From Candidatus Nealsonbacteria bacterium (GTDB lineage: Bacteria; Patescibacteriota; Minisyncoccia; Minisyncoccales; GWA2-38-27): a DNA stretch of 64,000 nucleotides. Location of the stretch: contig JAUWWC010000001.1 of the NCBI GenBank assembly GCA_030617105.1, forward strand, positions 4,759 through 68,758, read 5' to 3'. Shown here piece by piece: positions 1 to 64,000 of the stretch. The notes below the pieces were generated by a model. That model was given only the letters and a program-made list of their open reading frames with translations. It did no database searches and was not told the origin of the DNA. How positions within the stretch are numbered: the stretch's first letter is position 1; the number at the start of each line of letters is the position of its first letter. The translations under genes and the position numbers were made by a program.

Positions 1-13
1 CCACAGACATTGT

Positions 14-319
14 ATGAGAATTAAAAAAGGTGATACACTATTAATAATTTCTGGGAAAGACAGAGGACGAAAAGGCAAGGTTATAGAAGCTTTTCCAAAA
101 CAAGGCAAGGTTGTTGTTGAGGGTATTAATTTAAGAAAAAAACATATGAAGCCAAAAAAGTCTGGTGAGAAGGGTCAGATTGTAGAAACGCCTGGTCCTC
201 TTGATGTTTCAGATGTCAAACTTATTTGCCCTAAATGCGGAAAAGCAGTAAAGGTAGGATATAAAATAGAGGGGAAGAAGAAATACCGCATTTGCAAAAC
301 ATGCAAACAGGAAATATGA
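14..319 (+). CDS. rplX: 50S ribosomal protein L24 with C-terminal Cys-rich zinc-ribbon extension
   Basis: N-terminal KGDTLLIISGKDRGRKGKV KOW motif; position upstream of L5; C-terminal CPKCG...CKTC. Confidence 0.85.
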   Translation: MRIKKGDTLLIISGKDRGRKGKVIEAFPKQGKVVVEGINLRKKHMKPKKSGEKGQIVETPGPLDVSDVKLICPKCGKAVKVGYKIEGKKKYRICKTCKQEI

Positions 320-879
320 TTATTAAATTAAAAGAAAAATATATAAAAGAAGTAATACCTGCTATGATGGAGAAGTTTGGCTATAAAAACAGAATGGCTG
401 TTCCTAAGATTCAAAAGGTTGTAATAAATACTGGATTTGGCAGAATGATTGTTGGCAAGACCTCAGAAGAGCAGAAAAAGATTTACAAGCTTGTCTTAGA
501 TGATTTAAGTTTAATTTGCGCTCAAAAACCTGTCTTAACCAAGGCAAAAAAGTCAATTTCTGGATTTAAGACAAGACAGGGAATGTCAATCGGGGCTAAG
601 ATTACTTTACGAGGCAGAAAAATGTATGATTTTTTAGAGAGAGTAATCCATATTGCTATTCCTCGTTTTCGGGATTTTCGAGGCATTGACTTGAAATCTT
701 TTGATAAACAAGGGAACCTTACAATTGCTGTTAAAGAACATATTGTCTTTCCTGAAGTTTCTTCAGAAAAAGCTAAGAATATTTTTGGCTTTGAGATTAC
801 CGTGGTTACTACAGCAAAGAACCGTGAACAAAATATAGAATTGTTAAGATTACTAGGATTTCCAATAAAACATGGCTAA
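316..879 (+). CDS. rplE: 50S ribosomal protein L5
   Basis: MIIKLKEKY...[13 protein letters not shown]5 signature; ATGA overlap with rplX stop, so start trimmed from the track ORF (292) to 316. Confidence 0.85.
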
Positions 880-1057
880 GAAATCACAAATCGCAAAATC
901 AAAGAGAAAACCCAAGTTTAGCACAAGAACTGTTCGCCGCTGTTTTAGATGTGGACGAAGAAGAGCGTATATGAGAAAATTTGGACTGTGTCGTATATGT
1001 TTTAGGGAATTAGCGAATAAGGGAGAAATACCCGGCGTTAAAAAAAGTAGCTGGTAA
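872..1057 (+). CDS. rpsZ: 30S ribosomal protein S14 type Z (zinc-binding, 61 aa)
   Basis: 61 aa, CxxC...CxxC ([20 protein letters not shown]); between L5 and S8. Confidence 0.85.
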
Positions 1058-1061
1058 TTTT

Positions 1062-1442
1062 ATGACTGATCCAATAGCAGATATGTTAAATAGAATAAGA
1101 AATGCTCAGGCTGTTTCTAAAGAAATAGTGGATATTCCTTTTTCTAATTTAAAATATGAGATTGCTAAGATTCTAGAAAAACAGGGATTTGTTGACAAAG
1201 TAGAGAAAAAAGGAAGGAAGTCAAGAAAAGCCCTTGAGATTACTTTGAAATATCCTGCTGCGATTTCTGGTTTAAGAAGAATTTCAAAACTAGGCCAAAG
1301 AATTTATACTAGTAGCAAAGAGATTAAACAAACTCGAGGAGGTTATGGCATAAGCATAATCTCTACGCCAAAGGGATTAATGACGAATAAAGAGGCAAAG
1401 AAGAAGAAACTAGGCGGAGAAATTATATGCGAAATATGGTAA
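1062..1442 (+). CDS. rpsH: 30S ribosomal protein S8
   Basis: MTDPIADMLNRIRNA S8 N-terminus; spc order. Confidence 0.85.
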   Translation: MTDPIADMLNRIRNAQAVSKEIVDIPFSNLKYEIAKILEKQGFVDKVEKKGRKSRKALEITLKYPAAISGLRRISKLGQRIYTSSKEIKQTRGGYGISIISTPKGLMTNKEAKKKKLGGEIICEIW

Positions 1443-1446
1443 AAAT

Positions 1447-2013
1447 ATGTCAAGAATAGGTAAAAAACCAATTGAAATGCCAGAAGGCGTTGAAGTCAAG
1501 ATAGAAGATAATATGGTGACTGTTAAAGGTCCGAAGGGAGAACTTCAAAAAGAGATTCGTCCCGAGATTAAAGTTGAAATAAAAGATAATGAGATTCTTG
1601 TTAGTCCTGAGAAAGAAACCAAGAGAACAAAGGCATTTTGGGGTTTGAGCAGAACCCTTATCTCAAACATGATAGAAGGAGTTACTAAAGGTTATGAAAA
1701 GAAATTAGAAATCCAAGGTGTTGGTTATAAAGCTAATTTAGAAGGAGAGGATTTGGTTTTACAGGTAGGCTTTTCCCATCCAACGAACATAAAGAAACCA
1801 GAAGGCATAGAGTTTTCAGTAGAGAAAAACATTATTACTGTTTCTGGGATTAATAAAGAACTTGTTGGTCAAACTGCTGCTAAAATCAGAAAAGTCAGAA
1901 AACCTGAACCTTACAAGGGTAAGGGGATAAGATATTTGGGTGAGGAGGTTCGGAGAAAACCGGGCAAGAAAGTAGCAACCACTGAGGGCGCAGCAGGAGC
2001 AGCAGCGAAATAA
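1447..2013 (+). CDS. rplF: 50S ribosomal protein L6
   Basis: MSRIGKKPIEMPEGVEVK... L6 signature; spc order. Confidence 0.85.
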   Translation: MSRIGKKPIEMPEGVEVKIEDNMVTVKGPKGELQKEIRPEIKVEIKDNEILVSPEKETKRTKAFWGLSRTLISNMIEGVTKGYEKKLEIQGVGYKANLEGEDLVLQVGFSHPTNIKKPEGIEFSVEKNIITVSGINKELVGQTAAKIRKVRKPEPYKGKGIRYLGEEVRRKPGKKVATTEGAAGAAAK

Positions 2014-2014
2014 A

Positions 2015-2047
2015 AAGGCACCAAACCAGATTGATGTTCGGTGCCTT
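2015..2047. terminator. 8-bp GC-containing hairpin (AAGGCACC/GGTGCCTT) between convergent rplF and antisense small ORF; T-run only on the minus-strand side
   Basis: Perfect 8-bp stem read directly; the minus strand continues TTTTATTT after the stem, the plus strand has no T-run. Confidence 0.45.
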
Positions 2048-2065
2048 AAAGAGCTGAAAGTAGCA

Positions 2066-2269
2066 TTAAGCTACACTATTGGAGTAGGAATCATTCTTTA
2101 GGGCCAGTTTACCACCTAAAATGAATAGAGGTATCCCTACAAAAATTACTACCGCTATTGCAATAAATAGACTTTTCGGTTCTCGCGGTAGTACAGGGCA
2201 AAGGAATAATCCTCCCATTGACCCCCAAATCATTAATCCGATCCCAAACCAAAACTTAAACTTACACAT
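2066..2269 (-). CDS. small hydrophobic membrane protein (67 aa), antisense insertion between rplF and rplR
   Basis: Two predicted TM helices; own minus-strand TTGACA-N17-TAAAAT promoter upstream (about 2393-2350) and hairpin+T-run downstream; no homology recognised. Confidence 0.35.
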   Translation of the reverse strand: MCKFKFWFGIGLMIWGSMGGLFLCPVLPREPKSLFIAIAVVIFVGIPLFILGGKLALKNDSYSNSVA

Positions 2270-2386
2270 TTTTAATACCTCCTTTCAAAAGAACAATTTT
2301 TCATTTTTCGATACTAATATCAGTATAACAAATTAAATTATGGTTGTCAAGGGTTTAAAACAAAATTTTAGTAAAAATAGAGTAAA

Positions 2387-2429
2387 TTGTCAAAAAGGGC
2401 TTGACAAAGGTTTTTGGTTTGCTAAAATA
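2387..2429. promoter_or_regulatory. back-to-back divergent promoters sharing palindromic -35 pair TTGTCAA-N7-TTGACAA; plus-strand TTGACA(2401-2406)-N17-TAAAAT(2424-2429) for rplR operon
   Basis: Sigma70-like hexamers with 16-17 bp spacing on both strands read directly. Confidence 0.45.
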
Positions 2430-2484
2430 AATATAGTTAATCCCACCGCTCTCTCGGTTCGCCGGGACGGCGGTTTTAATTTTT

Positions 2485-2805
2485 ATGTTAGAGAAACAGG
2501 AAAAAAGAAAAAGGCGGCATAGGAGGGTGAGAGCAAAGATAAAAGGTACAGCTAAAGTTCCACGTCTTTGCGTTTTTAGATCTTCTAAACATATTTATGC
2601 GCAATTGATTGATGATGAAAAAGGAAAAACTTTATTCGCTGCTAATGGGAAACTTACTGCTGCTAATGAAGTAGGCAAATTAATTGCTAAGAAAGCAATT
2701 GAGAAGAAAATAAATAGAGTTGTGTTTGACAGAGGAGGATATAAATATCATGGCAAGGTTAAGGCCTTAGCAGATGGGGCCAGGGAGGCTGGATTGAAGT
2801 TTTAA
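2485..2805 (+). CDS. rplR: 50S ribosomal protein L18
   Basis: [13 protein letters not shown]...[16 protein letters not shown]18 signature. Confidence 0.8.
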
Positions 2806-2814
2806 TTTTTTAAT

Positions 2815-3321
2815 ATGTTTATTCAAAAAAGACAATTTAGAAGAAGAACATTTGAAAAGAAAAAAGAAGAGTTTGACTCAAAACTCTTGGATTTGGCGCG
2901 TGTCACCCGGGTAACAGCTGGTGGTCGACGTCTTCGCTTTCGGGCAGCAATGGTGATTGGAGACAAGAAAGCAAGAGTTGGTTTTGGAATAGCTAAAGGA
3001 AAAGATGTTGCTCAAGCAGTAGAAAAAGCAACCAGAAAGGCTAAGAAAAACTTGATTAAGGTCCTAATTGTGAATGAGACAATTCCCCATCCAGTAGAAG
3101 CAAAATTTGGAGCAGCCAGAGTTATGTTAAAACCTCAAAGGAAAGGGAGAGGATTGGTAGCAGGAGGAACCATCCGGATTATCTGCACTTTGGCTGGGAT
3201 AAAGAACATTTCTTCAAAAATTATTGGTAGAACAGGAAACAAAATTAATAATGCTAAAGCTACAATTAAAGCGTTAAAAGAATTAAAACATGCAGATACA
3301 TCAACTAAAACCAAAACATAA
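2815..3321 (+). CDS. rpsE: 30S ribosomal protein S5
   Basis: LLDLARVTRVTAGGRRLRFRAAMVIGD S5 dsRBD signature. Confidence 0.85.
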   Translation: MFIQKRQFRRRTFEKKKEEFDSKLLDLARVTRVTAGGRRLRFRAAMVIGDKKARVGFGIAKGKDVAQAVEKATRKAKKNLIKVLIVNETIPHPVEAKFGAARVMLKPQRKGRGLVAGGTIRIICTLAGIKNISSKIIGRTGNKINNAKATIKALKELKHADTSTKTKT

Positions 3322-3712
3322 ATTAAAGAAGAAGAAACGAATAGGACGCGGTGGAAAAAGAGGCACTTATTCTGGCAAAGGAATTAAGGGACAGAAATCC
3401 AGAGCTGGCAGGAAGTTTGCTCCAGTTATCAGAGAATTGATAAAGAAATACCCAAAATTAAGAGGTTATAAATCTAAAAAACGAGATAAGAATCTTGCAA
3501 ATGTTAATATTGGAGATTTAGACAAGAAATTTAAAGAATCAGAGGTTGTGAATCCAAGGGTCTTGATTGAAAAGAGATTAATCCGTAGAATAAAAGGAAA
3601 GATACCTAAAGTAAAGATTTTGGGCAGAGGAGAATTGACAAAGAAGCTGACTATTAAGAATTGCGAAATGTCAAAAAGCGCAAAAGAAAAAATAAATAAT
3701 TATGCTGAATAA
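3290..3712 (+). CDS. rplO: 50S ribosomal protein L15 (directly follows S5; no L30 gene)
   Basis: KRIGRGGKRGTYSGKGIKGQKSRAG L15 signature; overlaps rpsE 3' end. Confidence 0.8.
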   Translation: MQIHQLKPKHKLKKKKRIGRGGKRGTYSGKGIKGQKSRAGRKFAPVIRELIKKYPKLRGYKSKKRDKNLANVNIGDLDKKFKESEVVNPRVLIEKRLIRRIKGKIPKVKILGRGELTKKLTIKNCEMSKSAKEKINNYAE

Positions 3713-4994
3713 ATTACTTCAAGTATTTAAAATAAAAGATTTACGCAAGAAGATTTTGTTTGTTTTAGTGATTTTTGCTATTTTTAGATTAATGGCAAGT
3801 ATTCCAATGCCAGGAGTTAATGCTGAAAACTTAGAGAAATTCTTTGCCAGATTTAAGATGATGGGATTTGTAAGTATTCTTACGGGTGGAGCTCTGAGCA
3901 GATTTTCTATTATTATGCTTGGCATAGGTCCATATATTACTTCAGTTATTATCTTACAGCTTTTAACAATGATTTTTCCTCAGTTAGAGAAAATGTATAA
4001 AGAGGAAGGAGAGGCTGGTCGTAGAAAATTTAATCAATACGGAAGATTGCTAACCATTCCTTTAGCTTTTCTTCAGGGATATGCAATGCTGTCTTGGCTG
4101 CAGCGGCCGCCAGATCCAGTGATTTCTCCTCCGCTTGGCTTATCTGGCACCTTAACTGCTCTTTTAATTATTACTGCAGGAACTGTATTCTTAATGTGGT
4201 TAGGGGAGTTAATCACAGAAAAAGGGATTGGCAATGGAGTTTCCCTTTTAATTTTCGCTGGGATTATTGCCAGTTTCCCAATGAGTATTTTCCAGGCATA
4301 TCAGGATATTTCTCTTGATCCGGCTAAAATCCCTAATTATTTACTATTTTTTGCAATGGCCTTACTTATTGTTACTGGAGTTGTTTTAATTACTGAAGCC
4401 AGGCGCAATATACCAGTTTCTTATGCTAAAAGAGTTAGAGGAACTAAAATGTATGGGGGAGTTTCTACTTATCTGCCTATGAACCTTAATCCAGCTGGAG
4501 TAATCCCTATAATCTTTGCTATGTCAATTTTGCTTTTTCCTGAAATGATTGCTAATTTCTTAGGAGGGACAGCAGGGATGGTAGGTAATGTTGCTGCTAA
4601 CGTAGCTGTTTTTCTGGGAAATCCCTGGGTTCGTGGAAGCCTATACTTTCTCTTGGTTGTGCTTTTCACTTATTTTTATACTGCTGTTACTTTTGACCCG
4701 AAAGCAATTTCCGCGAATCTTCAGAAAATGGGTGGATTTGTGCCAGGCATAAGACCAGGAGAGTCAACTGCTAAATTTATCAAATATATTTTAAATCGGG
4801 TTTTACTGATTGGAGCTTTATTTCTTGCTACAATTGCTGTAATGCCGTCTATTGTTGGAGGAATTACCAGAGTAGAAAATGTTTTTCAGTTCTTTATTGG
4901 AGGAACAGCTTTGTTAATTGTAGTATCAGTTGTTTTGGAAACAATGAAGCAGATTAATTCTCAGCTTCAAATGCGCGAATACGATACATTTTAA
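3702..4994 (+). CDS. secY: preprotein translocase subunit SecY
   Basis: 10 TM segments; conserved SecY layout after L15. Confidence 0.9.
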   Translation: MLNKLLQVFKIKDLRKKILFVLVIFAIFRLMASIPMPGVNAENLEKFFARFKMMGFVSILTGGALSRFSIIMLGIGPYITSVIILQLLTMIFPQLEKMYKEEGEAGRRKFNQYGRLLTIPLAFLQGYAMLSWLQRPPDPVISPPLGLSGTLTALLIITAGTVFLMWLGELITEKGIGNGVSLLIFAGIIASFPMSIFQAYQDISLDPAKIPNYLLFFAMALLIVTGVVLITEARRNIPVSYAKRVRGTKMYGGVSTYLPMNLNPAGVIPIIFAMSILLFPEMIANFLGGTAGMVGNVAANVAVFLGNPWVRGSLYFLLVVLFTYFYTAVTFDPKAISANLQKMGGFVPGIRPGESTAKFIKYILNRVLLIGALFLATIAVMPSIVGGITRVENVFQFFIGGTALLIVVSVVLETMKQINSQLQMREYDTF

Positions 4995-4998
4995 AATT

Positions 4999-5688
4999 AT
5001 GAAAAAACAAGTTATCATTATTCTTGGACCGCCTGGAGCAGGAAAAGGCACTCAAGCCGAGCTTTTAGCTGATAAGCTCAGCTTATATTACTTTGAGACA
5101 AGCAAGATATTAGAGCAGAAATTTAAAGAACCAGATAAGAATTCTATTGAGATTGAAGGAAAGAAATATGATGTTTTGAAAGAAAAGAAATTATGGGAAG
5201 ATGGCATTCTTTGCAGTCCTCCTTTTGTTAGTTATTTAGTAATGGAAAGAGTAAAAAAATTGGCAGGGGAGGGAGAAAGCTTAGTTTTGGCTGGATCTCC
5301 AAGAACCCTATATGAAGGAGAAAGGGTAACTCCTTTGTTAAAAGAGCTTTATGGGCCAGAAAATATTAAAGTGTTTTTGATTGATATTAGCGCTGAAGAA
5401 ACCATTTTTAGAAATACTCATAGAAGGATTTGCGAGTTGATGCGTCATCCAGTTTTGTATAACAAAGAAACAGAGAATCTAAAAATATGTTCTTTAGATG
5501 GTTCTAAATTAATCAGAAGAAAAGGATTAGACGATCCAGAAACTATTAAAGTTCGGCTCAAACAATATAGGGAAAGAACCTTTCCTTTGATTGAACTTTT
5601 TGGAAAACAAGGCATAAAAGTAAACAAAATCAATGGCGAACAATCAGTATCTGATGTTCACAAAGACATTCTAAAAGCAATTAGATGA
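4999..5688 (+). CDS. adk: adenylate kinase
   Basis: P-loop ILGPPGAGKGTQAELL; position after secY. Confidence 0.85.
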   Translation: MKKQVIIILGPPGAGKGTQAELLADKLSLYYFETSKILEQKFKEPDKNSIEIEGKKYDVLKEKKLWEDGILCSPPFVSYLVMERVKKLAGEGESLVLAGSPRTLYEGERVTPLLKELYGPENIKVFLIDISAEETIFRNTHRRICELMRHPVLYNKETENLKICSLDGSKLIRRKGLDDPETIKVRLKQYRERTFPLIELFGKQGIKVNKINGEQSVSDVHKDILKAIR

Positions 5689-6434
5689 TTTCAATAAAAA
5701 CAGAAAAAGAGATTAAGATAATGAGACAGGGTGGGAAGATTTTGGCAGAGATTATGGCAGAACTGGAAAAGAGGGTTGAGCCAGGTATTACCACCAAGTA
5801 TTTAGACAAGGTCGCAACCGACCTTGTTTTAAAATATGGAGCAAAGCCGTCTTTTAAAAACCATCAGGGTTTTCCAGATGCTCTTTGTACTTCAATAAAT
5901 GAAGAGCTTGTCCATTGCATCCCTTCTAACAGAAAATTACAGCAAGGGGATATAATTTCTCTTGATTTGGGTATTTTTTTTAAAGGATTCCATACTGATA
6001 TGGCAATTACAGTTCCAGTTGGAAAAGCTTGTCCAGACGCATTAAGAATAATTAGAGTAACCAAAAAGGCATTAAAAAGAGGAATAAAAAAGGTTAGGCC
6101 AGGCAAAACATTTGGCGATGTAGGCAACACGATTCAGAGATATGTTGAAGACCAGGGATTTAATGTAGTTAGAGATCTTTGCGGTCATGGAATTGGAAAA
6201 GAACTTCATGAAGAGCCACAGGTGCAAAATTATGGTAAAAGAAGAGCAGGTCCTGAAATAAAGCAAGGAATGTGTTTTTGCATTGAGCCGATGGTGGCAA
6301 TAAAAGATTGGCATTTGAAAAAAGCCAAAGACGGCTATGGCTTCCAAACCCGCGACAACTCTCTTTGCGCTCATTTTGAACACACCCTTGCTGTAACCCA
6401 AACCGGCTGCGATGTATTGACAGGTTTAAGATAA
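5685..6434 (+). CDS. map: methionine aminopeptidase type I
   Basis: pita-bread fold motifs (HGIG...E...HFEHT); after adk. Confidence 0.85.
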   Translation: MISIKTEKEIKIMRQGGKILAEIMAELEKRVEPGITTKYLDKVATDLVLKYGAKPSFKNHQGFPDALCTSINEELVHCIPSNRKLQQGDIISLDLGIFFKGFHTDMAITVPVGKACPDALRIIRVTKKALKRGIKKVRPGKTFGDVGNTIQRYVEDQGFNVVRDLCGHGIGKELHEEPQVQNYGKRRAGPEIKQGMCFCIEPMVAIKDWHLKKAKDGYGFQTRDNSLCAHFEHTLAVTQTGCDVLTGLR

Positions 6435-6502
6435 TTTGTTATCATATAAATATCGTTCTTGAAAAAGTAAATACGGAAAGTTTATAAAGAAAGGAAAAAA
6501 AG

Positions 6503-6772
6503 ATGCTGTATATATGTCCAGAATGTAAAACAGAGATTATAATACAAAGATTTTGTTCAAAATGTGGAAAAAAAAGAGTGCCAGCGTTATATCCTCGTTG
6601 TAAATGGTGCTGGAAAACTCTTTGGCCGCATGAAAATTTTTGCACAAGATGCGGACGATCACGTGACGAAGCGCTCAATACTTCCCCTCCGTCTATCAGA
6701 ATTCGTATCAAAGCATGGATATTTGTTTTGTTTGGCAAAAAGGTTGTTCAATCTAAGCAAAACGCTCATTAA
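6503..6772 (+). CDS. small multi-zinc-ribbon protein (three CxxC...CxxC pairs)
   Basis: CPECK...CSKCG, CKWC...CTRCG pairs; followed by strong terminator. Confidence 0.45.
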   Translation: MLYICPECKTEIIIQRFCSKCGKKRVPALYPRCKWCWKTLWPHENFCTRCGRSRDEALNTSPPSIRIRIKAWIFVLFGKKVVQSKQNAH

Positions 6773-6798
6773 AAGCTCGAGTTATAAACTTGCGCTAA

Positions 6799-6830
6799 AG
6801 TCCATTCGTTGAATGGACTTTTTTATTTTT
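6799..6830 (+). terminator. rho-independent terminator (9-bp stem AGTCCATTC/GAATGGACT + T-run)
   Basis: Stem-loop followed by TTTTTTATTTTT read directly. Confidence 0.7.
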
Positions 6831-6855
6831 GGAAATTTTGTGGTAGAATAAAACA

Positions 6856-7902
6856 ATGGTTAAAAAGACTAAAAAGCAAAAACTAAAATTTCCTTCAGAA
6901 CTGAGGATGGATTTAGTTAGTGAAGATTGGGTTGTTATTGCTACTGGCAGAGCAAGAAGACCGGAAACTTTTAAGAAAGAAAAAAGAACTTCTGAAAAAG
7001 TTTCTAAAAAAACTTGTCCTTTTTGCAAGATTAACGGTAAAGAAAGACCAAGTCTTGTTTTTTCTCATGGTAAAAAAGTTCTTTTTAAAACAGGAGAAAT
7101 GCCTAAGGGCTGGACAACTCTTGTTGTTCCTAATAAATTTCCAGCTTTTCTTCCTCATCCTAAATTAAATGAGCGGATAGAGGGCAAGTTATACAAAAAA
7201 ATGAACGCTGTTGGTTTTCACGAAATAGTAATTACTTGCGACCACAGAAAGCAAATGGCTCAATTTTCAGTAAAACAGGTTAAAGAGGTGTTTGATGTTT
7301 ATCAGGAAAGATATTTAAATTTAATGCCTAAAAAGTTTGTTAATCACATTTCTATTTTTCATAATCACGGCAAAGAAGCTGGAGCCTCAATTGTTCATCC
7401 TCACTCTCAAATCATCACCACTCCTCTTATTGATATTGACCTTCAACAGGCACTTTTGCGTGCTCAAAAATATTATAAGAGGAATAAGAAATGCATTTAC
7501 TGCCAGATGAATGAATGGGAGAGAAAATCCAAGAAAAGAATTGTTTTTGAAAATAAAGATTTTTTAGTAATTTGCCCTTTTGCTTCAAAAACTGCTTTTC
7601 AAGTTATTGTTTCGCCAAAAAAACATCTTGCCTGTTTTGAGCGAATAAAAGAAGAACAAAAATGGCAGTTAGCAGAAGCTTTTGGAATAGCTCTAAATAA
7701 GATTTACAAAGGTCTGAATGACCCTGCTTATAATTTTTATTTACATACTGCCCCTTCTGATTGCCGAAATCATAATTACTATCATTGGCACTGGACAATC
7801 TTGCCGAAAACCTCAACTTGGGCAGGATTTGAAATTGGCACCAGAATAGAGATATCTACAATTGAGCCTGAAAAAGCAGCAGAATATCTGAGAAAACAAT
7901 AA
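6856..7902 (+). CDS. galT: galactose-1-phosphate uridylyltransferase (HIT-family GalT-like)
   Basis: CPFC zinc site near N-terminus; VVPNKFPA; HGKEAGASIVHPHSQ (HxHxQ active-site motif). Confidence 0.65.
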   Translation: MVKKTKKQKLKFPSELRMDLVSEDWVVIATGRARRPETFKKEKRTSEKVSKKTCPFCKINGKERPSLVFSHGKKVLFKTGEMPKGWTTLVVPNKFPAFLPHPKLNERIEGKLYKKMNAVGFHEIVITCDHRKQMAQFSVKQVKEVFDVYQERYLNLMPKKFVNHISIFHNHGKEAGASIVHPHSQIITTPLIDIDLQQALLRAQKYYKRNKKCIYCQMNEWERKSKKRIVFENKDFLVICPFASKTAFQVIVSPKKHLACFERIKEEQKWQLAEAFGIALNKIYKGLNDPAYNFYLHTAPSDCRNHNYYHWHWTILPKTSTWAGFEIGTRIEISTIEPEKAAEYLRKQ

Positions 7903-7903
7903 T

Positions 7904-8614
7904 ATGAAACCACTTATTGTTGCAAATTGGAAATGTAATCCAATAACTCAATCTGAAGCTAAAGAGCTTTTTGATTCTATTTCCAAAGGTATTAAAGATA
8001 TTGAAAATGCAGAAACAGTAATCTGTCCGCCATTTATTTATTTGTCTTTATTAAAAGGATTAACTCTTGGAGCGCAGGATTGTTATTTTGAAGAAAAAGG
8101 AGCATATACTGGAGAAGTTTCTGCAGCAATGCTCAAGGATTTAGGCTGTCAGTATATTATTGTTGGTCATTCAGAAAGAAGAAAGCTTTTTGGAGAGAAA
8201 AACAATGATGTGAATAAAAAGGTTTTAGCTGTTTTGGATGCAGGTCTTATTCCTATTCTTTGTGTCGGAGAAACAGAACAAGAAAGAGAACAAGAAAAAA
8301 CAGAAGAGGTTTTGAAAGCAGAACTTGAGATAGGGCTTATTGATGTTCATGATGTGTCAAAAGTAATTGTAGCTTATGAGCCCATTTGGGCTATTGGGAC
8401 TGGCAACCCCTGTGATATAGAAGAAGCTCAGAGAATGAAAGGAATAATTCAAAAAATGGTTTCAAAGAATATTAGGATTCTTTATGGAGGAAGTGTTAAC
8501 AGCGAGAATGCAGAAGGATATTTAAAACAAGCTGAATTTAATGGTCTTCTTGTGGGCGGCGCTTCTTTAAAAGCAAAAGAGTTTATAAAGATAGTAAATA
8601 GGAGCTTATCTTGA
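7904..8614 (+). CDS. tpiA: triosephosphate isomerase
   Basis: ANWKCN, GHSERR, EPIWAIGTG TIM signatures. Confidence 0.85.
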   Translation: MKPLIVANWKCNPITQSEAKELFDSISKGIKDIENAETVICPPFIYLSLLKGLTLGAQDCYFEEKGAYTGEVSAAMLKDLGCQYIIVGHSERRKLFGEKNNDVNKKVLAVLDAGLIPILCVGETEQEREQEKTEEVLKAELEIGLIDVHDVSKVIVAYEPIWAIGTGNPCDIEEAQRMKGIIQKMVSKNIRILYGGSVNSENAEGYLKQAEFNGLLVGGASLKAKEFIKIVNRSLS

Positions 8615-8629
8615 TTTTAAAAGAGAATT

Positions 8630-9172
8630 TTGGTACAATGTTTCATTATGAATAACATAGATTTTAATGGACATTTCTATAATCCAACTAAGGGAAGTCT
8701 ATCAGTTAAGCAAGTAATTGAAGAAATAATAGGATATATTAAGGAAAAACCAGAAAAGTTTTATGACATTATTGTTGGATGTGATTCCTCTTCAGGAGAA
8801 GAGCCGCATTTTCCAGTTGCTGTGGCGGTTTTAAGAAAGGGCGAAGGAGGAAGGTTCTTTCTTAAAAGGATAAAATATCCCCGTGCTTTTAATAGAAAGT
8901 TTATTCATTGGAAAAACAGGATTTTACAAGAAGTTCTATTATCTTGTGAATTAGCTTTGTTCTTAAGAGAAGATTTTCAAAAGAGAATTCAACAAGTAGA
9001 TGATGGAAATCTTCAATATCAATTTAGATATATTCATGCTGATATTGGTGAAAATGGTCAGACAAAAGATATGGTAAAAGAATTAACTGGCCTTATTCGA
9101 GGCAATGGCTTTGAGCCCAAGATTAAACCAGAAGCATATGTAGCGTCTGTTGTAGCAGACCGATATTCATAA
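8630..9172 (+). CDS. YkuK/DUF458-like RNase H-fold protein (alternative start at 8648)
   Basis: IVGCDSSS motif resembling DUF458 ITVGTDSQ; assignment from memory only. Confidence 0.4.
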   Translation: MVQCFIMNNIDFNGHFYNPTKGSLSVKQVIEEIIGYIKEKPEKFYDIIVGCDSSSGEEPHFPVAVAVLRKGEGGRFFLKRIKYPRAFNRKFIHWKNRILQEVLLSCELALFLREDFQKRIQQVDDGNLQYQFRYIHADIGENGQTKDMVKELTGLIRGNGFEPKIKPEAYVASVVADRYS

Positions 9173-9173
9173 T

Positions 9174-10889
9174 ATGACTTCAAAAGAGATTAGGAATAAG
9201 TTTTTGAGATTCTTTGAAAAAAAAGGGCACAAAATAGTGCCCTCGTCTTCTCTTTTGTCTACTGATCCCAGTGTTTTGTTTACTACAGCTGGCATGCAGC
9301 AGTTTAAAGAATATTTCTTAGGAGAGTCATCTCCTTATGGAAACAGAGTTACTTCTTCTCAGAAATGTTTTAGGACTTCAGATATTGAGGAAATCGGGGA
9401 TACAACTCATTTGACTTTTTTAGAAATGCTGGGCAACTTCAGCTTCGGTGATTATTTCAAAAAAGAGTCTATTGAATGGACTCTTGAATTTTTAACTAAG
9501 GTTTGCAAATTGAAAAAAGAAAAGCTTTGGATTACTGCGTTTAAGGGGGATAAAGAGGTTCCTGAAGATAAAGAATCAAGGGAAATCTGGAGAAAATTGG
9601 GATTTCCTGAAAATAGAATTTATGGATTCTCGCGCAAAGATAATTTCTGGGGACCAACTGGTGAGCAAGGGCCTTGCGGGCCGACTACTGAAATTCATTA
9701 TGATTCAACAGGAAAAAGCTGCTCTTTAGGTAAAAAATGCTTGCCAAATTGTAGGTGCGGAAGATTTGTTGAATTATGGAATTTAGTTTTTAATGAATTT
9801 TATCAGGACAAAGATAAAAAACTAACGCCTTTAAAGCAAAAAGGAGTAGATACTGGCATGGGGCTGGAGAGATTAGCCATGGTTGTTCAAAACAAAGCAT
9901 CAGTTTTTGAAACTGATTTATTTTCTTCCACGCCTCAGGCCAAGGCAGAGAGAATTATTGCTGACCATATTAAGGGGTCAGTTTTTTTAGCTTCTGAAGG
10001 CATTATTCCTTCAAATGTTGAACAAGGCTATGTTTTGAGAAGAATCTTGAGAAGGGCAATTCGCTATGGCAAGATTTTGAAAATGCCAAAGAATTTCTTA
10101 ATTCCTTTAGCTCAGAAAGTTATTGAGATTTACAAAGATGTTTACCCAGAAGTTAAATCTAAAGAAACAGATATTTTAACTATTATTCAAAATGAAGAAG
10201 AAAAGTTTGAGAAAACTTTAGAAAGGGGATTAAAAGAATTTGATAAACTAATTAGCAGGAATAAAGATATAAAAGGGGAACAGGCCTTTGACCTTTATCA
10301 GAGTTATGGATTTCCTTTGGAGCTTACTGAAGAATTAGCCAAGGAAAAAGGTTTTAAAGTAGATAAAAAAGGTTTTGAAAAAGCAATAAAGAAACATCAA
10401 GAGATTTCCAGGGCTGGCAAAGAAGCAAAGTTTGGAGGAATAGGTAAAGAGGCAGGATTGGAAGCAGCAAAGCTTCATACAGCTACTCATTTGATGCATC
10501 AGGCATTAAGAGAGGTTTTGGGTAGTCACGTTAAGCAAATGGGTTCAGATATTACTCCTAAACGTCTCCGTTTTGATTTTTCTCATTCTGCTAAAATGAC
10601 AGAGCAGGAGATTAACAAGGTTGAGAAGATTGTTAATCAGAAAATTAAACAGGATTTAGAAGTTAAAAAACAAGAAATGCTTTATTCAGATGCTATAAAA
10701 TCAGGAGCTTTGGCATTTTTCAAAGAGAAATACCCTGAAAAAGTATCGGTTTATTCTATTGGCAAGTTTTCAAAAGAAATTTGCGCTGGTTCTCATGTTA
10801 AGCGCACTTCTGAGCTTGGTAAGTTCAAAATTATTAAAGAAGAATCTTCAAGCGCCGGCATCCGCCGTCTTCGCGCTATTTTAGAATAA
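9174..10889 (+). CDS. alaS: alanyl-tRNA synthetase, short form lacking C-terminal C-Ala domain (571 aa)
   Basis: class II catalytic core, FSFGDYFK; editing-domain HxxxH (HTATHLMH) and CxxxH (CAGSH). Confidence 0.85.
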   Translation: MTSKEIRNKFLRFFEKKGHKIVPSSSLLSTDPSVLFTTAGMQQFKEYFLGESSPYGNRVTSSQKCFRTSDIEEIGDTTHLTFLEMLGNFSFGDYFKKESIEWTLEFLTKVCKLKKEKLWITAFKGDKEVPEDKESREIWRKLGFPENRIYGFSRKDNFWGPTGEQGPCGPTTEIHYDSTGKSCSLGKKCLPNCRCGRFVELWNLVFNEFYQDKDKKLTPLKQKGVDTGMGLERLAMVVQNKASVFETDLFSSTPQAKAERIIADHIKGSVFLASEGIIPSNVEQGYVLRRILRRAIRYGKILKMPKNFLIPLAQKVIEIYKDVYPEVKSKETDILTIIQNEEEKFEKTLERGLKEFDKLISRNKDIKGEQAFDLYQSYGFPLELTEELAKEKGFKVDKKGFEKAIKKHQEISRAGKEAKFGGIGKEAGLEAAKLHTATHLMHQALREVLGSHVKQMGSDITPKRLRFDFSHSAKMTEQEINKVEKIVNQKIKQDLEVKKQEMLYSDAIKSGALAFFKEKYPEKVSVYSIGKFSKEICAGSHVKRTSELGKFKIIKEESSSAGIRRLRAILE

Positions 10890-10916
10890 AAAAGAATTCT
10901 GTGGTAGAATTAACTA

Positions 10917-12047
10917 ATGAGGTTTGATTTTTTGGGGATAAGGAGAAAAAAGGAAAGACTTTTTTTGGTTTTGGATATTGGAACTGAAGCAGTAAAGGTT
11001 TTAATTTGCAGAAAGGGTAATATCAAAGTTGCTATTTTAGGAGCTGCTACTCAATATTTTAAGAGATACAGTGTTTTTAATGGGAAGATTTTTGAAGCAA
11101 ACGTAATAAAGAAAGATATTCTCAAAGCAATTGAACAGGCCCAGGCCCAGGTTCAGGCGCAAGATTTAAAGAAATTACCAGTTTTACTTACTCTAAGCCC
11201 TAATATTCTAAAAGCAAGAGTTAATGGGCAGTCATTTATACAGGATGAAGGCTTGAAGATAAAAATTTCTAAAGCAAAAGAAAAAGCTATTCTCCAGCAG
11301 GTTCTTAAAAAAGCGCAGCAAGAAATTTCTCAAAGATTTAGCAGAGAATTTGGTATTTTAGCAAAAGATATTCACTGGATTAGTTTGAAAATTCTTGAAA
11401 TGAAAATTGATGGCTATCCAGTTTCAAGATTATGCGGATATAATGGGAAGGATTTAGAATTTAGGATCTTGGCTACTTTTTTGTTGAAACACTATCTCAA
11501 AAGCATAAAAAGAATTCTTGAAGATTTAGGATTAAAGATTTCTAAAATAGTTCATTTAGCTGAAAGCCTGCCTATCGCATTAGGAGGTAAGGCAGGGGAT
11601 GGTATTTTCTTTGATATTGGCGGAGAGGCCAGTCAAATTATTTTAGTAAAAGGAGGTAATTTGAAAAAGGTTAGTGAGCTAGGGGTTGGAGGAAAAGCAT
11701 TTTCCCAAAAACTATCTCAATCTTTGGGAATTGATGAGCAATCAGCAAGGATTCTTAAAGAAAGATACGCTAATAAAGTTTTAAGCGGGGAAGTTGGACA
11801 AAGAATTAAAGAGATACTTTTATCAGAGAAGCGAACTTGGCAGCAGGATTTAGAAATGAAGATTAAAGGAATAAATTCATCAAATATTCAGATTTTTGGT
11901 GGATCCAGCTTGCTTCCAGAAATTCAAGAGGTCTTGCCAGGAGCCAAGATTATTTATCCCCAAGATTTTAAAAACATTAAAGACGAAACAAAGAGTTTAA
12001 AAAATCCTCAATATATTCCATCTTTATTCATTTGCTATTATGGGTAA
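10917..12047 (+). CDS. actin-fold ATPase of the FtsA/PilM family
   Basis: LVLDIGTEAVKV and FFDIGGEASQ phosphate-binding motifs of FtsA/PilM; no ftsZ adjacent. Confidence 0.5.
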   Translation: MRFDFLGIRRKKERLFLVLDIGTEAVKVLICRKGNIKVAILGAATQYFKRYSVFNGKIFEANVIKKDILKAIEQAQAQVQAQDLKKLPVLLTLSPNILKARVNGQSFIQDEGLKIKISKAKEKAILQQVLKKAQQEISQRFSREFGILAKDIHWISLKILEMKIDGYPVSRLCGYNGKDLEFRILATFLLKHYLKSIKRILEDLGLKISKIVHLAESLPIALGGKAGDGIFFDIGGEASQIILVKGGNLKKVSELGVGGKAFSQKLSQSLGIDEQSARILKERYANKVLSGEVGQRIKEILLSEKRTWQQDLEMKIKGINSSNIQIFGGSSLLPEIQEVLPGAKIIYPQDFKNIKDETKSLKNPQYIPSLFICYYG

Positions 12048-13284
12048 GAAATTTTTTGACATAATTCCTCCAGAAGAAATTGATTCTTTAGGGAGTAAAA
12101 AACAACAAGAAAAGACAGTGCTAGTTGGGAAAAAGAAAGGATTTTTTCTAAAGAGTTTACTTTTTTGTTTGGTTCTTTTAGTCCTAATAGCAGTTTCAGG
12201 GTTTTTCTTTTTTTCTAAAGTAGAAATTGAGATTTGGCCAAAAACAGATATTTTATCTTTAGAAGAAAATCTTGTTATAGATTTGAATGCAGAGACGTTT
12301 AATTTTAGTGAAAAAATTATTCCAGGCAAGATTTTTATTAATGAGAAATCTGCTTCTCAAGAATTTCCTGCTTCAGGCAGAGTTTTAAAAAAAGAAAAAG
12401 CCACAGGAGTTATCCGAGTTTACAATGCTTATTCTACTTCTGCCAGGACTCTAATACCTTCTCGGTTTGTTTCTGCTGATGGCAAGTTATTCTGGTCTGT
12501 TAAAAGAATAACAATTCCAGGGGCAAGATATGAAAAAGGAAAACTTATTCCTGGTGAGATTGATGTTGAGGTTAAAGCAGCTGAACCAGGAGAAGATTAC
12601 AACATTGGTCCTTCTACTTTTGCTCTTCCTGCCTTAGCTGGCTCTCCGTTATACACCACTATTTATGGAAGGTCATTTTCAGATATGGCCGGAGGCTTTA
12701 TAGACGAAGTTCCCCAGATTAGCCAGGAGGATTTGGAAAAAGCTGAGAATATTTTAATTGAAGAATTAAAAAAAGAAAGCAGAGAGTTTTTCAAAACAAC
12801 TATTCCTAGAGATTTTGTTTTGTTAGATGAAACAATCTCTCAAGAGATTATAGAAACTAATAGCTCTTTGCAAGCAGGAACTGAGGCTGAGTCATTTGTG
12901 TTTCAAGTTAAGATTAAATCAGAAGGAGTTGGCTTTAAAAAATCAAATCTAGAGGATTTTGCTAAAGGTTGTATTAATTTGAATATATCAGAAGGTACAA
13001 GGATTCAGGAAGAGAGTTTAGAAATCAATCATTTTATTTTAGAGCAGAAGATTGATGAAGAGGGTAAAATTGTTTTAAATTTAGAGATTAAAAGCAAAGT
13101 TTATTCAGATATTGATTTAGATAAAGTTAAAAAAGCTCTTTTAGGAAAGTCGCTTAAAGAGGCCAGGATATTTTTAGAAAATCTTCCTGAAGTAACTAAA
13201 ATTGAGCTTAAATCTTGGCCATTCTTAAAGAAGAAAATTCCAGAGGATATGGAAAAGCTTGAGATAAAGCTAAGGATTGACTAA
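12040..13284 (+). CDS. membrane-anchored hypothetical protein (N-terminal cytoplasmic tail, one TM, ~350-aa external domain), translationally coupled to the FtsA/PilM-like gene
   Basis: 8-nt overlap with upstream gene; single TM at aa about 40-60; possible PilN/PilO-like or FtsQ-like role is inference. Confidence 0.5.
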   Translation: MGKKFFDIIPPEEIDSLGSKKQQEKTVLVGKKKGFFLKSLLFCLVLLVLIAVSGFFFFSKVEIEIWPKTDILSLEENLVIDLNAETFNFSEKIIPGKIFINEKSASQEFPASGRVLKKEKATGVIRVYNAYSTSARTLIPSRFVSADGKLFWSVKRITIPGARYEKGKLIPGEIDVEVKAAEPGEDYNIGPSTFALPALAGSPLYTTIYGRSFSDMAGGFIDEVPQISQEDLEKAENILIEELKKESREFFKTTIPRDFVLLDETISQEIIETNSSLQAGTEAESFVFQVKIKSEGVGFKKSNLEDFAKGCINLNISEGTRIQEESLEINHFILEQKIDEEGKIVLNLEIKSKVYSDIDLDKVKKALLGKSLKEARIFLENLPEVTKIELKSWPFLKKKIPEDMEKLEIKLRID

Positions 13285-13326
13285 TTAAAAAAACTTTGCT
13301 ATATTAGATAATTATTAAGTACCTAA

Positions 13327-13551
13327 ATGGCAGAAACTAAGAAAAATGTTTATCGGAAAACGGGTATTGTCTTAGAGGCGCTACCTAGCCTTGATTTTAA
13401 GGTAAAGTTAGATGACGGAAAAGAAATAATTGCTCACCTTGCTGGGAAGCTGAGAATTTATAGGATTAAAGTTTTGCCAGGAGATAAGGTAACAGTAGAG
13501 ATGAGCACTCAGGGTGATACCAGAGGGAGAATTGTATATAGGGGGAAGTAA
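13327..13551 (+). CDS. infA: translation initiation factor IF-1
   Basis: S1-like KVLPGDKVTVEMSTQGDTRGRIVYR. Confidence 0.85.
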   Translation: MAETKKNVYRKTGIVLEALPSLDFKVKLDDGKEIIAHLAGKLRIYRIKVLPGDKVTVEMSTQGDTRGRIVYRGK

Positions 13552-13554
13552 TTT

Positions 13555-13671
13555 ATGAAAGTAAGGCCATCAGTTAAAAAAATATGCAGAGATTGTAAAG
13601 TCGTCCGAAGGAAAGGACGAGTTTATGTAATTTGCAAGAAAAATCCTAAACATAAGCAACGTCAAGGTTAA
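13555..13671 (+). CDS. rpmJ: 50S ribosomal protein L36 (38 aa; not in ORF track)
   Basis: [38 protein letters not shown] translated by hand; C...C...C...H zinc ribbon. Confidence 0.8.
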
Positions 13672-13690
13672 GTACCCGCTCTATAAAATT

Positions 13691-14080
13691 ATGCCAAGAA
13701 TTGCTGGGGTTAATATCCCAAAAGAAAAACAAATAGAGATTGCTCTAACCTATATTTATGGTATAGGTCGTTCTTTGAGTAGAAGAATTTTATCTGAAGC
13801 AGGGGTTGATCCTAGTTGCAGGGCTTCTGAATTAAAAACAGAAGAAATAAATAAGCTTAAAGACATAATTGAAAAAAAATACAAGATTGAAGGAGGGCTT
13901 AGGAGAGAAGTAATGGTGAGTATTAAGAGATTGCGGGATATTGGCTCTTGGCGAGGTATTCGTCATATTAAAGGATTACCAGTTAGAGGCCAAAGAACAC
14001 GGACTAATACCAGAACCATTCGTGGGAATGTGAGAAAGACAGTAGGGTCTGGAAGAAAAGCAGCACCAGAACCAAAGTAA
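13691..14080 (+). CDS. rpsM: 30S ribosomal protein S13
   Basis: MPRIAGVNIPKEKQIEIALTYIYGIG. Confidence 0.85.
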   Translation: MPRIAGVNIPKEKQIEIALTYIYGIGRSLSRRILSEAGVDPSCRASELKTEEINKLKDIIEKKYKIEGGLRREVMVSIKRLRDIGSWRGIRHIKGLPVRGQRTRTNTRTIRGNVRKTVGSGRKAAPEPK

Positions 14081-14088
14081 ATAATATT

Positions 14089-14541
14089 ATGGGTAAAAAA
14101 AGAATTGTTGCAAAAACTGAAGAAGAGTTGTTAAAAGAAACAGAAAGAGTAGAAGCTGGGATGAAGAAAGAAATTAAAACTAAAAAACCTTCAAAAACAA
14201 AAGAGGGCAAGATTTGCATTTCTTCTTCATATAACAATACTCTAATTACTTTAACTGACCTTCATGGTAATGTTTTAACCTGGGCTAGTGCTGGCTCAAT
14301 TGGTTTTAAAGGAACAAAAAAAGCCACTCCTTTTGCTGCTTCAAAGGTTGCAGAAGCAATATCTCTTGCAGCTAAAAGATTAGGAATTGAGAAAATAGCG
14401 GTTTTAGTAAAAGGAATTGGTTCTGGCCGGGAATCAGCTATTAGATCTTTAGCTGTTCATGGCTTAGAGATTGTTTCTATTAGCGATATTACGCCAGTAC
14501 CACATAATGGTTGCAGGCCGCCAAAAGTCAGGAGAGTTTAA
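14089..14541 (+). CDS. rpsK: 30S ribosomal protein S11
   Basis: S11 signature; alpha-operon order. Confidence 0.85.
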   Translation: MGKKRIVAKTEEELLKETERVEAGMKKEIKTKKPSKTKEGKICISSSYNNTLITLTDLHGNVLTWASAGSIGFKGTKKATPFAASKVAEAISLAAKRLGIEKIAVLVKGIGSGRESAIRSLAVHGLEIVSISDITPVPHNGCRPPKVRRV

Positions 14542-14551
14542 AAGTTTAAAA

Positions 14552-15181
14552 ATGAGGGATAAGAAATGTAAAATTTGCAGACGGTTAGGAGTAAAGCTCT
14601 TTTTAAAGGGTGAACGTTGTTTATCTCCGAAATGTCCAATGATAACAAAACCCTATGCTCCTGGAGAAAAAGGCAAAAAGAGAACTAGGCCTCCTTCTGA
14701 GTATGGCAAGGAATTAAGAGAGAAGCAAAAACTAAAAAACTGGTATAATTTAAAAGAGAGGCAATTTAGAAAATATGTAAAAGAAGTTCTTGAAAAGCGA
14801 GGAAAAGTAGAAGATGCCGGAGCTTTACTAATAAGAAAATTAGAAAGCCGTTTAGATAATGTGGTTTTTCGGATGGGATTTACTCCTTCTCGTGTTCAGG
14901 CCAGGCAAATTGTCAACCATGGTCATTTTTTGGTCAATGGAAAAAAGGTTAATATTCCATCTTATCAAGTTAAAAAAGGAGATAAGATTAGTTTGCAACC
15001 CAGCTCTCATAAGAAAGTTATGTTTCAAAATCTTCCAACAATCTTAAAGAAATACCAAGCTCCTTCTTGGATTAAAGTTAATATTGAGAAATTAGAAGGA
15101 GAAATTGTTGGCCAGCCTAATTTAGAAGAAGCAGGCCTGCCAGCTGAAATTTCTACTATCTTTGAGTTTTATTCACGATAA
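14552..15181 (+). CDS. rpsD: 30S ribosomal protein S4 (zinc-finger type); start trimmed to MRDKKCKIC
   Basis: CKICRRLG...CLSPKC zinc knuckle; S4 RNA-binding domain. Confidence 0.85.
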   Translation: MRDKKCKICRRLGVKLFLKGERCLSPKCPMITKPYAPGEKGKKRTRPPSEYGKELREKQKLKNWYNLKERQFRKYVKEVLEKRGKVEDAGALLIRKLESRLDNVVFRMGFTPSRVQARQIVNHGHFLVNGKKVNIPSYQVKKGDKISLQPSSHKKVMFQNLPTILKKYQAPSWIKVNIEKLEGEIVGQPNLEEAGLPAEISTIFEFYSR

Positions 15182-15185
15182 CATA

Positions 15186-15263
15186 ATGCGAATGACGCGA
15201 ATTACTATGCGAATGACGCGAATAAATATTCGTAGCATTCGCATATCATTCGTAGATTCGCAT
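15186..15263 (+). promoter_or_regulatory. structured repeat element in rpsD-rpoA spacer: 2x ATGCGAATGACGCGAAT followed by 2x CGTAG(C)ATTCGCAT (complementary), predicting a long nested imperfect hairpin
   Basis: Direct and inverted repeats read directly; ATTCGCAT is the reverse complement of ATGCGAAT. Confidence 0.5.
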
Positions 15264-15272
15264 TAAATTTAT

Positions 15273-16031
15273 ATGATTTTACTTCCCAAATCGCCTAAAA
15301 TTATTAATAAAAAAGAGGACTCTGCTCGTTTTGAAATTGAAGCGCTCTATCCTGGATATGGAGTAACTATTGGCAATTCTCTTAGAAGAGTTTTGCTTTC
15401 TTCTTTGTCAGGAGCAGCTGTTACCCAAATGAAAATTAAAGCGGTTCAGCATGAATTCTCAACAATATCAGGTGTTTCAGAAGATGTAATTACTATTGCA
15501 ATGAATTTAAAGCAGTTGAGATTTAAAATGCATACTGATGAACCACAAAAAGTAAGCTTAAAGATAAAAGGCGAGAAAAAAGTGAAAGGTTCTGATTTTA
15601 AATTCTCTAGCCAGGTTGAATTAATAAATAAGTCCTGTCACATTGCTACTTTAACTAGTAAAAAAGCAGAATTAGACATGGAAATTCAAATTGAAAAAGG
15701 TATTGGATATGAGCCAGTTGAGCGAAGGAAAAAGCAAAAGAAATTAGAAATCGGAGTAATTCCCATTGATGCCATTTTTACTCCTATTAAAAGAGTGAGT
15801 TATAAAGTGGAGAATATGCGGGTAGGGGAGAGGACTGATTTTGACAGACTATATTTAGATATTAAAACTGATGGAACAATTACTCCTGAAGATGCATTCT
15901 TTCAGGCCTCAGACATTTTAGTAAAGCACTTTTCCTTATTTGCTGGACTTTCCAAAGTTGTAAAAATGCAAAAAGAAAAGAAAGTAGTTAAAAAGCCTGC
16001 TAAAAAGAAAGAACCAAAGAAAAAAAAGTAA
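15273..16031 (+). CDS. rpoA: DNA-directed RNA polymerase alpha subunit, N-terminal domain only with Lys-rich tail (no recognisable alpha-CTD)
   Basis: RpoA NTD signature ([17 protein letters not shown]); 252 aa ending [13 protein letters not shown]. Confidence 0.8.
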
Positions 16032-16032
16032 T

Positions 16033-16380
16033 ATGCGGAAACTTAAACAAGGCAGAAAATTATCAAGAAAAAGAAATCAGCGGAAAGCTCTGTTAAAATC
16101 TTTAGCACAAGCCCTTTTTTTACATAACAAGATAAAAACTAGTGAGGCAAAAGCCAAAGAGCTTTCCAGGTTTGCTGAGAAATGCATAACCCGAGCAAAG
16201 AAAGGAGATTTGAATTCCAGAAGAATCTTAGCAAAGTATTTCTCAAAAGATTTAGTCAAAAGATTGATTGATGAGATTGGACCAAAGTATAAGAATAGAA
16301 AAGGGGGATATACAAGAATTATTAAATTGGGTCCTAGAAAAAGTGATGGTGCCAGGATAGCGATAATAGAATTAGTATGA
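16033..16380 (+). CDS. rplQ: 50S ribosomal protein L17
   Basis: L17 signature; after rpoA. Confidence 0.85.
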
Positions 16381-16724
16381 AAAGAGAAACTCATACAATT
16401 GATGCTAGCGGCAAGATTTTGGGCCGTTTCGCTACTGAAATTGCTGTTTTGCTTCGCGGCAAAAACAAACCCGATTTTATTCCTAACAAAGACATGGGTG
16501 ATTTTGTAGTTGTTAAAAATATTAATAAGATTGAAGTCACTGGCAAGAAACTTGAGAAGAAAATTTATTATCATCACTCTGGATATTTAGGAGGATTGAA
16601 AGAAACCCCATTGAAGAAACTTTTTGAGAAAGATCCAGGAGAGGTTTTAAAAAGAGCAGTTTTCGGCATGCTGCCTAAGAATAAGTTACGAGCTAAGCAA
16701 ATTAAAAGATTAAAGTTTGAATAA
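16377..16724 (+). CDS. rplM: 50S ribosomal protein L13
   Basis: [22 protein letters not shown]. Confidence 0.85.
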
Positions 16725-17200
16725 TGGAAAAAGCTAAAAAAACTAAAACAAAAAAGAAGACAAGTAGTAAAAAGAAAGTTGAGAAACGCAAAAAGCCAAG
16801 AGCTAAACCAGCTAAGTATTTTGAAGCAGTTGGCAGGAGAAAAACATCTGTGGCTCGGGTTCGGCTTTTTACTCAGGGAGATAAAACAATTATGATTAAT
16901 GGAAAATCGTATAAAGAATATTTTCCTGGTTTAGAGCTTCAGCAGATTGTAGATACTGCTTTAGATAAAATGAAAGCTCTTGATAAGTTTATGGTTTCAG
17001 CTAAGGTAAAAGGGGGAGGAGTTCATTCTCAAGCTGAAGCTGTTAGGCATGGAATTTCCAGGGCTCTTGTGAAGTTTAATCCTGAGTTTCGCAAACGGCT
17101 TAGGCGAGCTGGATATTTAACCCGTGATCCCAGAATGCGGGAAAGAAAGAAATTCGGATTAAAGCGCGCCCGCAGAGGCCCGCAATGGTCTAAGAGATAA
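16724..17200 (+). CDS. rpsI: 30S ribosomal protein S9 with ~30-aa Lys-rich N-terminal extension
   Basis: AVGRRKTSVARV...RDPRMRERKK...; K-rich N-terminus. Confidence 0.85.
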   Translation: MEKAKKTKTKKKTSSKKKVEKRKKPRAKPAKYFEAVGRRKTSVARVRLFTQGDKTIMINGKSYKEYFPGLELQQIVDTALDKMKALDKFMVSAKVKGGGVHSQAEAVRHGISRALVKFNPEFRKRLRRAGYLTRDPRMRERKKFGLKRARRGPQWSKR

Positions 17201-17206
17201 TAAAAA

Positions 17207-17240
17207 ATCCCTCTGAAAATCAGGGGGATTTTTGCTTTTT
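17207..17240 (+). terminator. rho-independent terminator after rpsI
   Basis: TCCCTCTG...CAGGGGGA stem followed by TTTTTGCTTTTTT. Confidence 0.6.
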
Positions 17241-17252
17241 TACTGCTTTTTA

Positions 17253-17615
17253 CTACTCTCTGTTGAATTTATATTTGATTTTGCATTGTTGGGCTCTAAA
17301 ACGATTTAGATGTTTAAATCCTGCAGGTAAATCTGATTCCAGTGTTTCTCCATTGAAGCTTAAATCAACAGGATATATACAAGCGACTTCCCAAGTTTTT
17401 GCTTGTGGGTTCTCTTGTACACAGAAAGAAAGATTGTGTTTTTGGCCCAAATCAAGAATCAGAACAGATACATCAACTACACCTTCACAACGTTTCATCG
17501 TTCTAATATTGAGCCCTTTTTTACAAGGAAGGCCAACTTGATGAGCAAATTGAAGTGCGAAGTCAACAGCTGTTAGATCTATTGCCATAACATCGGTGTT
17601 TCTAATAGAATTCAT
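17253..17615 (-). CDS. hypothetical protein (120 aa), start MNSIRNTDV with strong SD AGGAGGTG
   Basis: ORF plus canonical RBS 5 nt upstream; no family recognised. Confidence 0.5.
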   Translation of the reverse strand: MNSIRNTDVMAIDLTAVDFALQFAHQVGLPCKKGLNIRTMKRCEGVVDVSVLILDLGQKHNLSFCVQENPQAKTWEVACIYPVDLSFNGETLESDLPAGFKHLNRFRAQQCKIKYKFNRE

Positions 17616-17725
17616 TTTACACCTCCTGGGCATCACGCCCAATTTACTGCCATCACGGCAGAAAGGTTAATAATGTGGTTTGAAACGAACTAATACTACT
17701 TACAGTATACACCCATATTTAGTTT

Positions 17726-17778
17726 TTGTCAAGAGCTGGTGCTGGGGATTTGACCTTTGTTTATAAATAGATTAAAAT
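17726..17778. promoter_or_regulatory. divergent promoter pair with palindromic -35s (TTGTCAA...TTGACC); plus-strand -10 TAAAAT 17773-17778 gives near-leaderless start for the Cas4-like gene; minus-strand TTGACA-N17-TATACT for the 120-aa gene
   Basis: Hexamers and spacing read directly. Confidence 0.45.
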
Positions 17779-17786
17779 GATATTGT

Positions 17787-18470
17787 ATGTTAAAAGAAAT
17801 TATTGATAAATATTATTTGGATAGGCAGAGGAATAAAGAACAGCGTCATTTTTATATCAGTGACGCTGGCAAGTGTTCTCGGGCAGTGTTTTTTAAATTT
17901 AAAAACGCTCCCAGAAAAGAAATGGGAGCAAATATCTTGAGATTATTTGATCATGGAGACCATATGCACAAGCTTATAATGAAGTCTTTATTAAGCACTA
18001 GAGATATTCATGTCGTGGCTTCTGAAGTAAATATTGCTCCACAAGAGATAATTTCAGGCAGAGCCGACGCCATAATTAGTGATGGAAAGCAACTCTATGT
18101 TTTAGACATTAAAAGCATGAATAGTATGATTTTCAGAAATTTGATACAGGCAAAAGAGGAAAACGTTGAGCAGCTTCAATTATACTTGCATTATTTTAAA
18201 ATACCTAAGGGAATCCTGCTTTATGTTGATAAAGATAAGTTAGAGCTGAAAGAGTTTATAGTAAGCTATAATCAAATCCAAGCAGAAAGTCTTTTGAAAC
18301 AGTTAACTGTTCTTAAAAAACAAATTGATTCTAACACTATTCCTTCACGTCTTGCCGATTATCCAGATGGTTGGCAGTGTAATTATTGCCAGTTTAGAGA
18401 AATCTGTGATATGGGAGCTCCAGATGAAATGAAATGGGACGATTTTAAACAAAAAATAGAGTCTCAATAA
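17787..18470 (+). CDS. Cas4-like / RecB-family PD-(D/E)xK nuclease with 4-Cys Fe-S cluster signature (DUF83-like), stand-alone
   Basis: N-terminal Cys (SDAGKCSR), GRADAII (motif II), VLDIKS (D-x-K), QLQLY (QxxxY), C-terminal CNYCQFREIC (Cx2Cx5C). Confidence 0.6.
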   Translation: MLKEIIDKYYLDRQRNKEQRHFYISDAGKCSRAVFFKFKNAPRKEMGANILRLFDHGDHMHKLIMKSLLSTRDIHVVASEVNIAPQEIISGRADAIISDGKQLYVLDIKSMNSMIFRNLIQAKEENVEQLQLYLHYFKIPKGILLYVDKDKLELKEFIVSYNQIQAESLLKQLTVLKKQIDSNTIPSRLADYPDGWQCNYCQFREICDMGAPDEMKWDDFKQKIESQ

Positions 18471-18533
18471 ATAATTAACAAAATAAAAATTAAAAAGGAG
18501 CTTAGCTTCTTTTTAGTTTGGGAGATTTTGGCC

Positions 18534-18660
18534 TTGACAAGGTTCTTTAATAGGGGTTTAATGCATTAGAGACAAGATGGTCTTGTTTCAAGGTGTAAAG
18601 TTCTTTGAAAATTGAAAAAGTAAAAAAAACAGAAATTTTAGAAAAGAAAGGAGAATAGAA
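18534..18660 (+). promoter_or_regulatory. conserved promoter + 5'-UTR hairpin element, copy 1 (TTGACA-N17-TTTAAT; hairpin ACAAGA-TGG-TCTTGT at 18572-18586; AATTGAAA...AGGAG before ATG)
   Basis: Shared with copies at 22931-23017 and 25777-25864; stem sequences differ but stay complementary. Confidence 0.5.
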
Positions 18661-19623
18661 ATGGAAAAAAGAATAATGGCAAGAAATATTGCATGGTTTT
18701 GTGTTTTGCTTGCTGTATTAGGTAGTTTGATTTGGTTCAATAATCTTAGTATAGCTTTGCAATGGAATCCAAAAGCAGGTCATGGATTTGAATATCATGG
18801 TCCAATCTCTTATTTTGATCGTTTTGCAGTAGATTTTTCTACAGTTAGCACTCTTGTACCTTTTTTTGGGATGTGCCTTATTGCAAGAGGATTTTTCAGT
18901 ATTGCTAAAGCCAAAGAAAAGACTAATTGTTCAAAGGTCTTTCCATTTTTTGTGAATTACGAACGTATTATGGTTGCCTTAGGATTGATGGGAACGGTCT
19001 GGGGGCTTATTATGATTGGGTATTACCCATCTGAACAAGTCCAAATGTCACAGTTGATAAATTGTTTGAGAACCGCTCTTTATTCAACTTTAATTGCCTT
19101 GATTTGGGTGTTTCTTATTGTTATACCACTTAGATATAGTATGCAGCGAGCTTATAGAAGTATTTCTGGTTACCAGGTCTTAAAACCTAATGAGACTATT
19201 ATTTCCCTTTTAGGAGACCTCAGTTCAGCAGCTTCAGGCCTTACTGAGACCATAAATGAAACCAGTAGTACTTTTAGCCAGCTTAAGAATGAAGTCTCAG
19301 GAGCTAAAAAGGAATTTCAAGAAGTTGATAAGTTGATAGCAGAGATCAAAGGTAAGGCTGAAGGTGTATTTGATAAAGCTCAGGAGTCCTTTAACCAGAT
19401 AAGTTCTGGATCTCGGGCTTGGCAGCGAGCTGCAGAAAAACAGCAAAAAGCTGCTGAGGCGCAAGAAGCATTTTTCCAGCAATTAACCAATGAGTTGGAC
19501 AAAGTAATAAAAGAAAGGGATGAATTAAAAGGAAAATTAGACCAAACAAAACAAGAATTAGTTGAAGTAAAAAGCAAATTCCGTAGATTAAGGGATTTTG
19601 TTAGAGGAATAGTTGGAAAATAG
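18661..19623 (+). CDS. MotA/TolQ/ExbB-family proton-channel protein with ~165-aa C-terminal coiled-coil tail
   Basis: 4 hydrophobic segments; ALGLMGTVWGLIMIG matches TolQ/ExbB G-L-x-G-T-V-W-G signature; following TM resembles TolQ TM3; heptad-rich K/E tail. Confidence 0.6.
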   Translation: MEKRIMARNIAWFCVLLAVLGSLIWFNNLSIALQWNPKAGHGFEYHGPISYFDRFAVDFSTVSTLVPFFGMCLIARGFFSIAKAKEKTNCSKVFPFFVNYERIMVALGLMGTVWGLIMIGYYPSEQVQMSQLINCLRTALYSTLIALIWVFLIVIPLRYSMQRAYRSISGYQVLKPNETIISLLGDLSSAASGLTETINETSSTFSQLKNEVSGAKKEFQEVDKLIAEIKGKAEGVFDKAQESFNQISSGSRAWQRAAEKQQKAAEAQEAFFQQLTNELDKVIKERDELKGKLDQTKQELVEVKSKFRRLRDFVRGIVGK

Positions 19624-19636
19624 AAAGGAGCAAAAA

Positions 19637-20503
19637 ATGGAAGATTTATTAGAACGGGTAGGAACACTTTTTGGTGCTGAAAAAGAGGAAGAAGTGTCTA
19701 CGGCTGAAACTTTTGAGTTATTGTGTCAGATTGCTTTGGCTCTACTAATAATCTTTGTTATGGCTAATACTATTTTTAGAGGTAGAGCTCAGGCACAGAT
19801 TGATGAAAGTAGAGGTAGGCAAGGTGTTCTTGAAGATGAAAATAGAAGATTTAGACAAGCAGATCCAAATATTGCAAGCTATGAGAGAGCAATGATGGAT
19901 GTACAAAAACAGAAGCTTCTTTTGGCATTAGAAAAGATTGAAAATACCCTTCGTGATGATTTCGGGATTGATCATTTTGCACCAAAAGATCGCAGTACTC
20001 ATGAAAGTAAGTATTTAATGAACGATCTTCTTTCAGGGGAAAAAGTAATTAATGAGCGGTTTAAACAAGCTTGTATTATTGCTAAACAAGTTTTCTTAGA
20101 CAGAAAAAAATTGCGACAGAACTGGTGTGATAGGATACCTTTGGTTGAGCCAGGATTAGTATTTGATAGTACTCCAGAAAAACAATCAATTATTACAAAC
20201 CCTGAAGTTATAAGTCCGGAAAATGAAATATTGGTATTTCAGGAGATTGCTAATAGAATAGAAGGGATATATGCTGATTGTTGCGATATGCAGCGCATGG
20301 CCCTTTCTTATCTGCAGGAGTATTATTATGAACATACAGAATTACTAAAAGGAACTGAATTTGATAAGAACTTAAATAATGATGTATCTTCAGCATCAGA
20401 CAAGGAAAAACGAAGACTTATGTTGCAACGTAGTCAAGAATTGTATATGTATATAAAATCACTTTTTGAAAAACAGAATGTACCACTGCTTAGCGGAGTT
20501 TAA
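19637..20503 (+). CDS. single-pass membrane protein (N-in, TM aa about 25-45, ~240-aa C-terminal domain), candidate TolR/ExbD/MotB-like partner of the upstream channel
   Basis: Start at ATG 19637 with AAAGGAG SD, abutting stop of upstream gene; TM lacks canonical Asp but is preceded by Glu; topology only. Confidence 0.45.
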   Translation: MEDLLERVGTLFGAEKEEEVSTAETFELLCQIALALLIIFVMANTIFRGRAQAQIDESRGRQGVLEDENRRFRQADPNIASYERAMMDVQKQKLLLALEKIENTLRDDFGIDHFAPKDRSTHESKYLMNDLLSGEKVINERFKQACIIAKQVFLDRKKLRQNWCDRIPLVEPGLVFDSTPEKQSIITNPEVISPENEILVFQEIANRIEGIYADCCDMQRMALSYLQEYYYEHTELLKGTEFDKNLNNDVSSASDKEKRRLMLQRSQELYMYIKSLFEKQNVPLLSGV

Positions 20504-20536
20504 GCACGACGGTCATTAAGAAAGGAAGGTGCAAGA

Positions 20537-22885
20537 ATGAGATCCGCAAGAAAAAAACCTGTTATTACAATAGCTTTGTTTGTAGTTATCAGCGCCTTGC
20601 TCCCTGGAAGATTTTGCCTAGGGAGCAAGGGCGAATTATCAGCAAAAAAAGCTAATGCAAGATTGTATGCTAAGATGCATATTAATAAACTTTGCGAGCA
20701 AGCAAGAAAACAAGAAGTTGATGTTAATGATCTCTGTGAGAAAATGCTGCAGAATCCAGCTAAATATCAAAACAGAAGACAGGCCTGGGATAACTTAAAG
20801 CAGGAACAAACTCAGATGTTTACTGATTGGTATCAAAAGGAAGTGAAACTTGTTTTACAGGCAATTGACCGGAACTACTTTACTAAAGAAGAGCGAGATG
20901 CTTTTCTAAAACCTCTAGACGAAGTAGTTAAGGACTATCTTGATAAGAATTTTGGCAAAAGCCATACAGATGGAACAACAGTATTTGGCAAAGCAAGAAA
21001 AAAAGCTTATGAAAGCCAACTCAATAAGCTGACAAAAGATGTTTATCCCACAGAAAGCGAAGTTGATACAGCTGTGGCTAAAAGACAGCTCAATAACTTG
21101 CGGATTAAAATATTGAATCAGCTTATTAAAAAACAAAAAGAACCTGTTTTTTCAGAAAATGTAAGTACGCTTAGCAGCGATTTCGTTAATCCCATACTTG
21201 ACGATGCTAAAAAGCAATTAGAAAAACAAGGTTCAATTGTGACCGGTTCTTCTGGCGCTAGTTATGTTGTGCCGGAAGATATCAGGAATTTCATCAGCAG
21301 GGAGATTACTACTTATCAGAACAAGCTTAAGCAGGAAAAGCAGGGAAAAACAATAGCCAATAAGGTCTATAAGATGTTTCCTTCAGTTAAGAAGAAAGTT
21401 GATGATGAGGCAGGCAAAATCGCTATCAAAAGATTTCGCAATGCTATATCTGAAATGAATTTGTCAGTTGACAAGAAGGTTTTAAAAAAGCTGATAAGCG
21501 GGAGCTTATCAGTTCATGCTGACAAAGATAAAAGCTGGAGCACTTGCTTGAAACGTTTTCGACAAGATATTGTTAACAAAGCCATTGATAATCATGCAGT
21601 CAAGGCTCCAAAAGACAAACAATCTGATTTTCGCAACTTTCTGTCATCACTTATTTCAAACAGTGATCAATCTTGCAAAGATGCTATGAATAAACTGGTT
21701 GATAGAAGCTTGAAGCAGGAGTTTGATCGTATACGAAAAGAGATTGCTCAGCAGCAATTCAGAGATTTCTTTGGACCGCTTGAACAAGGTTCTTGGCCTT
21801 CTTCAGAAAAAGCAGATGAGCTGATTGACAAATGGTACAATAAATCAGTGAACATATCTGAATCTGAAGCTTTGAAAATGCCTGATGTTTCATCAAGGTC
21901 CTTTAATTCTAAAGACCTGCTTAAAGAGACCATTGAAATGGTTCGCGAAGCAGAAGAAGCAGGAATAAAAACAGGACTTGATGCTCTGAGGAGCCAGATG
22001 AGCACGGTTGAGAGACTTGAGTTTCAAGTCAAGAGCCAAATTAGAAATATGAGAGATCTCACTATTGAGAAGGTTATAGAGATTTACACACAAAAAGTAA
22101 ATTCATCTTGGTCTTCCAAGGATTATCCCCATCTTTTTACCCGAACTCAAAAGGAAATTAAAAGGCGAGCTAAGGATATTTTAGATTTAGAGATTGCTCG
22201 TCAGCGTCAGATTGCTAATGACAAAGCTAAAGCTGATAAAGCTCGAGCCGATGCTAAAGCCAGAGCTCAGCTTGAAGATAAAGGCAGGTCTGACATACTT
22301 GGCTTGGAAGATTCTGACAAGCCAGGAAAACCAGGTGGAGGAGGAGATCCTAATAAGTCAGGAAAACCAGGTGGTGGCACGCCTGATACTTTTGGCGGTC
22401 CTCCGGGGGGAAAAGGACCTGCAAAAGAACAAGAGGAACCGGGGGATCAAATGCCAGATGTTATTCTTGATTTTGGCTACGAAAGTGGAAAAGTTTATGC
22501 TGACATAATGTTTCCCAAAGAATCAAAAGACAAGCTTAGACTTTTTATGGATCTCAGTGTCAACCTTAATTCGTCTAACATGGTTATTGCTCGAAAGCTT
22601 TTTGCTGATTGGCTTAAAGACGCTGTCAAGAAAAGCAAAAAAGACCAGCAAGACATAAATTTCTATGTTTTTGCCCGAGTTTTTCACGGAAGTTCTGTGT
22701 TATACAGCATGGTTTATTATTTCAGAGAGTGCTTGATAAAAGCTTTAGAAGATACTGGTGATAAAAGAATAAAAATTCACTGGTATGACAGGCTTTTTTA
22801 TGGTTCTTCTGATATTGAGAAATACAGGGGTAAGCCTATTTTGCCTCCTAAGTTTGATAAAAAACTTATGCCGAGATTGGTATAA
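20537..22885 (+). CDS. large membrane-anchored or secreted protein with TolA/TonB-like architecture: N-terminal signal/anchor, ~600-aa K/E/A-rich alpha-helical region, Gly/Pro-rich spacer, ~150-aa C-terminal globular domain
   Basis: N-terminal hydrophobic segment; ANDKAKADKARADAKARAQ helical repeats; KPGKPGGGGDPNKSGKPGGGTPDTFGGPPGGKGP spacer. Confidence 0.5.
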   Translation: MRSARKKPVITIALFVVISALLPGRFCLGSKGELSAKKANARLYAKMHINKLCEQARKQEVDVNDLCEKMLQNPAKYQNRRQAWDNLKQEQTQMFTDWYQKEVKLVLQAIDRNYFTKEERDAFLKPLDEVVKDYLDKNFGKSHTDGTTVFGKARKKAYESQLNKLTKDVYPTESEVDTAVAKRQLNNLRIKILNQLIKKQKEPVFSENVSTLSSDFVNPILDDAKKQLEKQGSIVTGSSGASYVVPEDIRNFISREITTYQNKLKQEKQGKTIANKVYKMFPSVKKKVDDEAGKIAIKRFRNAISEMNLSVDKKVLKKLISGSLSVHADKDKSWSTCLKRFRQDIVNKAIDNHAVKAPKDKQSDFRNFLSSLISNSDQSCKDAMNKLVDRSLKQEFDRIRKEIAQQQFRDFFGPLEQGSWPSSEKADELIDKWYNKSVNISESEALKMPDVSSRSFNSKDLLKETIEMVREAEEAGIKTGLDALRSQMSTVERLEFQVKSQIRNMRDLTIEKVIEIYTQKVNSSWSSKDYPHLFTRTQKEIKRRAKDILDLEIARQRQIANDKAKADKARADAKARAQLEDKGRSDILGLEDSDKPGKPGGGGDPNKSGKPGGGTPDTFGGPPGGKGPAKEQEEPGDQMPDVILDFGYESGKVYADIMFPKESKDKLRLFMDLSVNLNSSNMVIARKLFADWLKDAVKKSKKDQQDINFYVFARVFHGSSVLYSMVYYFRECLIKALEDTGDKRIKIHWYDRLFYGSSDIEKYRGKPILPPKFDKKLMPRLV

Positions 22886-22890
22886 ATTCA

Positions 22891-22930
22891 AGGAGCTAAC
22901 TCTTAAAATAAGAGTTAAGCTCCTTTTTTC
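22891..22930 (+). terminator. rho-independent terminator (13-bp stem GGAGCTAACTCTT/AAGAGTTAAGCTCC + T-run)
   Basis: Read directly after stop at 22885. Confidence 0.7.
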
Positions 22931-23017
22931 TTGACAAAGTTATTTATAGGATGTTTAATGCAATAGAGGCAAGAAGGTCTTGTCTTTAGCACTTTAACAA
23001 TTGAAAGGAGACAGAAA
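22931..23017 (+). promoter_or_regulatory. conserved promoter + 5'-UTR hairpin element, copy 2 (TTGACA 22931-22936; hairpin GCAAGA-AGG-TCTTGT 22969-22983; AATTGAAAGGAG)
   Basis: Aligned by eye with copies 1 and 3. Confidence 0.5.
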
Positions 23018-24655
23018 ATGAATAAAAGAATTTTCTTGATAATTGTTATACTTTTTCAGATAGGAAAAGTTAGTGTAGCTAATTATCCGCCAAGAGTTAA
23101 AATTCAGAATCCAACAAGTGGTTCAAAATTTAAACTTGACGAAGAAATTGTTTTTAGAGGAATTGCAGTTGATTTAGAAGATGGAGAATTACCAGAAAAA
23201 AATCTTACTTGGACATCTGATTTAGATATTTATATTGGTCAAGGTAATTCATTGACCTATAAGGGTCTTTCAGTTGGTCCTCATATTGTTATGTTAACAG
23301 CATTTGATTCAGAGGGTTCTGTAGGCAGAGATTCAGTTTTTATTACAATACAAGACCCTAAGATCACTAAACCTATTGTTAAGAAACCCAAAAAGGAACC
23401 TAAAACTGGACCTGAAGGACCTAAACTTGAAGAGCTTGAACCAGGGGCGCCATCTATTGAATTTCTTTTTGTGCCTTCTTTTCGCAGTTTCGAAGATCTT
23501 ACAGGCAGAGTATTGAGTGCTGACCCTAATAATTTTGCTGTTGCTGTTTATATTATGAAAGATGGTCTTTGGTGGAGTAAGCGGGTAGGCAAGATTAATA
23601 GAGAGGGCAGATGGATTTGTGATATTACGACAGCTGAACGTGATGAAGTAGCGCTTAAAATCCTTGTCTATCTTGTTCCAAGCGATTTTAAACCCCCGTT
23701 AGCTTCTGGCAATTTTCAGCTTTCTCATGAATTAGAGAAAAATAGTGTAGCAAAAATAGAAGTACTTCGGAAAATAAGAATGCCCAAGGTAACGTTACAG
23801 TCAAAAAGGGAGCCAGAAATCAAGAAGATCCGCAAAAAGCCAGAACCTAAAGGTCCAATAGAGGCATTGGGAGAGCTTTTGATTCGGTTGCTGCCTAAAG
23901 AAAAGCAAACAACAGAGACTCTGAAAAGATATCTCCCTTTAGCAGTTGGCAACAAATGGACCTATCAGAGAACCGTTTACAAGAGCGATGAAGTTTTTCA
24001 TTACAGAAAGCAAATTATTGAGAAACCTGGCTGGAATAGTCCCCCTCGAGGAGCTGTCTATTTTACCCTCGGCCGGACAATAGAAAAGATGCCCCAGAGT
24101 TCTCTAGAGACATATAGCATTTCTAATTCTACTCTAACAGACAAATTTGCATCCTGGGACGTAGAAATTGAAGGGACTATTCCTAGAGATGGAAGATACT
24201 CCTCACTTTATATTAAAGAGGAGCCAAATGTTAAATGGCTTTATGTTGATGGAGGTGTTTGGGAACTAATGCAAGGTGAATATTTAGGCGCTGAGACCAT
24301 AAGTCAGACTTGGCTAGCGGTCTTAGAGCCAGGGATAATAATTTCTGACTCAGCAAAAGAAGGGGAGATACCTTTCTGGGCAATAGGAGCAGTTTTAATC
24401 CCAGAAAAAATCACTACCCCGGCTGGAAAATTCTCAAGCTGCTTGAAGAATTGCACTATGATTAGAGGTCAAAATTTGAAAGAAGTATTATTAAAAGATA
24501 TGCCTCCTGAGTATTCAGAACAGGAAGATGGTTTTGGAAACTTCACGACCATATCTTTTTATGCGGAAGATGTTGGCTTGATCAAAGAGGTTCAGTATAA
24601 CTCCAAAGGGGAACTTGTATATGAATTAGCGTTAATCGAATATAAGGTAAATTGA
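23018..24655 (+). CDS. secreted multi-domain protein (signal peptide; Ig-like N-domain; domain shared with the GH17-like protein; C-terminal domain shared with the downstream paralog)
   Basis: RGRVLSADPNNFAVAVYIM...WICDITT aligns with 25865 product; PLAVGNKWTY and YELAL motifs align with 24778 product. Confidence 0.55.
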   Translation: MNKRIFLIIVILFQIGKVSVANYPPRVKIQNPTSGSKFKLDEEIVFRGIAVDLEDGELPEKNLTWTSDLDIYIGQGNSLTYKGLSVGPHIVMLTAFDSEGSVGRDSVFITIQDPKITKPIVKKPKKEPKTGPEGPKLEELEPGAPSIEFLFVPSFRSFEDLTGRVLSADPNNFAVAVYIMKDGLWWSKRVGKINREGRWICDITTAERDEVALKILVYLVPSDFKPPLASGNFQLSHELEKNSVAKIEVLRKIRMPKVTLQSKREPEIKKIRKKPEPKGPIEALGELLIRLLPKEKQTTETLKRYLPLAVGNKWTYQRTVYKSDEVFHYRKQIIEKPGWNSPPRGAVYFTLGRTIEKMPQSSLETYSISNSTLTDKFASWDVEIEGTIPRDGRYSSLYIKEEPNVKWLYVDGGVWELMQGEYLGAETISQTWLAVLEPGIIISDSAKEGEIPFWAIGAVLIPEKITTPAGKFSSCLKNCTMIRGQNLKEVLLKDMPPEYSEQEDGFGNFTTISFYAEDVGLIKEVQYNSKGELVYELALIEYKVN

Positions 24656-24777
24656 AAGGAGCGGAAAATGATTAAGAGAATTTTTCAAAAGAAAGGAGGA
24701 TTGAAACGAAAAGGATTGTAATTGTTTTAGAGAAATAGAAACAGAAACCCTTTAGGAAAACATGAAAGGAGAAAAAA

Positions 24778-25731
24778 ATGAAGACTCTACTAAAAAATGT
24801 AAAGTTAGTTATTTTGGTTGTTTTTGTGGCTCTGGCTTCTTTATTCTTTTTTGAAAGAAAGCCTAGTGAGGCTTCTAACCAGCCAACTGAGATCAGGATG
24901 AAAGAGCGAAAGACAGTAGAGAAAGCTACCACTACTGAAAATTTTATCCCCGGTACCTATGATCCAAGATTACTTATGCCCCTAGCTCTTGGAAATAGCT
25001 GGACCTACGGTTGGAAAAGTGCTGCTGTATCGACCTTAAAAGAAGTAGAATCCAAAGATAAGGCAATTTTTAGGGGTCTAAGCTGGTACTCATTTGGTGG
25101 AAAGAGTGTGCTGGCCAGATGCTATGGCTATAAAGCAAAAGCCCATAAGGAAACTTACACCCTTATCCGACAGGATGGCGATCACTATTTCTTTACTATT
25201 TCTATTGATCCCAAGGTACCTTCAGAACAGATACGCGATGGCAGATTTGAAGATTCTGTTGAGAATTGCTGGACCTGGTGGGACCTTAGGCAAGGCTCTT
25301 ACGGTTCAATGGGAATGACTGAGTCCATAAAACGGAATTGGGGTATCCATAGAGATTATCTTCTTGGCAAACAAGCTGAATTGCCAGATGATTTTCCAGC
25401 AGACCACCGCAACGCTATTCACATTGAGTTTACAGAAGGTGAGTGGGGCGATAGTTGGTTGGAATTTGCTTATTCTAAAAATCCCTGTAGATATGTATAC
25501 AAAACCATGGGTAATGAAGTTAAGGTAGCTGCTGGAACATTCAAAAACTGTATTGAAGCGATTGAGAAGGTTCATAAGGATGCCGAAGAGAAAAGCCCCC
25601 TGGTCTGGGAGACCCATATATTCTGGGCTCCTGAGGTAGGCAAGGTCTGGGAATACCAGAGGCTTGCTGATGGTACCATAACCTATGAGTTGGAGCTCCT
25701 AAAATTTGTTCCAGCCCAAAAGAAAAAATAG
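24778..25731 (+). CDS. secreted protein, paralog of the C-terminal domain of the 23018 product
   Basis: Signal/TM at N-terminus; PLALGNSWTY...YELEL shared motifs. Confidence 0.55.
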   Translation: MKTLLKNVKLVILVVFVALASLFFFERKPSEASNQPTEIRMKERKTVEKATTTENFIPGTYDPRLLMPLALGNSWTYGWKSAAVSTLKEVESKDKAIFRGLSWYSFGGKSVLARCYGYKAKAHKETYTLIRQDGDHYFFTISIDPKVPSEQIRDGRFEDSVENCWTWWDLRQGSYGSMGMTESIKRNWGIHRDYLLGKQAELPDDFPADHRNAIHIEFTEGEWGDSWLEFAYSKNPCRYVYKTMGNEVKVAAGTFKNCIEAIEKVHKDAEEKSPLVWETHIFWAPEVGKVWEYQRLADGTITYELELLKFVPAQKKK

Positions 25732-25740
25732 GCAAAATAG

Positions 25741-25776
25741 GTGTCAGATTTATTTTCTGGCACCTCTTTTTTTCGC
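25741..25776 (+). terminator. rho-independent terminator (GGTGTCAG...CTGGCACC stem with one G-U, then T9)
   Basis: Read directly. Confidence 0.6.
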
Positions 25777-25864
25777 TTGACAAAGCATTGATAAGATATA
25801 TGCTATAAAAGAGAGATAAGGCGGTCTTATCTCAAGATTAAGAACCTTAAAAATTGAAAGGAGA
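25777..25864 (+). promoter_or_regulatory. conserved promoter + 5'-UTR hairpin element, copy 3 (TTGACA 25777-25782; hairpin GAGATAAG-GCGGT-CTTATCTC 25813-25833; AATTGAAAGGAG)
   Basis: Aligned by eye with copies 1 and 2. Confidence 0.5.
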
Positions 25865-27766
25865 TTGAAAATGGAAAAGAGAGTCTTTTTAATGATTGTT
25901 ACGATAGTGTTAGTTTTGAATTATTTTGTTCCTGTTGTATGTGGAGCAGAATCTGTGCCTGCAATCGGGCTCACTTATGTGCCGAAATATGGCAGTACTG
26001 AGAACTTGCGAGGCAGAGTATTAAATGCCAATTCTAAAGATTTTGCTGTTGCTGTTTATATTATGGTAGATCGTTTTTGGTGGACCAAGCCTTATTGGGA
26101 CAGCCCGATAACAGAAATTAATGATGATGGAACCTGGGTTTGTGATATTACCACTGGCGGTATTGACGAGACCGCCACCAGGATTGCTGCTTATCTTATT
26201 CCAGCTGATTACAAGCCTTCTTTGATCAGCTGGAATTTTCAGCTTCCTCAAGATCTGGAAGAGAAAGCTTTAGCAAAAGCAGAGGCAAGGCGGGATGTAT
26301 TAGGCAAAGTGTCGATAATACCTAGAGTTGAAGCAGAGTCCAAGATAGATATCAGGGAAAGAGATGTTGATAAACTGAAAGGTGTATGTTACGGACCTTT
26401 TCGTGATAATGAGAATCCTGATATGGGCATCCTTCCGTTTCTTGATGAGTTGAATCCTGATATTGGGTTTATTCCCAAGGTAGCCAGGGCAATTAGGACA
26501 TATGGTTGTACCAATACGCTTGGTAATATTCCTGCATTGTGCGAGAAAATTGCTATAGACTGCTATCCCGGGGCTTGGCTTGGTAAGTACAAAGCAGAAA
26601 ATAGAGAAGAAATTGAAAGTTTCATCCAGATTGCTAATCAGAACCTCAATTGTGTTAAAGCTCTAATTGTGGGAAATGAGGTTCTGCTGAGAGAAGATAT
26701 GACCGGGGAAGAGTTGATTTTCTACATCAGGGAACTGAAAAAAACAGGAGTTCCTGTGACAACCGCAGACATATGGAGAGTTTGGCTCATGCACCCAGAG
26801 CTTGCCGATGAGGTTGACTTTTTAATGGTTCATATCCATCCCTACTGGGAAGGAATATCAATAGGGGATGCTGCAAATTATGTTATACAGCGCTGGAATG
26901 CCATGAAGAAACGTTTTCCCGGCAAAAGGATTGTGATAGGTGAAACAGGATGGCCCTCTGAAGGTAAAACAATAGGTAAAGCCATAGCCAGTCCAGAAAA
27001 CCAGGCAAGATTTTTTAAAGAGTTTACTCAGTTAGCTGAAAAGGAACGGATTGAATACTTCTATTTTGAGCTATTTGATGAACTCTGGAAAGATAAATTT
27101 GAAGGTAAAGCTGGAGCTCATTGGGGGATCTACAATTCAGATGGTTCATTAAAAGATCATATGAAAGATCTGATTCCTACCCAAGCCCTCGAAGGGATTA
27201 GCCGGCCTCTAAGAGAAGTTGCTAAAGTTAAGGTCAGTGCTCCTCTTATTGTTTACAGGGATGCTGGTTCAGAAGAAAATAGCTTCCAGCCATCGGGTTG
27301 GATGGGTGATAGCGAGTGCATAGATTTGGACAAGGCCTGTGAGATAAACCCTTATGCTGGTAAGACCTGTATCCGTATTAGCTTCAAAGCTGCTCGATTC
27401 CTCTCCTGGGGTTGGGCTAGTATTTATTGGCAGTATCCTTTAAACAACTGGGGTAAATATCCTGGCTATGAGCTGTCAGGAGCTAACAAGCTTAGCTTCT
27501 GGGCTCGAGGCGAGAAAGGCAATGAAAAAGCAGAGTTTAAGACAGGAGGGATTAGGAGTTGGGTTCCAACAGAGTTCCGTCGCGATTCCTTTGGTCCTGT
27601 CTCTACTGGCGTCATGAAACTTACTCCAGAATGGAAAAAATATATCATTGACCTAAAAGGTAAAGACATGAGTAGTGTGATTGGCGGCTTTTGCTGGACA
27701 ACTAATCGTTGGTGGAATCCCAAAGGTTGCACGATTTACTTAGATGATATTCAGTTTGAACCATAA
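25865..27766 (+). CDS. secreted glycoside hydrolase family 17-like (beta-1,3-glucanase-like) protein with N-terminal domain paralogous to the 23018 product and a ~200-aa C-terminal probable carbohydrate-binding domain
   Basis: KGVCYGPF, LIVGNEVLL (acid/base Glu) and IGETGWPSEG (nucleophile Glu) GH17 motifs; signal peptide. Confidence 0.6.
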   Translation: MKMEKRVFLMIVTIVLVLNYFVPVVCGAESVPAIGLTYVPKYGSTENLRGRVLNANSKDFAVAVYIMVDRFWWTKPYWDSPITEINDDGTWVCDITTGGIDETATRIAAYLIPADYKPSLISWNFQLPQDLEEKALAKAEARRDVLGKVSIIPRVEAESKIDIRERDVDKLKGVCYGPFRDNENPDMGILPFLDELNPDIGFIPKVARAIRTYGCTNTLGNIPALCEKIAIDCYPGAWLGKYKAENREEIESFIQIANQNLNCVKALIVGNEVLLREDMTGEELIFYIRELKKTGVPVTTADIWRVWLMHPELADEVDFLMVHIHPYWEGISIGDAANYVIQRWNAMKKRFPGKRIVIGETGWPSEGKTIGKAIASPENQARFFKEFTQLAEKERIEYFYFELFDELWKDKFEGKAGAHWGIYNSDGSLKDHMKDLIPTQALEGISRPLREVAKVKVSAPLIVYRDAGSEENSFQPSGWMGDSECIDLDKACEINPYAGKTCIRISFKAARFLSWGWASIYWQYPLNNWGKYPGYELSGANKLSFWARGEKGNEKAEFKTGGIRSWVPTEFRRDSFGPVSTGVMKLTPEWKKYIIDLKGKDMSSVIGGFCWTTNRWWNPKGCTIYLDDIQFEP

Positions 27767-27773
27767 CAAAATA

Positions 27774-27806
27774 AAGCCCTCTTAGGATAATCCTTAGAGG
27801 GCTTTT
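27774..27806. terminator. bidirectional terminator between convergent genes (near-perfect 15-bp palindrome flanked by A-run and T-run)
   Basis: AAAGCCCTCTTAGGA-TAA-TCCTTAGAGGGCTTT read directly. Confidence 0.7.
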
Positions 27807-27846
27807 TATGTACTTATTTTAAGACTATATGTTTAACTTTAGCGAA

Positions 27847-29118
27847 TCAAGGAGTTAATTCTTCTGAAGTGTAAAGGTTCCCTTCAGATAAAATATATAG
27901 CTTTTTATTAGCCCAGAAGATTTTAGGTTCTTTAAACTCAGTCAGGTCAACTATATTTATTCTATCTCGGTCGTCGATTTCGACGACTTTTATTTTATCT
28001 CCAGCATTAAAGATTAAATAATGGTTTGTATACCAGAAAACATTATCAATTCTCTCTGAGAAACGTGTTATAAATAGTTTTTCTCCAGGTTCCTTTTGTG
28101 GCTGGTCATATTTCTTTTCTAAGAATAAAACCCAGATTTCATAATTATTGAAATAAGCCATTTTTCTTGAATCAGGAGAGAATTTGAGATCTTTAATTGG
28201 TTCAAAGAGTTTTTGGAAAGATTTTTTACTTTCATCAAAAATATATAAAATATCATTTTCTTCCAAGAGAATATGAGAGTTGGAAGCTCTGATTTTATAT
28301 TTTGTTTCTTGTTTAACCTCAAAAGGAATCAGATTTAATCTTTCTTGGTTTTTGAAAACAAAGCCAGCTATGTCAAGATAGTAAATATCTTTGTTAGAAA
28401 TAAAGAGGGTAATTACATTTTTCAGTTCTGGGGCAGGGTCCAAGAAGGCTTGTTCAGGCCATTCTAAAAAACCAATAGAGGTCAAAACAGGAGGACTTTT
28501 ATCTATATCTAAAACATAATAATTTATTGTTTCTTTAAGGCCAACTTTCAGCAAGATTTTTTTTGAATCTGGAGAAAATCTTATATCAAACAACTCTACT
28601 TCTTCTTTTGATATGTCTTCTTCATCAATGAGATGGCTTTTGACATTTTTATCTATTTCAAAAAGCTTTAAAGACCAGCCAGGGCTTTTTAAGATTATCT
28701 TTTTCTTGTCTGGAGAAAAGAAAAAGTCCCTTACCCCTTTTGTTATTATTGTAAAGCCTGGGTTTTCTGGGATTAAGACGATATTTTTTGCTTCAGTAGC
28801 CTCTCTTTTCCTTATTTCTAATGTTTTCTCCCACTTATGAAATCCTTGTTTTTTAACCTCCACCTTATATTCTTTAGCCAAGAGATTTTCAATAAGTACT
28901 GAGCCAAAGAAGAAGTCAGTTTTCTCTTTTAGTTCTCCATTAAGATAAATTTCAGCGCTCCGTGGCCAGACCTTGAAATAGAAAATTCCTGGCTGGGTGA
29001 TTTTTTTGGTTTCCCAGTCAAAACGCCAGCCCAGGCAATACAAAACAGCTAAAGGAGCAATAATTAGAAATAAAATTAACAAAGATAAAAATAGAATAGT
29101 CCGCGTTTTATAAGTCAT
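27847..29118 (-). CDS. membrane-anchored protein with PEGA-like domain and TolB-like beta-propeller repeats
   Basis: N-terminal TM; VWPRSAEIYLNGE...KVEVKKQGFHKWE PEGA-like; repeated FSPDSKK/FSPDSRK propeller-like motifs. Confidence 0.5.
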   Translation of the reverse strand: MTYKTRTILFLSLLILFLIIAPLAVLYCLGWRFDWETKKITQPGIFYFKVWPRSAEIYLNGELKEKTDFFFGSVLIENLLAKEYKVEVKKQGFHKWEKTLEIRKREATEAKNIVLIPENPGFTIITKGVRDFFFSPDKKKIILKSPGWSLKLFEIDKNVKSHLIDEEDISKEEVELFDIRFSPDSKKILLKVGLKETINYYVLDIDKSPPVLTSIGFLEWPEQAFLDPAPELKNVITLFISNKDIYYLDIAGFVFKNQERLNLIPFEVKQETKYKIRASNSHILLEENDILYIFDESKKSFQKLFEPIKDLKFSPDSRKMAYFNNYEIWVLFLEKKYDQPQKEPGEKLFITRFSERIDNVFWYTNHYLIFNAGDKIKVVEIDDRDRINIVDLTEFKEPKIFWANKKLYILSEGNLYTSEELTP

Positions 29119-29187
29119 AGATATTTTTTAATTTTACCTTAAATTTTTACCCTTGCCAAGTTTTTGATTTTAGATTAAGATAGGAAT

Positions 29188-30459
29188 ATGGAAGAGAAGT
29201 TTATCATTCAAGGAGGCAATCCTTTAAAAGGAGAAGTTGAAATAAGAGGAGCAAAAAATGCTGCTTTCCCTATATTAGCAGCTTCTGTTTTAACCAAAGA
29301 AACTTGTGTTATTGATAACATTCCTTTGATTGAGGATGTTTTCAAAATGATAAAAATTCTTGAAAAGATGGGAGCTGAAATTTCTTGGACAGGGAAGAGA
29401 AAAATTGAAATAAATTCTTCAAAAGTTAGACCTTCAAAAATTCCTTTTAATCTTGTAGCATGTTTTAGAGGGTCTGTTTTAGTTTTAGGAGGATTATTGG
29501 GTCGTTTCAATAGAGTAAAGATTCCTTCTCCTGGCGGGTGCCTTATTGGGGCAAGGCCTATTGATACTCATTTAGATGCTTTTGAGCAAGCAGGGGTTAG
29601 AGTTTCTCCAGAGAGCGGATTTTATTGCTTTGAAAAGAGAAAAGAGGACAAAGCAATTGAGGTTATTCTTAAAGAAATAAGCGTTACAGCAACAGAGAAT
29701 ATGCTTTTGTTTGCTGCTGCTAATTCTAAGAAAACAGTTATTAAGATAGCTGATCAGGATTATCAGGTTCAAGATTTGATTAAAGTTCTTGAGAAAATGG
29801 GTGCTGAAATTAAACACTCTGGAGTTAGGGAATTAGAAATTATTGGAAAGAAAAGATTAAAAGGATTTAAACACTTTATAATGTATGATCCTATTGAAGC
29901 AGGCACTTTTATTATTGCAGCTTTGGCAACAAGAGGACAAGTAATAATTAAAAATGCTGAATTATCCTTTCTTAGTTTATTTTTAAAAAGATTAAAGGAC
30001 TTCGGCGCTAATTTTAAAATATTAGATTCAAAAACTATTAGAGTTTTACCTTCAAAAAAGCTTAAAATTGATAAAATTCAAAGTTTACCCTACCCTGGTA
30101 TTCATTCTGATTTGCAGCCAGAATTAGGCGTATTGGCAACTCAGACGAAAGGTGCCACTTTAATACATGATCCTTTGTTTGAAGGTAGATTAAGATATCT
30201 TAATGAGTTAAATAAGATGGGAGCTGATATTATTTTCTGCGATCCTTATAGAGCTATTGTTTATGGTCCAAGCCAGCTTCAGGCAATTGAGATGCCTAGT
30301 TCAGACATTAGGGCTGGAGCAGCAATGATTATTGCAGGACTTATCGCAAAAGGAACAACTGTTATTCATAATGTTTATCAGATTGATAGAGGGTATGAAA
30401 AGATAGAAGAGCGTCTTCAGAAATTAGGAGCAGATATAAAAAGAAGAATCCAAAAGTAA
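29188..30459 (+). CDS. murA: UDP-N-acetylglucosamine 1-carboxyvinyltransferase
   Basis: IRGAKNAAFPILAASVL EPT-fold N-terminus, 423 aa. Confidence 0.85.
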   Translation: MEEKFIIQGGNPLKGEVEIRGAKNAAFPILAASVLTKETCVIDNIPLIEDVFKMIKILEKMGAEISWTGKRKIEINSSKVRPSKIPFNLVACFRGSVLVLGGLLGRFNRVKIPSPGGCLIGARPIDTHLDAFEQAGVRVSPESGFYCFEKRKEDKAIEVILKEISVTATENMLLFAAANSKKTVIKIADQDYQVQDLIKVLEKMGAEIKHSGVRELEIIGKKRLKGFKHFIMYDPIEAGTFIIAALATRGQVIIKNAELSFLSLFLKRLKDFGANFKILDSKTIRVLPSKKLKIDKIQSLPYPGIHSDLQPELGVLATQTKGATLIHDPLFEGRLRYLNELNKMGADIIFCDPYRAIVYGPSQLQAIEMPSSDIRAGAAMIIAGLIAKGTTVIHNVYQIDRGYEKIEERLQKLGADIKRRIQK

Positions 30460-30460
30460 T

Positions 30461-31468
30461 ATGTTTATTAAGAAAATTGGCATTGATTTAGGAACCTGCA
30501 ATTCAGTGGTTTTTACTCCTAAAAAAGGAGTGGTTTTGACTGAACCTTCAGTAGTAGCAGTTACTCTTGCTGAAAACAAAATTCTGGCTGTAGGTCAAGA
30601 AGCAAAAGAAATGACTGGTCGAACACCTGATACGATTAGGATTTATAGACCTTTAAAAGATGGAGTAATTGCTGATTATAGAGTTACTGAAGCAATGCTG
30701 AGATATTTTGTTAAGAGAGCAGCAAGAAGTTTTAGGTTTTTTAAACCAGAGCTTTTAGTTGGAGTACCAGCTGGTATCACTTCTACTGAGAAAAGAGCAG
30801 TGATTGAAGCTGGGATGGCAGCTGGAGCTAAGGGAGTTTACGTTGCTAAAGAGCCAATTTTAGCTGCAATTGGGGCTGGCATTCCTATTAATTCTTGTTC
30901 AGGCCATATGATTGTTGATATTGGCGGAGGGACTTCAGAAGTAGCTGTGATTTCTCTTGGCGGGATAGTAACTTGCAGTTCTCTTAGAGTAGCTGGAGAT
31001 AAAATGGACCAGGCAATTTCCAATTACATCAAGAAGAAGTATAATCTGGCTATTGGTGAACAGACAGCTGAAGAGATAAAGATAAAAATTGGCACAGCTT
31101 TGCCAGAGAAGGAAGAGAAAGAAATGGAAATCAGGGGCAGGAATTTAATTTCTGGCTTGCCTCAGAACATTAAGATTAGTTCTAACGAGGTTTGTGAGGC
31201 AATTTCTGACCGGCTTGATGAAATTGTTCAGATAGTTAAGGCAGTTTTAAGAGAGACGCCTCCTGAGCTTTCAGCTGATATTATGGATAAAGGAATGATT
31301 CTTTCAGGCGGGGGAGCATTGGTTAGAAATATTGATGGACTTATTGCTCGGGCTACTGGAGTTCCTTGTTTTTTAGCTGAAGATCCATTGCTTTGCGTTG
31401 CAAAAGGACCAGGAGTAGTGCTGGAGAGTCTTGAAGCATATAAGAAGAGTATAATGACTAAAAAGTGA
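30461..31468 (+). CDS. mreB: rod shape-determining protein MreB
   Basis: IGIDLGTCNSVVF, DIGGGTSEVAVISLGG actin-fold motifs. Confidence 0.8.
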   Translation: MFIKKIGIDLGTCNSVVFTPKKGVVLTEPSVVAVTLAENKILAVGQEAKEMTGRTPDTIRIYRPLKDGVIADYRVTEAMLRYFVKRAARSFRFFKPELLVGVPAGITSTEKRAVIEAGMAAGAKGVYVAKEPILAAIGAGIPINSCSGHMIVDIGGGTSEVAVISLGGIVTCSSLRVAGDKMDQAISNYIKKKYNLAIGEQTAEEIKIKIGTALPEKEEKEMEIRGRNLISGLPQNIKISSNEVCEAISDRLDEIVQIVKAVLRETPPELSADIMDKGMILSGGGALVRNIDGLIARATGVPCFLAEDPLLCVAKGPGVVLESLEAYKKSIMTKK

Positions 31469-31469
31469 T

Positions 31470-32216
31470 ATGACCGCTCATCAGAAACAATGGCAATTTT
31501 TAAAAAAATCAGTTGAGCTTGGGAAACTTCCCCATGCTCTTTTGTTCTATGGCCAACAGGGCTTAGGGAAAAAAGCATTAGCAATTGAGTTTTCCAAGTT
31601 TCTTATCAAGGAAATAAGTCCTCCTGATTTTATTTTAATTGAACCTCAAGGCAAAGAAATCCAGATTGCTCAAATAAGAAACCTTATACAAAAACTTTGT
31701 TTCAAACCGTATTTAGCTGATTTTAAAATTGCAGTTATAAATAAAGCTCACTTAATGACCCAAGAATCTCAAAACTGCTTTTTAAAGTTTCTTGAGGAGC
31801 CAACAGATAAAACATATTTAATTCTAATAACGGAATATCCTGCAATGCTTGTTCCAACTATTCTTTCCCGGGTTCAGAAAATTAGGTTTTTTCCTGAAAA
31901 GGGTTTTGAAATTGAGGATAATAAAGAGCTGATTTCAGATTTAGTAAAGATAACTAAATCTGATTTAGCATCTCGCTTTCAATATGCTAAGAATGTTTCA
32001 TTAGAGGATTTGAAAGAAACTTTAGATACCTGGCTAAGATATTTCAGAAAGATATTCATTAACAGATTAACCGGGCAAAGAATAGAAGATTTTAATCAGT
32101 ATTCTTTATCTAAACTAAAAGAGATTATAAGGCATATTCAATCCACAAAATTTCTAATCTCCACCACTAACACCAACCCCCGCCTCGCTTTAGAAATTTT
32201 GCTAATGGAATTTTAA
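31470..32216 (+). CDS. holB: DNA polymerase III delta-prime subunit-like AAA+ clamp-loader protein
   Basis: HALLFYGQQGLGKKALA Walker-A-like, 248 aa. Confidence 0.55.
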   Translation: MTAHQKQWQFLKKSVELGKLPHALLFYGQQGLGKKALAIEFSKFLIKEISPPDFILIEPQGKEIQIAQIRNLIQKLCFKPYLADFKIAVINKAHLMTQESQNCFLKFLEEPTDKTYLILITEYPAMLVPTILSRVQKIRFFPEKGFEIEDNKELISDLVKITKSDLASRFQYAKNVSLEDLKETLDTWLRYFRKIFINRLTGQRIEDFNQYSLSKLKEIIRHIQSTKFLISTTNTNPRLALEILLMEF

Positions 32217-32315
32217 AATCATTGACCAATTCGTCTAATTTGTTTAATATATAATTAGTTACCGAAGATCTTTCGGTTTTAACAAGTAAATAATTTCAGA
32301 AAGGAGCAAAAGATA

Positions 32316-32627
32316 ATGAAAGAACATATTGGAGAATTGATTATAGGAATATTTCGAGGCGTATTTAGAATTTCATCATGGATTACTCAAAAAAATTGCA
32401 TCCTGGGATTTAGCTGGTTATTTATAGTAGCCTTTGGAAGTTGTATGCTGATGAACTACTTTGGGAAAGTAGCCTCTGGATGGAGGATATACTCTGGATT
32501 AGGGTTAGGAATAGGATTCGCTGCTGTGGCAACAGTGATTATAGTAATTACATGTTTGGGTTTTCTTTATGGTTCTGGAAAAATTAAAGAAGAAATCAAC
32601 CCAGATAGTCAGAAAGCTTGGGGTTAA
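32316..32627 (+). CDS. small membrane protein (103 aa)
   Basis: three hydrophobic segments; good SD AGGAG. Confidence 0.4.
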   Translation: MKEHIGELIIGIFRGVFRISSWITQKNCILGFSWLFIVAFGSCMLMNYFGKVASGWRIYSGLGLGIGFAAVATVIIVITCLGFLYGSGKIKEEINPDSQKAWG

Positions 32628-32692
32628 TAAAATCCCAAGCTTTTTTTGTTTTGCTCGACAGGGGATGGATTTTTTGTTATTATAAAATATCT

Positions 32693-33250
32693 ATGGAATA
32701 CAAGGAGATTATTGATAAAATTAAGCCGGAGATGGAGAAAGTTATTAGTTTCTTAGAAAGGGAATTGGCTAAGATTAGGACTGGCAGGGCTTCGGTTTCT
32801 TTGATTGAAGATATAGTTGTTGAATGTTTTGGCCAGAAGTTTCCTTTAAAGCAATTAGCAGCAATATCTTCTCCAAGCCTTAAGCAGATTGTTATTCAAC
32901 CCTGGGATAAGTCATATATTGAGCCAATTGAGAAAGCGGTTTCTCAATCAAGCTTGGGAGCAGCTCCAATTGTTGATAAAGATTTAATTCGTATTTCTTT
33001 GCCTCCTTTAAGTGAAGAGTATAGAAATAATTTACTTAGAATTCTTTCAGAAAAGCAAGAAGAGGCAAGGAAAACAATAAGGCATTGGAGAGGAGAGGGC
33101 TGGGAGGAAGTTCAAGAGAAAACCAAAGATGGAGAGATTAGAGAGGATGATAAATTTAGAGCTAAAGATGAACTTCAGGATTTAATTGATGAGTATAATA
33201 AGAAGATAGAGGAAATGGGAGAGAGGAAGAAAAAAGAAATATTAGAGTAA
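32693..33250 (+). CDS. frr: ribosome recycling factor (start trimmed to MEYKEIID)
   Basis: RTGRASVSLIEDIVVECFGQK...LKQLAAIS RRF signature. Confidence 0.8.
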   Translation: MEYKEIIDKIKPEMEKVISFLERELAKIRTGRASVSLIEDIVVECFGQKFPLKQLAAISSPSLKQIVIQPWDKSYIEPIEKAVSQSSLGAAPIVDKDLIRISLPPLSEEYRNNLLRILSEKQEEARKTIRHWRGEGWEEVQEKTKDGEIREDDKFRAKDELQDLIDEYNKKIEEMGERKKKEILE

Positions 33251-33251
33251 T

Positions 33252-34337
33252 ATGATATTAATAATTGTTACAGCTTTTTTTAGCCTCATTGGGTTAATAA
33301 TATTGCATGAATTAGGTCATTTTGTTTTAGCTAAAAAGTTTGGAGTAAAGGTTGAAGAGTTTGGCTTGGGTTATCCTCCCAGATTGTTTGGAAAGAAAAT
33401 AGGGGAGACAATTTATTCTTTAAATCTTTTGCCTTTTGGTGCTTTTGTTAAGATTTATGGTCAGGAAAAAAGAGCAAAGGGGCCTCGGAGTTTTGGTGCT
33501 AAACCTTTTTGGCAGAAAGCTCTTATCATATTAGGCGGGGTTGTAAGTTTCTGGATAGTTGCTGCAATTTTATTAAGCATTGTAATGGGACTTGGTGTTC
33601 CATCAATGATAGATGATGAAGAAGGCGGTATTTTAAAAGATCCTAAAGTTCAGATTATTAGTATTGTTTCTAATTCTCCAGCTGAACAAGCAGAATTAAA
33701 ACTTGGAGATGCAATTAAAAATGTTAAATGTCAGATATTAGATGCTGAAATCAATAAGGTGAAAGAGGTTCAAGAATCAATTGACATTTGCAAAGGACAA
33801 GAAACTGTTTTAACAATTCAAAGAGGAAGGGATATTTTTGATGTTTCTTTAATTCCAAGGATTTCTCATCCCAAAGAAGAAGGTCCAATGGGAGTAGCCT
33901 TAGTTAGAACAGCTTTAAAATCCTATCCTTGGTATCAAGCTCCAAATGAAGGAACTAAAGCTACAGCAGCTTTAACAATAGCAGTAATTAGAGGATGGGG
34001 AATGGTTTTTTCAAGTTTATTTCAAGGCAAGGGAATTCCTCCTGGCGTTGAGATTGGAGGGCCAGTGAGAATCTTTGAACTTTTTGTTGATGTAGGAACC
34101 TTAGGAGTAAATTATTTCTTGCAGTTTATAGCTTTAATTTCTATTTCTCTTGCTTTAATTAATATCCTGCCTATTCCAGCCTTGGACGGCGGCTGGTTGT
34201 TATTTCTTGTTATTGAAAAATTAAGGGGAAAGCCATTAAATGATAAGATTGTTCAGAAGATCAGTATTACTTTCTTTTTCTTATTAATTGCTTTAATGAT
34301 TTGGATTACAATAAAAGATATTATTAGATTGTTTTAA
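33252..34337 (+). CDS. rseP: RIP site-2 metalloprotease RseP-like
   Basis: HELGHF zinc motif in TM1, PDZ-like middle, LDGG motif near C-terminus. Confidence 0.75.
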   Translation: MILIIVTAFFSLIGLIILHELGHFVLAKKFGVKVEEFGLGYPPRLFGKKIGETIYSLNLLPFGAFVKIYGQEKRAKGPRSFGAKPFWQKALIILGGVVSFWIVAAILLSIVMGLGVPSMIDDEEGGILKDPKVQIISIVSNSPAEQAELKLGDAIKNVKCQILDAEINKVKEVQESIDICKGQETVLTIQRGRDIFDVSLIPRISHPKEEGPMGVALVRTALKSYPWYQAPNEGTKATAALTIAVIRGWGMVFSSLFQGKGIPPGVEIGGPVRIFELFVDVGTLGVNYFLQFIALISISLALINILPIPALDGGWLLFLVIEKLRGKPLNDKIVQKISITFFFLLIALMIWITIKDIIRLF

Positions 34338-34343
34338 AATAAT

Positions 34344-35588
34344 ATGAAACAGTCAAAACTTTTTTATAAAACAATGAAAAAAGCTCCAAAAGCAGCTGAG
34401 ATTGCTTCTCATAAGTTATTATTGAGAAGTGATTTTATTTCTCAACTTGCTTCAGGCATTTATACTTTTCTTCCTTTAGGATACAAGGTTCATCAGAAAA
34501 GAGAGAGTATTATTAGACAGGAAATGGATTCAATCGGAGGCCAGGAGATTTTTATGCCTTCTTTTCAGCCAAAAGAACTTTGGCAGAAAACAGGTCGTTG
34601 GGTCAATATGGATCCTCCTCTTTTTAAAATAAAAGATAGGCACAAGAAAGAGTTTGCATTAGGTTCAACCCATGAAGAAGTAATTACAGATTTAGTTAAA
34701 GATAGAATTCAATCATATAAGGATCTTCCTTTAGCTCTTTATCAGATTCAGAATAAGTTTAGAAATGAAATGCGTTTTACAGGAGGTCTTTTACGCGCAA
34801 GAGAATTTGTAATGAAGGACCTTTATAGTTTTCATACTGATAATAATGATTTAGAAAAGTTCTTTAATAAGGTTCTCAAAGCTTATGACAAAATTTATAA
34901 CAGATGTGGCTTGAAAGCTGTGAAAAGCGAAGCATCTGGAGGAGTGTTTACCAAAGAGAAAACCTATGAGTTTCAGGTATTGTCAGAAATAGGGGAAGAT
35001 AGAATAATTCATTGTGAAAAATGCAATTGGGCAATGAATTTAGAAAACATAAACAAAAACAAGATGCCTAAGAGGTGCCCAGAATGTAATGGTAAAGTAG
35101 TTAAGAAGAATTCTATTGAAGTGGGCCATACTTTTAAACTGGGAACAAAGTATTCCAAAGACCTTAATCTTTATTTCAAAGGCAAAAAGGGAGAAAATAG
35201 ATTAGTATTAATGGGATGTTATGGAATTGGCATAGGAAGGTTAATGGCAACAGTTGTTGAAATTAATCATGATGATAAAGGAATTATTTGGCCAGAAGAG
35301 GTGGCTCCTTTTCAGGTTCATTTAATTCAGATTGAGGATAATCAGAAAGTTAGAAAAGCAGCAGAGAAGCTGTATAAAGATTTACAAAACAAAGGAGTTG
35401 AAGTACTATATGATGATAGAACCGATAAGAGTGCTGGAGAGAAGTTTGCTGAAGCAGATTTAATTGGAATTCCAATTCGGCTGGTTGTGAGCGAAAAAAC
35501 ATTGAAAAAGAACTCTCTAGAGGTTAAAAATAGAGATAAAAATAAAGTATGCTTAATAAAATTTTCTCATATATCTCAAATAATATAG
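34344..35588 (+). CDS. proS: prolyl-tRNA synthetase (short form, with Cys4 zinc site)
   Basis: class II motifs, FRNEMRFTGGLLRAREF; CEKC...CPEC. Confidence 0.8.
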   Translation: MKQSKLFYKTMKKAPKAAEIASHKLLLRSDFISQLASGIYTFLPLGYKVHQKRESIIRQEMDSIGGQEIFMPSFQPKELWQKTGRWVNMDPPLFKIKDRHKKEFALGSTHEEVITDLVKDRIQSYKDLPLALYQIQNKFRNEMRFTGGLLRAREFVMKDLYSFHTDNNDLEKFFNKVLKAYDKIYNRCGLKAVKSEASGGVFTKEKTYEFQVLSEIGEDRIIHCEKCNWAMNLENINKNKMPKRCPECNGKVVKKNSIEVGHTFKLGTKYSKDLNLYFKGKKGENRLVLMGCYGIGIGRLMATVVEINHDDKGIIWPEEVAPFQVHLIQIEDNQKVRKAAEKLYKDLQNKGVEVLYDDRTDKSAGEKFAEADLIGIPIRLVVSEKTLKKNSLEVKNRDKNKVCLIKFSHISQII

Positions 35589-36601
35589 CCATTGACTTAG
35601 GAACTGCGAATTCTTTGGTTTATGTTCAGGGCAAGGGGATAGTTATTAATGAACCTTCAGTAGTTGCAATAAACAAGAAAACAGGCCAGATTTTGGCAAT
35701 TGGTGAAGAAGCTAAGAAAATGGTTGGCCGGACTCCAGCTCATATTGTAGCTACCAGGCCTTTGGTTGACGGAGTGGTTTCTGATTTTGAGGTTACAGAG
35801 CAAATGCTCAAGTATTTTATTGAGAAGGTTCACAAAAGAAAATTTATCCTAGGCCCCCGTCCTCGAGTTATTGTTGGTATTCCTTATGGAGTTACTGAAG
35901 TTGAGAAGAAGGCAGTTCGTGATGCTACTAAAAATGCTGGAGCAAGAGATGTTTTTTTGATAGAAGAGCCAATGGCAGCAGCTATTGGGGCAAGGTTAGC
36001 AGTTCAGGAAGCTGGCGGCAACTTTGTTGTTGATATTGGAGGAGGGACAACTGAAGTAGCAGTAATTTCTCTTGGAGGAGTAGTTATTGCCAAGAGCTTG
36101 CGCATTGCTGGAGATAGGCTTAATGAAGATATAATTCAGTTTGCTCAAGATGAGTATAAGTTGTTAATAGGAGAGAGGGGAGCTGAAGAGGTTAAAATTG
36201 GAATCGGCTCTGCTTATCCTTTAAAAGAAAAAAGAGAGCTTCCCTTGAGAGGAAGAAATCTAATTACTGGTCTGCCAGAAGAGATTTTGGTTAATGATGA
36301 AGATATTAGAAAGGCCTTGAGCAAGTCAGTAAAGCAGATTGTTACAGCTATAAAAACTACAGTAGAAGAAACCCCGCCTGAACTTTTAGCTGATATTATG
36401 GCAAAAGGGATTCATTTAGCAGGCGGTGGCAGTTTGCTTAAAGGATTAAGTATTTTAATCCAAGAAGAGGTGAAGATTCCTGTTAAAATTATTGAGGATC
36501 CAATGACTGTAATGGTTAGGGGAGCAGGAATGGTTTTAGAAGATCTTGATGGATTGCATGAGATATTAGCTGAGACAGAAGAAATGGAACCACCAAGATA
36601 A
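35549..36601 (+). CDS. mreB: rod shape-determining protein MreB, second paralog
   Basis: IAIDLGTANSLVYV, DIGGGTTEVAVISLGG. Confidence 0.8.
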   Translation: MLNKIFSYISNNIAIDLGTANSLVYVQGKGIVINEPSVVAINKKTGQILAIGEEAKKMVGRTPAHIVATRPLVDGVVSDFEVTEQMLKYFIEKVHKRKFILGPRPRVIVGIPYGVTEVEKKAVRDATKNAGARDVFLIEEPMAAAIGARLAVQEAGGNFVVDIGGGTTEVAVISLGGVVIAKSLRIAGDRLNEDIIQFAQDEYKLLIGERGAEEVKIGIGSAYPLKEKRELPLRGRNLITGLPEEILVNDEDIRKALSKSVKQIVTAIKTTVEETPPELLADIMAKGIHLAGGGSLLKGLSILIQEEVKIPVKIIEDPMTVMVRGAGMVLEDLDGLHEILAETEEMEPPR

Positions 36602-36628
36602 TAATTTTTAATTTTTAATTTTAAAACT

Positions 36629-36934
36629 ATGATATCCCAAGAAGATACTAAACATATAGCTAAGTTAGCTAGATTAGGTTTGAAAGAAGCCGAGATTAAG
36701 AAGTTCCAGAAAGAGCTTTCTTCAATTTTGAATTACTTTAATTTGTTAAAAAAGGTTGATGTTTCAAATGTTGAACCAACTTTTCACCCAGGTGAGAATT
36801 ATTTCAAAGAAAGATTAGACATAATGAGGCAGGATAAAGCGGAATCTGAAAAACCCGAGAAAGTAAATAAACTCATTGAAGCTGCTCCTGACAAGAAAAA
36901 AAGACACATTAAAGTTAAGGCAGTGTTTAAATGA
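36629..36934 (+). CDS. gatC: Asp/Glu-tRNA(Asn/Gln) amidotransferase subunit C
   Basis: ~100 aa, VKHIAKLARL-like N-terminus; precedes gatA with 4-nt overlap. Confidence 0.7.
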   Translation: MISQEDTKHIAKLARLGLKEAEIKKFQKELSSILNYFNLLKKVDVSNVEPTFHPGENYFKERLDIMRQDKAESEKPEKVNKLIEAAPDKKKRHIKVKAVFK

Positions 36935-38331
36935 ACAATTTAACTATAAGCCAAGCTCATAAAGGACTTTTAGAAAAGAAATTTTCAGCATTAGAATTAA
37001 CCAAGTTATTTTTAAATAAGATTAAGAAGCAGGATAAAAAGATTTCTGCTTTTTTAACAATTACTGACGATTTAGCTCTTTCTCAGGCAAAACAAGTTGA
37101 TAAATTGATTTCAGACAATAAAAAGATTCCAATTTTAGCTGGAATTCCTTTGGCTGTTAAAGATAACATATTAGTTGATGGGGTAAAAGCAACTTGCGCT
37201 TCTAAAATCCTTGAAAACTACATTGCTCCTTATGATGCAACCTGTATTAAGAAACTTAAACAACCTGGAGCTGTAATTTTAGGGAAAACCAATCTGGACG
37301 AATTTGCTATGGGTTCTTCAACAGAACATTCTGCCTTTTCTCCGACTAAAAATCCCAATGATTTGACCCGAGTGCCTGGAGGAAGTTCTGGAGGGTCAGC
37401 AGCAGCTGTTTCTGCTGATTTATGCTGTTATGCCCTTGGTTCTGACACAGGCGGCTCCATTAGGCAGCCAGCTTCTTTTTGCGGGGTAGTTGGATTAAAG
37501 CCAACCTATGGAGCAGTTTCCCGTTATGGTTTAATTGCTTTTGCTTCTTCTTTAGATCAAATTGGTCCTATTACAAAGACAGCAGAGGATGCGCAGATTG
37601 TATTTAAAGCTATTTCTGGAAAGGACAAGAAAGATTCAACATCAGTAGAGCTATCAGAGACCCGGGTCTCTGTAAAGCTCAAAGATTTACGAATTGGTAT
37701 TCCCAAAGAATATTTTATTAAAGGAATGGATTCAGAGGTAGAAAAGATAATTAGACAAGCAATTAAAAAAATACAAGAAATAGGAGCAAAGGTTGAAGAA
37801 ATCAGTTTGCCTCATACAGAATATGGATTAGCTGTTTATTACCTTATTATGCCTTCTGAGGCTTCAGCTAATTTAGCAAGATATGATGGAGTTAAATACG
37901 GGTTATCCAAATCTGCTAAAGATTTGTTAAATGTATATTTGGATAGCAGGGCAGGGGGGTTTGGAGATGAGGTTAAGAGGAGGATTATGCTGGGCACATA
38001 TGCATTATCTGCAGGTTATTACGACGCATATTATTTGAAAGCTCAGAAAGTTAGGACTTTGATTAAGCATGATTTTGATAAGGCCTTTAACAAAGTTGAT
38101 GCTATTTTTACTCCTACTTCTCCATTTCCGGCTTTCAAGCTTGGAGAAAAGATTAAAGATCCTGTTTCAATGTATCTTTCTGATATCTTTACTGCTTGTG
38201 TAAATTTAGTGGGTCTGCCAGCTGTTTCTATGCCAGTTGGGTTTGCAGGAAAACTTCCAGTTGGTTTGCAGATTATTGGAAAGCCATTTGAAGAAAATAA
38301 AATATTAGAAATTAGCAAGGTCTATGGATAA
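36931..38331 (+). CDS. gatA: Asp/Glu-tRNA(Asn/Gln) amidotransferase subunit A (amidase signature family)
   Basis: GGSSGGSAAAV amidase signature; KDN catalytic context. Confidence 0.85.
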   Translation: MNNLTISQAHKGLLEKKFSALELTKLFLNKIKKQDKKISAFLTITDDLALSQAKQVDKLISDNKKIPILAGIPLAVKDNILVDGVKATCASKILENYIAPYDATCIKKLKQPGAVILGKTNLDEFAMGSSTEHSAFSPTKNPNDLTRVPGGSSGGSAAAVSADLCCYALGSDTGGSIRQPASFCGVVGLKPTYGAVSRYGLIAFASSLDQIGPITKTAEDAQIVFKAISGKDKKDSTSVELSETRVSVKLKDLRIGIPKEYFIKGMDSEVEKIIRQAIKKIQEIGAKVEEISLPHTEYGLAVYYLIMPSEASANLARYDGVKYGLSKSAKDLLNVYLDSRAGGFGDEVKRRIMLGTYALSAGYYDAYYLKAQKVRTLIKHDFDKAFNKVDAIFTPTSPFPAFKLGEKIKDPVSMYLSDIFTACVNLVGLPAVSMPVGFAGKLPVGLQIIGKPFEENKILEISKVYG

Positions 38332-38824
38332 TATATTTTCTATTATAACATCTGCAACATTTTTATTTTATCTAAAGATTGCTTTCATAATTATTGGCGC
38401 GCTTTTCTCGCTTGCTATTGTTTTTCTTCTTTCAAAAAACACTTGGTTTAAGCGCCGCTTTTTAGAGGATTGGACAGAATTCTTTATTTATCGTCCATTT
38501 GGAGTAAAGAAAACCTTTAAGCAATGGGCTAAAGTTTTGAAAAGATTGGATACTGGCAAAGAAGCAGATTATAAATTGGCTTTAATTGAGGCAGACAGTT
38601 TGCTTAATGATATTTTGAAGAAAATAGGATATAAGGGCAAGACAATGGCAGAGATGTTAGAGCAGCTTGATTCAAAAACTTTGCCTAATATAGAGCAGAT
38701 TTGGAAGACTCATAAAATACGTAATAATGTTGTTCATGACCCAGATTATAAGTTGAGTTTGGAGGATGCAAGAAAAGCGCTGGGAATCTACGAAAAAACC
38801 TTCAGGGATTTAGAGATGTTTTGA
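38324..38824 (+). CDS. hypothetical membrane-anchored protein (166 aa)
   Basis: N-terminal TM; no family recognised. Confidence 0.5.
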   Translation: MDNIFSIITSATFLFYLKIAFIIIGALFSLAIVFLLSKNTWFKRRFLEDWTEFFIYRPFGVKKTFKQWAKVLKRLDTGKEADYKLALIEADSLLNDILKKIGYKGKTMAEMLEQLDSKTLPNIEQIWKTHKIRNNVVHDPDYKLSLEDARKALGIYEKTFRDLEMF

Positions 38825-38833
38825 TTAAAAAGC

Positions 38834-38869
38834 AAAGCCTGGCTTATCGGTACCGATAAGCCAGGCTTT
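38834..38869. terminator. perfect 36-nt palindrome (18-bp stem centred on GGTACC), probable bidirectional terminator
   Basis: AAAGCCTGGCTTATCGGT/ACCGATAAGCCAGGCTTT read directly. Confidence 0.6.
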
Positions 38870-38908
38870 TAGCTTTCCTTGATTTTTTTATAAAAATATA
38901 ATATAATG

Positions 38909-39190
38909 GGCCTGCGGGGTGGAGAAGTAGTATCTTGCGAGGCCCATAAACTTTTTGTGGCCCAGAGTAGTAATATTCTGCGGAAAAATTCTCTAAATTG
39001 CTGGAAAGCCCATAAGGGTAATCAGCAGCCAAGGTCGTCTAGGGCGACAAGGTTCAGAGACTATAATGGGAACTTCCTTTTTAAAAGGAAGATGGTATAG
39101 TCCGTTCCATCTAGAAATAGATGGCTAACATTAAAGAACCTCGAGACACAGGTGCAATTCCTGTCCCCGCGACTAGTATTCTTTAGAATT
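38909..39190 (+). ncRNA. candidate structured non-coding RNA of unknown class, downstream of a TATAAT box at 38903-38908
   Basis: ~280 nt without convincing ORF; multiple GC-rich local stems (GGGCC...GGCCC, CCCATAAGGG); identity not established. Confidence 0.25.
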
Positions 39191-39191
39191 T

Positions 39192-39977
39192 ATGAATTGG
39201 TCAATACAGGAAGAAAATAAACTTCGGGAACTTTATTTGAATACTTCACTTACTTTGAGTGAAATCGCCAAGAAGTTGGGACGAACTCCTCCAGCATTAA
39301 ATAATAGATTGGCCAAGATGAAAGTTAAAAGAAGGTTGACTCCAAATTCTAAACATCCTAAAAGAATAACCCCAGCTTTGGCAAGAATTCATGCTCATAT
39401 TTGTGGAGACGGATGCATTTATAGTTATCAAGCGAGAGATGATTATGGTTATTGGGCAAAATATCGAAAGAACACTATGCGTATTAGATATAATCTTAGT
39501 TATTGTAATACCAATAATGATCTTTTAAAAGAATTTAAAACAGATATTTATGAAGTGTTTGGGGTAAGAGGAAAGAAAATACATCAAAACGCAATTATTG
39601 TAGATTCAAAAAGGATTTGGGAATTTTTAAGAAATATGGGCGCGGGCGATTCGTTTAGTTGGTATATTCCAAAAGAAATTAGCAATGGTTCAAAAGAAGT
39701 AATGAAAAATTGGATTAGAGCATTTTTTGATGATGAAGCCTATTTTAATGATAGTGGTAGAATCAGAGTAAAATGTGTTAATAAACAAGGACTTAAACAA
39801 CTTACTAAAATGGTTAATAATTTTGTTCCTTGTAATCTTAGACCAAAGAGAGGTTCTTACTGGGGTAAAACTTTTTGTATAAGTATAAGCAAAAAAGACG
39901 CTCCAAAGTTTTTTTCGAAAATAGGATCAATTCGTTATAAGCCGGGGAGTAGAATGGTATCTAAGGCCGTCTCATAA
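39192..39977 (+). CDS. LAGLIDADG-family homing endonuclease-like protein with N-terminal HTH; 3' end runs into tRNA-Met
   Basis: HTH LTLSEIAKKLGRTPPALNNRLAKM; two LAGLIDADG-like motifs (AHICGDGCIY and RAFFDDEAYF); stop codon lies in the tRNA anticodon loop. Confidence 0.5.
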   Translation: MNWSIQEENKLRELYLNTSLTLSEIAKKLGRTPPALNNRLAKMKVKRRLTPNSKHPKRITPALARIHAHICGDGCIYSYQARDDYGYWAKYRKNTMRIRYNLSYCNTNNDLLKEFKTDIYEVFGVRGKKIHQNAIIVDSKRIWEFLRNMGAGDSFSWYIPKEISNGSKEVMKNWIRAFFDDEAYFNDSGRIRVKCVNKQGLKQLTKMVNNFVPCNLRPKRGSYWGKTFCISISKKDAPKFFSKIGSIRYKPGSRMVSKAVS

Positions 39978-40011
39978 GCGGTCAAAGTGGGTTCGATTCC
40001 CGCTCCCGGCA
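39941..40011 (+). tRNA. tRNA-Met-like (anticodon CAT) with short D-loop and short variable loop
   Basis: Hand fold: acceptor GCCGGGG/TCCCGGC, D-stem TAGA/TCTA, anticodon loop CTCATAA, T-arm GTGGG-TTCGATT-CCCGC, discriminator A. Confidence 0.5.
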
Positions 40012-40014
40012 CAT

Positions 40015-40088
40015 GCGGGTGTAGCTCAATTGGATAGAGCCCTGGATTGTCGATCCAGTGATTGCCGGTTCGAGTCCGGTCGCCCGCG
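40015..40088 (+). tRNA. tRNA-Asp (anticodon GTC)
   Basis: Hand fold: acceptor GCGGGTG/CGCCCGC, D-arm GCTC-AATTGGATA-GAGC, anticodon arm CTGGA-TTGTCGA-TCCAG, T-arm GCCGG-TTCGAGT-CCGGT. Confidence 0.8.
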
Positions 40089-40095
40089 CATAGAT

Positions 40096-40587
40096 ATGCC
40101 ACTCACACCATTTCATTGGGGGCCAAGTTCTTGGATAGGACTAGCTCTATTTAAGATTTTAGATTTTCCAGCTCTGATGATGGCTAGTGTTGTAGTTGAT
40201 ATAGAACCCTTTTGTGTTCTTTTATTTAATTTGAATTATCCTCTTCATGGATTTTTTCATAGTGTTTTGGGTGGTTCAATATTGGCAATTTTAACAGCTG
40301 TAGTTTTATATTTTTTGCAAGGCAAGATTAAAAAAATAATGGCTGTTTTTAAATTAGCTCAGGACTCGTCATTTAAAAAAATCCTCGTCACCTCATTTTT
40401 CGGTGTTTATTTCCATATTCTTTTAGATTCATTTCTCTATAGCGAGATAAAGCCATTTTATCCTTTAGAAATTAATCCATTTTTAGGATTATTTTCTGTC
40501 TCCCAAATTTATCTTTTCTGCGCCCTCTCCTTCTTAGTTGGAATTCTGCTTTACTTGATTAAACTAGCAAGAAGTAAAAATAATTGA
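40096..40587 (+). CDS. polytopic membrane protein, possibly DUF4184/YdjM-like membrane-bound metal-dependent hydrolase (start trimmed out of the tRNA)
   Basis: MPLTPFHWGP N-terminus and His-containing TM segments; family assignment is a weak recollection. Confidence 0.45.
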   Translation: MPLTPFHWGPSSWIGLALFKILDFPALMMASVVVDIEPFCVLLFNLNYPLHGFFHSVLGGSILAILTAVVLYFLQGKIKKIMAVFKLAQDSSFKKILVTSFFGVYFHILLDSFLYSEIKPFYPLEINPFLGLFSVSQIYLFCALSFLVGILLYLIKLARSKNN

Positions 40588-40681
40588 CAAACAATTTAAA
40601 TATTGCTAAAAATAGTATTAGAATTTTGTTCTTTGAAAGTTGAATAAAGTATTAATGTTTAAAATTGAAAAGAGGTGAAAA
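40584..40681 (+). promoter_or_regulatory. promoter + leader, copy A of a duplicated ~75-nt element (TTGACA 40584-40589; 39-nt identical core 40599-40637)
   Basis: ATATTGCTAAAAATAGTATTAGAATTTTGTTCTTTGAAA identical to 40927-40965. Confidence 0.5.
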
Positions 40682-40894
40682 ATGGCGGAAAGACATGAAG
40701 GATTAAAACCAGAACAAATTGATAAGGTAGTAGATGATCGCATTGAAGGCGCAATTGAGAAGCTACAAGAACATGTGGCATCGAACCTGGGCAGCTATGA
40801 AAATTTCTTACAGACCGAATTATCTTGGATTGAGACAGAAAAAGAACGCCGAAAAATAAAAGCTAAACCAATGCCAGGTGCCGTTGAGCTATAA
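40682..40894 (+). CDS. small acidic hypothetical protein (70 aa)
   Basis: ORF with AGAGGTG SD; shares its promoter/leader with the downstream pyr cluster. Confidence 0.45.
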   Translation: MAERHEGLKPEQIDKVVDDRIEGAIEKLQEHVASNLGSYENFLQTELSWIETEKERRKIKAKPMPGAVEL

Positions 40895-40911
40895 GTTCAG
40901 CGGCTTTTTTG

Positions 40912-41004
40912 TTGACAAAAAGTTCATATATTGCTAAAAATAGTATTAGAATTTTGTTCTTTGAAAATTGAATAGTTAATGTTTAGAAAGAAAGGGAGAT
41001 TAAG
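40912..41004 (+). promoter_or_regulatory. promoter + leader, copy B of duplicated element (TTGACA 40912-40917; core 40927-40965)
   Basis: See copy A. Confidence 0.5.
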
Positions 41005-41964
41005 ATGTATATAAGAATTGATCCGCACGTACATGGCAGAGATGATGAAGATGCATACAAAGAAACCATAGTTCATGTTTTTAGGGTTGCAAACGAGCAA
41101 GGTGTTACGGTGATTTTTGATATGCCCAATACATATCGGCCGGTTAAATCGGAAGCAGATGTTCTAAGAAGATTAAGTTTGGTTCCAAGAGAAGAGAAAG
41201 ATAATTACTTCTTATATCTCGGTTTAACAGCCAATGAAGATCAACTCGTAGAAGCTGTATCCGTTTATAACAAATATAAACAAGTTATTGGATTTAAACT
41301 CTATGCTGGCAAATCAGTAGGAAATTTATCTGTTACAGATCCAGAAAAACAGTTTGGGATTTACAAAGTTCTTACAGGTTTGAACTATACAGGAGTTTTA
41401 GCTGTTCATTGCGCAAGAAAGGATTTGCTAAAACTAGACCTTTGGGATCCTTCAAATCCAATTTCTCATTCATTCGCAAACCCGAAAGAAGCTGAGATAG
41501 AGGATGTAAAAGACCAGATAAGATCTGTTAAAAAAACAGGTTTTCAAGGCACTTTGCATATTGTTCATGTTTCGTGTCTGGGATCAGTGGAATTGATAAA
41601 TAGCGCAAGAGGGGATATTAAGATTACTTGCGGAGTAACGCCTCATCATATTATGTGGGATAACAGACAATTAAGTACACCTGATGGTTTGCTTTATAAA
41701 ATGGATCCTCCGTTAAGAAGCAGACCAGATGTATCAGATCTAATAGAGTGTTTAAAAGCAGGTCAAATAGACTGGATTGAAACAGATCATGCCCCGCATC
41801 CTATCAGCGAGAAGTTATACCCACCTTATCTTTCAGGATATCCTTCTCTGTGTCTTTACAAAGATTTTGTAGAGAACTTTTTACCAAGTATCGGTATAAG
41901 CGAAGAACAGATAAGAAAATTAACACATGACAATATTTGTAAAACCTTTGGTTTGAAGATTTGA
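41005..41964 (+). CDS. pyrC: dihydroorotase-like amidohydrolase (short, 319 aa)
   Basis: DPHVH metal-binding start and ETDHAPH motif typical of dihydroorotase; pyr gene neighbourhood. Confidence 0.55.
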   Translation: MYIRIDPHVHGRDDEDAYKETIVHVFRVANEQGVTVIFDMPNTYRPVKSEADVLRRLSLVPREEKDNYFLYLGLTANEDQLVEAVSVYNKYKQVIGFKLYAGKSVGNLSVTDPEKQFGIYKVLTGLNYTGVLAVHCARKDLLKLDLWDPSNPISHSFANPKEAEIEDVKDQIRSVKKTGFQGTLHIVHVSCLGSVELINSARGDIKITCGVTPHHIMWDNRQLSTPDGLLYKMDPPLRSRPDVSDLIECLKAGQIDWIETDHAPHPISEKLYPPYLSGYPSLCLYKDFVENFLPSIGISEEQIRKLTHDNICKTFGLKI

Positions 41965-41981
41965 GAAAGGAGAAGATAGAT

Positions 41982-42848
41982 ATGATTGCACTTTCCAATG
42001 GACATAAGTTTGAATATATGGCAGCAAGTGGAGCTTTGGCTCTTGATGGAAAAGGATGGTTCCATGAACAACCGCTTCGTTGGGCCAAATTAATTGATCC
42101 ATCTCTGTTTACAGTAGTAGCTAAGACACTTACTTATAAGCGAAGAAAGGGGAATTACCGTTCCTTTTCGCCTTGGCGATGTATCCGTTTGATACCCGAC
42201 GGAGTAGTGAATGTTGTTGGGCTTACAAATCCAGGGATTGATTGGTTTTGTAGAAAAATTGGACCTACAATAGACTGTAAAAGAATCGCTTTAGTTGGTT
42301 CAATTCTTTCTGATAAGATAAATGAGCTTGTTGCGATGACAAAAATGCTCAATAAATTTGATTTAGTTGCCTTGGAATTGAATTGGTCATGTCCAAATAT
42401 TGAAGGAGATTTATTAGAGAATAGCCAGAAGGTGATAGAAGGGTGTAAGGCAGTAAAAAAAGTAAGTCGTTTTCCTTCAATTCTTAAACTTTTAGTAGTT
42501 CATGATATAAAATCAATTCTCCCTGAAGTTAAGGGAATTGTTGAAGCAATTTCGATAAACAGCGTTCCCTGGGCGGTTATTTTTCCAAACAAGAAAAGTC
42601 CTCTTGCTCATTTAGGAGGCGGAGGAGTTTCAGGAAAAATCGCCCAGCCCCATACCTGGGATTTTGTTAAGCGGCTTGTTGACAGTACAGATATTCCTGT
42701 TATTGGTCCAAGCGTCTGGGACTATAAGGATATACAGAAATTGAGAGATATTGGAGCAAAAGCAATAAGCTTTGGCTCAATCTTCCTTAGATATCCTTGG
42801 CGCCCTACACAGTTTGTTCGAAAAGATATGAAAAGAAACCAAAATTAA
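41982..42848 (+). CDS. pyrD: dihydroorotate dehydrogenase (class 1-like catalytic subunit); start at ATG 41982 with AAGGAG SD
   Basis: VGLTNPG, ELNWSCPN, GGGGVSG motifs. Confidence 0.7.
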   Translation: MIALSNGHKFEYMAASGALALDGKGWFHEQPLRWAKLIDPSLFTVVAKTLTYKRRKGNYRSFSPWRCIRLIPDGVVNVVGLTNPGIDWFCRKIGPTIDCKRIALVGSILSDKINELVAMTKMLNKFDLVALELNWSCPNIEGDLLENSQKVIEGCKAVKKVSRFPSILKLLVVHDIKSILPEVKGIVEAISINSVPWAVIFPNKKSPLAHLGGGGVSGKIAQPHTWDFVKRLVDSTDIPVIGPSVWDYKDIQKLRDIGAKAISFGSIFLRYPWRPTQFVRKDMKRNQN

Positions 42849-42866
42849 ATTGAAAGGAAAAATGCT

Positions 42867-43625
42867 ATGAAGAAAGAATTAAAACCAGAAGAGCGGTTGA
42901 TAGTGGCTGCGGATTATTCTCCAAAAGACTACGGAGGCATCCAAGGCGTCAAAGAAAAGGTTATAACTTTAGCAGAGAGCTTGGAAGGACTCGGAGTTTA
43001 TATCAAAGTAAACTCAATTTTACGAGCACTTGGTTATGATCTGATTACAAAATTGCATGACCTCGGACTTAAGGTTTTTGCTGATCTTAAGCTTATCGAC
43101 ATTCCGAACACTATGAAAACTGACGGAGAATTGTTGGCTGAAGTAGCGCCAGAAATTCTTACAGTAATGTGTTGTGCTGGTATTGATGGCATGAACGCTG
43201 TTCAAAAAAATACAGGGACAGCAACCGAAGTTCTTGGAGTAACGGTTCTGACCAGTCTTAACGAAGAAGAATGCCAAGCAATTTTTACTTGTTCAACAAG
43301 AGCCGGAGTTCTCAGATTTGCCCGCATGGCACAATTGGCTGGACTTGGCGGTCTCATTCTTTCGCCAAAAGAAGTAGAAGTTGTAAGGGGTAGATTTGAG
43401 TTAATGCTTACACTTAATACGCCGGGCGTAAGGCCTGAATGGTTTATTGCTGATAGCGACGACCAAGTCAAAGCCAGAACATTAACCCCAAGGAAAGCTA
43501 TTCTGTATGGAGCAGAAAGAATAGTAATGGGAAGACCTATTGTGAAGGATCGAAATCCAAAGGAAGCAACGGAAAAAACCTTACAAGAAATTGAACAGGC
43601 ATTGGAAGAGAAAGGAGGTGATTAA
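42867..43625 (+). CDS. pyrF: orotidine 5'-phosphate decarboxylase
   Basis: LIVAADY and DLKLIDIPNT motifs. Confidence 0.75.
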   Translation: MKKELKPEERLIVAADYSPKDYGGIQGVKEKVITLAESLEGLGVYIKVNSILRALGYDLITKLHDLGLKVFADLKLIDIPNTMKTDGELLAEVAPEILTVMCCAGIDGMNAVQKNTGTATEVLGVTVLTSLNEEECQAIFTCSTRAGVLRFARMAQLAGLGGLILSPKEVEVVRGRFELMLTLNTPGVRPEWFIADSDDQVKARTLTPRKAILYGAERIVMGRPIVKDRNPKEATEKTLQEIEQALEEKGGD

Positions 43626-43627
43626 TT

Positions 43628-44341
43628 ATGTTGCCGACGCTTATTTATGATCCAAGACGTTACGATGATAAGATTTTGAGTGCAGAAGAAATTCTTAAAT
43701 GGTTTGATCTTTACGATGCAGTTTGGGTTTATGATTCTACTGATCCGAAAGCTCCTCATGCTGAATTGAGTGGAGGAAAATGCAGTAATGGTTTTTTTGA
43801 CTGCATGAGAGTACTTTGTAATCCAAAGCTTTGTGAGATTCTTGCGCTTCAACTTGTTAGAAAACTGAAAGAAGCTGGAATAGGAGAAGTTGACTGGGTT
43901 ATTGGTTCTCCTTATGCTGCTATTACTTTTTCTCATGAAGTAGCAAAAGGGTTTGGAGCTGTTCATGGATTTACTGAGAAAGATCCAATAGTAATTCCTA
44001 CTGATCCCAAAAGGAAAAGAATGCTTTGGCGAAGAATGCAAATTCCTAAAGATGCAATTGTTCTTCAGGCAGAAGAACTTATTACAACAAGCGGCACTTT
44101 TAAGGAAGTTCGTCGAGCAGTGGAACAAGGGAATTACGAACCAATTAAATGGTTGCCTGTTGTTGGGACGCTTGTGCATCGTCCTTCAAAGCTTCCAGTA
44201 GATTACAATGGAATAAACATAGTTTCTTTAATCGAAACAGAGGTTTGGGCGGTTGAGCAAAAAGATTGTCCATTATGTAAAATGGGCTCTCCTCGTTATC
44301 AAGCGAAAAGCAACTGGGAAAAATTAACAGGTAAGGCCTAA
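43628..44341 (+). CDS. pyrE: orotate phosphoribosyltransferase-like (type I PRTase)
   Basis: VLQAEELITTSGT PRPP-binding motif; pyr context. Confidence 0.65.
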   Translation: MLPTLIYDPRRYDDKILSAEEILKWFDLYDAVWVYDSTDPKAPHAELSGGKCSNGFFDCMRVLCNPKLCEILALQLVRKLKEAGIGEVDWVIGSPYAAITFSHEVAKGFGAVHGFTEKDPIVIPTDPKRKRMLWRRMQIPKDAIVLQAEELITTSGTFKEVRRAVEQGNYEPIKWLPVVGTLVHRPSKLPVDYNGINIVSLIETEVWAVEQKDCPLCKMGSPRYQAKSNWEKLTGKA

Positions 44342-44366
44342 AAAAGCAAAAAATATACACAAACAC

Positions 44367-44400
44367 AGCCGTTGGATATAATATATCAACGGCTTTTTTT
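44367..44400 (+). terminator. rho-independent terminator after pyr cluster
   Basis: GCCGTTGGATAT...ATATCAACGGC stem + T-run. Confidence 0.7.
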
Positions 44401-44461
44401 ATTGTTTTTTATCCACAATTTCTGCCTTGATTTTGAGGTGATTTTAAGGTAAAATGGAGGA

Positions 44462-45223
44462 ATGAACAAGTCCTCTAAATTTGATGTTACAGTACCTGGT
44501 GAAAAATATGAGGTTGGTCATTTGCATCCTTTGACTTTGGTTAAGAGAAAGATTGAAGAGATTTTCCAAGCAATGGGTTTTTCTGTAATTGAGGGTCCTG
44601 AAATTGAAAATGAATGGTATAACTTTGATGCTTTAAATATTCCTAAAGAGCATCCAGCCCGTGACCTTTGGGATACATTTTATTTGAAAAATGGAAAACT
44701 TTTAAGAACTCATACAAGTCCAGTGCAGATTCGTTATATGGAAAAGCATCAACCGCCATTCAGGATTATTGTTCCTGGAAGGATTTTTAGGCATGAAGCA
44801 ACTGATGCCAGCCATGAGACTAATTTTTATCAGGTAGAGGGATTAATGGTTGGAAAGGATATTTCAGCAGCTAACTTTAAAGCAATTATTCAGGAGTTTT
44901 TTTCAAGATTTTTTGGAAAGAAAGTTAAGGCCCGCTTAAGGCCAAGCTTTTTTCCATTTACAGAGCCGAGTTTTGAAGTAGATATGACTTGTTTGGTTTG
45001 TCAGGGGAAAGGATGCAGTACTTGTTTAAGAACTGGATGGATAGAATTAATGGGAGCAGGAATGGTTCATCCAAATGTTTTAAAAGCAGGAGGTATAAAT
45101 CCTAAGAATTGGCAGGGATTTGCTTTTGGAATAGGAATGGATAGATTAGCAATGATGAAATATAAGATAAATGATATTAGATTATTTTATTCAGGAGATT
45201 TAAGGTTTCTTAAGCAGTTTTAA
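44462..45223 (+). CDS. pheS: phenylalanyl-tRNA synthetase alpha subunit, catalytic core only (253 aa)
   Basis: class II motifs; FRHEATDASHETNFYQVEG; C...C zinc knuckle. Confidence 0.85.
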   Translation: MNKSSKFDVTVPGEKYEVGHLHPLTLVKRKIEEIFQAMGFSVIEGPEIENEWYNFDALNIPKEHPARDLWDTFYLKNGKLLRTHTSPVQIRYMEKHQPPFRIIVPGRIFRHEATDASHETNFYQVEGLMVGKDISAANFKAIIQEFFSRFFGKKVKARLRPSFFPFTEPSFEVDMTCLVCQGKGCSTCLRTGWIELMGAGMVHPNVLKAGGINPKNWQGFAFGIGMDRLAMMKYKINDIRLFYSGDLRFLKQF

Positions 45224-45226
45224 ATT

Positions 45227-45988
45227 GTGAAAAATAGACAAAAATCTTTTACAATAATTGAACTTTTGCTAGTAATAGCTATTATTGGAGTTTTGGCAAG
45301 TCTTGTTTTTGTATCTATCAAAGGAGTTATGGAAATAGCCGGAATTGCTGGAGGTATTCAATTTGGCAGTAGTGTTTATCATGGTTTAGGAGCTTATGCA
45401 GTAGGAATTTGGGATTTTGATGAGGAAGCATTTCCAGTTAAAGATAGAAGTGGTAATGGAAATGATGGTAATTGTACGAGTTGTCCTGATTTTACAACCG
45501 AGACCCCAAATAAGAAAGGTTATGCCCTAGAATTCAATGGAAGCGATGATTGTATTGAAATACCTGATTCAGATACTTTAGATGGTATGGATGTTATAAC
45601 AATTGAGCTTTGGATAAAACCGTATGAAAAAGAAACAAAACAAAAATATGTTTTCAAAGAGCATTGTTATGAGTTTTTTTACGAGGCATCAAAGAACCAT
45701 TTAGAATTTAAAGTACATCATGATAACAAGAGCTCTATGGCACGCGCTGATGTTAGTATCAATATTGAAGAATGGCATCATTTAGTCGCAATTTACAATG
45801 GCTCAGAAATTAAAATATTTTTAGATGCCAAGCAGCTTTCTTTAGACAAACATGATATAAAAGGGGGAGCTGTAAAGGATAGTGATAAAACACTATATTT
45901 AGGTTGCAAAAAAAAGAAAGAATATTATAAAGGCATTATGGATAATGTTAAAATATATGAAAAAACCTTTAAGCTTAGCCCAGATTGA
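45227..45988 (+). CDS. type IV pilin/pseudopilin-like protein (GTG start) with C-terminal LamG/concanavalin-like domain
   Basis: KSFTIIELLLVIAIIGVLAS prepilin N-terminus (G/F-T-x-x-E); LamG-like beta-rich C-domain; wedged between pheS and pheT. Confidence 0.55.
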   Translation: MKNRQKSFTIIELLLVIAIIGVLASLVFVSIKGVMEIAGIAGGIQFGSSVYHGLGAYAVGIWDFDEEAFPVKDRSGNGNDGNCTSCPDFTTETPNKKGYALEFNGSDDCIEIPDSDTLDGMDVITIELWIKPYEKETKQKYVFKEHCYEFFYEASKNHLEFKVHHDNKSSMARADVSINIEEWHHLVAIYNGSEIKIFLDAKQLSLDKHDIKGGAVKDSDKTLYLGCKKKKEYYKGIMDNVKIYEKTFKLSPD

Positions 45989-46026
45989 AAAACTTTATGC
46001 CAAAGGAATAAAAAATAGAAGATTTT

Positions 46027-47979
46027 ATGATTTTTTCTTATAACTGGTTAAAAGATTATATTAAAAAATTGCCAAAACCAGAAAAGCTGGCACAGATTTT
46101 GACTATGCACAGTTTTGAAGTAGAGGAAGTTAAGAAAGTTGGCAAGGATTATGTTTTAGATATAGATATATTGCCAAATAGGGGACCCGACTGTTTTTCA
46201 CATATTGGAATTGCTAGAGAAATAGCAGCGGTTTTAGCTTTGAAGTTTAAACTTAAGGATATAAAAATAAAAGAGAATGAGAAAAAAACCAAAGACTTTA
46301 TTTCAGTAAATGCTAAAGATGATTGTATTCGCTATACTGCTAAAGTTATTACTGATGTAAAAGTTGGGTCTTCTCCAAAATGGATTCAGGAAAGATTAAA
46401 AGTTTGCGGGTTGCGGTCTATTAACAATATTGTAGATGCTGCAAACTATGTAATGTTGGAAACAGGTCAACCACTTCATGCTTTTGATTTGGATAAGATT
46501 GAGGGCAAAAAAATTATTGTTAGAAGAGCAAAAAAGGGAGAGAAGATTATTAGTTTAGACAATCAAAGATATAACTTAGATAGCGATATTTTAGTTATTG
46601 CAGACGCAAAAAATCCCTTGGCTATTGCTGGGATTAAAGGAGGAAAGAAAGCTGAAATAGATAAGAAAACAAAAACCATTGTTTTAGAGTCAGCTAATTT
46701 TGATTCCAGAGTTGTTCGGAGGGGTTCACAAAAACTAGGCTTGAAAACTGATGCTTCTTGGCGCTTTGAACATGGTCTTGATCCAAATCTAACAGAATTA
46801 GCAATAAATAGAGTAGCTAAATTAATTCAAGAAATTGCTAAGGGAAAAGTTGCTTCTGGTTTGGTTGATTTTTATCCTAAAAAAGTTTTGCCAAAGAAAA
46901 TAAAGTTGGACTTGAAATATGTTGAGAAATTACTAGGAAAAAAGATTCCCAAAAAAGAAATTAAAAGAATTTTAGAAAGCTTAGGATTCAAATACAAAGG
47001 GAATATCGTGGAAGTCCCTACTTTTAGATTGGATATTTCTTTGCAAGAAGATTTAATTGAAGAGATTGGCAGGATTTATGGATATGAGAAAATCTCTGCT
47101 GCTTTTCCTGTTGCTTGTTTAATTCCTCCAAAGAGAAACTTTGAGATTTTCTGGGAGAATATGACCAAAGATATTTTAAAAGAACTTGGATTTACTGAAG
47201 TATATAATTATTCTTTTATTAATGAGGAACAAACCAAGGTTTTTAAGGGCGCTATTGAGATAGAAAATCCAATGAGCAAGGAACAGAAATATTTAAGGCC
47301 GAGTTTAATTCCAAATCTATTAAAAAATATTAAAGAGAACCTCAAGCATTTTAAAGAAATTAAAATATTTGAATTAGGTAAGATATTTGACAGCCAAGGG
47401 GAAAAACAAATGTTAACTGGAGCAACTAGTGATAGTTTTTATCAGGCAAAAGGAGCAGTTGATACTTTATTGAACAAATTGGGAATTAGCGATATTTATT
47501 ATGATGAATATCATCCAGGTTCTTTTTGGCAGAAAGGAAAATGCGCTGAGATTAAAGTTAGTGGAGAAAAAATTGGTTGTTTGGGACAAATATCAGCTGA
47601 CAGAGACCGGGTCTCTGTTGTTGTCTTTGATATTGATTTTGAAGAATTAGCAAAACTCTGCTCAGAAGAGCACGAGTATCAGCCAATTTCTCAATACCCA
47701 GCAGCTGTCCGTGATTTGGCAATTTTAGTGCCAATAGATATCAAAGTTGTAGATGTATTGAATAAGATTAATATTGCTGGAGGCGCTTTAGTTAGAGATG
47801 TTGACCTTTTTGATATTTATGAAGGAGAAAGCATTGGTCAAGGAAAGAAGAATTTGGCTTTTCATATAATTTATCAAGCAGAGGATAGAACACTAAGTAC
47901 CCAAGAAATAAACAAGATGCAAGATAAAATTATTAAAGCGTTGGAAAGCGAGCCTGCTTGGCAAGTTCGACGACAATAA
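46027..47979 (+). CDS. pheT: phenylalanyl-tRNA synthetase beta subunit (650 aa, reduced)
   Basis: MIFSYNWLKDYI N-terminus; B3/4 and B5 regions. Confidence 0.85.
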   Translation: MIFSYNWLKDYIKKLPKPEKLAQILTMHSFEVEEVKKVGKDYVLDIDILPNRGPDCFSHIGIAREIAAVLALKFKLKDIKIKENEKKTKDFISVNAKDDCIRYTAKVITDVKVGSSPKWIQERLKVCGLRSINNIVDAANYVMLETGQPLHAFDLDKIEGKKIIVRRAKKGEKIISLDNQRYNLDSDILVIADAKNPLAIAGIKGGKKAEIDKKTKTIVLESANFDSRVVRRGSQKLGLKTDASWRFEHGLDPNLTELAINRVAKLIQEIAKGKVASGLVDFYPKKVLPKKIKLDLKYVEKLLGKKIPKKEIKRILESLGFKYKGNIVEVPTFRLDISLQEDLIEEIGRIYGYEKISAAFPVACLIPPKRNFEIFWENMTKDILKELGFTEVYNYSFINEEQTKVFKGAIEIENPMSKEQKYLRPSLIPNLLKNIKENLKHFKEIKIFELGKIFDSQGEKQMLTGATSDSFYQAKGAVDTLLNKLGISDIYYDEYHPGSFWQKGKCAEIKVSGEKIGCLGQISADRDRVSVVVFDIDFEELAKLCSEEHEYQPISQYPAAVRDLAILVPIDIKVVDVLNKINIAGGALVRDVDLFDIYEGESIGQGKKNLAFHIIYQAEDRTLSTQEINKMQDKIIKALESEPAWQVRRQ

Positions 47980-48010
47980 TTTCTAATTTCTAATTTCTAA
48001 TTTCTAATTT
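47977..48010 (+). repeat. (TAATTTC)x4.7 tandem heptamer microsatellite immediately upstream of gyrB start
   Basis: read directly: taatttc taatttc taatttc taatttc taattt ATG. Confidence 0.9.
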
Positions 48011-49957
48011 ATGCCTAAGAAAAAAACTACTAAAAAACCAAAAAAGAAAGAAACAGGTTATACTGCTGAAGATATTTATGTTTTAAAAGGTCTGGAGCCG
48101 GTTAGAAGAAGGCCGGCAATGTATATTGGTTCAACTGGTTCTGATGGCTTGCACCACTTAGTCTGGGAGGTTTTAGATAATGGTTTAGACGAATGCCTGG
48201 CTGGTTATGCAAAAAACATTGAGATTATTCTTTTGCCTGGGAATAGAGTTAGAACAACTGATGATGGTAGAGGCATTCCAGTAGAGAAGCATCCTCAGAC
48301 AAAGAAGTCAGCTTTAGAAACAGTAATGACTACTTTGCATGCTGGAGGTAAGTTTGGAGGCAAGGCATATCAAGTGGCTGGCGGTCTGCATGGAGTAGGT
48401 GTTTCAGTTGTTTGCGCTTTGTCTAATTATATGAAAGCTGAGGTTTGTCGTGGAGGAGCTAGATATGGTCAGGAGTATTCCAAAGGCAAGGCAAAGACAA
48501 AGGTTAAAAAGATAGGTTCTTGCAGGCAGACAGGAACAACTGTTTTATTTGAGCCAGATCCAGAAATCTTTAAAGAGATTAAGTTTAATGCAAAAAGGAT
48601 TTTAAAGCATCTGCGGCAGCAAGCCTATTTAACTAAAGGAATTAGAATAACCTTTAAAGATGAAAGAGAAAAAGAAAAGACAAGTTATAGTTTCTATTTT
48701 GAAGGCGGTCTTGCCTCATATATTAAATATTTGACTCATGGTTCTGCACCACGTAATCCTAATGTTTTTTACTGCTATGGTGAGAAAAATGGAATGGTTG
48801 TTGAGGCATCTTTTCAGTATACTGAAGAATATGAATATTATGAAGAAGGTTTTGCTAATAATATCCATACTGAAGAAGGAGGCACTCACTTGACTGGATT
48901 TAGAACTGCTTTAACCAGGACTTTTAATGACTATGCTAAGAGGAATGATTTTCTTAAAGAATCAGATGATAATTTATCAGGTGATGATGTTAGGGAGGGT
49001 TTAACTGGAGTTGTTGCAGTAAAGATAAAAGAGCCGCAGTTTGAAGGTCAAACCAAGGCAAAGTTAGGTAATCCAGAAGCCAAACTTATAGTAGACCAAG
49101 TCGTTTCTGAACATCTAACTGATTTCTTAGAAAGGAATCCTCAAGATGCTAAAGCCATTATTGAGAAGTGCATTTTATCTTCTCGTGCTAGAAAGGCGGC
49201 AAGAGCAGCTAGAGAAACTGTGTTAAGGAAAGGAGTTTTAGAAGGCCTTGCCTTGCCTGGGAAGTTAGCTGATTGCGCTTCAAAAAAGCCTGAAGAATCG
49301 GAGCTATTTGTAGTGGAAGGCGAGAGTGCCGGAGGTAGTGGAAAGCAAGGCCGGGATAGAAGGTTTCAGGCAATTTTGCCTCTTAAGGGCAAAATCTTAA
49401 ACGTTGAAAGAGCCAGAATAGATAGAATCTTATCTTCAAAAGAGATTAGAGCTTTAATTATTGCTTTAGGAACTGCTATTGGCGAAGACTTTGACATTGA
49501 AAAAGCAAGATATCACAAAATTATTATAATGGCTGATTCTGATTCGGATGGAAATCATATCAGAACCTTACTTTTGACTCTTTTCTTTCGTTATTTCAGA
49601 CCCATAATTGAAAAAGGTTATCTTTATATCGCCCAACCTCCACTTTATAAGATTCAATCAGGAAAGAGAATTGAATATACTTACACTGAAGATGGGAAAA
49701 AGAAAACTTTAGATTTACTGAAAAAAGAAAAAATAACAAATCCTTCCATTCAAAGATATAAAGGTTTGGGAGAAATGAATCCAGAAGAGTTATGGCACAC
49801 AGCAATGGATCCAGAAAAGCGGACTTTATTACAGATTACTATTGAGGATGCTAAAGAAGCAGACAGGATTTTTGATACTTTAATGGGAGAAGAGGTTCCT
49901 CCAAGAAAGAAATTCATCCAAACCTATGCCAAGAAGGTAAAGAACCTTGACATTTAG
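48011..49957 (+). CDS. gyrB: DNA gyrase subunit B (type IIA topoisomerase ATPase subunit)
   Basis: GHKL ATPase N-domain (LHHLVWEVLDN), TOPRIM (EGESAGGS), 648 aa. Confidence 0.85.
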   Translation: MPKKKTTKKPKKKETGYTAEDIYVLKGLEPVRRRPAMYIGSTGSDGLHHLVWEVLDNGLDECLAGYAKNIEIILLPGNRVRTTDDGRGIPVEKHPQTKKSALETVMTTLHAGGKFGGKAYQVAGGLHGVGVSVVCALSNYMKAEVCRGGARYGQEYSKGKAKTKVKKIGSCRQTGTTVLFEPDPEIFKEIKFNAKRILKHLRQQAYLTKGIRITFKDEREKEKTSYSFYFEGGLASYIKYLTHGSAPRNPNVFYCYGEKNGMVVEASFQYTEEYEYYEEGFANNIHTEEGGTHLTGFRTALTRTFNDYAKRNDFLKESDDNLSGDDVREGLTGVVAVKIKEPQFEGQTKAKLGNPEAKLIVDQVVSEHLTDFLERNPQDAKAIIEKCILSSRARKAARAARETVLRKGVLEGLALPGKLADCASKKPEESELFVVEGESAGGSGKQGRDRRFQAILPLKGKILNVERARIDRILSSKEIRALIIALGTAIGEDFDIEKARYHKIIIMADSDSDGNHIRTLLLTLFFRYFRPIIEKGYLYIAQPPLYKIQSGKRIEYTYTEDGKKKTLDLLKKEKITNPSIQRYKGLGEMNPEELWHTAMDPEKRTLLQITIEDAKEADRIFDTLMGEEVPPRKKFIQTYAKKVKNLDI

Positions 49958-50007
49958 AAAATAAAAAAAGCCCCTTAGGTTTCACCTAAAGAGCTTATAT
50001 TCAGAAC

Positions 50008-50406
50008 CTATAAAAGATAGAATCTTAAATCTAAAGCGTCTATTATGGGCCATCCGATTATCCATAGGCCCATAAAGAACTCGTATATTACAGGTCTTTG
50101 ATATGGCGTGATTCGCGTGCCAAAAATTATAGCTCCGGAACAAAAAAGAACAAAGCAAGCTAAGCTTAAAAATATAAGTTTCCTAGAGCGTATGTTGACT
50201 ATCATTAATATCTTATTTAGTAATGATGATATAAACCAGATTATCACCAATATGCTTAGCAGAACTGTAAATTTATACTGATATTCTCCTGGATCTGTTT
50301 TTTGGTAAGATGCGAATATTCCAAGAAACATGATCAAGATGGATACGATCCCTGTTATTCGTCTTACATCTATTCTTCTCCTTCTTCCTTTCCATGTTGT
50401 CCACAT
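50008..50406 (-). CDS. hypothetical membrane protein (132 aa, 4 TM)
   Basis: hydrophobic segments; own minus-strand promoter from palindromic -35 at 50497-50503. Confidence 0.45.
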   Translation of the reverse strand: MWTTWKGRRRRIDVRRITGIVSILIMFLGIFASYQKTDPGEYQYKFTVLLSILVIIWFISSLLNKILMIVNIRSRKLIFLSLACFVLFCSGAIIFGTRITPYQRPVIYEFFMGLWIIGWPIIDALDLRFYLL

Positions 50407-50496
50407 TTTTTTCTCCTTTCTTAATAAACTTCTTTTATTTTTTTTGTAAAAGTGCTTTTCTAAATTCTAGTTAGATTGTATTATATTATTAAATTT

Positions 50497-50537
50497 TTGT
50501 CAAGAAAATTGACAGCACCATTATTTTCGGTTAATAT
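50497..50537. promoter_or_regulatory. divergent promoters with palindromic -35 pair TTGTCAA-GAAAA-TTGACA; plus-strand TTGACA(50509-50514)-N17-TAATAT for secE-nusG-rplK
   Basis: read directly; same architecture as 2387-2407 and 17726-17754. Confidence 0.45.
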
Positions 50538-50581
50538 AAGCATAGCTTAATTATTATAAGTATACTCAATTATAAAAAACT

Positions 50582-50782
50582 ATGAAAATTAGTAATTTGC
50601 CTAAAAAACTCGTTAGTTTCTTAAAAGAGGTAAAACTTGAGATGAAGAAAGTTAATTGGCCTACTAAGAAAGAAACTATAAAATATACTTTAATTATTAT
50701 TGCGGTTTCAATTGCTGTAGCTGTGTTTTTAGGCGGTCTGGATTATATATTCTCAACAATATTAAATAAATTTGTTTTATAA
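50582..50782 (+). CDS. secE: preprotein translocase subunit SecE
   Basis: 66 aa, single C-terminal TM; precedes nusG. Confidence 0.7.
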   Translation: MKISNLPKKLVSFLKEVKLEMKKVNWPTKKETIKYTLIIIAVSIAVAVFLGGLDYIFSTILNKFVL

Positions 50783-51327
50783 TGCCTAAGCAGAGATTAC
50801 CACAACAAAAAAACTGGTATGTAATTCATACTTATTCTGGTTATGAAGATGCAGTTGCTAAAAACCTTAAGCAAAGGGTGGAGTCATTGGGCATGGAAGA
50901 TAAGATTTTTAATGTCTTGGTGCCAAAAGAGAAAAAGATTAAGATTAAAAGCGGTAAAAGAAAAACAGTTGAAGAAAAGATTTATCCAGGTTATGTTTTG
51001 GTTGAAATGATTGTTACTGATGATTCTTGGTATGTTGTCAGAAACACTCCTAATGTAACTGGTTTTGTTGGGGTGGGTACCACGCCAGTGCCAGTTTCAC
51101 CAAAAGAAGTGGAAACTTTGCAGGCAAGAATGGGCGTAGAAACTCCTCAGTATAAGATTGAGGTTAAGCCAGGGGATTCAGTAAAGATTATTGATGGCCC
51201 TTTTAAAGATTTTGATGGCAAGGTTTCAGAAATTGATGAAGCGAGGGGAAAGATAAAAGTTTTGGTAAATATGTTTGGCAGAGATACTCCTGTTGAGTTG
51301 GACTCTTTACAGATTAAAAAGCTTTAA
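50782..51327 (+). CDS. nusG: transcription termination/antitermination factor NusG
   Basis: NGN domain (WYVIHTYSGYE) and KOW (GDSVKIIDGPFKDFDGKV). Confidence 0.85.
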   Translation: MPKQRLPQQKNWYVIHTYSGYEDAVAKNLKQRVESLGMEDKIFNVLVPKEKKIKIKSGKRKTVEEKIYPGYVLVEMIVTDDSWYVVRNTPNVTGFVGVGTTPVPVSPKEVETLQARMGVETPQYKIEVKPGDSVKIIDGPFKDFDGKVSEIDEARGKIKVLVNMFGRDTPVELDSLQIKKL

Positions 51328-51330
51328 AAT

Positions 51331-51756
51331 ATGGCAAAAAAAGTTATCGCAATTATCAAGCTTCAAATTCCAGCTGGTCAAGCAACCCCTGCTCCTCCAG
51401 TAGGGCCTTCTTTAGCTCAGCATGGACTAAATATTGCAGAATTCTGCCAGAAGTTTAATGATGCAACAAAAAATCAAACAGGTTTTACTGTGCCAGTAGA
51501 GATTACAGTTTATCAAGATAGAACTTATGATTTCAAGACAAAACAGCCACCAGCTGCAGAGCTTCTGAAAAAGGCAGCTGCAATTGAGAAGGGTTCTGGA
51601 GTGCCGAATAAAACAAAAGTTGCTAAAATTACAAAAGCCCAACTCAAAGAGATTGCACAAAAGAAAATGCCTGACTTAAACACTACTGACATTGAGCAGG
51701 CAATGAAAATCATTGAAGGCACTGCGAAGAACATGGGTATAGAAATAGAAAAATAA
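51331..51756 (+). CDS. rplK: 50S ribosomal protein L11
   Basis: [27 protein letters not shown]11 signature. Confidence 0.85.
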
Positions 51757-51767
51757 TTTCTTATTAC

Positions 51768-52286
51768 ATGAAAGAGTCCCCAAAAATAAATAATAAACAA
51801 TCTAGATATATTCGCCCAACTTGGGATGAATATTTTCTGAGCTTATTAGAGCCTTTAGGAAGAAGGGGAACCTGTGATCGAGGTCGCAGCGGCGCTGTTA
51901 TTGTAAGCAAGGCTAATACAATTTTAGCCACAGGTTATGTGGGATCGCCGCCGGGTCAGCCGCATTGCGATGAAGTCGGCCATATGATGGTGAAGGTTAT
52001 TGACGAGGAGGGAAATCAGTCCCAGCACTGTGTAAGAACCCTGCATGCAGAAGAAAATGCCATTTTGCAGTGTGCTAAAGACGGGGTAAAGCTTGAGGGA
52101 GCAACAGTTTATTGCAAAATGGTACCTTGTTATAACTGCAGCATGAGAATAGTGCGCGTAGGTATAAAGAGGGTGGTAGCACAAAAAAGATACCACGCAG
52201 ATCAGTTGTCAGTGGAATTATTTAAAAGTGCCGGCGTTAAAATATCCATAGTTGATAACACAATGGAAAAATACGCCCGACAGTAA
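51768..52286 (+). CDS. dCMP deaminase / CMP-dCMP deaminase zinc-binding family
   Basis: HAEENAI ... PCYNCS zinc-binding motifs. Confidence 0.75.
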   Translation: MKESPKINNKQSRYIRPTWDEYFLSLLEPLGRRGTCDRGRSGAVIVSKANTILATGYVGSPPGQPHCDEVGHMMVKVIDEEGNQSQHCVRTLHAEENAILQCAKDGVKLEGATVYCKMVPCYNCSMRIVRVGIKRVVAQKRYHADQLSVELFKSAGVKISIVDNTMEKYARQ

Positions 52287-52347
52287 GAACCTCGCCTTTG
52301 GCGAGAACCTTGATTCGTCATTGTAAAACATATAATCTTGAATTAAA

Positions 52348-53064
52348 ATGCTCAAAAATCAATATCCGGGAAAATTTATAGTTCTTGAGGGCTTAGATGG
52401 GTCAGGAAAATCAACCCAATCTAAATTATTGATTAGGCATTTGAAAAGCAAAGGATATAAAGTAGAAACAATTGATTTTCCTCGGCACGGTGAAAAACCA
52501 GCCTGGTTGGTAGATGAATATCTAAGAGGTAAATATGGTACTGCAGAAGAAGTGGGACCTTACAGGGGTTCTATTTTTTATGCTTGTGACAGATATGATG
52601 CTGGTTTCAAAATAAGAAAATGGTTAAAAGATGGGAAAATAGTTATTGCTGATAGATATCTTGCTTCAAACATAGGTCATCAAGGTGGCAAGATAAAAAA
52701 TAAAAAAGAAAGAAAAAAATACTTTGACTGGCTCTATCATTTAGAATACGAAATCTTAAAAATTCCTAAGCCTGACTATAATTTTATTCTTAAAACCTCG
52801 CCTAAATTTTCTTTAAAACTAGCTCATAAAATAACTGACAAAGAAAAAAAAGCAAGAAGAAAAGCTTACTTAGGCAGAAGCGATAAAAGAGATATTCATG
52901 AAAAGGACAAAAAGCACTTGGAAGATACTTTAAAATCGTATTTACATGCAGCTAAAGAATTTCCAAAGGAGTTCAAAGTTATAGAATGTATAGAAAATAA
53001 TAAATTATTATCTCCAGAAGTAATTCATGAGAAAATTTGGAAATTAATGAAGGAAATATTATAA
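52348..53064 (+). CDS. tmk: thymidylate kinase
   Basis: LEGLDGSGKSTQ P-loop, DRY motif. Confidence 0.8.
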   Translation: MLKNQYPGKFIVLEGLDGSGKSTQSKLLIRHLKSKGYKVETIDFPRHGEKPAWLVDEYLRGKYGTAEEVGPYRGSIFYACDRYDAGFKIRKWLKDGKIVIADRYLASNIGHQGGKIKNKKERKKYFDWLYHLEYEILKIPKPDYNFILKTSPKFSLKLAHKITDKEKKARRKAYLGRSDKRDIHEKDKKHLEDTLKSYLHAAKEFPKEFKVIECIENNKLLSPEVIHEKIWKLMKEIL

Positions 53065-53067
53065 CCT

Positions 53068-54693
53068 ATGGAGATAACAGAACAAGATAAATACTTATTA
53101 GAGCCGTTTTTTACTAATTTAGATAAATCGGTTTTTGCAGTGAGTTTTTTACCTCCAGAAGTGATTGGCGCTTTATGTTCCAGAACAAGCAGAGCTAAAC
53201 AGGACTTGAGAATGATATTCTTGAATGAGTTTATAAAACCCTTTATTGAAGAGGAAAGCGAATATGGAAAATCTCTAAAAGCTTTAATTGATTTTCTGCA
53301 TAAATATCCCATAGAACTTATTTTTTCAAATCCAAAAGGCAGAGAATTCTATATCAAATGGCTTGCTCAATTTGGAGATGATTCTATTGCCCAGATGGCA
53401 GGTACCCACCTTATATATTCAGGCATTTCCCAAATAACTATAAAGCATTTTGAGGATATGCGTCTTGGCATTGCTCCTATTGAGAAATCAACCCGTTATG
53501 TTGATTATTCATCTAAGGTTAATAATCAATACCGCTATTATACTGATCCAAGTTTAGAAAAGATGGGTTTGATTGAAGAATATAAAGAAGTAATGGATAA
53601 TCTTTTTGAAACATATGGTTCATTATTGCAGAAATACCTTGAACATTTGAAAAAGCAATATCCTGGAGAAAAAGAAAGCTTATTAAAAACAAAAGCATTT
53701 GATGTTAATAGAAAGCTTTTGCCAAATGCAACTCTTAGCCAGGTTTCTTTTTTTGGTAATGGCCAGGCATTTGAGTATTTAATAAATAGGTCTTTAGACC
53801 ATAAGTTAGGAGAAATACAATGGGCAGGCAAAAGAGCTTTTGAAGAGTTAAGTAAAATTATCCCTGCTTTTTTGAGAAGAGTAAAGAGTGAGGAATCTAA
53901 AGAATACAGGAACTATTTGTCAGAGAGGGGAGAGAGAATTCAGAAATCGCTTGAGCAAATTACTTGGAAAAAAGAGATAACATCATCTGAAGCTTCAGTT
54001 AAATTGCTTGATTTTGACCCAGATGGTGAGAATAAGATAATTGCTGGATTGCTTTATTTAGAACTTCACGAGCCATATGAGAATATTCTTCAGAAAGTAA
54101 GACGTTTATCAAATGAAAATAAAGAGAGAATTCTTCAAGAGGTTCTAAAAGACAGGAAGTTTAAATATTATAAGGTGCCAAGGGCTTTTGAAAATACTTA
54201 TTTGAGGTTTGAAATTGTAATGAATACTGGTGCTTGGCGTGATTTGCATCGTCATCGCATCCATACTCAATATAGGGAAAGATTTAATATCTATAATGGT
54301 TTTGATATACCAGAAGAGCTTAAACAAGCTAATCTTGATTCAGAATATGTTTCAGCAATAAAAAGAACTGAAGAATTGTTTAAGAAAATAGAGAAAATTG
54401 ACCCAGATATTGCTCAATATTGCTGTACCCTTGCTCATAAAGTAAGATTTATCCAGTATCAAAACTTAAGGTCCTTCTTTTGGGAAACAGAACTTAGAAC
54501 CATTCCTGAAGGACATCCTGATTACAGAAAAATAGAGCAGGAAAAGATAAAATTAGTTCAGAAAATATACCCTTTAATTGGGAAATACCTCTTGGTGGAT
54601 ATGGGAACTTATGACTTTGCTCGGCGCAGAGATGCCGAACAAATTCAAAAAAAAGAACAAGAATTAAAATCATGGAATATAAGCCAACAATAG
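53068..54693 (+). CDS. thyX: ThyX-like flavin-dependent thymidylate synthase, double-length (541 aa)
   Basis: WRDLHRHR (RHR motif) in C-terminal half; neighbourhood of dCMP deaminase and tmk. Confidence 0.45.
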   Translation: MEITEQDKYLLEPFFTNLDKSVFAVSFLPPEVIGALCSRTSRAKQDLRMIFLNEFIKPFIEEESEYGKSLKALIDFLHKYPIELIFSNPKGREFYIKWLAQFGDDSIAQMAGTHLIYSGISQITIKHFEDMRLGIAPIEKSTRYVDYSSKVNNQYRYYTDPSLEKMGLIEEYKEVMDNLFETYGSLLQKYLEHLKKQYPGEKESLLKTKAFDVNRKLLPNATLSQVSFFGNGQAFEYLINRSLDHKLGEIQWAGKRAFEELSKIIPAFLRRVKSEESKEYRNYLSERGERIQKSLEQITWKKEITSSEASVKLLDFDPDGENKIIAGLLYLELHEPYENILQKVRRLSNENKERILQEVLKDRKFKYYKVPRAFENTYLRFEIVMNTGAWRDLHRHRIHTQYRERFNIYNGFDIPEELKQANLDSEYVSAIKRTEELFKKIEKIDPDIAQYCCTLAHKVRFIQYQNLRSFFWETELRTIPEGHPDYRKIEQEKIKLVQKIYPLIGKYLLVDMGTYDFARRRDAEQIQKKEQELKSWNISQQ

Positions 54694-56114
54694 GCCTGGA
54701 AATACATGTAGAGCTTAAGACAAAGAGTAAGATGTTTTGTTCTTGCAAGAATGACCCAGACGAGAAAAGGCCTAATTTTAATATTTGTCCTGTTTGCACT
54801 GCGCAACCAGGTAGCTTGCCAGTTATTAATAAGGAAGCAGTAAGAAAAACAATAAAAACCGGGTTAGCTTTGAATTGTTCTATTCCTAAAGAATCAAAAT
54901 TTGATAGGAAAAATTATTTCTATCCTGATTTGCCAAAAGGTTACCAGATATCTCAGTATGATAAGCCATTCTGCAAACAAGGATTTTTGGAAGTTGATGG
55001 TAAGAAAATCCGTATAACAAGAGTTCATCTTGAAGAAGATACTGGAAGATTAGTTCACGAGAAGGGCAGTTCTTTAGTTGATTTTAATAGAGCTGGGATT
55101 CCTTTAATGGAAATGGTTACTGAGCCAGATTTATTTTCAGCAAAACAGGCAAAGAAATTTGCTCAAGAACTAAAATTAATTTTAAGATATCTTGATGTTT
55201 CTGACGCTGATATGGAAAAAGGCCAGATGCGGGTTGAAGTGAATATTAGTTTGAGCAAGGATAAGAAAATGGGGACAAAAGTAGAGATTAAGAATTTGAA
55301 TTCATTTAGAAGCGTTGAACAATCTATTGATTATGAAATTGAAAGACAAGCAGAGCTTTTAGATAAAGGGGAAAAGATTATTCAGGAAACTCGTGGCTGG
55401 GATGAGAAAAAAGGAAAAACAGTCAGTCAGAGGGAAAAAGAAGAAGCTCATGACTATAGATATTTCCCAGAGCCTGATTTGCCAACAATTCATTTAGATA
55501 AGAAGTTTGTTCAGGATATTCAAGGAGAAATCCCTGAACTTCCTCAAGCAAAAAGAATAAGATTGGCTTATGAATATAATTTAGATGAAAAGGTAGTTGA
55601 GATTTTCACTTCTAACAAAGATTTAGGCGAGTATTTTGAAAAAGTAATGTCAGAATTGAGCAATTGGTTGAAGAAAGTTGATCAGCAGAGATTAGTTAAG
55701 CTTGCTGTAAATTATATTACTACTGATTTTTGGTCATTGTTTGGAAAAGCTTCAATTTCTGAATTAGAAGATAAAATTACTCCAGAGAATTTTGCTGAAT
55801 TGGGTAGTTTGATTTATAAAGGAGAAATATCAAGCAAGATTGCTAAGCAGGTTTTGACAGAAATGTTTAAGACAAGAGCTGATCCTTCTCATATTATTGA
55901 AGAAAAAGGTTTAACTCAGGTAACTGATATAAAAGAGATTGAGGGAGTTATTAAAGATGTAATTTCTAAAAATCCCAAAGCAGTTGAAGATTATAAAAAA
56001 GGAAAACAAAATGCCCTGCAGTTTTTAGCAGGGCAGGTAATGGTCGTCACTCGCGGCCGCGCCAAACCAGACATAGTGCAAGAGTTATTGAAGAAACTTC
56101 TAGCAAAAAGCTAA
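54672..56114 (+). CDS. gatB: Asp/Glu-tRNA(Asn/Gln) amidotransferase subunit B
   Basis: [25 protein letters not shown] N-terminus, 480 aa. Confidence 0.85.
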   Translation: [480 protein letters not shown]

Positions 56115-56133
56115 AAACCAAGTTTCAAAAATC

Positions 56134-56168
56134 AAAACCAGGTTTCTGACGAAGTGAAACCTGGTTTT
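56134..56168. terminator. perfect 13-bp hairpin (AAAACCAGGTTTC/GAAACCTGGTTTT) between convergent gatB and miaA
   Basis: read directly; T-rich on both sides. Confidence 0.7.
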
Positions 56169-56176
56169 TAGATTTT

Positions 56177-57070
56177 TCAGAAACTCGGTTTTGCTTTTTT
56201 GATAACTTTAATAGCTTCCTTATAATCCTTAATCCAGTAAATTCTTTTATCTCTTTTGAACCAGGTCATTTGACGTTTGGCAAAATGTTCGCTTTCTTTT
56301 TGAATTCTATCTGTCATTTCTTTTTTAGTAATTTTGTTTTGAAGATATAAAGCGATATATTTATATTCCAAACCAAACTCTTCCAAACGTTTCCAAGAAA
56401 CACCTGATTTTCTTAACTTTTTAACTTCAGCTATCATTCCTTGCTTTAATCTTTTTAATAATCTTTTTCTAATTCGTTCTTTAAGTTCTTCAGGGTCTTT
56501 TTTTACACCAAGTATTAAAACTTCAAATTGAGGTTTATTTTTTTTGAGCAATGGAACTGGTTTTTTAGTTTTAATAACAATTTCTAATGCTCTTATTAAT
56601 CTTCTTTTATTTTTACTTTCAATGCTTTTAGCTCGACGAGGATCAAGCTTTTTCAGCATTTTAAAAAGTTCTTGGATACTTTTCTTCTCAAGCTTTTTTC
56701 TTAATTTCCAGTCTGGTTTTATTGAAGGAATAATAATGCCGTCTATTACTGCTTGGATATAAAAGCCGGTTCCTCCAACTAAAAATGGGATTTTGCTTTT
56801 CTTTTGTATTTCATTTATTGCTTTTAGAGCCAGTTTCTTATATTGAGTAACAGTGAATTTTCTTTTTGGAGATGTGACATCCAAAAGATGATGGGGCATA
56901 CCCTCCATTTCTTTTTTTGTAATTTTGCCGGTTCCAATGTCCATTCTTTTATATACTTGTCTTGAATCAGCAGAAACAACCTCGCCATCAAATTTTTTAG
57001 CAAGTTTAATTGATAAATCTGTCTTTCCTGAAGCCGTCGGTCCCAAAATGACAATTAGTTTGTTTGTCAT
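56177..57070 (-). CDS. miaA: tRNA dimethylallyltransferase
   Basis: IVILGPTASGKT P-loop, ADSRQVYKRMDIGT. Confidence 0.85.
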   Translation of the reverse strand: MTNKLIVILGPTASGKTDLSIKLAKKFDGEVVSADSRQVYKRMDIGTGKITKKEMEGMPHHLLDVTSPKRKFTVTQYKKLALKAINEIQKKSKIPFLVGGTGFYIQAVIDGIIIPSIKPDWKLRKKLEKKSIQELFKMLKKLDPRRAKSIESKNKRRLIRALEIVIKTKKPVPLLKKNKPQFEVLILGVKKDPEELKERIRKRLLKRLKQGMIAEVKKLRKSGVSWKRLEEFGLEYKYIALYLQNKITKKEMTDRIQKESEHFAKRQMTWFKRDKRIYWIKDYKEAIKVIKKAKPSF

Positions 57071-57147
57071 ATTCTTAAAAGTATGTTATGTTTTAATTAG
57101 AAGCTCTTTAACATCAATATAACGATTAAAATACAAGGAGATAAAAA

Positions 57148-57504
57148 ATGGAAAAGTTTGGATCTTTTATAAGCGTTTTGCTTGGTCTCTGTGTTGTTAT
57201 ATTTATTGCTCCTTTTTTATGGTTATTTCTTTTTTTCTTGGGATTATTTGTTGGCGGTTCGTTAGCTGAACATTTGAATAAACATATTAAAGGGAAGTTG
57301 ATTCAGAAAATGATTACCTTTTTTATGGTTTTATTCTTTTTGTTTCTTGCTCTGTGGATTATCATCATATGTATTTCAAACCTAAATTGGATTTGTGCTG
57401 TTGCTTTTGTTGCTATGTTAATTTTTACCTGTTTGCATCTGTGTGTTTTCGGTTGCGTTCTCGGTTTTGTTTCATTAAAGAAGGGAGTGCGAAAGCTGTT
57501 CTAA
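57148..57504 (+). CDS. small membrane protein (118 aa, Cys-rich TM segments)
   Basis: 3-4 hydrophobic segments; AGGAG SD. Confidence 0.4.
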   Translation: MEKFGSFISVLLGLCVVIFIAPFLWLFLFFLGLFVGGSLAEHLNKHIKGKLIQKMITFFMVLFFLFLALWIIIICISNLNWICAVAFVAMLIFTCLHLCVFGCVLGFVSLKKGVRKLF

Positions 57505-57525
57505 TTCAGAGCAGCTTTTTTCTTT

Positions 57526-58524
57526 TTAGGTTCCAGGCAAGGGCGTTGGTGATTTTTGTTTTAAGGTTTTTTCTAAGATTTTTTCCCGGCGTTTTTTTTC
57601 TTTTTGAGAAACATTATCTTTTAATTTAGCTGCTGCTGTGCCTGATCGGGGAGAATATCTTGAAATATAAGCTATATCATATTTGATTTCTTTAAATAAT
57701 TTTACTGTATTTTCAAATTGCTTTTTTGTTTCTCCAGGGAAACCAACAATTACATCTGTTGACAAGTTTATATTTGGAATTTTGCTTCTGATTTTCTTAA
57801 CTAATTTTTTATATTGGGCAACTGTATAGGGTCGATTCATTTTCTTTAAAATTTCATCATCTCCTGATTGAACCGGCAAATTTAAGTATTTTGCTACTTT
57901 TTTGCATTCTGCCATTGCTTTAATTAAATCATCTGAAAAATCCTTTGGATGCGAAGAAGTAAATCTTATCCAAAACTTGCCAGGTATACTGTTAATTTTT
58001 CTTAATAGTTTAGAAAAGGGGATATCTGAATAAGAGTTTACGTTTTGTCCCAAAAGCCAGATTTCTTTATATCCTTGCTTAACTAATTTTTTTACTTCAT
58101 AGATAATTTCATCAGCTGGTCTTGAAATTTCTCTTCCTCGAGTATATGGAACAACACAATAAGCGCAGAAATTATTACATCCAGTCATTATCGGAACAAA
58201 TGCCTTAATATTATCTGAGTATTTTTGTTTATTTTTAGTAAATTCTTTAATATCAATAATTTCATCAAAATATTTACTAAACTTTTTTCTATCTTTTTTT
58301 AAAATACATCCAGTTAAGATGCTCTTTTTCTCTTTTATTTTCGGCAGTAAACCATAAACTCTATCAACTGCTGACTGCCTCACCGAGCACATATTCACCA
58401 CAACTAAATCAGCTTTTTTAATATCTAAAGCTCGTTTATATCCTTTATTTTCTAAAACCGCTGCAATCTTCTCTGAATCTGCTTTATTCATTTGGCACCC
58501 AAAAGTAACTAAAAAGTATTTCAT
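57526..58524 (-). CDS. radical-SAM methylthiotransferase of the MiaB/RimO family, short form (no obvious TRAM domain); start trimmed to MKYFLVTFGCQMN
   Basis: UPF0004 N-domain FGCQMN; CNNFCAYC radical-SAM motif. Confidence 0.75.
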   Translation of the reverse strand: MKYFLVTFGCQMNKADSEKIAAVLENKGYKRALDIKKADLVVVNMCSVRQSAVDRVYGLLPKIKEKKSILTGCILKKDRKKFSKYFDEIIDIKEFTKNKQKYSDNIKAFVPIMTGCNNFCAYCVVPYTRGREISRPADEIIYEVKKLVKQGYKEIWLLGQNVNSYSDIPFSKLLRKINSIPGKFWIRFTSSHPKDFSDDLIKAMAECKKVAKYLNLPVQSGDDEILKKMNRPYTVAQYKKLVKKIRSKIPNINLSTDVIVGFPGETKKQFENTVKLFKEIKYDIAYISRYSPRSGTAAAKLKDNVSQKEKKRREKILEKTLKQKSPTPLPGT

Positions 58525-58578
58525 ACAAATCATTTTACAATAAAAAAACAGCCCTTTCAAGGGCTATTTTTAATGTTA

Positions 58579-60162
58579 TCAATGTATCTTCTCCTTTTTT
58601 TCTTTGAGAAAGTAGCGCCATTGTTCAATGAATTCCACAAAAACAGCGAATGGCATATCTATTAACGCGCTGAAAAAGACAGCTATTACATTGTATCTTT
58701 TCCATTTATTTGTAAGCCATTTTCCTAATTGAATAACTGGAACAGCAAATGGGTCAATAAAGAAATGGAATAATGTTTCTTTTTCTTCAATTACTTGCAG
58801 CTCTTTTGCTCTTTGTCTGATTTTTGCTCCAGCAAAAGCAATCAATGATAAGAAAACAACAAATATTACATAAGAGAGGGGAGGGAAGTTTACTTGGTAA
58901 AGGCCCCACACTATTAGAGCAAGAATAGCAATGAATCCTAAAAGATAGAAAAGATTAATAAAGGCCTCAAATATAATGTTTCTTTTTCTGAATTTCTTTA
59001 TTTCATAAACATCTTTTTCATCTTTTCCATAAACAGTTTTCATAACTTCCATTAATACTTTGCCAAGATTTTCTCTTTTGGGCGGTTTAATTGTTATAAC
59101 TAATAAAAACATTAAAAAGGTGGGGCCTAGAATATCTATTGTGATAGCACTGGGTTTAAAGAAATATCCAGTAATCCATATATTAAAGGGCATTTCTATG
59201 AGCAGAAGAGAAACAATATTAGTAAGAAAAATTGATAAAGTTGCATAAAAAGCAGCTCGTCCTAATCTTTTCTTTAATGTTTTAACTCTCTCATTGTAAT
59301 GAGCTGTAATTAATGCTTCTAATAATTCTGGGTCTGAAAGTTTTTCTTTAGCTTCTGTTGGATTTTTAGAAAGAACATCTCCTAAAAGCAGAAAAGGGGT
59401 ATCATATTTTTCGCAGATTTGGTAAAACTTATCACTTAGAGGATGACTAAGATCTCTTTCTATGTTTTCTTTGACTGAATAAATATTTTGATTTGCCCAG
59501 TCAGCATATTTGTGTTTAAAAAGATGATAACTAATTACCGGAGCATCTAATTTGAACAGAGCCCGTTGCACAGCAATATATGTTTGAGTATTCTTTTCTT
59601 GTTCGCTAATTTTGATTTTTTCGCTTAGTTTAATTCTTTGATTTATTATTTCAAACATATAGGTAATAAGAGCTCTCTCTTTAATAGAAGGGCTGAGAAT
59701 TTCTTCTATTTCGCATGCAGCAATTCCTGAAATCCAGCTGTAGAGTTGGAGTTTTGACTTTTTAGGGCCAGATTGAGCTTGATTTAGAATAAAGATATAT
59801 TTATCAATTGTTTTTTGAACTTCTTGAATTTTTGATTCTTCAATCTTGTCGTTTGGAAAATGACCGCCTCTAATCAATTCTAAAACCAGGGGTTCGGCAA
59901 TTAGTTTTTGAGAAAAGTTTCCATTACTTAAATCTAATTGAGAAAAGAGTCGTCTTTTTAGAATCCTTTCAATTGCTCTTCTTTTTAAAAGATGCTCTTC
60001 TTTCCAGTCAATAATCCCTCTTATCTTTTCATAAAAAGCAGCTACTTTTGAAGCAACTTCATCAACATGAATAGTAGTTATTCCTTGTTTTGGCTGAAAG
60101 GATTGATACCACTGCTGATATCTGGATATTAGTTTTTGAGTTGGTTGGGATAATTGGGTCAT
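58579..60162 (-). CDS. hypothetical protein: ~300-aa cytoplasmic N-domain plus C-terminal polytopic membrane domain (527 aa)
   Basis: ORF, 5-6 C-terminal TM segments; 4-nt overlap with thrS start; no family recognised. Confidence 0.5.
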   Translation of the reverse strand: MTQLSQPTQKLISRYQQWYQSFQPKQGITTIHVDEVASKVAAFYEKIRGIIDWKEEHLLKRRAIERILKRRLFSQLDLSNGNFSQKLIAEPLVLELIRGGHFPNDKIEESKIQEVQKTIDKYIFILNQAQSGPKKSKLQLYSWISGIAACEIEEILSPSIKERALITYMFEIINQRIKLSEKIKISEQEKNTQTYIAVQRALFKLDAPVISYHLFKHKYADWANQNIYSVKENIERDLSHPLSDKFYQICEKYDTPFLLLGDVLSKNPTEAKEKLSDPELLEALITAHYNERVKTLKKRLGRAAFYATLSIFLTNIVSLLLIEMPFNIWITGYFFKPSAITIDILGPTFLMFLLVITIKPPKRENLGKVLMEVMKTVYGKDEKDVYEIKKFRKRNIIFEAFINLFYLLGFIAILALIVWGLYQVNFPPLSYVIFVVFLSLIAFAGAKIRQRAKELQVIEEKETLFHFFIDPFAVPVIQLGKWLTNKWKRYNVIAVFFSALIDMPFAVFVEFIEQWRYFLKEKKEKIH

Positions 60163-61844
60163 ATTTTATCAATAAATTTGTCAATCTTCATTTCTCCAAT
60201 GTCGCCTTTTCCTCTTTGTCTGATTCTAACTGATTTATTTTCCATTTCTTTATCTCCGACAACTAAAATATATGGGATTTTCTGGATTTCACCTTGCCTG
60301 ATTTTCTTAGAAACTGTTTCATTTTCATCTTTCACTTCTATCCTAAAGAGATTTAGTTCTTTTTCAACTTCTTTGGCATATTTTTTGTGGCGAGCGCCTA
60401 CCGGGATTATCCAGATTTGAACAGGAGAAAGCCATAAAGGTAGAGCGCCTTCATAGTGTTCCAATAAAACACCAATAAACCTTTCCAAAGAGCCTAGTAA
60501 AGCCCGATGAATTAGAATTGGTTCTTTCTTTTTACCTTTCTTGTCAATATATGAAATATTAAATGCTTTTGGCAGGTTAAAATCAATCTGGAAGGTGCTG
60601 CACTGCCAGGGTCTTCCTATAGAATCTTTGATTTTTATATCAATCTTAGGACCGTAAAAGATTCCTCCTTCAGGGTCAGTTTGATATTTTAGTTTTAATT
60701 TGTCACAGGCGTATTTTAAGGAATTAGTAGCTTTTTGCCACATTTTCAGAGTACCCATGAATTTCTTGGGTCTGGTAGATAAATAGATCTCATAATCTTT
60801 AAACCCAAATGTTTTAAGAATTTTAAGTCCATACTTTAACATTGAAGTTAGCTCATTGCTTAATTGGTCAGGAGCACAAAAGATGTGAGCATCATCCTGG
60901 GTAAAGCCGCGAACTCTGGTTAATCCATGCAAAACTCCTGATTTTTCGTATCTATAAACAGTTCCTAACTCAGCAAACTTTATAGGCAAATCCTTATAAC
61001 TTCTGATTTTTGATTGATAAACTTTAATATGGAAAGGACAGTTCATTGGTTTTAGTAGATATTCTTCTTTATCAATTTTAATAGGGGCGTAGATGTTTTC
61101 TCTGTAGAAATCCCAGTGTCCAGAAGTTTTCCAAAGAGAAAGTTTGCCAATATGAGGAGTAGTTAGCCATTCATAACCCTGAGAGGTTAACTCTTCATAT
61201 AAATAGTTTTCAATAATATGACGGAGAATAGTTCCTTTGCCATGCCAGAGAGGAAGACCAGCCCCAACTTCTTCATTAATGCTGAATAGTTCTAATTTTT
61301 GTCCTAATTTTCTATGATCTCTTTTTTCTGCTTCTTGCTGGATTTTTAAATATTTATCCAATTCTTTCTTCGTTTCAAAAGCAACTCCATAGATTCTGGT
61401 GAGCATTTTATTTTTTTCATCACCTTTCCAATAAGCACCAGCAAGCTTTGTTAACTTAAATGCATTTGGATTTATTTCTTTGCTTGACTTGACATGAGGC
61501 CCCTTGCACAAATCAATAAAATCTCCTGTCTGATAAATTGACAGAGACTTGGTCTCTGATAGCTCTAATTTGTAGGGTTGAGTTTTGAATATTTTTTTCG
61601 CTTCTTTTTTTGAGATTTTTTTCTTTTTGAATTTAATATCTTTTCTAATTATTTCTTTCATTTTCTTTTCAATCTTTGGTAAGTCAGTATCAGAGATTTT
61701 TAACTTGTCAAAATCATAATAAAAGCCATTTTCAATCGCTGGCCCAATGCCAAACTTCACTCTAGGATAGAGTTCCTTCACAGCAGCTGCTAAAATATGC
61801 GCTAAAGAATGACGAATAATATCAAGTTTCATATATTTCTTCAA
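60159..61844 (-). CDS. thrS: threonyl-tRNA synthetase, short form lacking N-terminal TGS domain
   Basis: HSLAHILAAAV editing-domain start; class II core; anticodon-binding C-domain. Confidence 0.85.
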   Translation of the reverse strand: MKKYMKLDIIRHSLAHILAAAVKELYPRVKFGIGPAIENGFYYDFDKLKISDTDLPKIEKKMKEIIRKDIKFKKKKISKKEAKKIFKTQPYKLELSETKSLSIYQTGDFIDLCKGPHVKSSKEINPNAFKLTKLAGAYWKGDEKNKMLTRIYGVAFETKKELDKYLKIQQEAEKRDHRKLGQKLELFSINEEVGAGLPLWHGKGTILRHIIENYLYEELTSQGYEWLTTPHIGKLSLWKTSGHWDFYRENIYAPIKIDKEEYLLKPMNCPFHIKVYQSKIRSYKDLPIKFAELGTVYRYEKSGVLHGLTRVRGFTQDDAHIFCAPDQLSNELTSMLKYGLKILKTFGFKDYEIYLSTRPKKFMGTLKMWQKATNSLKYACDKLKLKYQTDPEGGIFYGPKIDIKIKDSIGRPWQCSTFQIDFNLPKAFNISYIDKKGKKKEPILIHRALLGSLERFIGVLLEHYEGALPLWLSPVQIWIIPVGARHKKYAKEVEKELNLFRIEVKDENETVSKKIRQGEIQKIPYILVVGDKEMENKSVRIRQRGKGDIGEMKIDKFIDKI

Positions 61845-64000
61845 CTTGTTCTGCTATTATTTTAGGTATGTTGTTTCGGTCGTCAACTCTTCCTGAAATA
61901 AAGACAATTTTGTTTTTTTGAAAAACAGTAGGATTTCTTTCAATTACTCCTGGGAAAACCACTATCTCTGTTTTATCAGTTAAGTCCTCTAATTTAACAA
62001 AAAGCATTGGCTGGCCCTTGCGAGTAATAATTTTTTTAATCCCAGAAATTATTCCTCCAACTCTAACCCTGGAATTCACCAAGCCGTTCTTGATTTCAGC
62101 CAAAGATACGGTTTTTCTCTGAAGAATACTTTTAAAATCTTCTAAAGGATGAGAGCTCACATAGAGACCTAACAGTTCTTTTTCCCAGCTTAGTTTTTCA
62201 AAGTTTGTTGCTGGAGCAGCTTGTTCCAAATTTATATTATTACTAAAAGCATTTTCATCAAAAAGACCTTTTTGTCCGTTCATTCTGCTTTTTTGAGATT
62301 CTTTTGACCATTCTAACAACCTTTCTAAATTATGCAATAATTTATTCCTTTCTGCAAATTCATCAAAGGCTCCAGCTTTAATCAAACTCTCTAATGACTT
62401 TTTATTTAAATCTTTGGAATTAACTCTTTGAACAAAATCTTCAATGCTTTTGAAACGACCATTGTTTTTTACTTCTTCAACAGTCACATCAATTACATTC
62501 TCACCAACATTTTTAATAGCCAAAAGCCCAAATCTTATCTTATTCTCTTTTGGAACTACTGTAAAGTTTTTCAAGCTTTCATTAATATTCGGAGCAAGGA
62601 CCTCAATTTTCATTCTTTTACATTCTTCAATTAAAACAGCAGTCCTTTCAATATCTATTTTTTCAGAGGTTAGAAGAGAAGCCATAAATTCAACTGGGTA
62701 ATGAGCTTTCAGATAAGCGGTCTGATAGGCAATAGTGGCATAGGCCGTAGAATGACTTTTATTAAATCCGTAATGTGCAAAAGGTAAAACCCATTGCCAG
62801 ATTTTTTGGGCAACATCTTCTTCAATCCCATTTTTTATCATTCCTTTAATGAACTTTTCTTCCTGGCCGTGAAGCAAGCTTTCTATCTTTTTCCCAACAG
62901 CTTTTCTTAAAATGTCAGCCTCAGCAAGAGTGAAACCTGCCAATTGCTGAGCAATCTGCATTAACTGTTCCTGAAAAATACAAATACCCTGAGTTTTTTC
63001 TAAAATTGGTTTTAGTTTGGGATGCAGATATTCTATTCTCTGTTTTTTATGTTTTCTAGCAATATAGTCAGGGATAAACTGGATTGGACCTGGTCTGTAA
63101 AGCGCAATCATAGCAACAATATCTTCAAATTCAGTAGGTTCTAATTGCTTTAAATATCTTGTCATTCCATCACCCTCTAATTGGAATATGCCTTTTGTAT
63201 GTCCTTTTTGCAAAAGTTTAAATGTTTCTCTGTTATCAAAAGGAATATTTTCAATATCCACTTTAAGTCCATTTCTAAGAACATATATTCGTGACAAGGT
63301 ATCTTCTATAATAGTTAGGTTTTTCAGGCCTAGAAGGTCCATTTTTAAAAGTCCTAAGTCCTCAATTGAATGCATTTCGTATTGAGTAACAATGTTTTCG
63401 TCGTTTTGCGTAGGACGTTGAAGAGGGATTAAATTGGAAAGTGGTTGGTCAGATATTACTATTCCGCAAGCATGAGTTGAGGCGTGACGGGCTACTCCTT
63501 CCAGTTTTTTCGCTAAATTAATTAGTTTTTTTGCTTGTTCATCAGTTTGATAAATGTTTTTGAATTCATCAACTTTTTTTAAGGTTTCATCTAAGTTAAA
63601 GCCAAAAGGAATCATTTTTGCAATCTGGTCGCAATAAGAATAAGCATAGCCCAAAGCGCGGCCAACATCTCTAATTACAGCCCTGGCAGCCATTGTTCCA
63701 AAAGTAATTATCTGAGCGACCTTGTCTTTTCCATATTTTTGAGCAATATATTCAATAACTTCATCTCTTCTTCTGTCAGTGAAATCAAGATCAATGTCAG
63801 GCATTGATATTCTTGCTGGGTTTAAGAATCTTTCAAACAAAAGATTATTTTTAAGAGGGTCAACATTAGTGATATTTAGTAGATAAGAAACCAGAGAACC
63901 CGGAGCTGAACCTCTTCCTGGGCCAACAACAATTCTTTGTTGTTTAGCCCAGTTAACAAAATCCTGAACAATTAAAAAATAGGAGGCAAAGCCAGTTTGT
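61822..64000 (-). CDS. dnaE: DNA polymerase III alpha subunit (DnaE), C-terminal ~725 aa; gene continues beyond window end
   Basis: PDIDLDF, fingers/palm motifs, OB-fold C-terminus; ORF open to window edge. Confidence 0.8.
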   Translation of the reverse strand, partial: QTGFASYFLIVQDFVNWAKQQRIVVGPGRGSAPGSLVSYLLNITNVDPLKNNLLFERFLNPARISMPDIDLDFTDRRRDEVIEYIAQKYGKDKVAQIITFGTMAARAVIRDVGRALGYAYSYCDQIAKMIPFGFNLDETLKKVDEFKNIYQTDEQAKKLINLAKKLEGVARHASTHACGIVISDQPLSNLIPLQRPTQNDENIVTQYEMHSIEDLGLLKMDLLGLKNLTIIEDTLSRIYVLRNGLKVDIENIPFDNRETFKLLQKGHTKGIFQLEGDGMTRYLKQLEPTEFEDIVAMIALYRPGPIQFIPDYIARKHKKQRIEYLHPKLKPILEKTQGICIFQEQLMQIAQQLAGFTLAEADILRKAVGKKIESLLHGQEEKFIKGMIKNGIEEDVAQKIWQWVLPFAHYGFNKSHSTAYATIAYQTAYLKAHYPVEFMASLLTSEKIDIERTAVLIEECKRMKIEVLAPNINESLKNFTVVPKENKIRFGLLAIKNVGENVIDVTVEEVKNNGRFKSIEDFVQRVNSKDLNKKSLESLIKAGAFDEFAERNKLLHNLERLLEWSKESQKSRMNGQKGLFDENAFSNNINLEQAAPATNFEKLSWEKELLGLYVSSHPLEDFKSILQRKTVSLAEIKNGLVNSRVRVGGIISGIKKIITRKGQPMLFVKLEDLTDKTEIVVFPGVIERNPTVFQKNKIVFISGRVDDRNNIPKIIAEQVEEIYET

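Follow-up and report, generated by a model that had tools for sequence, protein, structure and literature searches.

A three-gene envelope operon pairing a Tol/Exb-type channel protein with a bitopic partner that carries glutamine at the axle-aspartate position

The window analysed here, a stretch of 64,000 nt from a Candidatus Nealsonbacteria contig, carries at 18661-22885 a single operon of three genes, termed A, B and C, which encodes a three-part cell-envelope module. Two of these genes had been described in the first-pass annotation as a pair with products of 320 and 288 aa, and both open reading frames were re-found exactly (A at 18661-19623; B at 19637-20503 when counted from its ATG). 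Their adjacency holds across some 90 species, but the unit does not end with them, since a third gene follows and makes the pair a triad. Gene B begins 13 nt past the stop codon of gene A, and gene C 33 nt past gene B. Both A and B have an AAAGGAG Shine-Dalgarno sequence 6-7 nt 5' of the ATG, and this spacing favours the 288-aa form of B over a 296-aa form starting at TTG. An intergenic region of 190 nt lies 5' of the Shine-Dalgarno sequence of gene A.

18647..18653, plus strand: Shine-Dalgarno sequence AAAGGAG of gene A, 7 nt before the ATG (from the sequence)
18661..19623, plus strand: gene A, 320 aa, channel protein on the Tol/Exb branch of the MotA/TolQ/ExbB family, with four TM helices and a coiled-coil tail at the C-terminus
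19637..20503, plus strand: gene B, 288 aa, bitopic protein of an uncharacterised family, with its own AAAGGAG site
20537..22885, plus strand: gene C, 782 aa, third conserved member of the cassette

Four hydrophobic segments can be recognised in protein A, near residues 10-33, 56-82, 103-121 and 132-157, as had been claimed for it, and its N-terminus is probably inside, given the three K/R residues that it contains. The first segment is an extra helix with respect to TolQ and ExbB, which gives A a MotA-like four-TM topology, and the last is followed by a long cytoplasmic tail.

18688..18759, plus strand: TM1 of A, about residues 10-33, the N-terminal helix that is extra relative to TolQ/ExbB (hydrophobicity, sequence)
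18826..18906, plus strand: TM2 of A, about residues 56-82, with invariant D58, S60, T64 and P67 (alignment)
18967..19023, plus strand: TM3 of A, residues 103-121, with LGLxGTVWG (alignment, hhalign)
19054..19131, plus strand: TM4 of A, residues 132-157, with RTALYST (alignment, hhalign)
19153..19620, plus strand: cytoplasmic tail of A, residues 165-320, in a single coherent heptad register (periodicity analysis)

Judged by its sequence, A truly belongs to the MotA/TolQ/ExbB superfamily. The comparison with PF01618 (MotA_ExbB), fixed beforehand as a check, gave a match over residues 85-163 with E 1.6e-5 and 25.1 bits, above the gathering score of 22.9, and the same family is found in the precomputed annotation of 20 of 35 homologues. 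The GTVWG-type motif does lie inside a predicted membrane helix, the stretch ALGLMGTVWGLIMIG (residues 106-120) falling within the third hydrophobic segment. Furthermore, the resemblance to a TolQ/ExbB signature followed by a helix like TM3 of TolQ is borne out by hhalign, in which A is aligned with TM2-TM3 of E. coli TolQ (over TolQ 112-199) with a probability of 93.5% and E 2.3e-7, and with ExbB with a probability of 81%. The proposed HHpred-style comparison thus holds for TolQ and ExbB but not for MotA, to which no similarity was detected by hhalign (probability 0.15%), and nothing was found between B and MotB either. These last two comparisons being noise, the identity as a flagellar stator was dropped, and by profile comparison the A-B pair belongs to the Tol/Exb branch, with similarity to MotA/MotB undetectable. 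When the whole profile of A was searched against PDB sequences, coiled-coil matches (MCP, designed coiled coils, spike HR1) dominated and TolQ appeared with E 0.003.

The alignment with TolQ places the polar residues of the inner helices in register: T112 of A (18994-18996) pairs with Thr145 of TolQ, T143 with Thr178, and T138 with Glu173, so that A has a Thr where TolQ carries that Glu. T112 and T143 are invariant across 29 homologues of A, and T112, T138, S142 and T143 are all strictly invariant among compared sequences that are only 25-48% identical. The counterparts of T112 and T143 form a ring about the essential axle Asp in TolQR and ExbBD (PMC12215075). The GLxGTVWG motif, both pore threonines and a P-F motif ahead of the inner TM pair are shared with the TolQ-TolR and ExbB-ExbD systems. 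No Pro occupies the position equivalent to P138 of TolQ, and P156, which meets P187 of TolQ only if a gap of 4 residues is allowed, is its probable counterpart. The sole invariant acidic residue of A is D58, at the outer end of TM2.

In other respects A departs from TolQ and ExbB: a 20-residue loop stands in place of their cytoplasmic domain, leaving the membrane-proximal cytoplasmic domain nearly absent, and a long heptad tail is added. The four-TM topology is shared with MotA and PomA, and the Ser-Thr pair on the last TM is one that we take to resemble the Na+-type filter of PomA; unlike MotA-MotB and PomA-PomB, the A-B pair has no torque-generating cytoplasmic domain, plug, OmpA-like domain or axle Asp. 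The tail itself shows a hydrophobic periodicity of 3.5 residues with a power of 4.76, against 0.22 +/- 0.21 for shuffled sequences, and none of 2000 shuffles reached the observed value. The heptad-rich coiled coil that had been reported is therefore upheld, although it measures 156 residues and not about 165; as a continuous helix it would be some 23 nm long, and across the family the tail spans 55-257 residues.

Protein B has one TM helix followed by a large helical domain, and its gene adjoins or overlaps A in nearly all loci, the junction often overlapping the stop codon of A.

19718..19777, plus strand: TM helix of B, residues 28-47, LLCQIALALLIIFVMANTIF (hydrophobicity, hhalign)
19778..20500, plus strand: all-alpha domain of B, residues 48-288, whose fold matches none known (structure prediction, alignment)

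The TM helix appears weakly similar to those of ExbD and TolR, with which it shares an LLIIF core. hhalign places QIALALLIIFVMA of B onto DVMLVLLIIFMVA of ExbD (E 1.2e-3, probability 19%) and, in the same register, onto DVLLVLLLIFMAT of TolR (E 7e-3, probability 5%), matches of low probability that are confined to the TM helix and to which composition could contribute. In this alignment Q31 of B (19727-19729) stands at the position of Asp25 of ExbD and Asp23 of TolR. The column is occupied by Q in 74, N in 6 and H in 1 of 82 sequences of the family, and by Q in 122, N in 8, H in 1, E in 1 and D in 1 of 133 library representatives, which agrees with the earlier observation that the TM of B lacks the conserved Asp of MotB, TolR and ExbD. 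A literature search for a natural axle without this Asp found none.

Is another acid of B able to take over? That A and B are a conventional ion-driven stator pair, with a boundary acid (E24 or E27) replacing the missing Asp, seems to us quite unlikely. The Glu at the membrane boundary singled out in the first-pass annotation, E27, is not conserved, the position being G in 58 of 82 sequences; the conserved acid is instead residue 24 (E24 here), which is D or E in 77 of 82 and which, lying seven positions before Q31, falls on the same face of the helix. MotB tolerates the change of its Asp to Glu, which speaks for such a substitution. Nevertheless, E24 is outside the hydrophobic span, two turns below the threonine ring, where known motors have an open cytoplasmic cavity, and the residue that aligns with the Asp of ExbD and TolR is Q31, not an acid; nor does B have the plug, peptidoglycan-binding or ExbD-type domain of a stator partner.

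This last point rests on several searches. Family and fold searches detected no ExbD/TolR-type, plug, OmpA or peptidoglycan-binding domain in B, in line with the first reading of the sequence, and no known domain at all in B or C; Pfam gave no match for 40 distant members of the B family. The profile of B, run against 1.84 billion representatives, recovered only its own small family (153 matches), with nothing to link it to ExbD, TolR or MotB. The residues conserved in the all-alpha domain include a QKQKLL helix, F142, C146, N196 and Q219. Its location is less straightforward. B had been given the topology of a stator partner, with a single TM and a large external domain; the single TM stands, but the positive-inside count favours the reversed orientation, with a mean of 1.35 K/R in the 15-residue flank on the N side and 2.75 on the C side (the N side being lower in 66 of 81 sequences), a crude count that E. 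coli ExbD and MotB fail likewise. The register of the TM with those of ExbD and TolR favours an N-in orientation, as does the covariation of B and C in length (Spearman 0.88 for the B domain against C, and 0.49 for the B domain against the A tail, kinship being ignored). The 0-1 cysteines that the domain has in most members are uninformative on a periplasmic location.

Glutamine at the axle site may simply mean that ion conduction has been lost, since the change of Asp to Asn abolishes function in MotB, ExbD, TolR and ZorB (PMC11946911). The complex would then be a locked motor in which ring and axle are kept with neither ion flow nor rotation, a passive transmembrane anchor or signalling scaffold joining C on the outside to the tail of A on the inside. 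The nearly family-wide replacement of the essential Asp by Q, N or H fits this idea, as do the inactivity of ZorB and its relatives when this Asp is replaced by Asn, the lack of any other ionisable residue of A or B within the membrane core, and the near loss of the membrane-proximal cytoplasmic domain of A. However, such strict retention of T112, T138, S142 and T143 of A and of the polar Q/N of B at 25-48% identity would be surprising in a static scaffold, and the invariant D58 occupies the outer end of TM2, the region that draws in cations in other motors. We consider such a dead scaffold a serious alternative that is nonetheless unlikely, and less likely than a complex that still conducts ions.

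The third gene product brings an extracytoplasmic component to the module.

20537..20626, plus strand: N-terminal Sec-type signal sequence of C (signal-sequence analysis)
20627..22264, plus strand: helical region of C, residues 31-576, the part common to PVC homologues (alignment, structure prediction)
22274..22447, plus strand: linker of C, residues 580-637, K/A-rich and then G/P-rich, predicted to be disordered
22460..22786, plus strand: C-terminal alpha/beta domain of C, residues 642-750, in the order beta3-alpha-beta-alpha-beta (structure prediction)

All homologues of C begin with short Sec-type signal peptides of the cleavable type, and their size over the family is about 600-790 aa. The helical region is predicted with a pLDDT of 80-95 to about residue 420 and contains two invariant cysteines, C337 and C380; the C-terminal alpha/beta domain is conserved within the clade of the window. 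The gene order of channel, axle and long helical protein recalls TolQ-TolR-TolA and ExbB-ExbD-TonB, and a Tol-Pal or Ton analogue, in which A and B are the motor and C transduces force to the outer membrane, gains from it, as also from TolQ and ExbB being the closest to A and from the K/A and G/P linker and small C-terminal domain of C. Still, C is secreted by way of its signal peptide and not anchored by an N-terminal TM with an SHLS motif, and neither Pfam nor fold comparison finds in it a TonB_C or TolA_C domain. B, in turn, has Gln for Asp23/Asp25 and no ExbD/TolR periplasmic domain, and the genes for TolB, Pal and TonB-dependent receptors are not linked to the cassette. Moreover, CPR bacteria, to which the genome of the window belongs, are generally regarded as having no outer membrane. 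We hold an analogy of this kind to be improbable, somewhat more so than the rescue by a boundary acid.

The cassette is by no means restricted to the window. Exact protein look-up yielded 8 loci, all 8 of which contain A, B and C together, and the triad is also present in most of 80 genomes that each represent a species. The roughly 90 species that have the cassette belong for the most part to Kiritimatiellia, Lentisphaerae and Verrucomicrobia, and the genes on either side of it are unrelated. Homologous pairs were to be sought in CPR metagenomes; the family turned out to be centred on PVC bacteria instead, and within the collections searched it is largely confined to PVC lineages. No fourth gene is conserved over all lineages, the flanks being unrelated housekeeping genes. 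An origin from mobile elements was considered and dropped, as tblastn found no copy of the cassette in plasmids or phages.

This distribution also bears on the idea of an anti-phage system of the Zorya kind, whose tail, like that of ZorA, would signal to effectors. The resemblance of the tail of A to that of ZorA, pointed out earlier, is real in so far as a channel subunit with a polar Thr/Ser filter on its inner helices runs on into a cytoplasmic heptad coiled coil in both, and PADLOC gives a match of A to ZorA2, albeit a weak one (E 2.3e-6, 24.9 bits) that takes in the coiled-coil region. In the window, the cassette is closely preceded by a gene for a Cas4-like nuclease. Yet the tail has about 155 residues where that of ZorA has about 500, A has four TM helices where ZorA has three and lacks the membrane-proximal Ca2+-binding domain, and B has neither the peptidoglycan-binding domain of ZorB nor an equivalent of its Asp26. 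There is no cytosolic effector (ZorC/ZorD, ZorE or ZorF/ZorG), the third gene product is secreted, and PADLOC matches nothing in B and, in C, only REase_II, weakly (E 3e-4) and probably spuriously. The nuclease is not kept beside the cassette elsewhere, for which reason it was dropped as a candidate effector, and the cassette sits among housekeeping genes and not in defence islands or mobile elements. With a weak ZorA2 match, and with B and C failing every Zorya feature, membership was dropped, and a Zorya-like system is in our view the least credible reading, very improbable indeed. On our reading, the operon is not Zorya, Tol-Pal or Ton.

In the clade of the window, the cassette is followed by further secreted proteins.

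23018..27766, plus strand: three secreted proteins with common modules (family searches, neighbourhoods)

Their products are a protein of 545 aa with Ig-like and DUF3108-like parts, a 317-aa protein and a GH17 protein of 633 aa, and relatives are encoded directly after C, or one or two genes further on, at loci L005, L090, L091 and L092/L093. The linkage to GH17 is absent from the PVC loci, and these secreted proteins are probably a clade-specific accessory. Since the module is linked there to secreted GH17 beta-1,3-glucanases, the association points to a role in handling envelope or external glucan in the clade of the window.

How, then, might the three proteins work together? Our leading reading, tentative and a little short of an even chance, is that they form a ring-and-axle envelope complex of five A to two B, with the large domain of B outside the membrane together with C, most likely still ion-conducting with an altered chemistry. 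By analogy with known motors, A and B probably make a 5:2 assembly, in which five copies of A would surround two B helices and Q31 of B would sit within the ring of T112 and T143 of A. The large domain of B would lie outside the membrane and act together with C, and the complex would couple extracellular C to the cytoplasmic coiled-coil bundle. The canonical cycle of Asp protonation and deprotonation is impossible at the canonical site because the carboxylate is missing; ion conduction with turning or switching is nonetheless thought most likely because the polar ring (T112, T138, S142 and T143 of A, Q31 of B) is strictly conserved. The altered chemistry might be an uncharged site of the Na+ type, or a carboxylate might be supplied from elsewhere, by D58 of A or D/E24 of B. 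Of the ion-driven motor pair proposed at first, the superfamily and the neighbouring B stand, whereas the ion-driven part does not follow, the coupling Asp being absent and a Gln in its place.

GldL-GldM and PorL-PorM set a precedent, being 5:2 motors without an essential carboxylate on the axle; the protonatable residue, Glu49, is on the pentamer subunit there, and a long helical part of the axle (GldM/PorM) extends into the periplasm. In sequence they are unrelated to A and B: none of the GldL, GldM, PorL and PorM families appeared in Pfam or NCBIfam at E <= 1 (for A, among the best 25 matches per library), and D58 of A is not mid-membrane but stands at the outer end of a helix that is probably peripheral. 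A bolder version of the ring-and-axle reading, rather unlikely in our estimation, is that of a third chemical class of 5:2 motor, in which the axle carboxylate has been permanently replaced by Gln and which drives or senses a secreted partner of 600-790 aa, a PVC envelope machine also acquired by a CPR lineage. Coupling would then run through an uncharged Thr/Ser/Gln site, comparable to the neutral Na+ sites that certain transporters have, or the carboxylate would have shifted onto the pentamer (D58 of A), as in GldL, and in one clade the partner would be tied to enzymes active on beta-1,3-glucan.

Among 5:2 motors of the MotA/ExbB lineage, all that have been studied to date (Mot, Pom, Exb, Tol, Agl and Zor) depend for their mechanism on a single axle aspartate, described in the Zorya structure paper as universally conserved and mechanistically essential. 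Here is a family of about 90 species in which the threonine ring of the channel is intact, yet glutamine is fixed at the position of that aspartate. If the complex still moves ions, the accepted protonation-cycle model would not be the sole way to run this architecture; if it is static, evolution would have turned a motor into a transmembrane connector. A, B and C look like a branch of the bacterial ion-driven motors that is as yet undescribed and has an unusual chemistry, and B and C add two protein families without a known fold. Through this family, an uncharacterised envelope system becomes approachable for the first time in Kiritimatiellia, Lentisphaerae and Verrucomicrobia, groups that are prominent in polysaccharide degradation in guts and sediments.

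Three consecutive open reading frames, called A, B and C, make up the cassette discussed here, and the first two lie where the first-pass annotation had placed them and have the size it had given them. They and their closest neighbours are as follows:

17787-18470 (+), Cas4-like PD-(D/E)XK nuclease upstream of A (PADLOC Cas4 E 1e-12; TIGR00372 E 1e-10, under its cut-off)
18661-19623 (+), A, 320 aa
19637-20503 (+), B, 288 aa
20537-22885 (+), C, 782 aa, on the strand of A and B
23018-27766 (+), members of a secreted-protein family, downstream of the cassette

Each of the three has an AAAGGAG-type ribosome-binding site ahead of its ATG. A spacer of 190 nt precedes A, while 13 nt separate A from B and 33 nt separate B from C, so that A-B-C reads as a single operon. 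The Cas4-like nuclease is a stand-alone gene, with a cysteine cluster at the C-terminal end of its product, between a ribosomal cluster (S13-S11-S4-RpoA-L17-L13-S9) and the cassette. Its surroundings lack CRISPR and cas genes, and its position beside the cassette is not conserved in other loci. Around 550 nt at 17200-17790 hold no convincing ORF (only mutually antisense ones of 92 and 129 aa) and gave no Rfam match; a strong terminator-like hairpin (17203-17233, 14 pairs and a T-run) marks its edge right after the S9 gene. The remaining genes of the window are housekeeping ones (SecY, tRNA synthetases, MreB, GyrB, GatAB, DnaE). For S13, MreB and SecY, the 90%-identity protein clusters each include an NCBI entry labelled 'Patescibacteria group bacterium', so the window probably comes from a CPR genome. 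The genes for S5 (2815-3321, +) and L15 (3290-3712, +) overlap, leaving no room for an L30 gene, an order that fits this CPR-type assignment. Two full-length MreB paralogues (30461-31468 and 35549-36601, +; each matching PF06723 with about E 1e-136) are separated by 4 kb in a genome that appears small and streamlined. Furthermore, an intergenic group I catalytic intron (38938-39124, +; Rfam, 84.4 bits, E 5e-20) is found just upstream of a 261-aa ORF (39192-39977) whose end is overlapped by tRNA-Met/tRNA-Asp (39942-40089), and a ThyX-domain protein (53068-54693, +) reaches 541 aa, roughly double the normal size, with Thy1 matches in two stretches (best at residues 338-502).

The four hydrophobic segments previously noticed in A are borne out by hydropathy (~10-33, 56-82, 103-121 and 132-157), and the distribution of K/R clusters (N-terminus, 81-102 loop, past residue 157) gives a predicted N-in topology with four TM helices and very short loops. 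Pfam MotA_ExbB (PF01618), whose absence would have spoken against the first-pass reading, matches residues 85-163 with 25.1 bits, above the gathering score of 22.9; the PADLOC ZorA2 match (E 2.3e-6) is as weak as this one. With a profile built from 29 homologues, the alignment to E. coli TolQ 112-199 has a probability of 93.5% (E 2.3e-7) and that to ExbB one of 81%. A belongs to the MotA/TolQ/ExbB family, on its Tol/Exb side. In the TolQ alignment, T112 (in LGLMGTVWG) corresponds to Thr145, T143 to Thr178 and T138 to Glu173. The structures of TolQRA and ExbBD-TonB show these threonines as the polar ring that encircles the essential Asp of TolR/ExbD (PMC12215075). Hydropathy and the alignment to TolQ TM2 place the GTVWG motif within a predicted TM helix. 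The residues invariant in the family are G47, D58, S60, T64, P67, P95, L107-G108-L109, G111-T112-V113, G115, I117, G120, L132, T138-A139-L140, S142-T143 and W149. As for the heptad-rich tail (165-320) proposed earlier, its 3.5-residue hydrophobic periodicity has a power of 4.76 (0.22 +/- 0.21 in shuffles, none of 2000 reaching it), which indicates one uninterrupted heptad register with a length of about 23 nm, should it form a single helix. Tail length ranges over 55-257 residues in the family, and the tail sequence is poorly conserved.

B is a different case. When its profile was searched against 1.84 billion representative proteins, just 153 relatives emerged, all alike in size, with no bridge to ExbD, TolR or MotB, and 40 distant members of the family contain no Pfam domain. 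The sole link to known axles (the one-TM partners inside the pentameric channel) is the TM helix: hhalign places LCQIALALLIIFVMA on ExbD FIDVMLVLLIIFMVA with a probability of 19% (E 1.2e-3), and on TolR LLDVLLVLLLIFMAT with one of 5% (E 7e-3). Since the register is identical in both TM-only alignments, Q31 falls on ExbD Asp25 and TolR Asp23, in agreement with the missing TM Asp reported before. Over 82 aligned sequences (the B of the window, earlier homologues and genome loci) this column holds Q in 74, N in 6 and H in 1; among the library representatives, 133 have a residue there, which is Q in 122, N in 8, and H, E and D in 1 each. The two acid bearers, P0123 (Glu) and P0224 (Asp), are the most distant relatives of B, which hints that the Gln may derive from an acid, and they may represent steps between the canonical axles with Asp and the B family. 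The boundary Glu (E27) noticed earlier is Gly in most members; the conserved acid stands seven positions before Q31 (E24 in the window, D/E in 77/82). The K/R count in the TM flanks (1.35 on the N side vs 2.75 on the C side) favours N-out, in a crude test that E. coli ExbD and MotB also fail; the register shared with ExbD and TolR argues for N-in.

B behaves like an axle on three counts: it is the obligate neighbour of A, it has only one TM, and its helix resembles that of ExbD and TolR. Of the divergent ion-driven motor pair proposed in the first-pass annotation, the family membership of A and these axle-like traits stand, and the defining chemical feature, the Asp, is missing from B, due to which A-B is not classed as a canonical stator. 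Published work treats that Asp as a universal feature of the MotA/ExbB lineage (PMC11946911; PMC9389320), and literature searches yielded no report of an ExbD/TolR/MotB-type protein that naturally lacks it. GldLM, the only 5:2 motor (five channel subunits and two axles) with an Asp-less axle, carries Glu49 on the pentamer (PMC8986121), and B resembles it in the lack of the Asp. The Zorya and Tol-Pal/Ton readings fail their specific membership tests, as does that of a flagellar stator (the A profile gives no alignment with MotA, 0.15%, and hhalign of B with MotB nothing). The complex might be a locked scaffold, which we regard as the less likely of two readings given that the polar ring is conserved; this ring favours a complex that is still active with a different chemistry, the reading that we tentatively prefer.

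The triad was present in every context retrieved by exact look-up (the contig of the window, a Brocadiaceae MAG, a Desulfosarcina MAG and five more metagenome contigs). Relatives of A occur at 93 places in one-genome-per-species GTDB contigs, 80 of which were kept (Kiritimatiellia 34, Verrucomicrobia 16, Lentisphaerae/Victivallales 14, Desulfosarcina 1, unclassified 15); there, A is almost always followed by B (230-290 aa) and C (600-790 aa), and the stop codon of one gene often overlaps the start codon of the next. The flanks vary and are housekeeping genes, e.g., LpxD, Obg, NadE, Nfo and FeoB, and no copies were found on plasmids or phages. All C homologues start with a short Sec-type signal peptide, so C is predicted to be exported rather than anchored. 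Its AlphaFold2 model (pLDDT 69) has four parts:

residues 35-420, confident helical region
up to residue 576, further helices
residues 580-637, disordered linker, K/A-rich and then G/P-rich
residues 642-750, small beta3-alpha-beta-alpha-beta domain

In the clade of the window, whose other loci (L005, L090, L091, L092/L093) encode A proteins 30-47% identical to that of the window, secreted multi-module GH17 proteins lie downstream of C:

window, 633 aa (GH17 E 2e-13), accompanied by two related secreted proteins
L005, 12197-13489, GH17-type, 430 aa
L090, 43-648 and 8939-9850, GH17-type fragments
L091, region 11358-14622, GH17-type protein(s), 688 aa
L092/L093, GH17-type, 430 aa (L092 11349-12641)

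The modules of this family are shuffled (Ig-like N-terminal, 'AVAVYIM..WW.K', GH17 catalytic, C-terminal 'GGFCW...YLDDI.FE' and DUF3108-like) and reappear in varied combinations downstream of the cassette. Nothing comparable is enriched in the 110 genes that flank 33 dereplicated loci, most of them from PVC bacteria. Separately, in three related genomes (L016, L022, L072) a secreted protein of ~266 aa directly upstream of A has a GH16-like EIDIME motif of the beta-glucanase type, recognised by eye only, a second and independent adjacency to a putative beta-glucan-active enzyme. Only the export signals and, in a single clade, the linkage to GH17 hint at a biological role, which may concern an envelope or external glucan. 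In the account that we prefer, A and B would form a 5:2-type envelope complex with an altered ion site, and this complex would connect an exported partner with a coiled-coil bundle in the cytoplasm.

Follow-up and report, generated by a model that had tools for sequence, protein, structure and literature searches.

A secreted helical protein without TolA/TonB homology accompanies an ExbB-like channel pair in a Candidatus Nealsonbacteria genome

We asked what a long third protein could be doing beside an ExbB-like channel pair in a bacterium that has no outer membrane. The question is raised by the window, the whole stretch of 64,000 nucleotides of Candidatus Nealsonbacteria DNA that was analysed, in which an earlier note, made from the sequence alone, had pointed to an open reading frame of 782 aa. 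This frame (gene C) is present as described, running from ATG to stop behind a GGAAGG-type ribosome-binding site, and a MotA/ExbB-like gene (gene A) and a one-pass membrane gene (gene B) lie directly upstream of it, as the same note had proposed (Table 1). From this arrangement a TolQ-TolR-TolA or ExbB-ExbD-TonB triad had been deduced, and the general plan is indeed alike: three genes code for a channel of the MotA/ExbB family, for its one-pass partner and for a third, long protein in which a C-terminal domain (CTD) follows a spacer. According to that reading, C would be a force transducer of the TolA/TonB type, held at the ExbB-like ring by an uncleaved N-terminal helix and pulling a distal target with its CTD at the end of a rod-like middle part. 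The adjoining channel genes, the tripartite layout, in which a spacer rich in Gly and Pro precedes a small CTD, and the recent report of new TonB-like transducers with unrelated vWA CTDs (PMC12204202) all speak in its favour. Nevertheless, the features of C described below make such a transducer highly improbable.

Table 1. Positions of the triad, of the parts of C and of neighbouring features in the window.
Feature	Position	Strand	Basis
Terminator-like hairpin after rpsI	17203..17233	+	consensus scan only
Gene A, 320 aa, 4-TM MotA/ExbB/TolQ/ZorA-family protein with cytoplasmic coiled-coil tail of ~150 aa	18661..19623	+	Pfam, PADLOC, PDB profile
Gene B, 288 aa from ATG 19637, one-pass membrane protein, then all-alpha domain of ~240 aa	19637..20503	+	ORF, AF2
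Gene C, secreted third subunit, 782 aa	20537..22885	+	ORF, homologue search, AF2 model
C residues 1-29, putative signal peptide of the Sec type (MRSARKK, hydrophobic core, PG, CLG|S)	20537..20623	+	read by eye from sequence
C residues 30-560, conserved all-alpha domain defining the family	20624..22216	+	AF2 helices, conservation, family search
C residues 561-590, short charged helix of Ala/Lys/Asp, variable	22217..22306	+	composition, alignment
C residues 591-640, Gly/Pro-rich flexible linker	22307..22456	+	composition, AF2 pLDDT
C residues 641-782, alpha/beta CTD (b1-b2-b3-a1-b4-a2-b5) with conserved basic and Pro-rich tail	22457..22882	+	AF2
545-aa secreted protein, N-terminal Ig-like domain and C-terminal DUF3108-like domain	23018..24655	+	ORF, Pfam
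317-aa secreted protein, paralogous to the C-terminal portion of the 545-aa protein	24778..25731	+	sequence
Terminator-like hairpin after the 317-aa gene	25739..25765	+	consensus scan only
GH17 family glycoside hydrolase, 633 aa	25865..27766	+	Pfam Glyco_hydro_17 2.3e-13

The first of these features is the N-terminus, which the earlier note had taken for an anchor or a signal. It is signal-peptide-like: a basic start is followed by a hydrophobic core of 13-15 residues, then by Pro-Gly and the sequence C-L-G|S, which judged by eye looks like a putative signal peptidase I site. The anchor did not stand, since the SHLS motif of the TonB/TolA anchor helix is missing and residues 1-29 hold no His at all. 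Moreover, this segment is variable across the family, L21 being the sole invariant residue among 10 homologues. Relatives of C have short, textbook signal peptides of the AxA type, and almost all of their 272 clusters (see below) carry cleavable-looking ones. A lipoprotein signal was also considered and rejected, because the residue before the conserved Cys27 is Phe, Leu or Pro, so that a lipobox is lacking.

The second feature is the middle part, described in the earlier note as a very long K/E/A-rich region similar to TolA domain II. The Ala/Lys/Asp-rich part is in fact confined to residues ~561-590, a gappy, poorly conserved stretch (49% column identity) in which AK[AD] matches three times. 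Residues 30-560 are of ordinary complexity (4.05 bits of entropy, A+K+E+D 34%, Ala outside the top six residues) and contain many invariant non-repeat motifs; among the 10 homologues their column identity reaches 70%, equal to the conservation of the CTD, and AF2 models residues 40-320 as helices with a pLDDT of 80-95. These 530 residues thus appear as a conserved helical domain of the globular type, of normal complexity and with no TolA-II-like repeat, rather than as the Pro-rich spacer of TonB or the Ala/Lys/Glu-repeat spacer of TolA; a ~30-aa Ala/Lys/Asp helix and a 50-aa Gly/Pro linker do follow them. This domain had no match in Pfam, NCBIfam, PADLOC or PDB sequences. A basic, polyanion-binding role was discarded for it, as the net charge varies from -19 to +23 across the family.

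The C-terminal part agrees better with the initial description. The Gly/Pro-rich spacer is found at residues 591-640 (30% Gly and 20% Pro, 50% together) and is disordered in the AF2 model (pLDDT about 31-45), and the expected domain of ~150 aa corresponds to a compact alpha/beta domain of ~140 aa (pLDDT 70-87), with D8, D12, R81, Y90, R97, W116 and D118 as conserved residues (A8 numbering). However, the kinship with TonB_C or TolA-III, which the note had suggested looking for, was not borne out: hhalign probabilities were 0.7% and 0.3%, no TonB_C or TolA match was obtained with Pfam in 46 C family members, the PDB profile search was negative, and TonB and TolA chains were absent from the top 50 Foldseek matches of the CTD. 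The matches to its fold were weak (uS11, RNase H and RuvC-like proteins), and gene C gave one weak REase_II match in PADLOC (E 3e-4). An enzyme-like CTD without synteny to the channel genes, which the note had named as contrary to its proposal, was not what we found. We conclude that C is no TolA/TonB homologue and is unable to couple to the channel via a membrane helix.

Is C, then, a protein family of its own? The HMM search recovered relatives in 272 clusters at E≤1e-3, and in 84 at E≤1e-30, nearly all of the 272 aligning over the helical domain; C is a genuine protein family, beyond chance. When an alignment of 46 C sequences was used in a word-indexed search, hardly anything beyond the close homologues already known came back, probably because the low-complexity Gly linker swamped the search, and a scan of a genome collection gave one relative only, in a Candidatus Nealsonbacteria MAG. 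Gene order, which the earlier note had wished to see compared, was examined in 80 metagenome loci fetched with gene A alone as bait, 39 of which extended at least 3.2 kb downstream and were informative. The order A-B-C was kept in 34 of these 39 (32 scored, plus 2 affected by ORF-calling artefacts), across 25 lineages with a GC content of 34-76%, one of them a large lineage of 47-76% GC. Remote relatives have this order too, as do loci whose genomic surroundings are unrelated. The neighbours outside the triad are unrelated housekeeping genes (ribosomal, cell-wall, metabolic), and the unit of conservation is therefore A-B-C itself. Exceptions occur in both directions: C stands without adjacent A or B at L010 and L093, and A or A-B is found without C at L031, L040, L049, L066 and L068. 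The family is present in a CPR bacterium devoid of outer membrane, a difference from the Ton and Tol systems, and on contigs of 34-76% GC, and a C gene with no A or B beside it lies on a contig that bears lpxC; this implies that an outer-membrane target is not required. A full-text literature search returned no description of the triad. Altogether, A-B-C is a widespread, unnamed cell-envelope module, apparently undescribed as far as could be found; the conserved triad with its channel pair thus remains from the original proposal, but neither the TolA/TonB homology nor the mode of coupling does.

The next point concerns the channel itself. Gene A scored 25.1 bits against Pfam MotA_ExbB (E 1.6e-5), just over the cut-off of 22.9, below which four other A proteins fall. 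It matched PADLOC ZorA2 (2.3e-6), and the profile of its family detected ZorA (2.7e-5), ExbB (0.03) and TolQ (0.09) in the PDB. Among 85 distinct homologues, LGLxGT112, T138 and D58 are invariant, T112 and S142 being present in 85/85 and T143 in 84/85. T112, which belongs to the GT motif, corresponds in the alignment to ZorA Thr147; the residues aligning with ExbB Thr148 and Thr181 are also kept, the ExbB register being that of a manual alignment. Judged from its sequence, A has the hallmark of a ring subunit, namely a MotA_ExbB domain with pore-lining Thr/Ser in the last two transmembrane helices. It differs from ExbB and TolQ in having an extra N-terminal transmembrane helix and a coiled-coil tail.

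Gene B is a more unusual partner. Its mechanical ORF opens at TTG 19613, and the database protein (P0162) opens at ATG. AF2 predicts a transmembrane helix followed by a helical domain (pLDDT 81.8). B had no match in Pfam, NCBIfam, PADLOC or PDB sequences, and no peptidoglycan-binding, OmpA-like/PGB or ExbD-type periplasmic domain was found in it with Pfam, NCBIfam, PDB sequence or Foldseek searches. In a short and weak hhalign alignment (P 0.0019, probability 14%), the segment LCQIALALLIIFVMA of B is paired with FIDVMLVLLIIFMVA of ExbD (residues 23-42), which puts a Gln of B at the position of ExbD Asp25. In the axle subunit of 5:2 ion-driven motors, a protonatable Asp is universally conserved in the single transmembrane helix, and ZorB mutants carrying Asn instead of Asp are dead (PMC11946911). 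B has Gln40 at the canonical place, and none of the 58 distinct sequences has the Asp (Q in 52, N in 5, H in 1); B thus lacks both the Asp25/Asp23 of ExbD/TolR and the periplasmic fold of ExbD. An acidic pair is conserved 7-8 residues, or two turns, upstream of the Gln40 position. Lys and Arg are more numerous after the helix than before it (157 vs 76 in the 58 sequences), a weakly N-out bias. This bias was set aside as a test of topology, because the N-tail of E. coli ExbD is acidic too and contains neither Lys nor Arg.

Because B has Gln or Asn in place of the Asp that is essential in studied motors, ion coupling would be either re-wired or lost. If it were lost, the triad would be a static or signalling scaffold that neither conducts ions nor rotates, and that tethers C, and through it wall-modifying proteins, to the membrane or relays the state of the wall to the cytoplasm via the A tail. 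The dead Asp-to-Asn mutants of ZorB (PMC11946911) and the failure to find a peptidoglycan-binding domain in B are in line with such a scaffold. On the other hand, the pore Thr/Ser and Asp58 of A and the acidic pair of B are strictly kept, a pattern not readily expected of a dead channel, and in GldLM a 5:2 motor is functional with its acidic residue placed on the ring, GldL Glu49 pairing with GldM Arg9 (bioRxiv 10.1101/2022.01.28.478170). We therefore regard the scaffold as unlikely. The similarity with GldL-GldM and PorL-PorM goes further, since there too the axle is devoid of Asp and the acid is on the ring, as with A Asp58 and B Gln40 here, and since the N-terminal part of GldM/PorM consists, like B, of a transmembrane helix and then a helical domain. 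GldM/PorM chains are the top Foldseek matches of B, although they are non-significant (E 0.3-3). However, the sequences show no similarity, A is a member of the MotA_ExbB family and not of GldL, no T9SS or gliding genes lie near the triad, and GldM itself spans the periplasm whereas here C is a separate secreted protein.

Among solved structures, A is closest to ZorA, and both end in a cytoplasmic coiled-coil tail, ~150 aa long in A and ~500 aa in ZorA. One could then imagine a Zorya-like sensor of phage or envelope breach, in which C senses the outside and the A tail, similar to a short ZorA tail, signals to a cytoplasmic effector, either the Cas4-like nuclease of this clade or the MoxR-vWA-FGE-sulfatase genes of others. 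Indeed, a gene for a Cas4-like PD-(D/E)XK nuclease, with PADLOC Cas4 matches, lies directly upstream in 5/5 CPR loci, and bpMoxR-vWA-TPR/FGE-sulfatase genes lie upstream of the triad in three other lineages. However, the Cas4-like gene is kept only where loci have the entire ribosomal-protein context in common, so that the linkage may reflect relatedness only. Moreover, B has neither the Asp26 nor the peptidoglycan-binding domain of ZorB, of the effector genes that accompany ZorA/ZorB in Zorya (ZorC/D, ZorE or ZorF/G) none was found with PADLOC, which gave only the weak ZorA2 match of A and the Cas4 matches of the upstream gene, B, C and the downstream genes had no meaningful PADLOC match, the third gene encodes a secreted protein, and the triad lies outside defence islands and mobile contexts, among ribosomal, cell-wall and metabolic genes. 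A defence role of this kind appears very doubtful.

A recently recognised precedent for the genetic arrangement is provided by TolQ-like motors with vWA 'force transducers', in which MotA/ExbB-family genes are, as here, tightly linked to non-TonB partners (Williams-Jones et al. 2025, PMC12204202). These transducers are nonetheless membrane-tethered, have either the SHLS motif or a transpore helix with an Asp, and terminate in a vWA fold, and C has none of this. We propose instead, with about even confidence, that C is the partner, outside the cytoplasm, of a membrane complex of non-canonical 5:2 type whose site of action would be the wall zone. In this scenario, A would form the outer ring with its coiled-coil tail in the cytoplasm, and the ExbD-like helix of B would sit inside the ring, its all-helical domain projecting outside the membrane. 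C would be exported via its signal peptide and would dock onto the outside part of A/B through its 530-aa helical domain, so that the CTD, on a flexible Gly-rich tether, could reach a distal target in the wall zone. In the clade with GH17, this target would probably be the co-encoded Ig-like/GH17 beta-1,3-glucanase proteins or their glucan. If ion coupling is re-wired, candidates are Asp58 of A and the acidic pair of B two turns upstream, by analogy with GldL-Glu49/GldM-Arg9.

More tentatively, and at somewhat less than an even chance, A-B-C may represent a novel class of machine in the envelope, descended from the 5:2 motor scaffold, in which the ring keeps the ion-path residues and gains an invariant Asp, the axle Asp is lost, and the output passes to a separate secreted helical protein of 600-800 aa that would act on the wall zone, from CPR bacteria without outer membrane to high-GC bacteria. 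The systems of the MotA/ExbB family that have been studied (flagellar stators, Ton, Tol, Agl and Zorya) all depend on one axle aspartate, and their output goes to a membrane-anchored transducer or to wall anchoring. A-B-C departs from both rules, and yet at least 25 lineages have kept it strictly; it is therefore a natural test of how ion coupling can be re-wired or abandoned in this scaffold. The triad also offers an initial way into the function of more than 270 clusters of wholly unannotated secreted proteins. In a Nealsonbacteria-like CPR genome, its location, with cell-wall genes and a GH17 glucanase as neighbours, suggests a role in the envelope or in glycan handling, in organisms with a surface biology that is hardly known.

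As for the genes downstream of C, the Ig-like domain of the 545-aa protein is common to the GH17 proteins of other loci. A GH17 homologue follows C in 14/16 loci with the same CTD type, in three unrelated contexts. A strict CTD-GH17 link, suggested at first by perfect co-occurrence in 13 loci with a narrow CTD profile, was given up: at L091 an Ank/FGE-sulfatase gene follows C instead of GH17, at L093 C is alone, and with a broader profile about half of the wider C family has a CTD without GH17. The link of GH17 to C is thus clade-specific, and shared ancestry could be its source. Finally, the consensus scan for terminator-like hairpins detected none in the intergenic regions of the + strand between 17233 and 25739, and the hairpin after rpsI may be the boundary of the transcription unit on its upstream side.

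The 782-aa protein C, third gene of the module, has a GGAAGG-type ribosome-binding site a few bases 5' of its start, and an identical protein (P0001) is found on a 77-kb contig in public collections. We divided C into five parts on the basis of a ten-sequence alignment (A1), its residue composition as computed by script, and an AlphaFold2 model averaging pLDDT 69 (see the Table). The anatomy described in the earlier note was recovered in all parts except one: a very long stretch rich in K/E/A, with Ala-Lys-Asp repeats resembling TolA domain II, is not present. The Ala/Lys/Asp stretch spans only about 30 residues and contains AK[AD] three times; no other part of the protein is less conserved (column identity 49%, gaps 25%). 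Residues 30-560 are of normal complexity (4.05 bits, A+K+E+D = 34%), and their column identity in A1 is 70%, the same level as in the C-terminal domain (CTD), with dozens of invariant, non-repetitive positions.

Table. Features of the triad, of its surroundings in the window and of the loci compared.
Feature	Position	Strand	Remarks
Terminator-like hairpin	17203-17233		consensus scan only
Cas4-like PD-(D/E)XK nuclease, 227 aa	17787-18470	+	Pfam PDDEXK_1/Cas4; PADLOC Cas4 1e-12
A, 320 aa	18661-19623	+	MotA/ExbB/ZorA-like
B, 288 aa	19637-20503	+	one-pass
C, 782 aa	20537-22885	+	ATG 20537, stop 22885
C, signal-peptide-like N-terminus	residues 1-29		basic MRSARKK, 13-15 hydrophobic residues, Pro-Gly, C-L-G, then Ser
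C, all-alpha region	residues 30-560		many helices of 25-45 residues; pLDDT 80-95 at 40-320
C, short Ala/Lys/Asp-rich helix	residues 561-590		gappy, conservation poor
C, Gly/Pro linker	residues 591-640		Gly 30%, Pro 20%; disordered in model
C, alpha/beta CTD	residues 641-782		b1-b2-b3-a1-b4-a2-b5; pLDDT 70-87; basic, Pro-rich tail conserved
Secreted protein, 545 aa	23018-24655	+	Ig-like N-terminus, DUF3108-like C-terminus
Secreted protein, 317 aa	24778-25731	+	paralogue of the C-terminal part of the 545-aa protein
Terminator-like hairpin	25739-25765		consensus scan only
GH17 glycoside hydrolase, 633 aa	25865-27766	+	secreted
PEGA-domain protein	27847-29118	-	beta-propeller-like region
murA	29188-30459	+	
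mreB-like gene	30461-31468	+	
Pup-ligase-like/bpMoxR/vWA/FGE-sulfatase region	L002 1360-7874		
Same region	L016 2-4919		
Same region	L017 3-5361		
Ankyrin-FGE-sulfatase gene	L091 7442-8710		directly after C

C matched no family above noise in Pfam, NCBIfam or PADLOC and no PDB sequence, and no Pfam match was common to any two of 46 diverse relatives. A word-indexed search returned only 10 homologues (identity 33-100%); when 1.84 billion cluster representatives were searched exhaustively with an HMM, the number rose to 272 (E<=1e-3), of which 202 reach E<=1e-10 and 84 reach E<=1e-30. These relatives are mostly 600-850 aa long and match chiefly through the helical domain; with a broader profile the CTD is alignable too in 77 of the 146 full-length family members. 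Almost all begin with a short classical signal peptide, in which an Ala-x-Ala-type site comes after the hydrophobic core and right before the first conserved helix. One protein from the representative search, P0041 (1377 aa), has two tandem copies of the helical domain (about 530 aa) ahead of the Gly linker; its C-terminal region differs from that of C and contains Cys. The sole relative in the species-genome collection belongs to a Candidatus Nealsonbacteria MAG, in agreement with the GC content (35%) and the dense, CPR-like gene layout of the window.

C is not TolA/TonB-like in any of the anchor, profile and fold tests run. Unlike TonB and TolA, it has no anchor helix with its His motif. Neither C nor the 46 relatives had a Pfam TonB_C or TolA domain, an 18-sequence CTD profile retrieved zero TonB or TolA chains from the PDB sequences, and the hhalign probability of the CTD was 0.7% with the TonB CTD and 0.3% with TolA-III. 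Foldseek of the C model against the PDB gave no match with E <0.01. The comparison of the CTD with TonB-CTD or TolA-III, proposed in the earlier note, was negative by Pfam, profile search, hhalign and Foldseek. C could still be pictured as a true TonB-like anchored transducer, with its Gly/Pro linker and its place behind a channel pair, but after these searches we find this improbable; C very probably lacks homology to TolA/TonB and is the third, secreted component of the triad. The top local Foldseek matches sit on the CTD (uS11 in the PDB, RuvC and RNase H-like in the viral library); all are weak (E 0.03-0.2), and the order of strands and helices is consistent with them. The conserved residues of the CTD are D8, D12, R81, Y90, R97, W116 and D118 (positions of the CTD alignment A8), with the two Asp on strand 1, an Arg on strand 4, the Tyr and an Arg by helix 2 and the W-x-D after strand 5, and the domain ends in a conserved GKPxLPPxFxKxxMPRLW tail. 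These residues could form a putative binding or catalytic site.

The order A (about 300-450 aa), B (about 230-300 aa), C recurs at the loci of C homologues, and the position downstream of a channel pair is kept in relatives. It is found in close relatives with the same ribosomal-protein context (L001, L004), in a very different context around a 33%-identical homologue (L002/L003), and in remote members (L007, L008, L009, L091, L092). As an independent test, a metagenome collection was baited with A alone, and the ORFs of the resulting 80 loci were scored by HMMs of A, B and C. Informative were the 39 loci in which the sequence continues for 3.2 kb or more past A; 32 of them contain A-B-C in order by score, or 34 when L058 and L082, missed only owing to over-extended ORFs, are counted; the exceptions have A-B without C (L031, L040) or A alone (L049, L066, L068). 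A peptidase S9/esterase gene lies 3' of the lone A in L066 and L068. C occurs without adjoining A or B in L010 and L093; the L010 contig also carries lpxC. The A-baited loci form 25 groups (60% identity of A) with GC ranging from 34 to 76%, and the neighbours beyond the triad are unrelated housekeeping genes, for example NAD synthase, Obg, enolase, RF-1 and Lgt. Among the triad neighbours at the loci compared, no gene family recurs, and the conserved unit is therefore A-B-C.

A is predicted to span the membrane with four TM helices and ends in a coiled coil of some 150 aa. It scores above the Pfam MotA_ExbB cut-off (25.1 versus 22.9 bits) and matches PADLOC ZorA2 (2.3e-6); against solved structures, its family profile gave ZorA (2.7e-5), ExbB (0.03) and TolQ (0.09). 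Across 85 distinct sequences, L107-G-L-x-G-T112, T138, S142, T143 and Asp58 are invariant or nearly so, with Asp58, at the outer end of TM helix 2, present in 84/84 sequences. Residues 27-70, which comprise the outer loop and this helix, include the invariant N28, G47, D58, S60, T64, P67 and G70, for which we know of no counterparts in ExbB, TolQ or MotA. T112 aligns to ZorA Thr147, one of the residues contacting the essential Asp26 of ZorB (PMC11946911). This kinship with ZorA would suit a Zorya-like defence sensor; the triad sits in housekeeping contexts, and we consider such a role unlikely.

B is a one-pass membrane protein. Its mechanical ORF opens at TTG 19613, with an 11-nt overlap with A; the true start is probably ATG 19637, 13 nt past the A stop, as in the database protein P0162. 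B matched no family in Pfam, NCBIfam, PADLOC or the PDB sequences. By hhalign, its TM helix aligned to residues 23-42 of ExbD, LCQIALALLIIFVMA in B versus FIDVMLVLLIIFMVA in ExbD (P 0.0019, probability 14%). At the position aligned to Asp25, 58 distinct B sequences have Gln (52), Asn (5) or His (1) and never an acid; the Asn-type proteins are all from CPR relatives, and B of the window has Gln. A conserved acidic pair (DD or DE) lies 7-8 residues upstream. The axle aspartate has been termed universally conserved and mechanistically essential, and ZorB D26N abolishes function (PMC11946911). Judged from its residues, the predicted channel pair A/B is non-canonical. In the AlphaFold2 model of B (pLDDT 81.8), the TM helix continues into an all-helical domain, and an OmpA-like or ExbD-like fold is absent. 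The highest-ranking Foldseek matches came from four GldLM entries (GldM chains, E 0.3-3), and the PorM N-terminal domain came 34th; none is significant. In the 5:2 motor GldLM, it is the ring subunit that supplies the acid, Glu49, whose partner is Arg9 of the axle (bioRxiv 10.1101/2022.01.28.478170). The A-Asp58/B-Gln40 arrangement may be a counterpart of this GldL Glu49/GldM Arg9 pair, in which case ions could drive the complex by way of a re-wired site. Alternatively, the A/B/C complex may be a static, non-motor scaffold, a reading to which we give a minor chance: the axle acid is missing from B, and the ion-path residues are kept in A.

Altogether, C is a helical protein of secreted type, strictly linked genetically to a MotA/ExbB/ZorA-family protein and accompanied by a one-pass partner without the canonical Asp, in a host without outer membrane. 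We propose that A and B would assemble in the cytoplasmic membrane as a complex of 5:2 type, and that exported C would be held through its conserved helical domain by the helical domain of B, perhaps also by the conserved outer loop of A. The Gly-rich tether would allow the CTD to reach a target in the wall zone, which in the clade of the window may be the Ig-like/GH17 proteins or their beta-1,3-glucan, and the coiled-coil tail of A would connect the complex to the cytoplasm. For this model as a whole, we see the chances as evenly balanced. Neither B nor C has a model in Pfam, NCBIfam or PADLOC, a full-text literature search found no description of the triad, and two recent surveys, of non-flagellar MotA/ExbB relatives and of new force transducers (PMC12505986, PMC12204202), do not mention it in the sections consulted. 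The scaffold is already known, but not the chemistry of its axle or its secreted partner.

In the window, three secreted-protein genes lie 3' of C. The N-terminal domain of the GH17 protein corresponds to the middle domain of the 545-aa protein, and modules are common to all three. This set resembles the single Ig-GH17 gene of L002 and L016 in split or duplicated form. Among loci whose C matches the narrow CTD profile (13 loci, 7 groups) plus L091, L092 and L093, a homologous Ig-like/GH17 gene is directly 3' of C in 13/13 narrow-profile loci and in L092 (14/16 in total); it is missing at L093 and at L091, where C is followed by an ankyrin/FGE-sulfatase gene. Since the upstream contexts of those loci are three and unrelated, we take the link between C and GH17 as functional; it is clade-specific, and the counts are of raw loci, with no correction for kinship. 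In three lineages, a Pup-ligase-like/bpMoxR AAA+/vWA/TPR-FGE-sulfatase cluster is directly upstream of the triad. The FGE-sulfatase domain recurs in the vicinity of the triad.

The gene for the Cas4-like Fe-S nuclease, which has three cysteines in its C-terminal part and one in its N-terminal part, lies between rpsI and A, and no cas genes were found near it in the 14-30 kb stretch of the window. It is immediately upstream of A in 5/5 CPR loci (the window, L001, L021, L022 and L023); this linkage may merely reflect relatedness, because the five loci have the whole ribosomal context in common. A consensus scan found no intergenic terminator-like hairpin on the + strand between the two listed in the Table, which fits a single transcription unit from the nuclease gene through the 317-aa gene. 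In L001 and L004, too, the cluster is bordered by the PEGA-domain, murA and mreB-like genes, which places the module among cell-wall/shape genes in the clade of the window.

What the first reader, a model, noticed from the sequence alone, without database searches (positions are those of the whole stretch)
23018..27766. Paralogous secreted protein family ending in a GH17 beta-1,3-glucanase-like enzyme
The 23018 and 25865 products share a ~100-aa domain (RGRVL...FAVAVYIM...W.CDITT...YL.P.D.KP). The 23018 and 24778 products share a C-terminal domain (PLAxGNxWTY ... YELxL). The 25865 product adds a GH17 catalytic domain with both catalytic-Glu motifs (GNEV and ETGWPS) and a further C-terminal module. 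A beta-1,3-glucan-active secreted enzyme plus binding-domain paralogs in a putative episymbiont suggests host cell-wall or EPS interaction, and the genes are co-regulated with the motor-like module.
Basis: partly seen in the sequence, partly recalled or inferred. Interest (0 to 1): 0.55.

Follow-up and report, generated by a model that had tools for sequence, protein, structure and literature searches.

The report
Secreted GH17 glucanase in a motor-linked cassette
A tiny symbiotic-type bacterium (Candidatus Nealsonbacteria-like) encodes a genuine secreted family-17 beta-1,3-glucan enzyme plus two helper proteins built from shared uncharacterised modules, and this enzyme gene follows a MotA/ExbB-like membrane "motor" gene trio in every related locus that could be checked, a pairing I found no description of.

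Summary
Three + strand genes (A 23018-24655, B 24778-25731, C 25871-27766) encode proteins whose only hydrophobic segment is N-terminal.

- **Shared modules:** A and C share a ~110-aa module ("X", 44% identity, E=2e-32). A and B share a ~250-aa DUF3108-like module (hhalign 99.3%). B and C share nothing, so this is module shuffling rather than a whole-protein paralogue family.
- **C is a real GH17 enzyme:** Pfam PF00332 scores above threshold. The best PDB match is the Rhizomucor beta-1,3-glucanosyltransferase (E=7.5e-31; model TM 0.86, rmsd 2.0 Å). E272 (GNE) and E360 (ETGWPS) align with its proton donor and nucleophile and are invariant in 60 homologues. C also carries a widespread C-terminal jelly-roll that looks CBM4/9-like.
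- **Transcription:** in the window, strong terminator hairpins and separate promoter-like sites split the region into [trio], [A-B] and [C]. A single operon is therefore not supported.
- **Conserved neighbourhood:** a GH17 gene directly follows the MotA/ExbB-like–p296–p782 trio in all 11 loci with downstream sequence. These loci span GC 0.34-0.62 and at least seven different sets of flanking genes.

Hydrolase versus transglycosylase, the substrate source and the trio's role remain unresolved. The enzyme is ordinary; the cassette is not.

The parts
18661..19623 (+). MotA/ExbB-family membrane protein (320 aa) with a ~140-aa C-terminal coiled-coil tail; first gene of the conserved trio upstream of the GH17 gene
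   Evidence: Pfam MotA_ExbB 25.1 bits (GA 22.9). PADLOC ZorA2 E=2.3e-6. Homologues sit upstream of GH17 in L001, L002, L007, L008, L018-L021.
19613..20503 (+). p296: single-TM partner protein, second gene of the trio. Its TM helix has a conserved Gln/Asn where I expect the protonatable Asp of MotB/ExbD/TolR.
   Evidence: Alignment A9. No Pfam or NCBIfam hit. Homologues found.
20537..22885 (+). p782: N-terminally anchored or secreted, long helical Lys/Glu/Ala-rich region, Gly/Pro-rich linker, conserved C-terminal domain. Third gene of the trio.
   Evidence: Alignment A7. No family hit. Used to retrieve loci L017-L023.
22890..22931 (+). Intrinsic-terminator-like hairpin plus U-run directly after p782
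   Evidence: Fold -19.9 kcal/mol, z=-5.9, 0 of 200 shuffles as good. Sequence.
22930..23017 (+). Promoter-like CTTGACAAAG, 5' UTR with a small inverted repeat, and RBS AATTGAAAGGAGA of gene A. Paralogous to the region upstream of C.
   Evidence: 72 of 95 positions are identical to the upstream region of C.
23018..24655 (+). Gene A (545 aa): signal peptide (1-21), Ig-like domain (~22-112), X module (~145-252), DUF3108-like module (~298-545)
   Evidence: Only 13 relatives among 5.8 billion proteins.
24668..24721 (+). 17-codon relic ORF MIKRIFQKKGGLKRKGL with the same RBS context as A and C. Probably the remnant start of a once full-length Ig-X-DUF3108 paralogue whose C-terminal part is now gene B.
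   Evidence: The L001 orthologue is one Ig-X-DUF3108(B-type) reading frame. Inference.
24778..25731 (+). Gene B (317 aa): N-terminal hydrophobic signal or anchor (9-25) plus a DUF3108-like module (~56-313)
   Evidence: The family has 46 clusters among 1.84 billion representatives.
25739..25773 (+). Intrinsic-terminator-like hairpin plus U7 after gene B
   Evidence: Fold -15.5 kcal/mol, z=-7.8..
25776..25870 (+). Promoter-like CTTGACAAAG..TATGCT, 5' UTR inverted repeat and RBS of gene C
25871..27766 (+). Gene C (631 aa from ATG; residue numbers below use the 633-aa TTG reading): signal peptide, X module, GH17 (beta/alpha)8 barrel, C-terminal jelly-roll
25955..26299 (+). X module of C (residues ~31-145), a beta-sandwich with an invariant W..CDITT..D..A motif
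   Evidence: Model pLDDT about 80-96. Alignment A5. 97 further, mostly standalone, homologues without Pfam annotation.
26372..27199 (+). GH17 catalytic barrel (residues ~170-445). Proton donor E272 is codon 26678-26680; nucleophile E360 is codon 26942-26944.
27227..27763 (+). C-terminal beta-sandwich module (residues 455-633), CBM4/9 (CenC)-like by fold hints. No Pfam family.
   Evidence: Occurs as a standalone 192-aa secreted protein in L004.
27773..27810 (.). Bidirectional terminator-like hairpin between convergent gene C and the PEGA-domain gene
   Evidence: Fold -20.7 kcal/mol, z=-4.8..

Best explanation
Gene C encodes a Sec-exported, retaining family-17 glycoside hydrolase that acts on beta-1,3-glucan chains outside the cell. 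Its (beta/alpha)8 barrel uses E272 as acid/base and E360 as nucleophile, with a five-subsite cleft like those of RmBgt17A and MlGH17B. It is flanked by an N-terminal X beta-sandwich and a C-terminal CBM4/9-like jelly-roll. I consider endo-type depolymerisation of an external beta-1,3-glucan (laminarin- or curdlan-like material, or necromass) most likely, with some transglycosylation possible. Genes A (Ig-X-DUF3108-like) and B (DUF3108-like) are non-catalytic exported partners assembled from the same module pool. They are variable, dispensable add-ons that probably tether or present the enzyme or its substrate. C is the constant output component of a horizontally mobile four-gene cassette: MotA/ExbB-like channel with a coiled-coil tail, single-TM p296, envelope-spanning p782, and GH17. 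I infer that the Ig and X modules are cassette-specific adaptors that dock the enzyme and helpers to the extracytoplasmic parts of p296 or p782. Shown: the fold, the catalytic and subsite residues, module homology, export-type N-termini, and gene-neighbourhood conservation. Inferred: the substrate, hydrolysis versus transfer, docking, and any energy coupling.
For: GH17 assignment: Pfam PF00332 50.9 bits, above GA 28.2. phmmer against PDB gives 4wtp at E=7.5e-31 over residues 189-430, plus 6fcg and 8akp. The AlphaFold model has pLDDT 91. Foldseek against 4wtr/4wtp gives TM 0.86, rmsd 2.0 Å, 28% identity. E272 and E360 are invariant in 60 homologues. Mapping to RmBgt17A residues named in PMC11005184 gives E99=E272, E189=E360, W65=W238, R103=R276, W157=W328, E158=E329, F230=F401, E235=E406, and the MlGH17B-like W408/K409/E413.

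Export: each protein has a single N-terminal hydrophobic segment.

Modules. The C-terminal module also occurs as a standalone protein and gives ~165-180-column Foldseek matches to 'Carbohydrate-binding, CenC-like' phage proteins at E~1e-6.

Cassette: the trio is followed by GH17 in the window, L001, L002, L015 and L017 (all with murA/mreB flanks); L007; L008; the P0011 contig; L019; L020; and L021. In L019 and L020 the GH17 gene abuts or overlaps p782.

Module shuffling within the cassette: Ig-GH17 (L019, L020), X-GH17-Cterm (window), Ig-X-X-GH17 (P0030), Ig-X-DUF3108 (A), and a DUF3108-like gene downstream of GH17 in L007. The promoter and 5' UTR of A and C are ~75% identical.
Against: There is no biochemical evidence. 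The best structural relative is a transglycosylase, not a hydrolase, and two of its three proposed 'transferase' residues are kept (W328, E329) while the third is Leu (Y102 -> L275), so the reaction outcome is open. No beta-glucoside uptake or catabolism genes were seen among the window ORFs that were scanned; those checked are housekeeping genes. In the window, terminators and separate promoters separate the trio, A-B and C. One X-GH17-Cterm locus (L005/L006) lacks the trio. The same GH17+Cterm subfamily is common without the trio in Omnitrophota, Planctomycetota and other phyla. The p296 TM helix lacks the Asp I expect in MotB/ExbD/TolR partners. The binding or docking roles of X, Ig and DUF3108-like modules are untested, and the structure prediction of A failed (pLDDT 37).
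Confidence: 0.7

Rival explanations
1. C is mainly a beta-1,3-glucanosyltransferase that remodels a glucan made by the bacterium itself (sheath, capsule or EPS). In this reading the Tol/Ton-like trio is an envelope-maintenance machine, as suggested by the cell-envelope neighbours (PEGA protein, murA, mreB).
For: The closest solved relative is the transglycosylase RmBgt17A. W328 and E329, two residues tied to transfer, are conserved. In the Nealsonbacteria-type loci the cassette sits next to murA-mreB and a conserved PEGA protein. Nealsonbacteria cells show a thick sheath in cryo-EM (bioRxiv 10.1101/2022.04.20.488981).
Against: The third transfer-linked residue is Leu (Y102 -> L275), nearly invariant in the family. 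No glucan synthase was seen in the scanned parts of the window. In L007, L008, L019-L021 and the P0011 contig the flanks are unrelated to the envelope. The same GH17+Cterm subfamily occurs in degrader phyla, often with T9SS sorting domains.
Confidence: 0.15
2. C (with B) is a horizontally acquired, free-standing laminarinase-type scavenging enzyme, and its position next to the trio has no functional meaning.
For: B and C are GC3 outliers (0.40 and 0.37 against a window mean of 0.27, sd 0.044). C has its own promoter-like site and terminators. Trio-less homologues at 50-57% identity are abundant. L005/L006 carry X-GH17-Cterm without the trio.
Against: 11 of 11 trio loci with downstream sequence carry a GH17 directly after p782, across GC 0.34-0.62 and at least seven different flank sets. 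Genes abut or overlap in L019 and L020. The Ig and X modules are shared between the GH17 and the accessory proteins only within this cassette.
Confidence: 0.1
3. The cassette is a mobile biological-conflict or defence module (Zorya-like envelope sensor, or a mobile-element accessory). In this reading GH17 is an envelope-acting effector rather than a nutritional enzyme.
For: The MotA-like protein hits PADLOC ZorA2 (E=2.3e-6) and has a coiled-coil tail. The trio diverges very fast (31-56% identity between genomes whose MurA and MreB are 89-93% identical). Neighbours include a Cas4-like nuclease (window, L002, L018), CHAT-TPR (L007), MoxR-VWA-FGE-sulfatase (L019), a MazE-like gene (L008) and a serine recombinase plus exonuclease (L020). 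L020 is listed as a viral contig in IMG/VR.
Against: PADLOC gives no hit for p296, A, B or C, and only a weak restriction-enzyme hit for p782. All components except the MotA tail are extracytoplasmic, unlike the intracellular nuclease effectors I know from Zorya. The ZorB-type Asp and a peptidoglycan-binding domain were not found. In Nealsonbacteria the cassette sits in a stable core-gene position.
Confidence: 0.05

Closest known systems
RmBgt17A, GH17 beta-1,3-glucanosyltransferase of Rhizomucor miehei (PDB 4WTP/4WTR/4WTS)
   Same: Best sequence and structure match for the barrel (E=7.5e-31; TM 0.86, rmsd 2.0 Å). It has the same catalytic Glu pair and most subsite residues, and like C it lacks the plant-type aglycone subdomain.
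   Different: Identity is only 28%. RmBgt17A is a single-domain fungal enzyme. Its Tyr102 is Leu here, Asn152 is His, and the residue before the acid/base is Asn here (GNE, the usual clan GH-A pattern from my own knowledge) rather than Ser. C adds a signal peptide, the X module and a C-terminal jelly-roll.
Bacterial GH17 enzymes of marine Bacteroidota (FbGH17A endo-laminarinase, PDB 6FCG; MlGH17B transglycosylase; FbGH17B exo-glucanase)
   Same: C matches 6FCG (E=1.9e-10). It shares the MlGH17B W-K-x3-E motif (W408/K409/E413). These are secreted enzymes acting on laminarin.
   Different: Those enzymes sit in SusC/SusD polysaccharide utilisation loci of diderm bacteria. Here there is no Sus-like gene, a CPR host, different accessory modules, and a MotA/ExbB-like trio as the constant neighbour.
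Widespread 'GH17 + C-terminal module' proteins of Omnitrophota, Planctomycetota, Latescibacterota, Bacteroidota and others (annotated GH17 / exo-beta-1,3-glucanase)
   Same: 50-57% identity over the barrel plus the C-terminal module, about 73% of C.
   Different: They lack the X module. The one locus inspected (L016) lacks the trio. Many carry PKD, FlgD-Ig or T9SS sorting domains instead.
ExbB-ExbD-TonB / TolQ-TolR-TolA / MotAB / ZorAB stator-type complexes
   Same: The first trio gene passes Pfam MotA_ExbB and resembles ZorA in having a coiled-coil tail. It is followed by a single-TM protein and then a long anchored helical protein with a Gly/Pro-rich linker and a C-terminal domain, a TolA/TonB-like layout (inference from the sequences).
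   Different: No ExbD, MotB, OmpA, TonB_C or TolA profile hit. The partner TM helix has Gln/Asn instead of the expected Asp. I know of no outer-membrane target in CPR. A glycoside hydrolase as the fixed neighbour is not a feature of any of these systems as far as I know, and no paper in the library mentions the pair.
CBM4/CBM9 (CenC-like) carbohydrate-binding modules
   Same: The C-terminal module is a ~180-aa beta-sandwich ending in a ...IYLDDI.F strand. Foldseek matches CenC-like phage proteins. The best, non-significant, PDB profile hit is a CBM4-2 variant, 3jxs. It also occurs as a standalone protein and appended to a GH.
   Different: No Pfam CBM hit at E<=10. The PDB hit has E=0.8. Binding is untested.
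DUF3108 / DUF3108_like (PF21347)
   Same: The C-terminus of A scores 24.5 bits (GA 27), and 4 of 22 B-family members hit the profile at E<=0.01.
   Different: All scores are below threshold and cover only the last ~55 profile positions. The Pfam family itself has no known function.

Membership tests
Glycoside hydrolase family 17 (clan GH-A) | Sequence match to the family profile above the curated threshold | tested here: met
   PF00332 50.9 bits against GA 28.2, although only profile positions 225-303 are covered. All 120 listed homologues but one carry PF00332.
Glycoside hydrolase family 17 (clan GH-A) | (beta/alpha)8 barrel superposable on solved GH17 structures | tested here: met
   Model pLDDT 91. 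Foldseek top hits are 4wtr/4wtp (TM 0.86, rmsd 2.0 Å), then 6fcg, 8akp, 1ghs and 4hpg.
Glycoside hydrolase family 17 (clan GH-A) | Acid/base Glu after strand 4 (N-E motif) and nucleophile Glu at the end of strand 7, aligned with experimentally assigned residues | tested here: met
   E272 aligns with Glu99 and E360 with Glu189 of RmBgt17A (4wtr is the E->A mutant at that position). Both are invariant in 60 sequences.
Glycoside hydrolase family 17 (clan GH-A) | GH17 nucleophile signature (PROSITE-type pattern ...[STAG]-E-[STACVI]-G-[WY]-P-[STN]-x-[SAGQ], recalled from memory) | tested here: met
   KRIVIGETGWPSEG, residues 354-367, fits the pattern by eye. The pattern itself comes from memory, not from a tool.
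Glycoside hydrolase family 17 (clan GH-A) | Cleavage or transfer of beta-1,3-glucosidic bonds | not testable with these tools
   Only conserved subsite residues argue for it. An enzyme assay is needed.
GH17 transglycosylase subgroup (RmBgt17A / MlGH17B type) | Aglycone-site triad Tyr102, Trp157, Glu158 (RmBgt17A numbering), proposed to be needed for transfer | tested here: inconclusive
   W328 and E329 are present, while Tyr102 is Leu275, nearly invariant in this family.
CBM4/9 (CenC-like) carbohydrate-binding module | Profile match to a CBM family | tested here: not met
   No Pfam hit at E<=10. The PDB profile search's best hit is 3jxs at E=0.8.
CBM4/9 (CenC-like) carbohydrate-binding module | Beta-jelly-roll fold similar to known CBMs | tested here: inconclusive
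DUF3108-like (PF21347) | Profile match above the gathering score | tested here: not met
   A scores 22.1-24.5 bits against GA 27. B has no hit. 4 of 22 B-family members hit at E<=0.01.
MotA/ExbB/TolQ-type stator complex (the neighbouring trio) | MotA_ExbB channel subunit | tested here: met
   PF01618 25.1 bits against GA 22.9 for 18661-19623. Weak precomputed hits on the orthologues in L007 and the P0011 contig.
MotA/ExbB/TolQ-type stator complex (the neighbouring trio) | Single-TM partner with a conserved protonatable Asp in the TM helix (MotB/ExbD/TolR/ZorB; feature recalled from my own knowledge) | tested here: not met
   A single-TM partner is present, but the conserved polar residue is Gln or Asn in all nine sequences, and there is no ExbD, MotB or OmpA profile hit.
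Bacteroidota-type polysaccharide utilisation locus | SusC/SusD pair next to the glycoside hydrolase | tested here: not met
   No such genes appear in the window neighbourhood or in the related loci.
Zorya anti-phage system | ZorA plus ZorB plus ZorC/D or ZorE effector genes | tested here: not met
   Only a weak ZorA2 hit (E=2.3e-6). No ZorB, C, D or E hit for any neighbour.

The most novel reading that the evidence does not exclude
The MotA/ExbB-like channel, p296, p782 and the GH17 enzyme form a previously undescribed, horizontally mobile four-gene machine. In it a stator-type ion-driven complex is dedicated to an extracellular beta-1,3-glucan-active enzyme, for example by powering its presentation, release or processive action at the surface of an outer-membrane-less CPR cell. 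The Ig, X and DUF3108-like modules would serve as cassette-specific docking or helper parts.
Probability: 0.3. Interest if true: 0.75.

Novelty: new variant of a known kind. Interest (0 to 1): 0.55.

Why it matters
The enzyme alone would be a routine CAZyme annotation, although I found no paper discussing GH17 in CPR bacteria. The context is what matters. A glycoside hydrolase is the invariant partner of a stator-like MotA/ExbB trio across very different genomes, and the helper proteins are built from modules that have no Pfam family. If the link is functional, it would extend ion-motive-force-coupled envelope machines to extracellular glycan processing in bacteria that, as far as I know, lack an outer membrane. 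It would also give a concrete, testable handle on how ultra-small episymbionts or 'biomass recyclers' acquire sugars or interact with partner surfaces. Finally, it defines three uncharacterised domain families (X, the GH17 C-terminal module, and the B-type DUF3108-like module) that merit structural work.

Tried and rejected
- **Structure of A:** prediction from an 8-sequence alignment failed (pLDDT 37), so there is no fold assignment for the DUF3108-like module or for A's copy of X. No prediction jobs remained.
- **Pfam on isolated modules:** nothing at E<=10 for X or the C-terminal module, and only weak BiPBP_C/PKD hits for A's Ig-like domain.
- **NCBIfam:** nothing for A, B or C.
- **PADLOC:** nothing for A, B or C.
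- **PDB searches:** sequence or profile searches for X, the C-terminal module and the DUF3108-like module returned only chance-level hits.
- **Standalone X proteins:** I tested whether they sit next to MotA-like trios. They do not, so X is not exclusive to the cassette.
- **Cas4-like nuclease:** I tested whether it belongs to the cassette. It accompanies it only in the Nealsonbacteria-type loci.
- **Literature:** searches for GH17 in CPR/Patescibacteria, ExbB in Patescibacteria, and the Pfam pair Glyco_hydro_17 + MotA_ExbB found nothing relevant.
- **Viral contigs:** one hit, identical to L020. The X module was not found in viral contigs.
- **Rejected:** a lipoprotein reading of C, because the residues before Cys are V-V rather than a lipobox (by eye, inference).

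Full report

The three + strand ORFs exist as stated: A 23018-24655 (545 aa), B 24778-25731 (317 aa) and C 25865-27766 (633 aa from TTG). The likely start of C is ATG 25871. It is preceded by AATTGAAAGGAGA, the same ribosome-binding context found before A, and the identical database protein is 631 aa.

A and C share 141 aligned residues at 44% identity, E=2e-32. A and B share their C-terminal ~250 residues at 23% identity, E=1e-5. Family profiles raise this to hhalign probability 99.3%, E=3e-20. B and C share nothing.

HMMs built for the three modules hit only these three genes in the six-frame translation of the window. The quoted motifs, GNEV (270-273) and ETGWPS (360-365), are present. The one qualification is that this is a mosaic of shared modules, not a family of whole-protein paralogues.

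**2. The enzyme**

- **Profile match.** C passes Pfam GH17 (50.9 bits, gathering score 28.2), but only over the last quarter of that model.
- **Match to solved structures.** Comparison with solved structures covers most of the rest of the barrel. phmmer gives the Rhizomucor miehei beta-1,3-glucanosyltransferase RmBgt17A (4wtp) at E=7.5e-31 over residues 189-430. Next come the Formosa endo-laminarinase 6fcg and the Penicillium enzyme 8akp.
- **Model.** An AlphaFold model from a 60-sequence alignment has mean pLDDT 91. It shows three domains: a beta-sandwich (30-152), a (beta/alpha)8 barrel (170-445) and a second beta-sandwich (455-633).
- **Structural superposition.** Foldseek places 4wtr/4wtp first (TM 0.86 on the target, rmsd 2.0 Å, 28% identity). 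Other GH17 structures follow, mixed with other clan GH-A enzymes.
- **Catalytic residues.** E272 and E360 align with the RmBgt17A proton donor Glu99 and nucleophile Glu189, and are invariant in the 60-sequence alignment (residue roles from PMC11005184).
- **Subsite residues.** Most subsite residues listed in that paper are also kept: W65=W238, R103=R276, W157=W328, E158=E329, F230=F401, E235=E406. The W-K-x3-E motif of MlGH17B appears as W408/K409/E413.
- **Hydrolase or transferase.** Of the three residues proposed to favour transglycosylation, two are kept. Tyr102 is a nearly invariant Leu (L275). The sequence therefore cannot settle hydrolase versus transferase.

**3. Accessory modules**

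- **C-terminal module (455-633).** It accompanies the GH17 barrel in well over a thousand proteins from Omnitrophota, Planctomycetota, Latescibacterota, Bacteroidota and other phyla, at 50-57% identity to C over 73% of its length. It also occurs alone as a 192-aa secreted protein in an Auribacterota MAG. It has no Pfam family. The only hints to its fold class are a non-significant profile hit to a CBM4-2 variant (3jxs, E=0.8) and Foldseek matches of about 165-180 columns to phage proteins annotated 'Carbohydrate-binding, CenC-like' (E~1e-6). I treat it as CBM4/9-like, unproven.
- **X module.** This is a ~110-aa beta-sandwich with an invariant W..CDITT..D..A motif. It has no Pfam or PDB relative. 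A profile search found 97 further proteins, nearly all standalone 130-210-aa hypothetical proteins. The named sources were Patescibacteria, Paceibacterota and a Peptococcaceae genome. Their genomic contexts are varied and lack the motor genes.
- **A and B.** A has only 13 relatives among 5.8 billion proteins. B has 46 clusters among 1.84 billion representatives.
- **DUF3108-like module.** It reaches Pfam DUF3108_like only below threshold.
- **Ig-like domain of A.** It gives only weak BiPBP_C/PKD hits.
- **Export.** A, B and C each have one hydrophobic segment, at the N-terminus. This is consistent with Sec export (A and C have small-residue cleavage motifs) or, for B, a signal anchor. That reading is inference; SignalP was not available.

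**4. Organism and local evolution**

The syntenic relative L001/L003 is a Candidatus Nealsonbacteria MAG. The scanned parts of the window are housekeeping genes at GC ~0.35.

Between the window and L001, housekeeping proteins are far more similar than cassette proteins:

| Protein | Identity, window vs L001 |
|---|---|
| MreB | 93% |
| MurA | 89% |
| B | 89% |
| HolB | 86% |
| C | 75% |
| p782 | 56% |
| p296 | 39% |
| A | 36% |
| MotA-like | 31% |

B and C have the second and third highest GC3 of the 53 ORFs compared.

The accessory genes are in flux:

- In L001 the A-like gene is one reading frame, Ig-X-DUF3108(B-type). It is interrupted by an in-frame TAG at a position that is Gln or Lys in relatives (Gln, IDYQPP, in two of them).
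- In the window, the same B-type module stands alone as gene B. Upstream of it lies a 17-codon relic ORF (24668-24721, MIKRIF...) that keeps the A/C-type ribosome-binding context.
- L002, L015 and L017 have A but no B.
- P0030 is an Ig-X-X-GH17 fusion.

**5. Transcription signals**

Strong hairpins followed by U-runs lie directly after three genes:

| Position | Free energy | z-score |
|---|---|---|
| After p782 | -19.9 kcal/mol | -5.9 |
| After B | -15.5 kcal/mol | -7.8 |
| After C (bidirectional) | -20.7 kcal/mol | -4.8 |

The first two are each followed within a few bases by CTTGACAAAG. The A-B spacer is unstructured (z=0.3).

The 95 nt upstream of A and of C are about 75% identical, covering the -35 element, a small inverted repeat and the RBS.

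The sequence therefore predicts three units: [trio], [A-B] and [C]. A and C probably share their regulation. A single operon with the motor-like genes is not supported in this window.

**6. The neighbourhood**

This is the most interesting result. The gene at 18661-19623 passes Pfam MotA_ExbB (25.1 bits against 22.9) and weakly resembles ZorA, with a ~140-aa coiled-coil tail. It is followed by p296, which has one TM helix. Then comes p782, which has an N-terminal anchor, a long helical region, a Gly/Pro-rich linker and a conserved C-terminal domain. Neither p296 nor p782 has a family hit.

Starting from GH17 homologues, and independently from a p782 alignment, I collected every locus I could. 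In all 11 loci that contain the trio and extend downstream, a GH17 gene follows p782 directly, or after one or two A/B-like accessory genes:

| Loci | Distinguishing context |
|---|---|
| window, L001, L002, L015, L017 | murA/mreB flanks |
| L007 | GC 0.42; CHAT-TPR and solute-binding protein upstream; a DUF3108-like gene downstream |
| L008 | GC 0.57 |
| P0011 contig | CsrA and a class I aminoacyl-tRNA synthetase downstream |
| L019 | GC 0.445; MoxR-VWA-FGE-sulfatase upstream; Ig-GH17; GH76-like gene downstream |
| L020 | GC 0.62; Ig-GH17; serine recombinase next door; same DNA as an IMG/VR contig |
| L021 | GC 0.60; X-GH17 |

In L019 and L020 the GH17 gene abuts or overlaps p782.

Two observations limit the association. 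An Omnitrophica GH17+Cterm gene without X has no trio. One X-GH17-Cterm locus also lacks it (L005/L006). The association thus runs strongly from trio to GH17, and less strictly from GH17 to trio.

The N-terminal module of the cassette GH17 is either X or the same Ig-like domain that heads protein A (41-44% identity). This is why I infer that these modules are cassette-specific adaptors.

One caution: the p296 TM helix carries a conserved Gln or Asn, where I would expect the Asp of MotB/ExbD/TolR-type partners (the expectation is from my own knowledge). A canonical proton-driven stator is therefore not demonstrated.

**7. Interpretation**

- **Best supported.** C is an exported, retaining GH17 enzyme acting on beta-1,3-glucan, most likely depolymerising an external glucan. 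A and B are non-catalytic helpers. All three form the variable output end of a mobile MotA/ExbB-like cassette.
- **Nutritional reading.** Nealsonbacteria have been described as Methanothrix epibionts and biomass recyclers (bioRxiv 10.1101/2022.04.20.488981). That fits a scavenging role, but the paper does not mention glycoside hydrolases, and no sugar-uptake genes lie nearby among the ORFs scanned.
- **Rivals kept open.** These are self-glucan remodelling by transglycosylation, a coincidental neighbour acquired by horizontal transfer, and a conflict or mobile-element module.

**8. Novelty**

The GH17 barrel and its C-terminal module belong to a large, already annotated bacterial subfamily, so the enzyme itself is a new member of a known kind.

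Three things were not found described in the searchable literature:

- the X and B-type modules;
- GH17 in CPR bacteria;
- the fixed pairing of a stator-like trio with a glycoside hydrolase.

Overall I rate it a new variant of a known kind, of moderate interest. The upside depends on whether the cassette is a functional machine.

Noticed in passing
window 24668-24721: A 17-codon ORF (MIKRIFQKKGGLKRKGL) lies right after gene A. It has exactly the AATTGAAAGGAG ribosome-binding context of A and C and an A/C-like MxKRxF start. It looks like the relic start of a truncated paralogue whose C-terminal part is now gene B.
   Followed up: partly
L001 4643-6301 (in-frame TAG at 5318-5320): In the Nealsonbacteria MAG the two called genes (225 and 308 aa) are one Ig-X-DUF3108 reading frame. 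It is interrupted by a single TAG in the X module, at a position that is Gln or Lys in relatives (Gln, IDYQPP, in two of them). This could be a nonsense mutation, a sequencing error or read-through.
   Followed up: partly
window 19613-20503 and orthologues (alignment A9): The single TM helix of the MotA-partner protein p296 has a conserved Gln/Asn (LLxQ/N-I...LLIIF) where I expect the essential Asp of ExbD/TolR/MotB. The helix otherwise resembles the ExbD/TolR TM motif as I recall it.
   Followed up: partly
window 18661-22885 versus L001, L002, L007: The trio diverges very fast (MotA-like 31%, p296 39%, p782 56% between genomes whose MurA and MreB are 89-93% identical). The window's MotA-like protein is closer to that of the unrelated contig L007 (38%) than to its syntenic orthologue, which suggests cassette exchange or diversifying selection.
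   Followed up: partly
window 17787-18470: A Cas4-like PD-(D/E)XK nuclease (TIGR00372 E=1e-10, Pfam PDDEXK_1) lies between the ribosomal protein operon and the trio. It is conserved at this place in L002 and L018. I did not look for a CRISPR array. In L009 a PDDEXK_1 gene sits directly before a standalone X-module protein.
   Followed up: partly
L020 (= IMG/VR UViG_3300032046_006284, L023): One copy of the trio+GH17 cassette lies on a GC 0.62 contig that IMG/VR lists as viral. It is flanked by a large serine recombinase, an exonuclease VIII-like gene, a sigma factor and an endonuclease.
   Followed up: partly
L019 29-4919 and 10591-12294: Here the cassette is preceded by MoxR AAA, VWA and TPR/FGE-sulfatase genes (a layout that, from my own knowledge, resembles reported ternary conflict systems). 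It is followed by a weakly GH76-like 567-aa protein.
   Followed up: no
window 22926-23020 versus 25770-25873: The promoter and 5' UTR regions of A and C are about 75% identical over 95 nt, including CTTGACAAAG, a short inverted repeat and the RBS. The regulatory region was duplicated together with the gene start.
   Followed up: yes
window 27847-29118 (- strand): A 423-aa protein with an N-terminal TM segment, a weak PEGA domain and beta-propeller-like hits is convergent with C. It is conserved at this position in L001, L002, L015 and L017.
   Followed up: no
window 51768-52286: This 172-aa ORF has the highest GC and GC3 in the window (0.434 and 0.399, z about 2.5-2.9), similar to B and C. 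It was not examined.
   Followed up: no
window 53068-54693: A ThyX (Thy1) protein of 541 aa with two matched stretches, about twice the ThyX length I would expect. It may be a tandem-domain or fused form.
   Followed up: no
P0030, P0137: P0030 is an Ig-X-X-GH17 fusion with two X modules in tandem. P0137 joins an X module to an unrelated C-terminal domain. This shows that X is a mobile module.
   Followed up: partly
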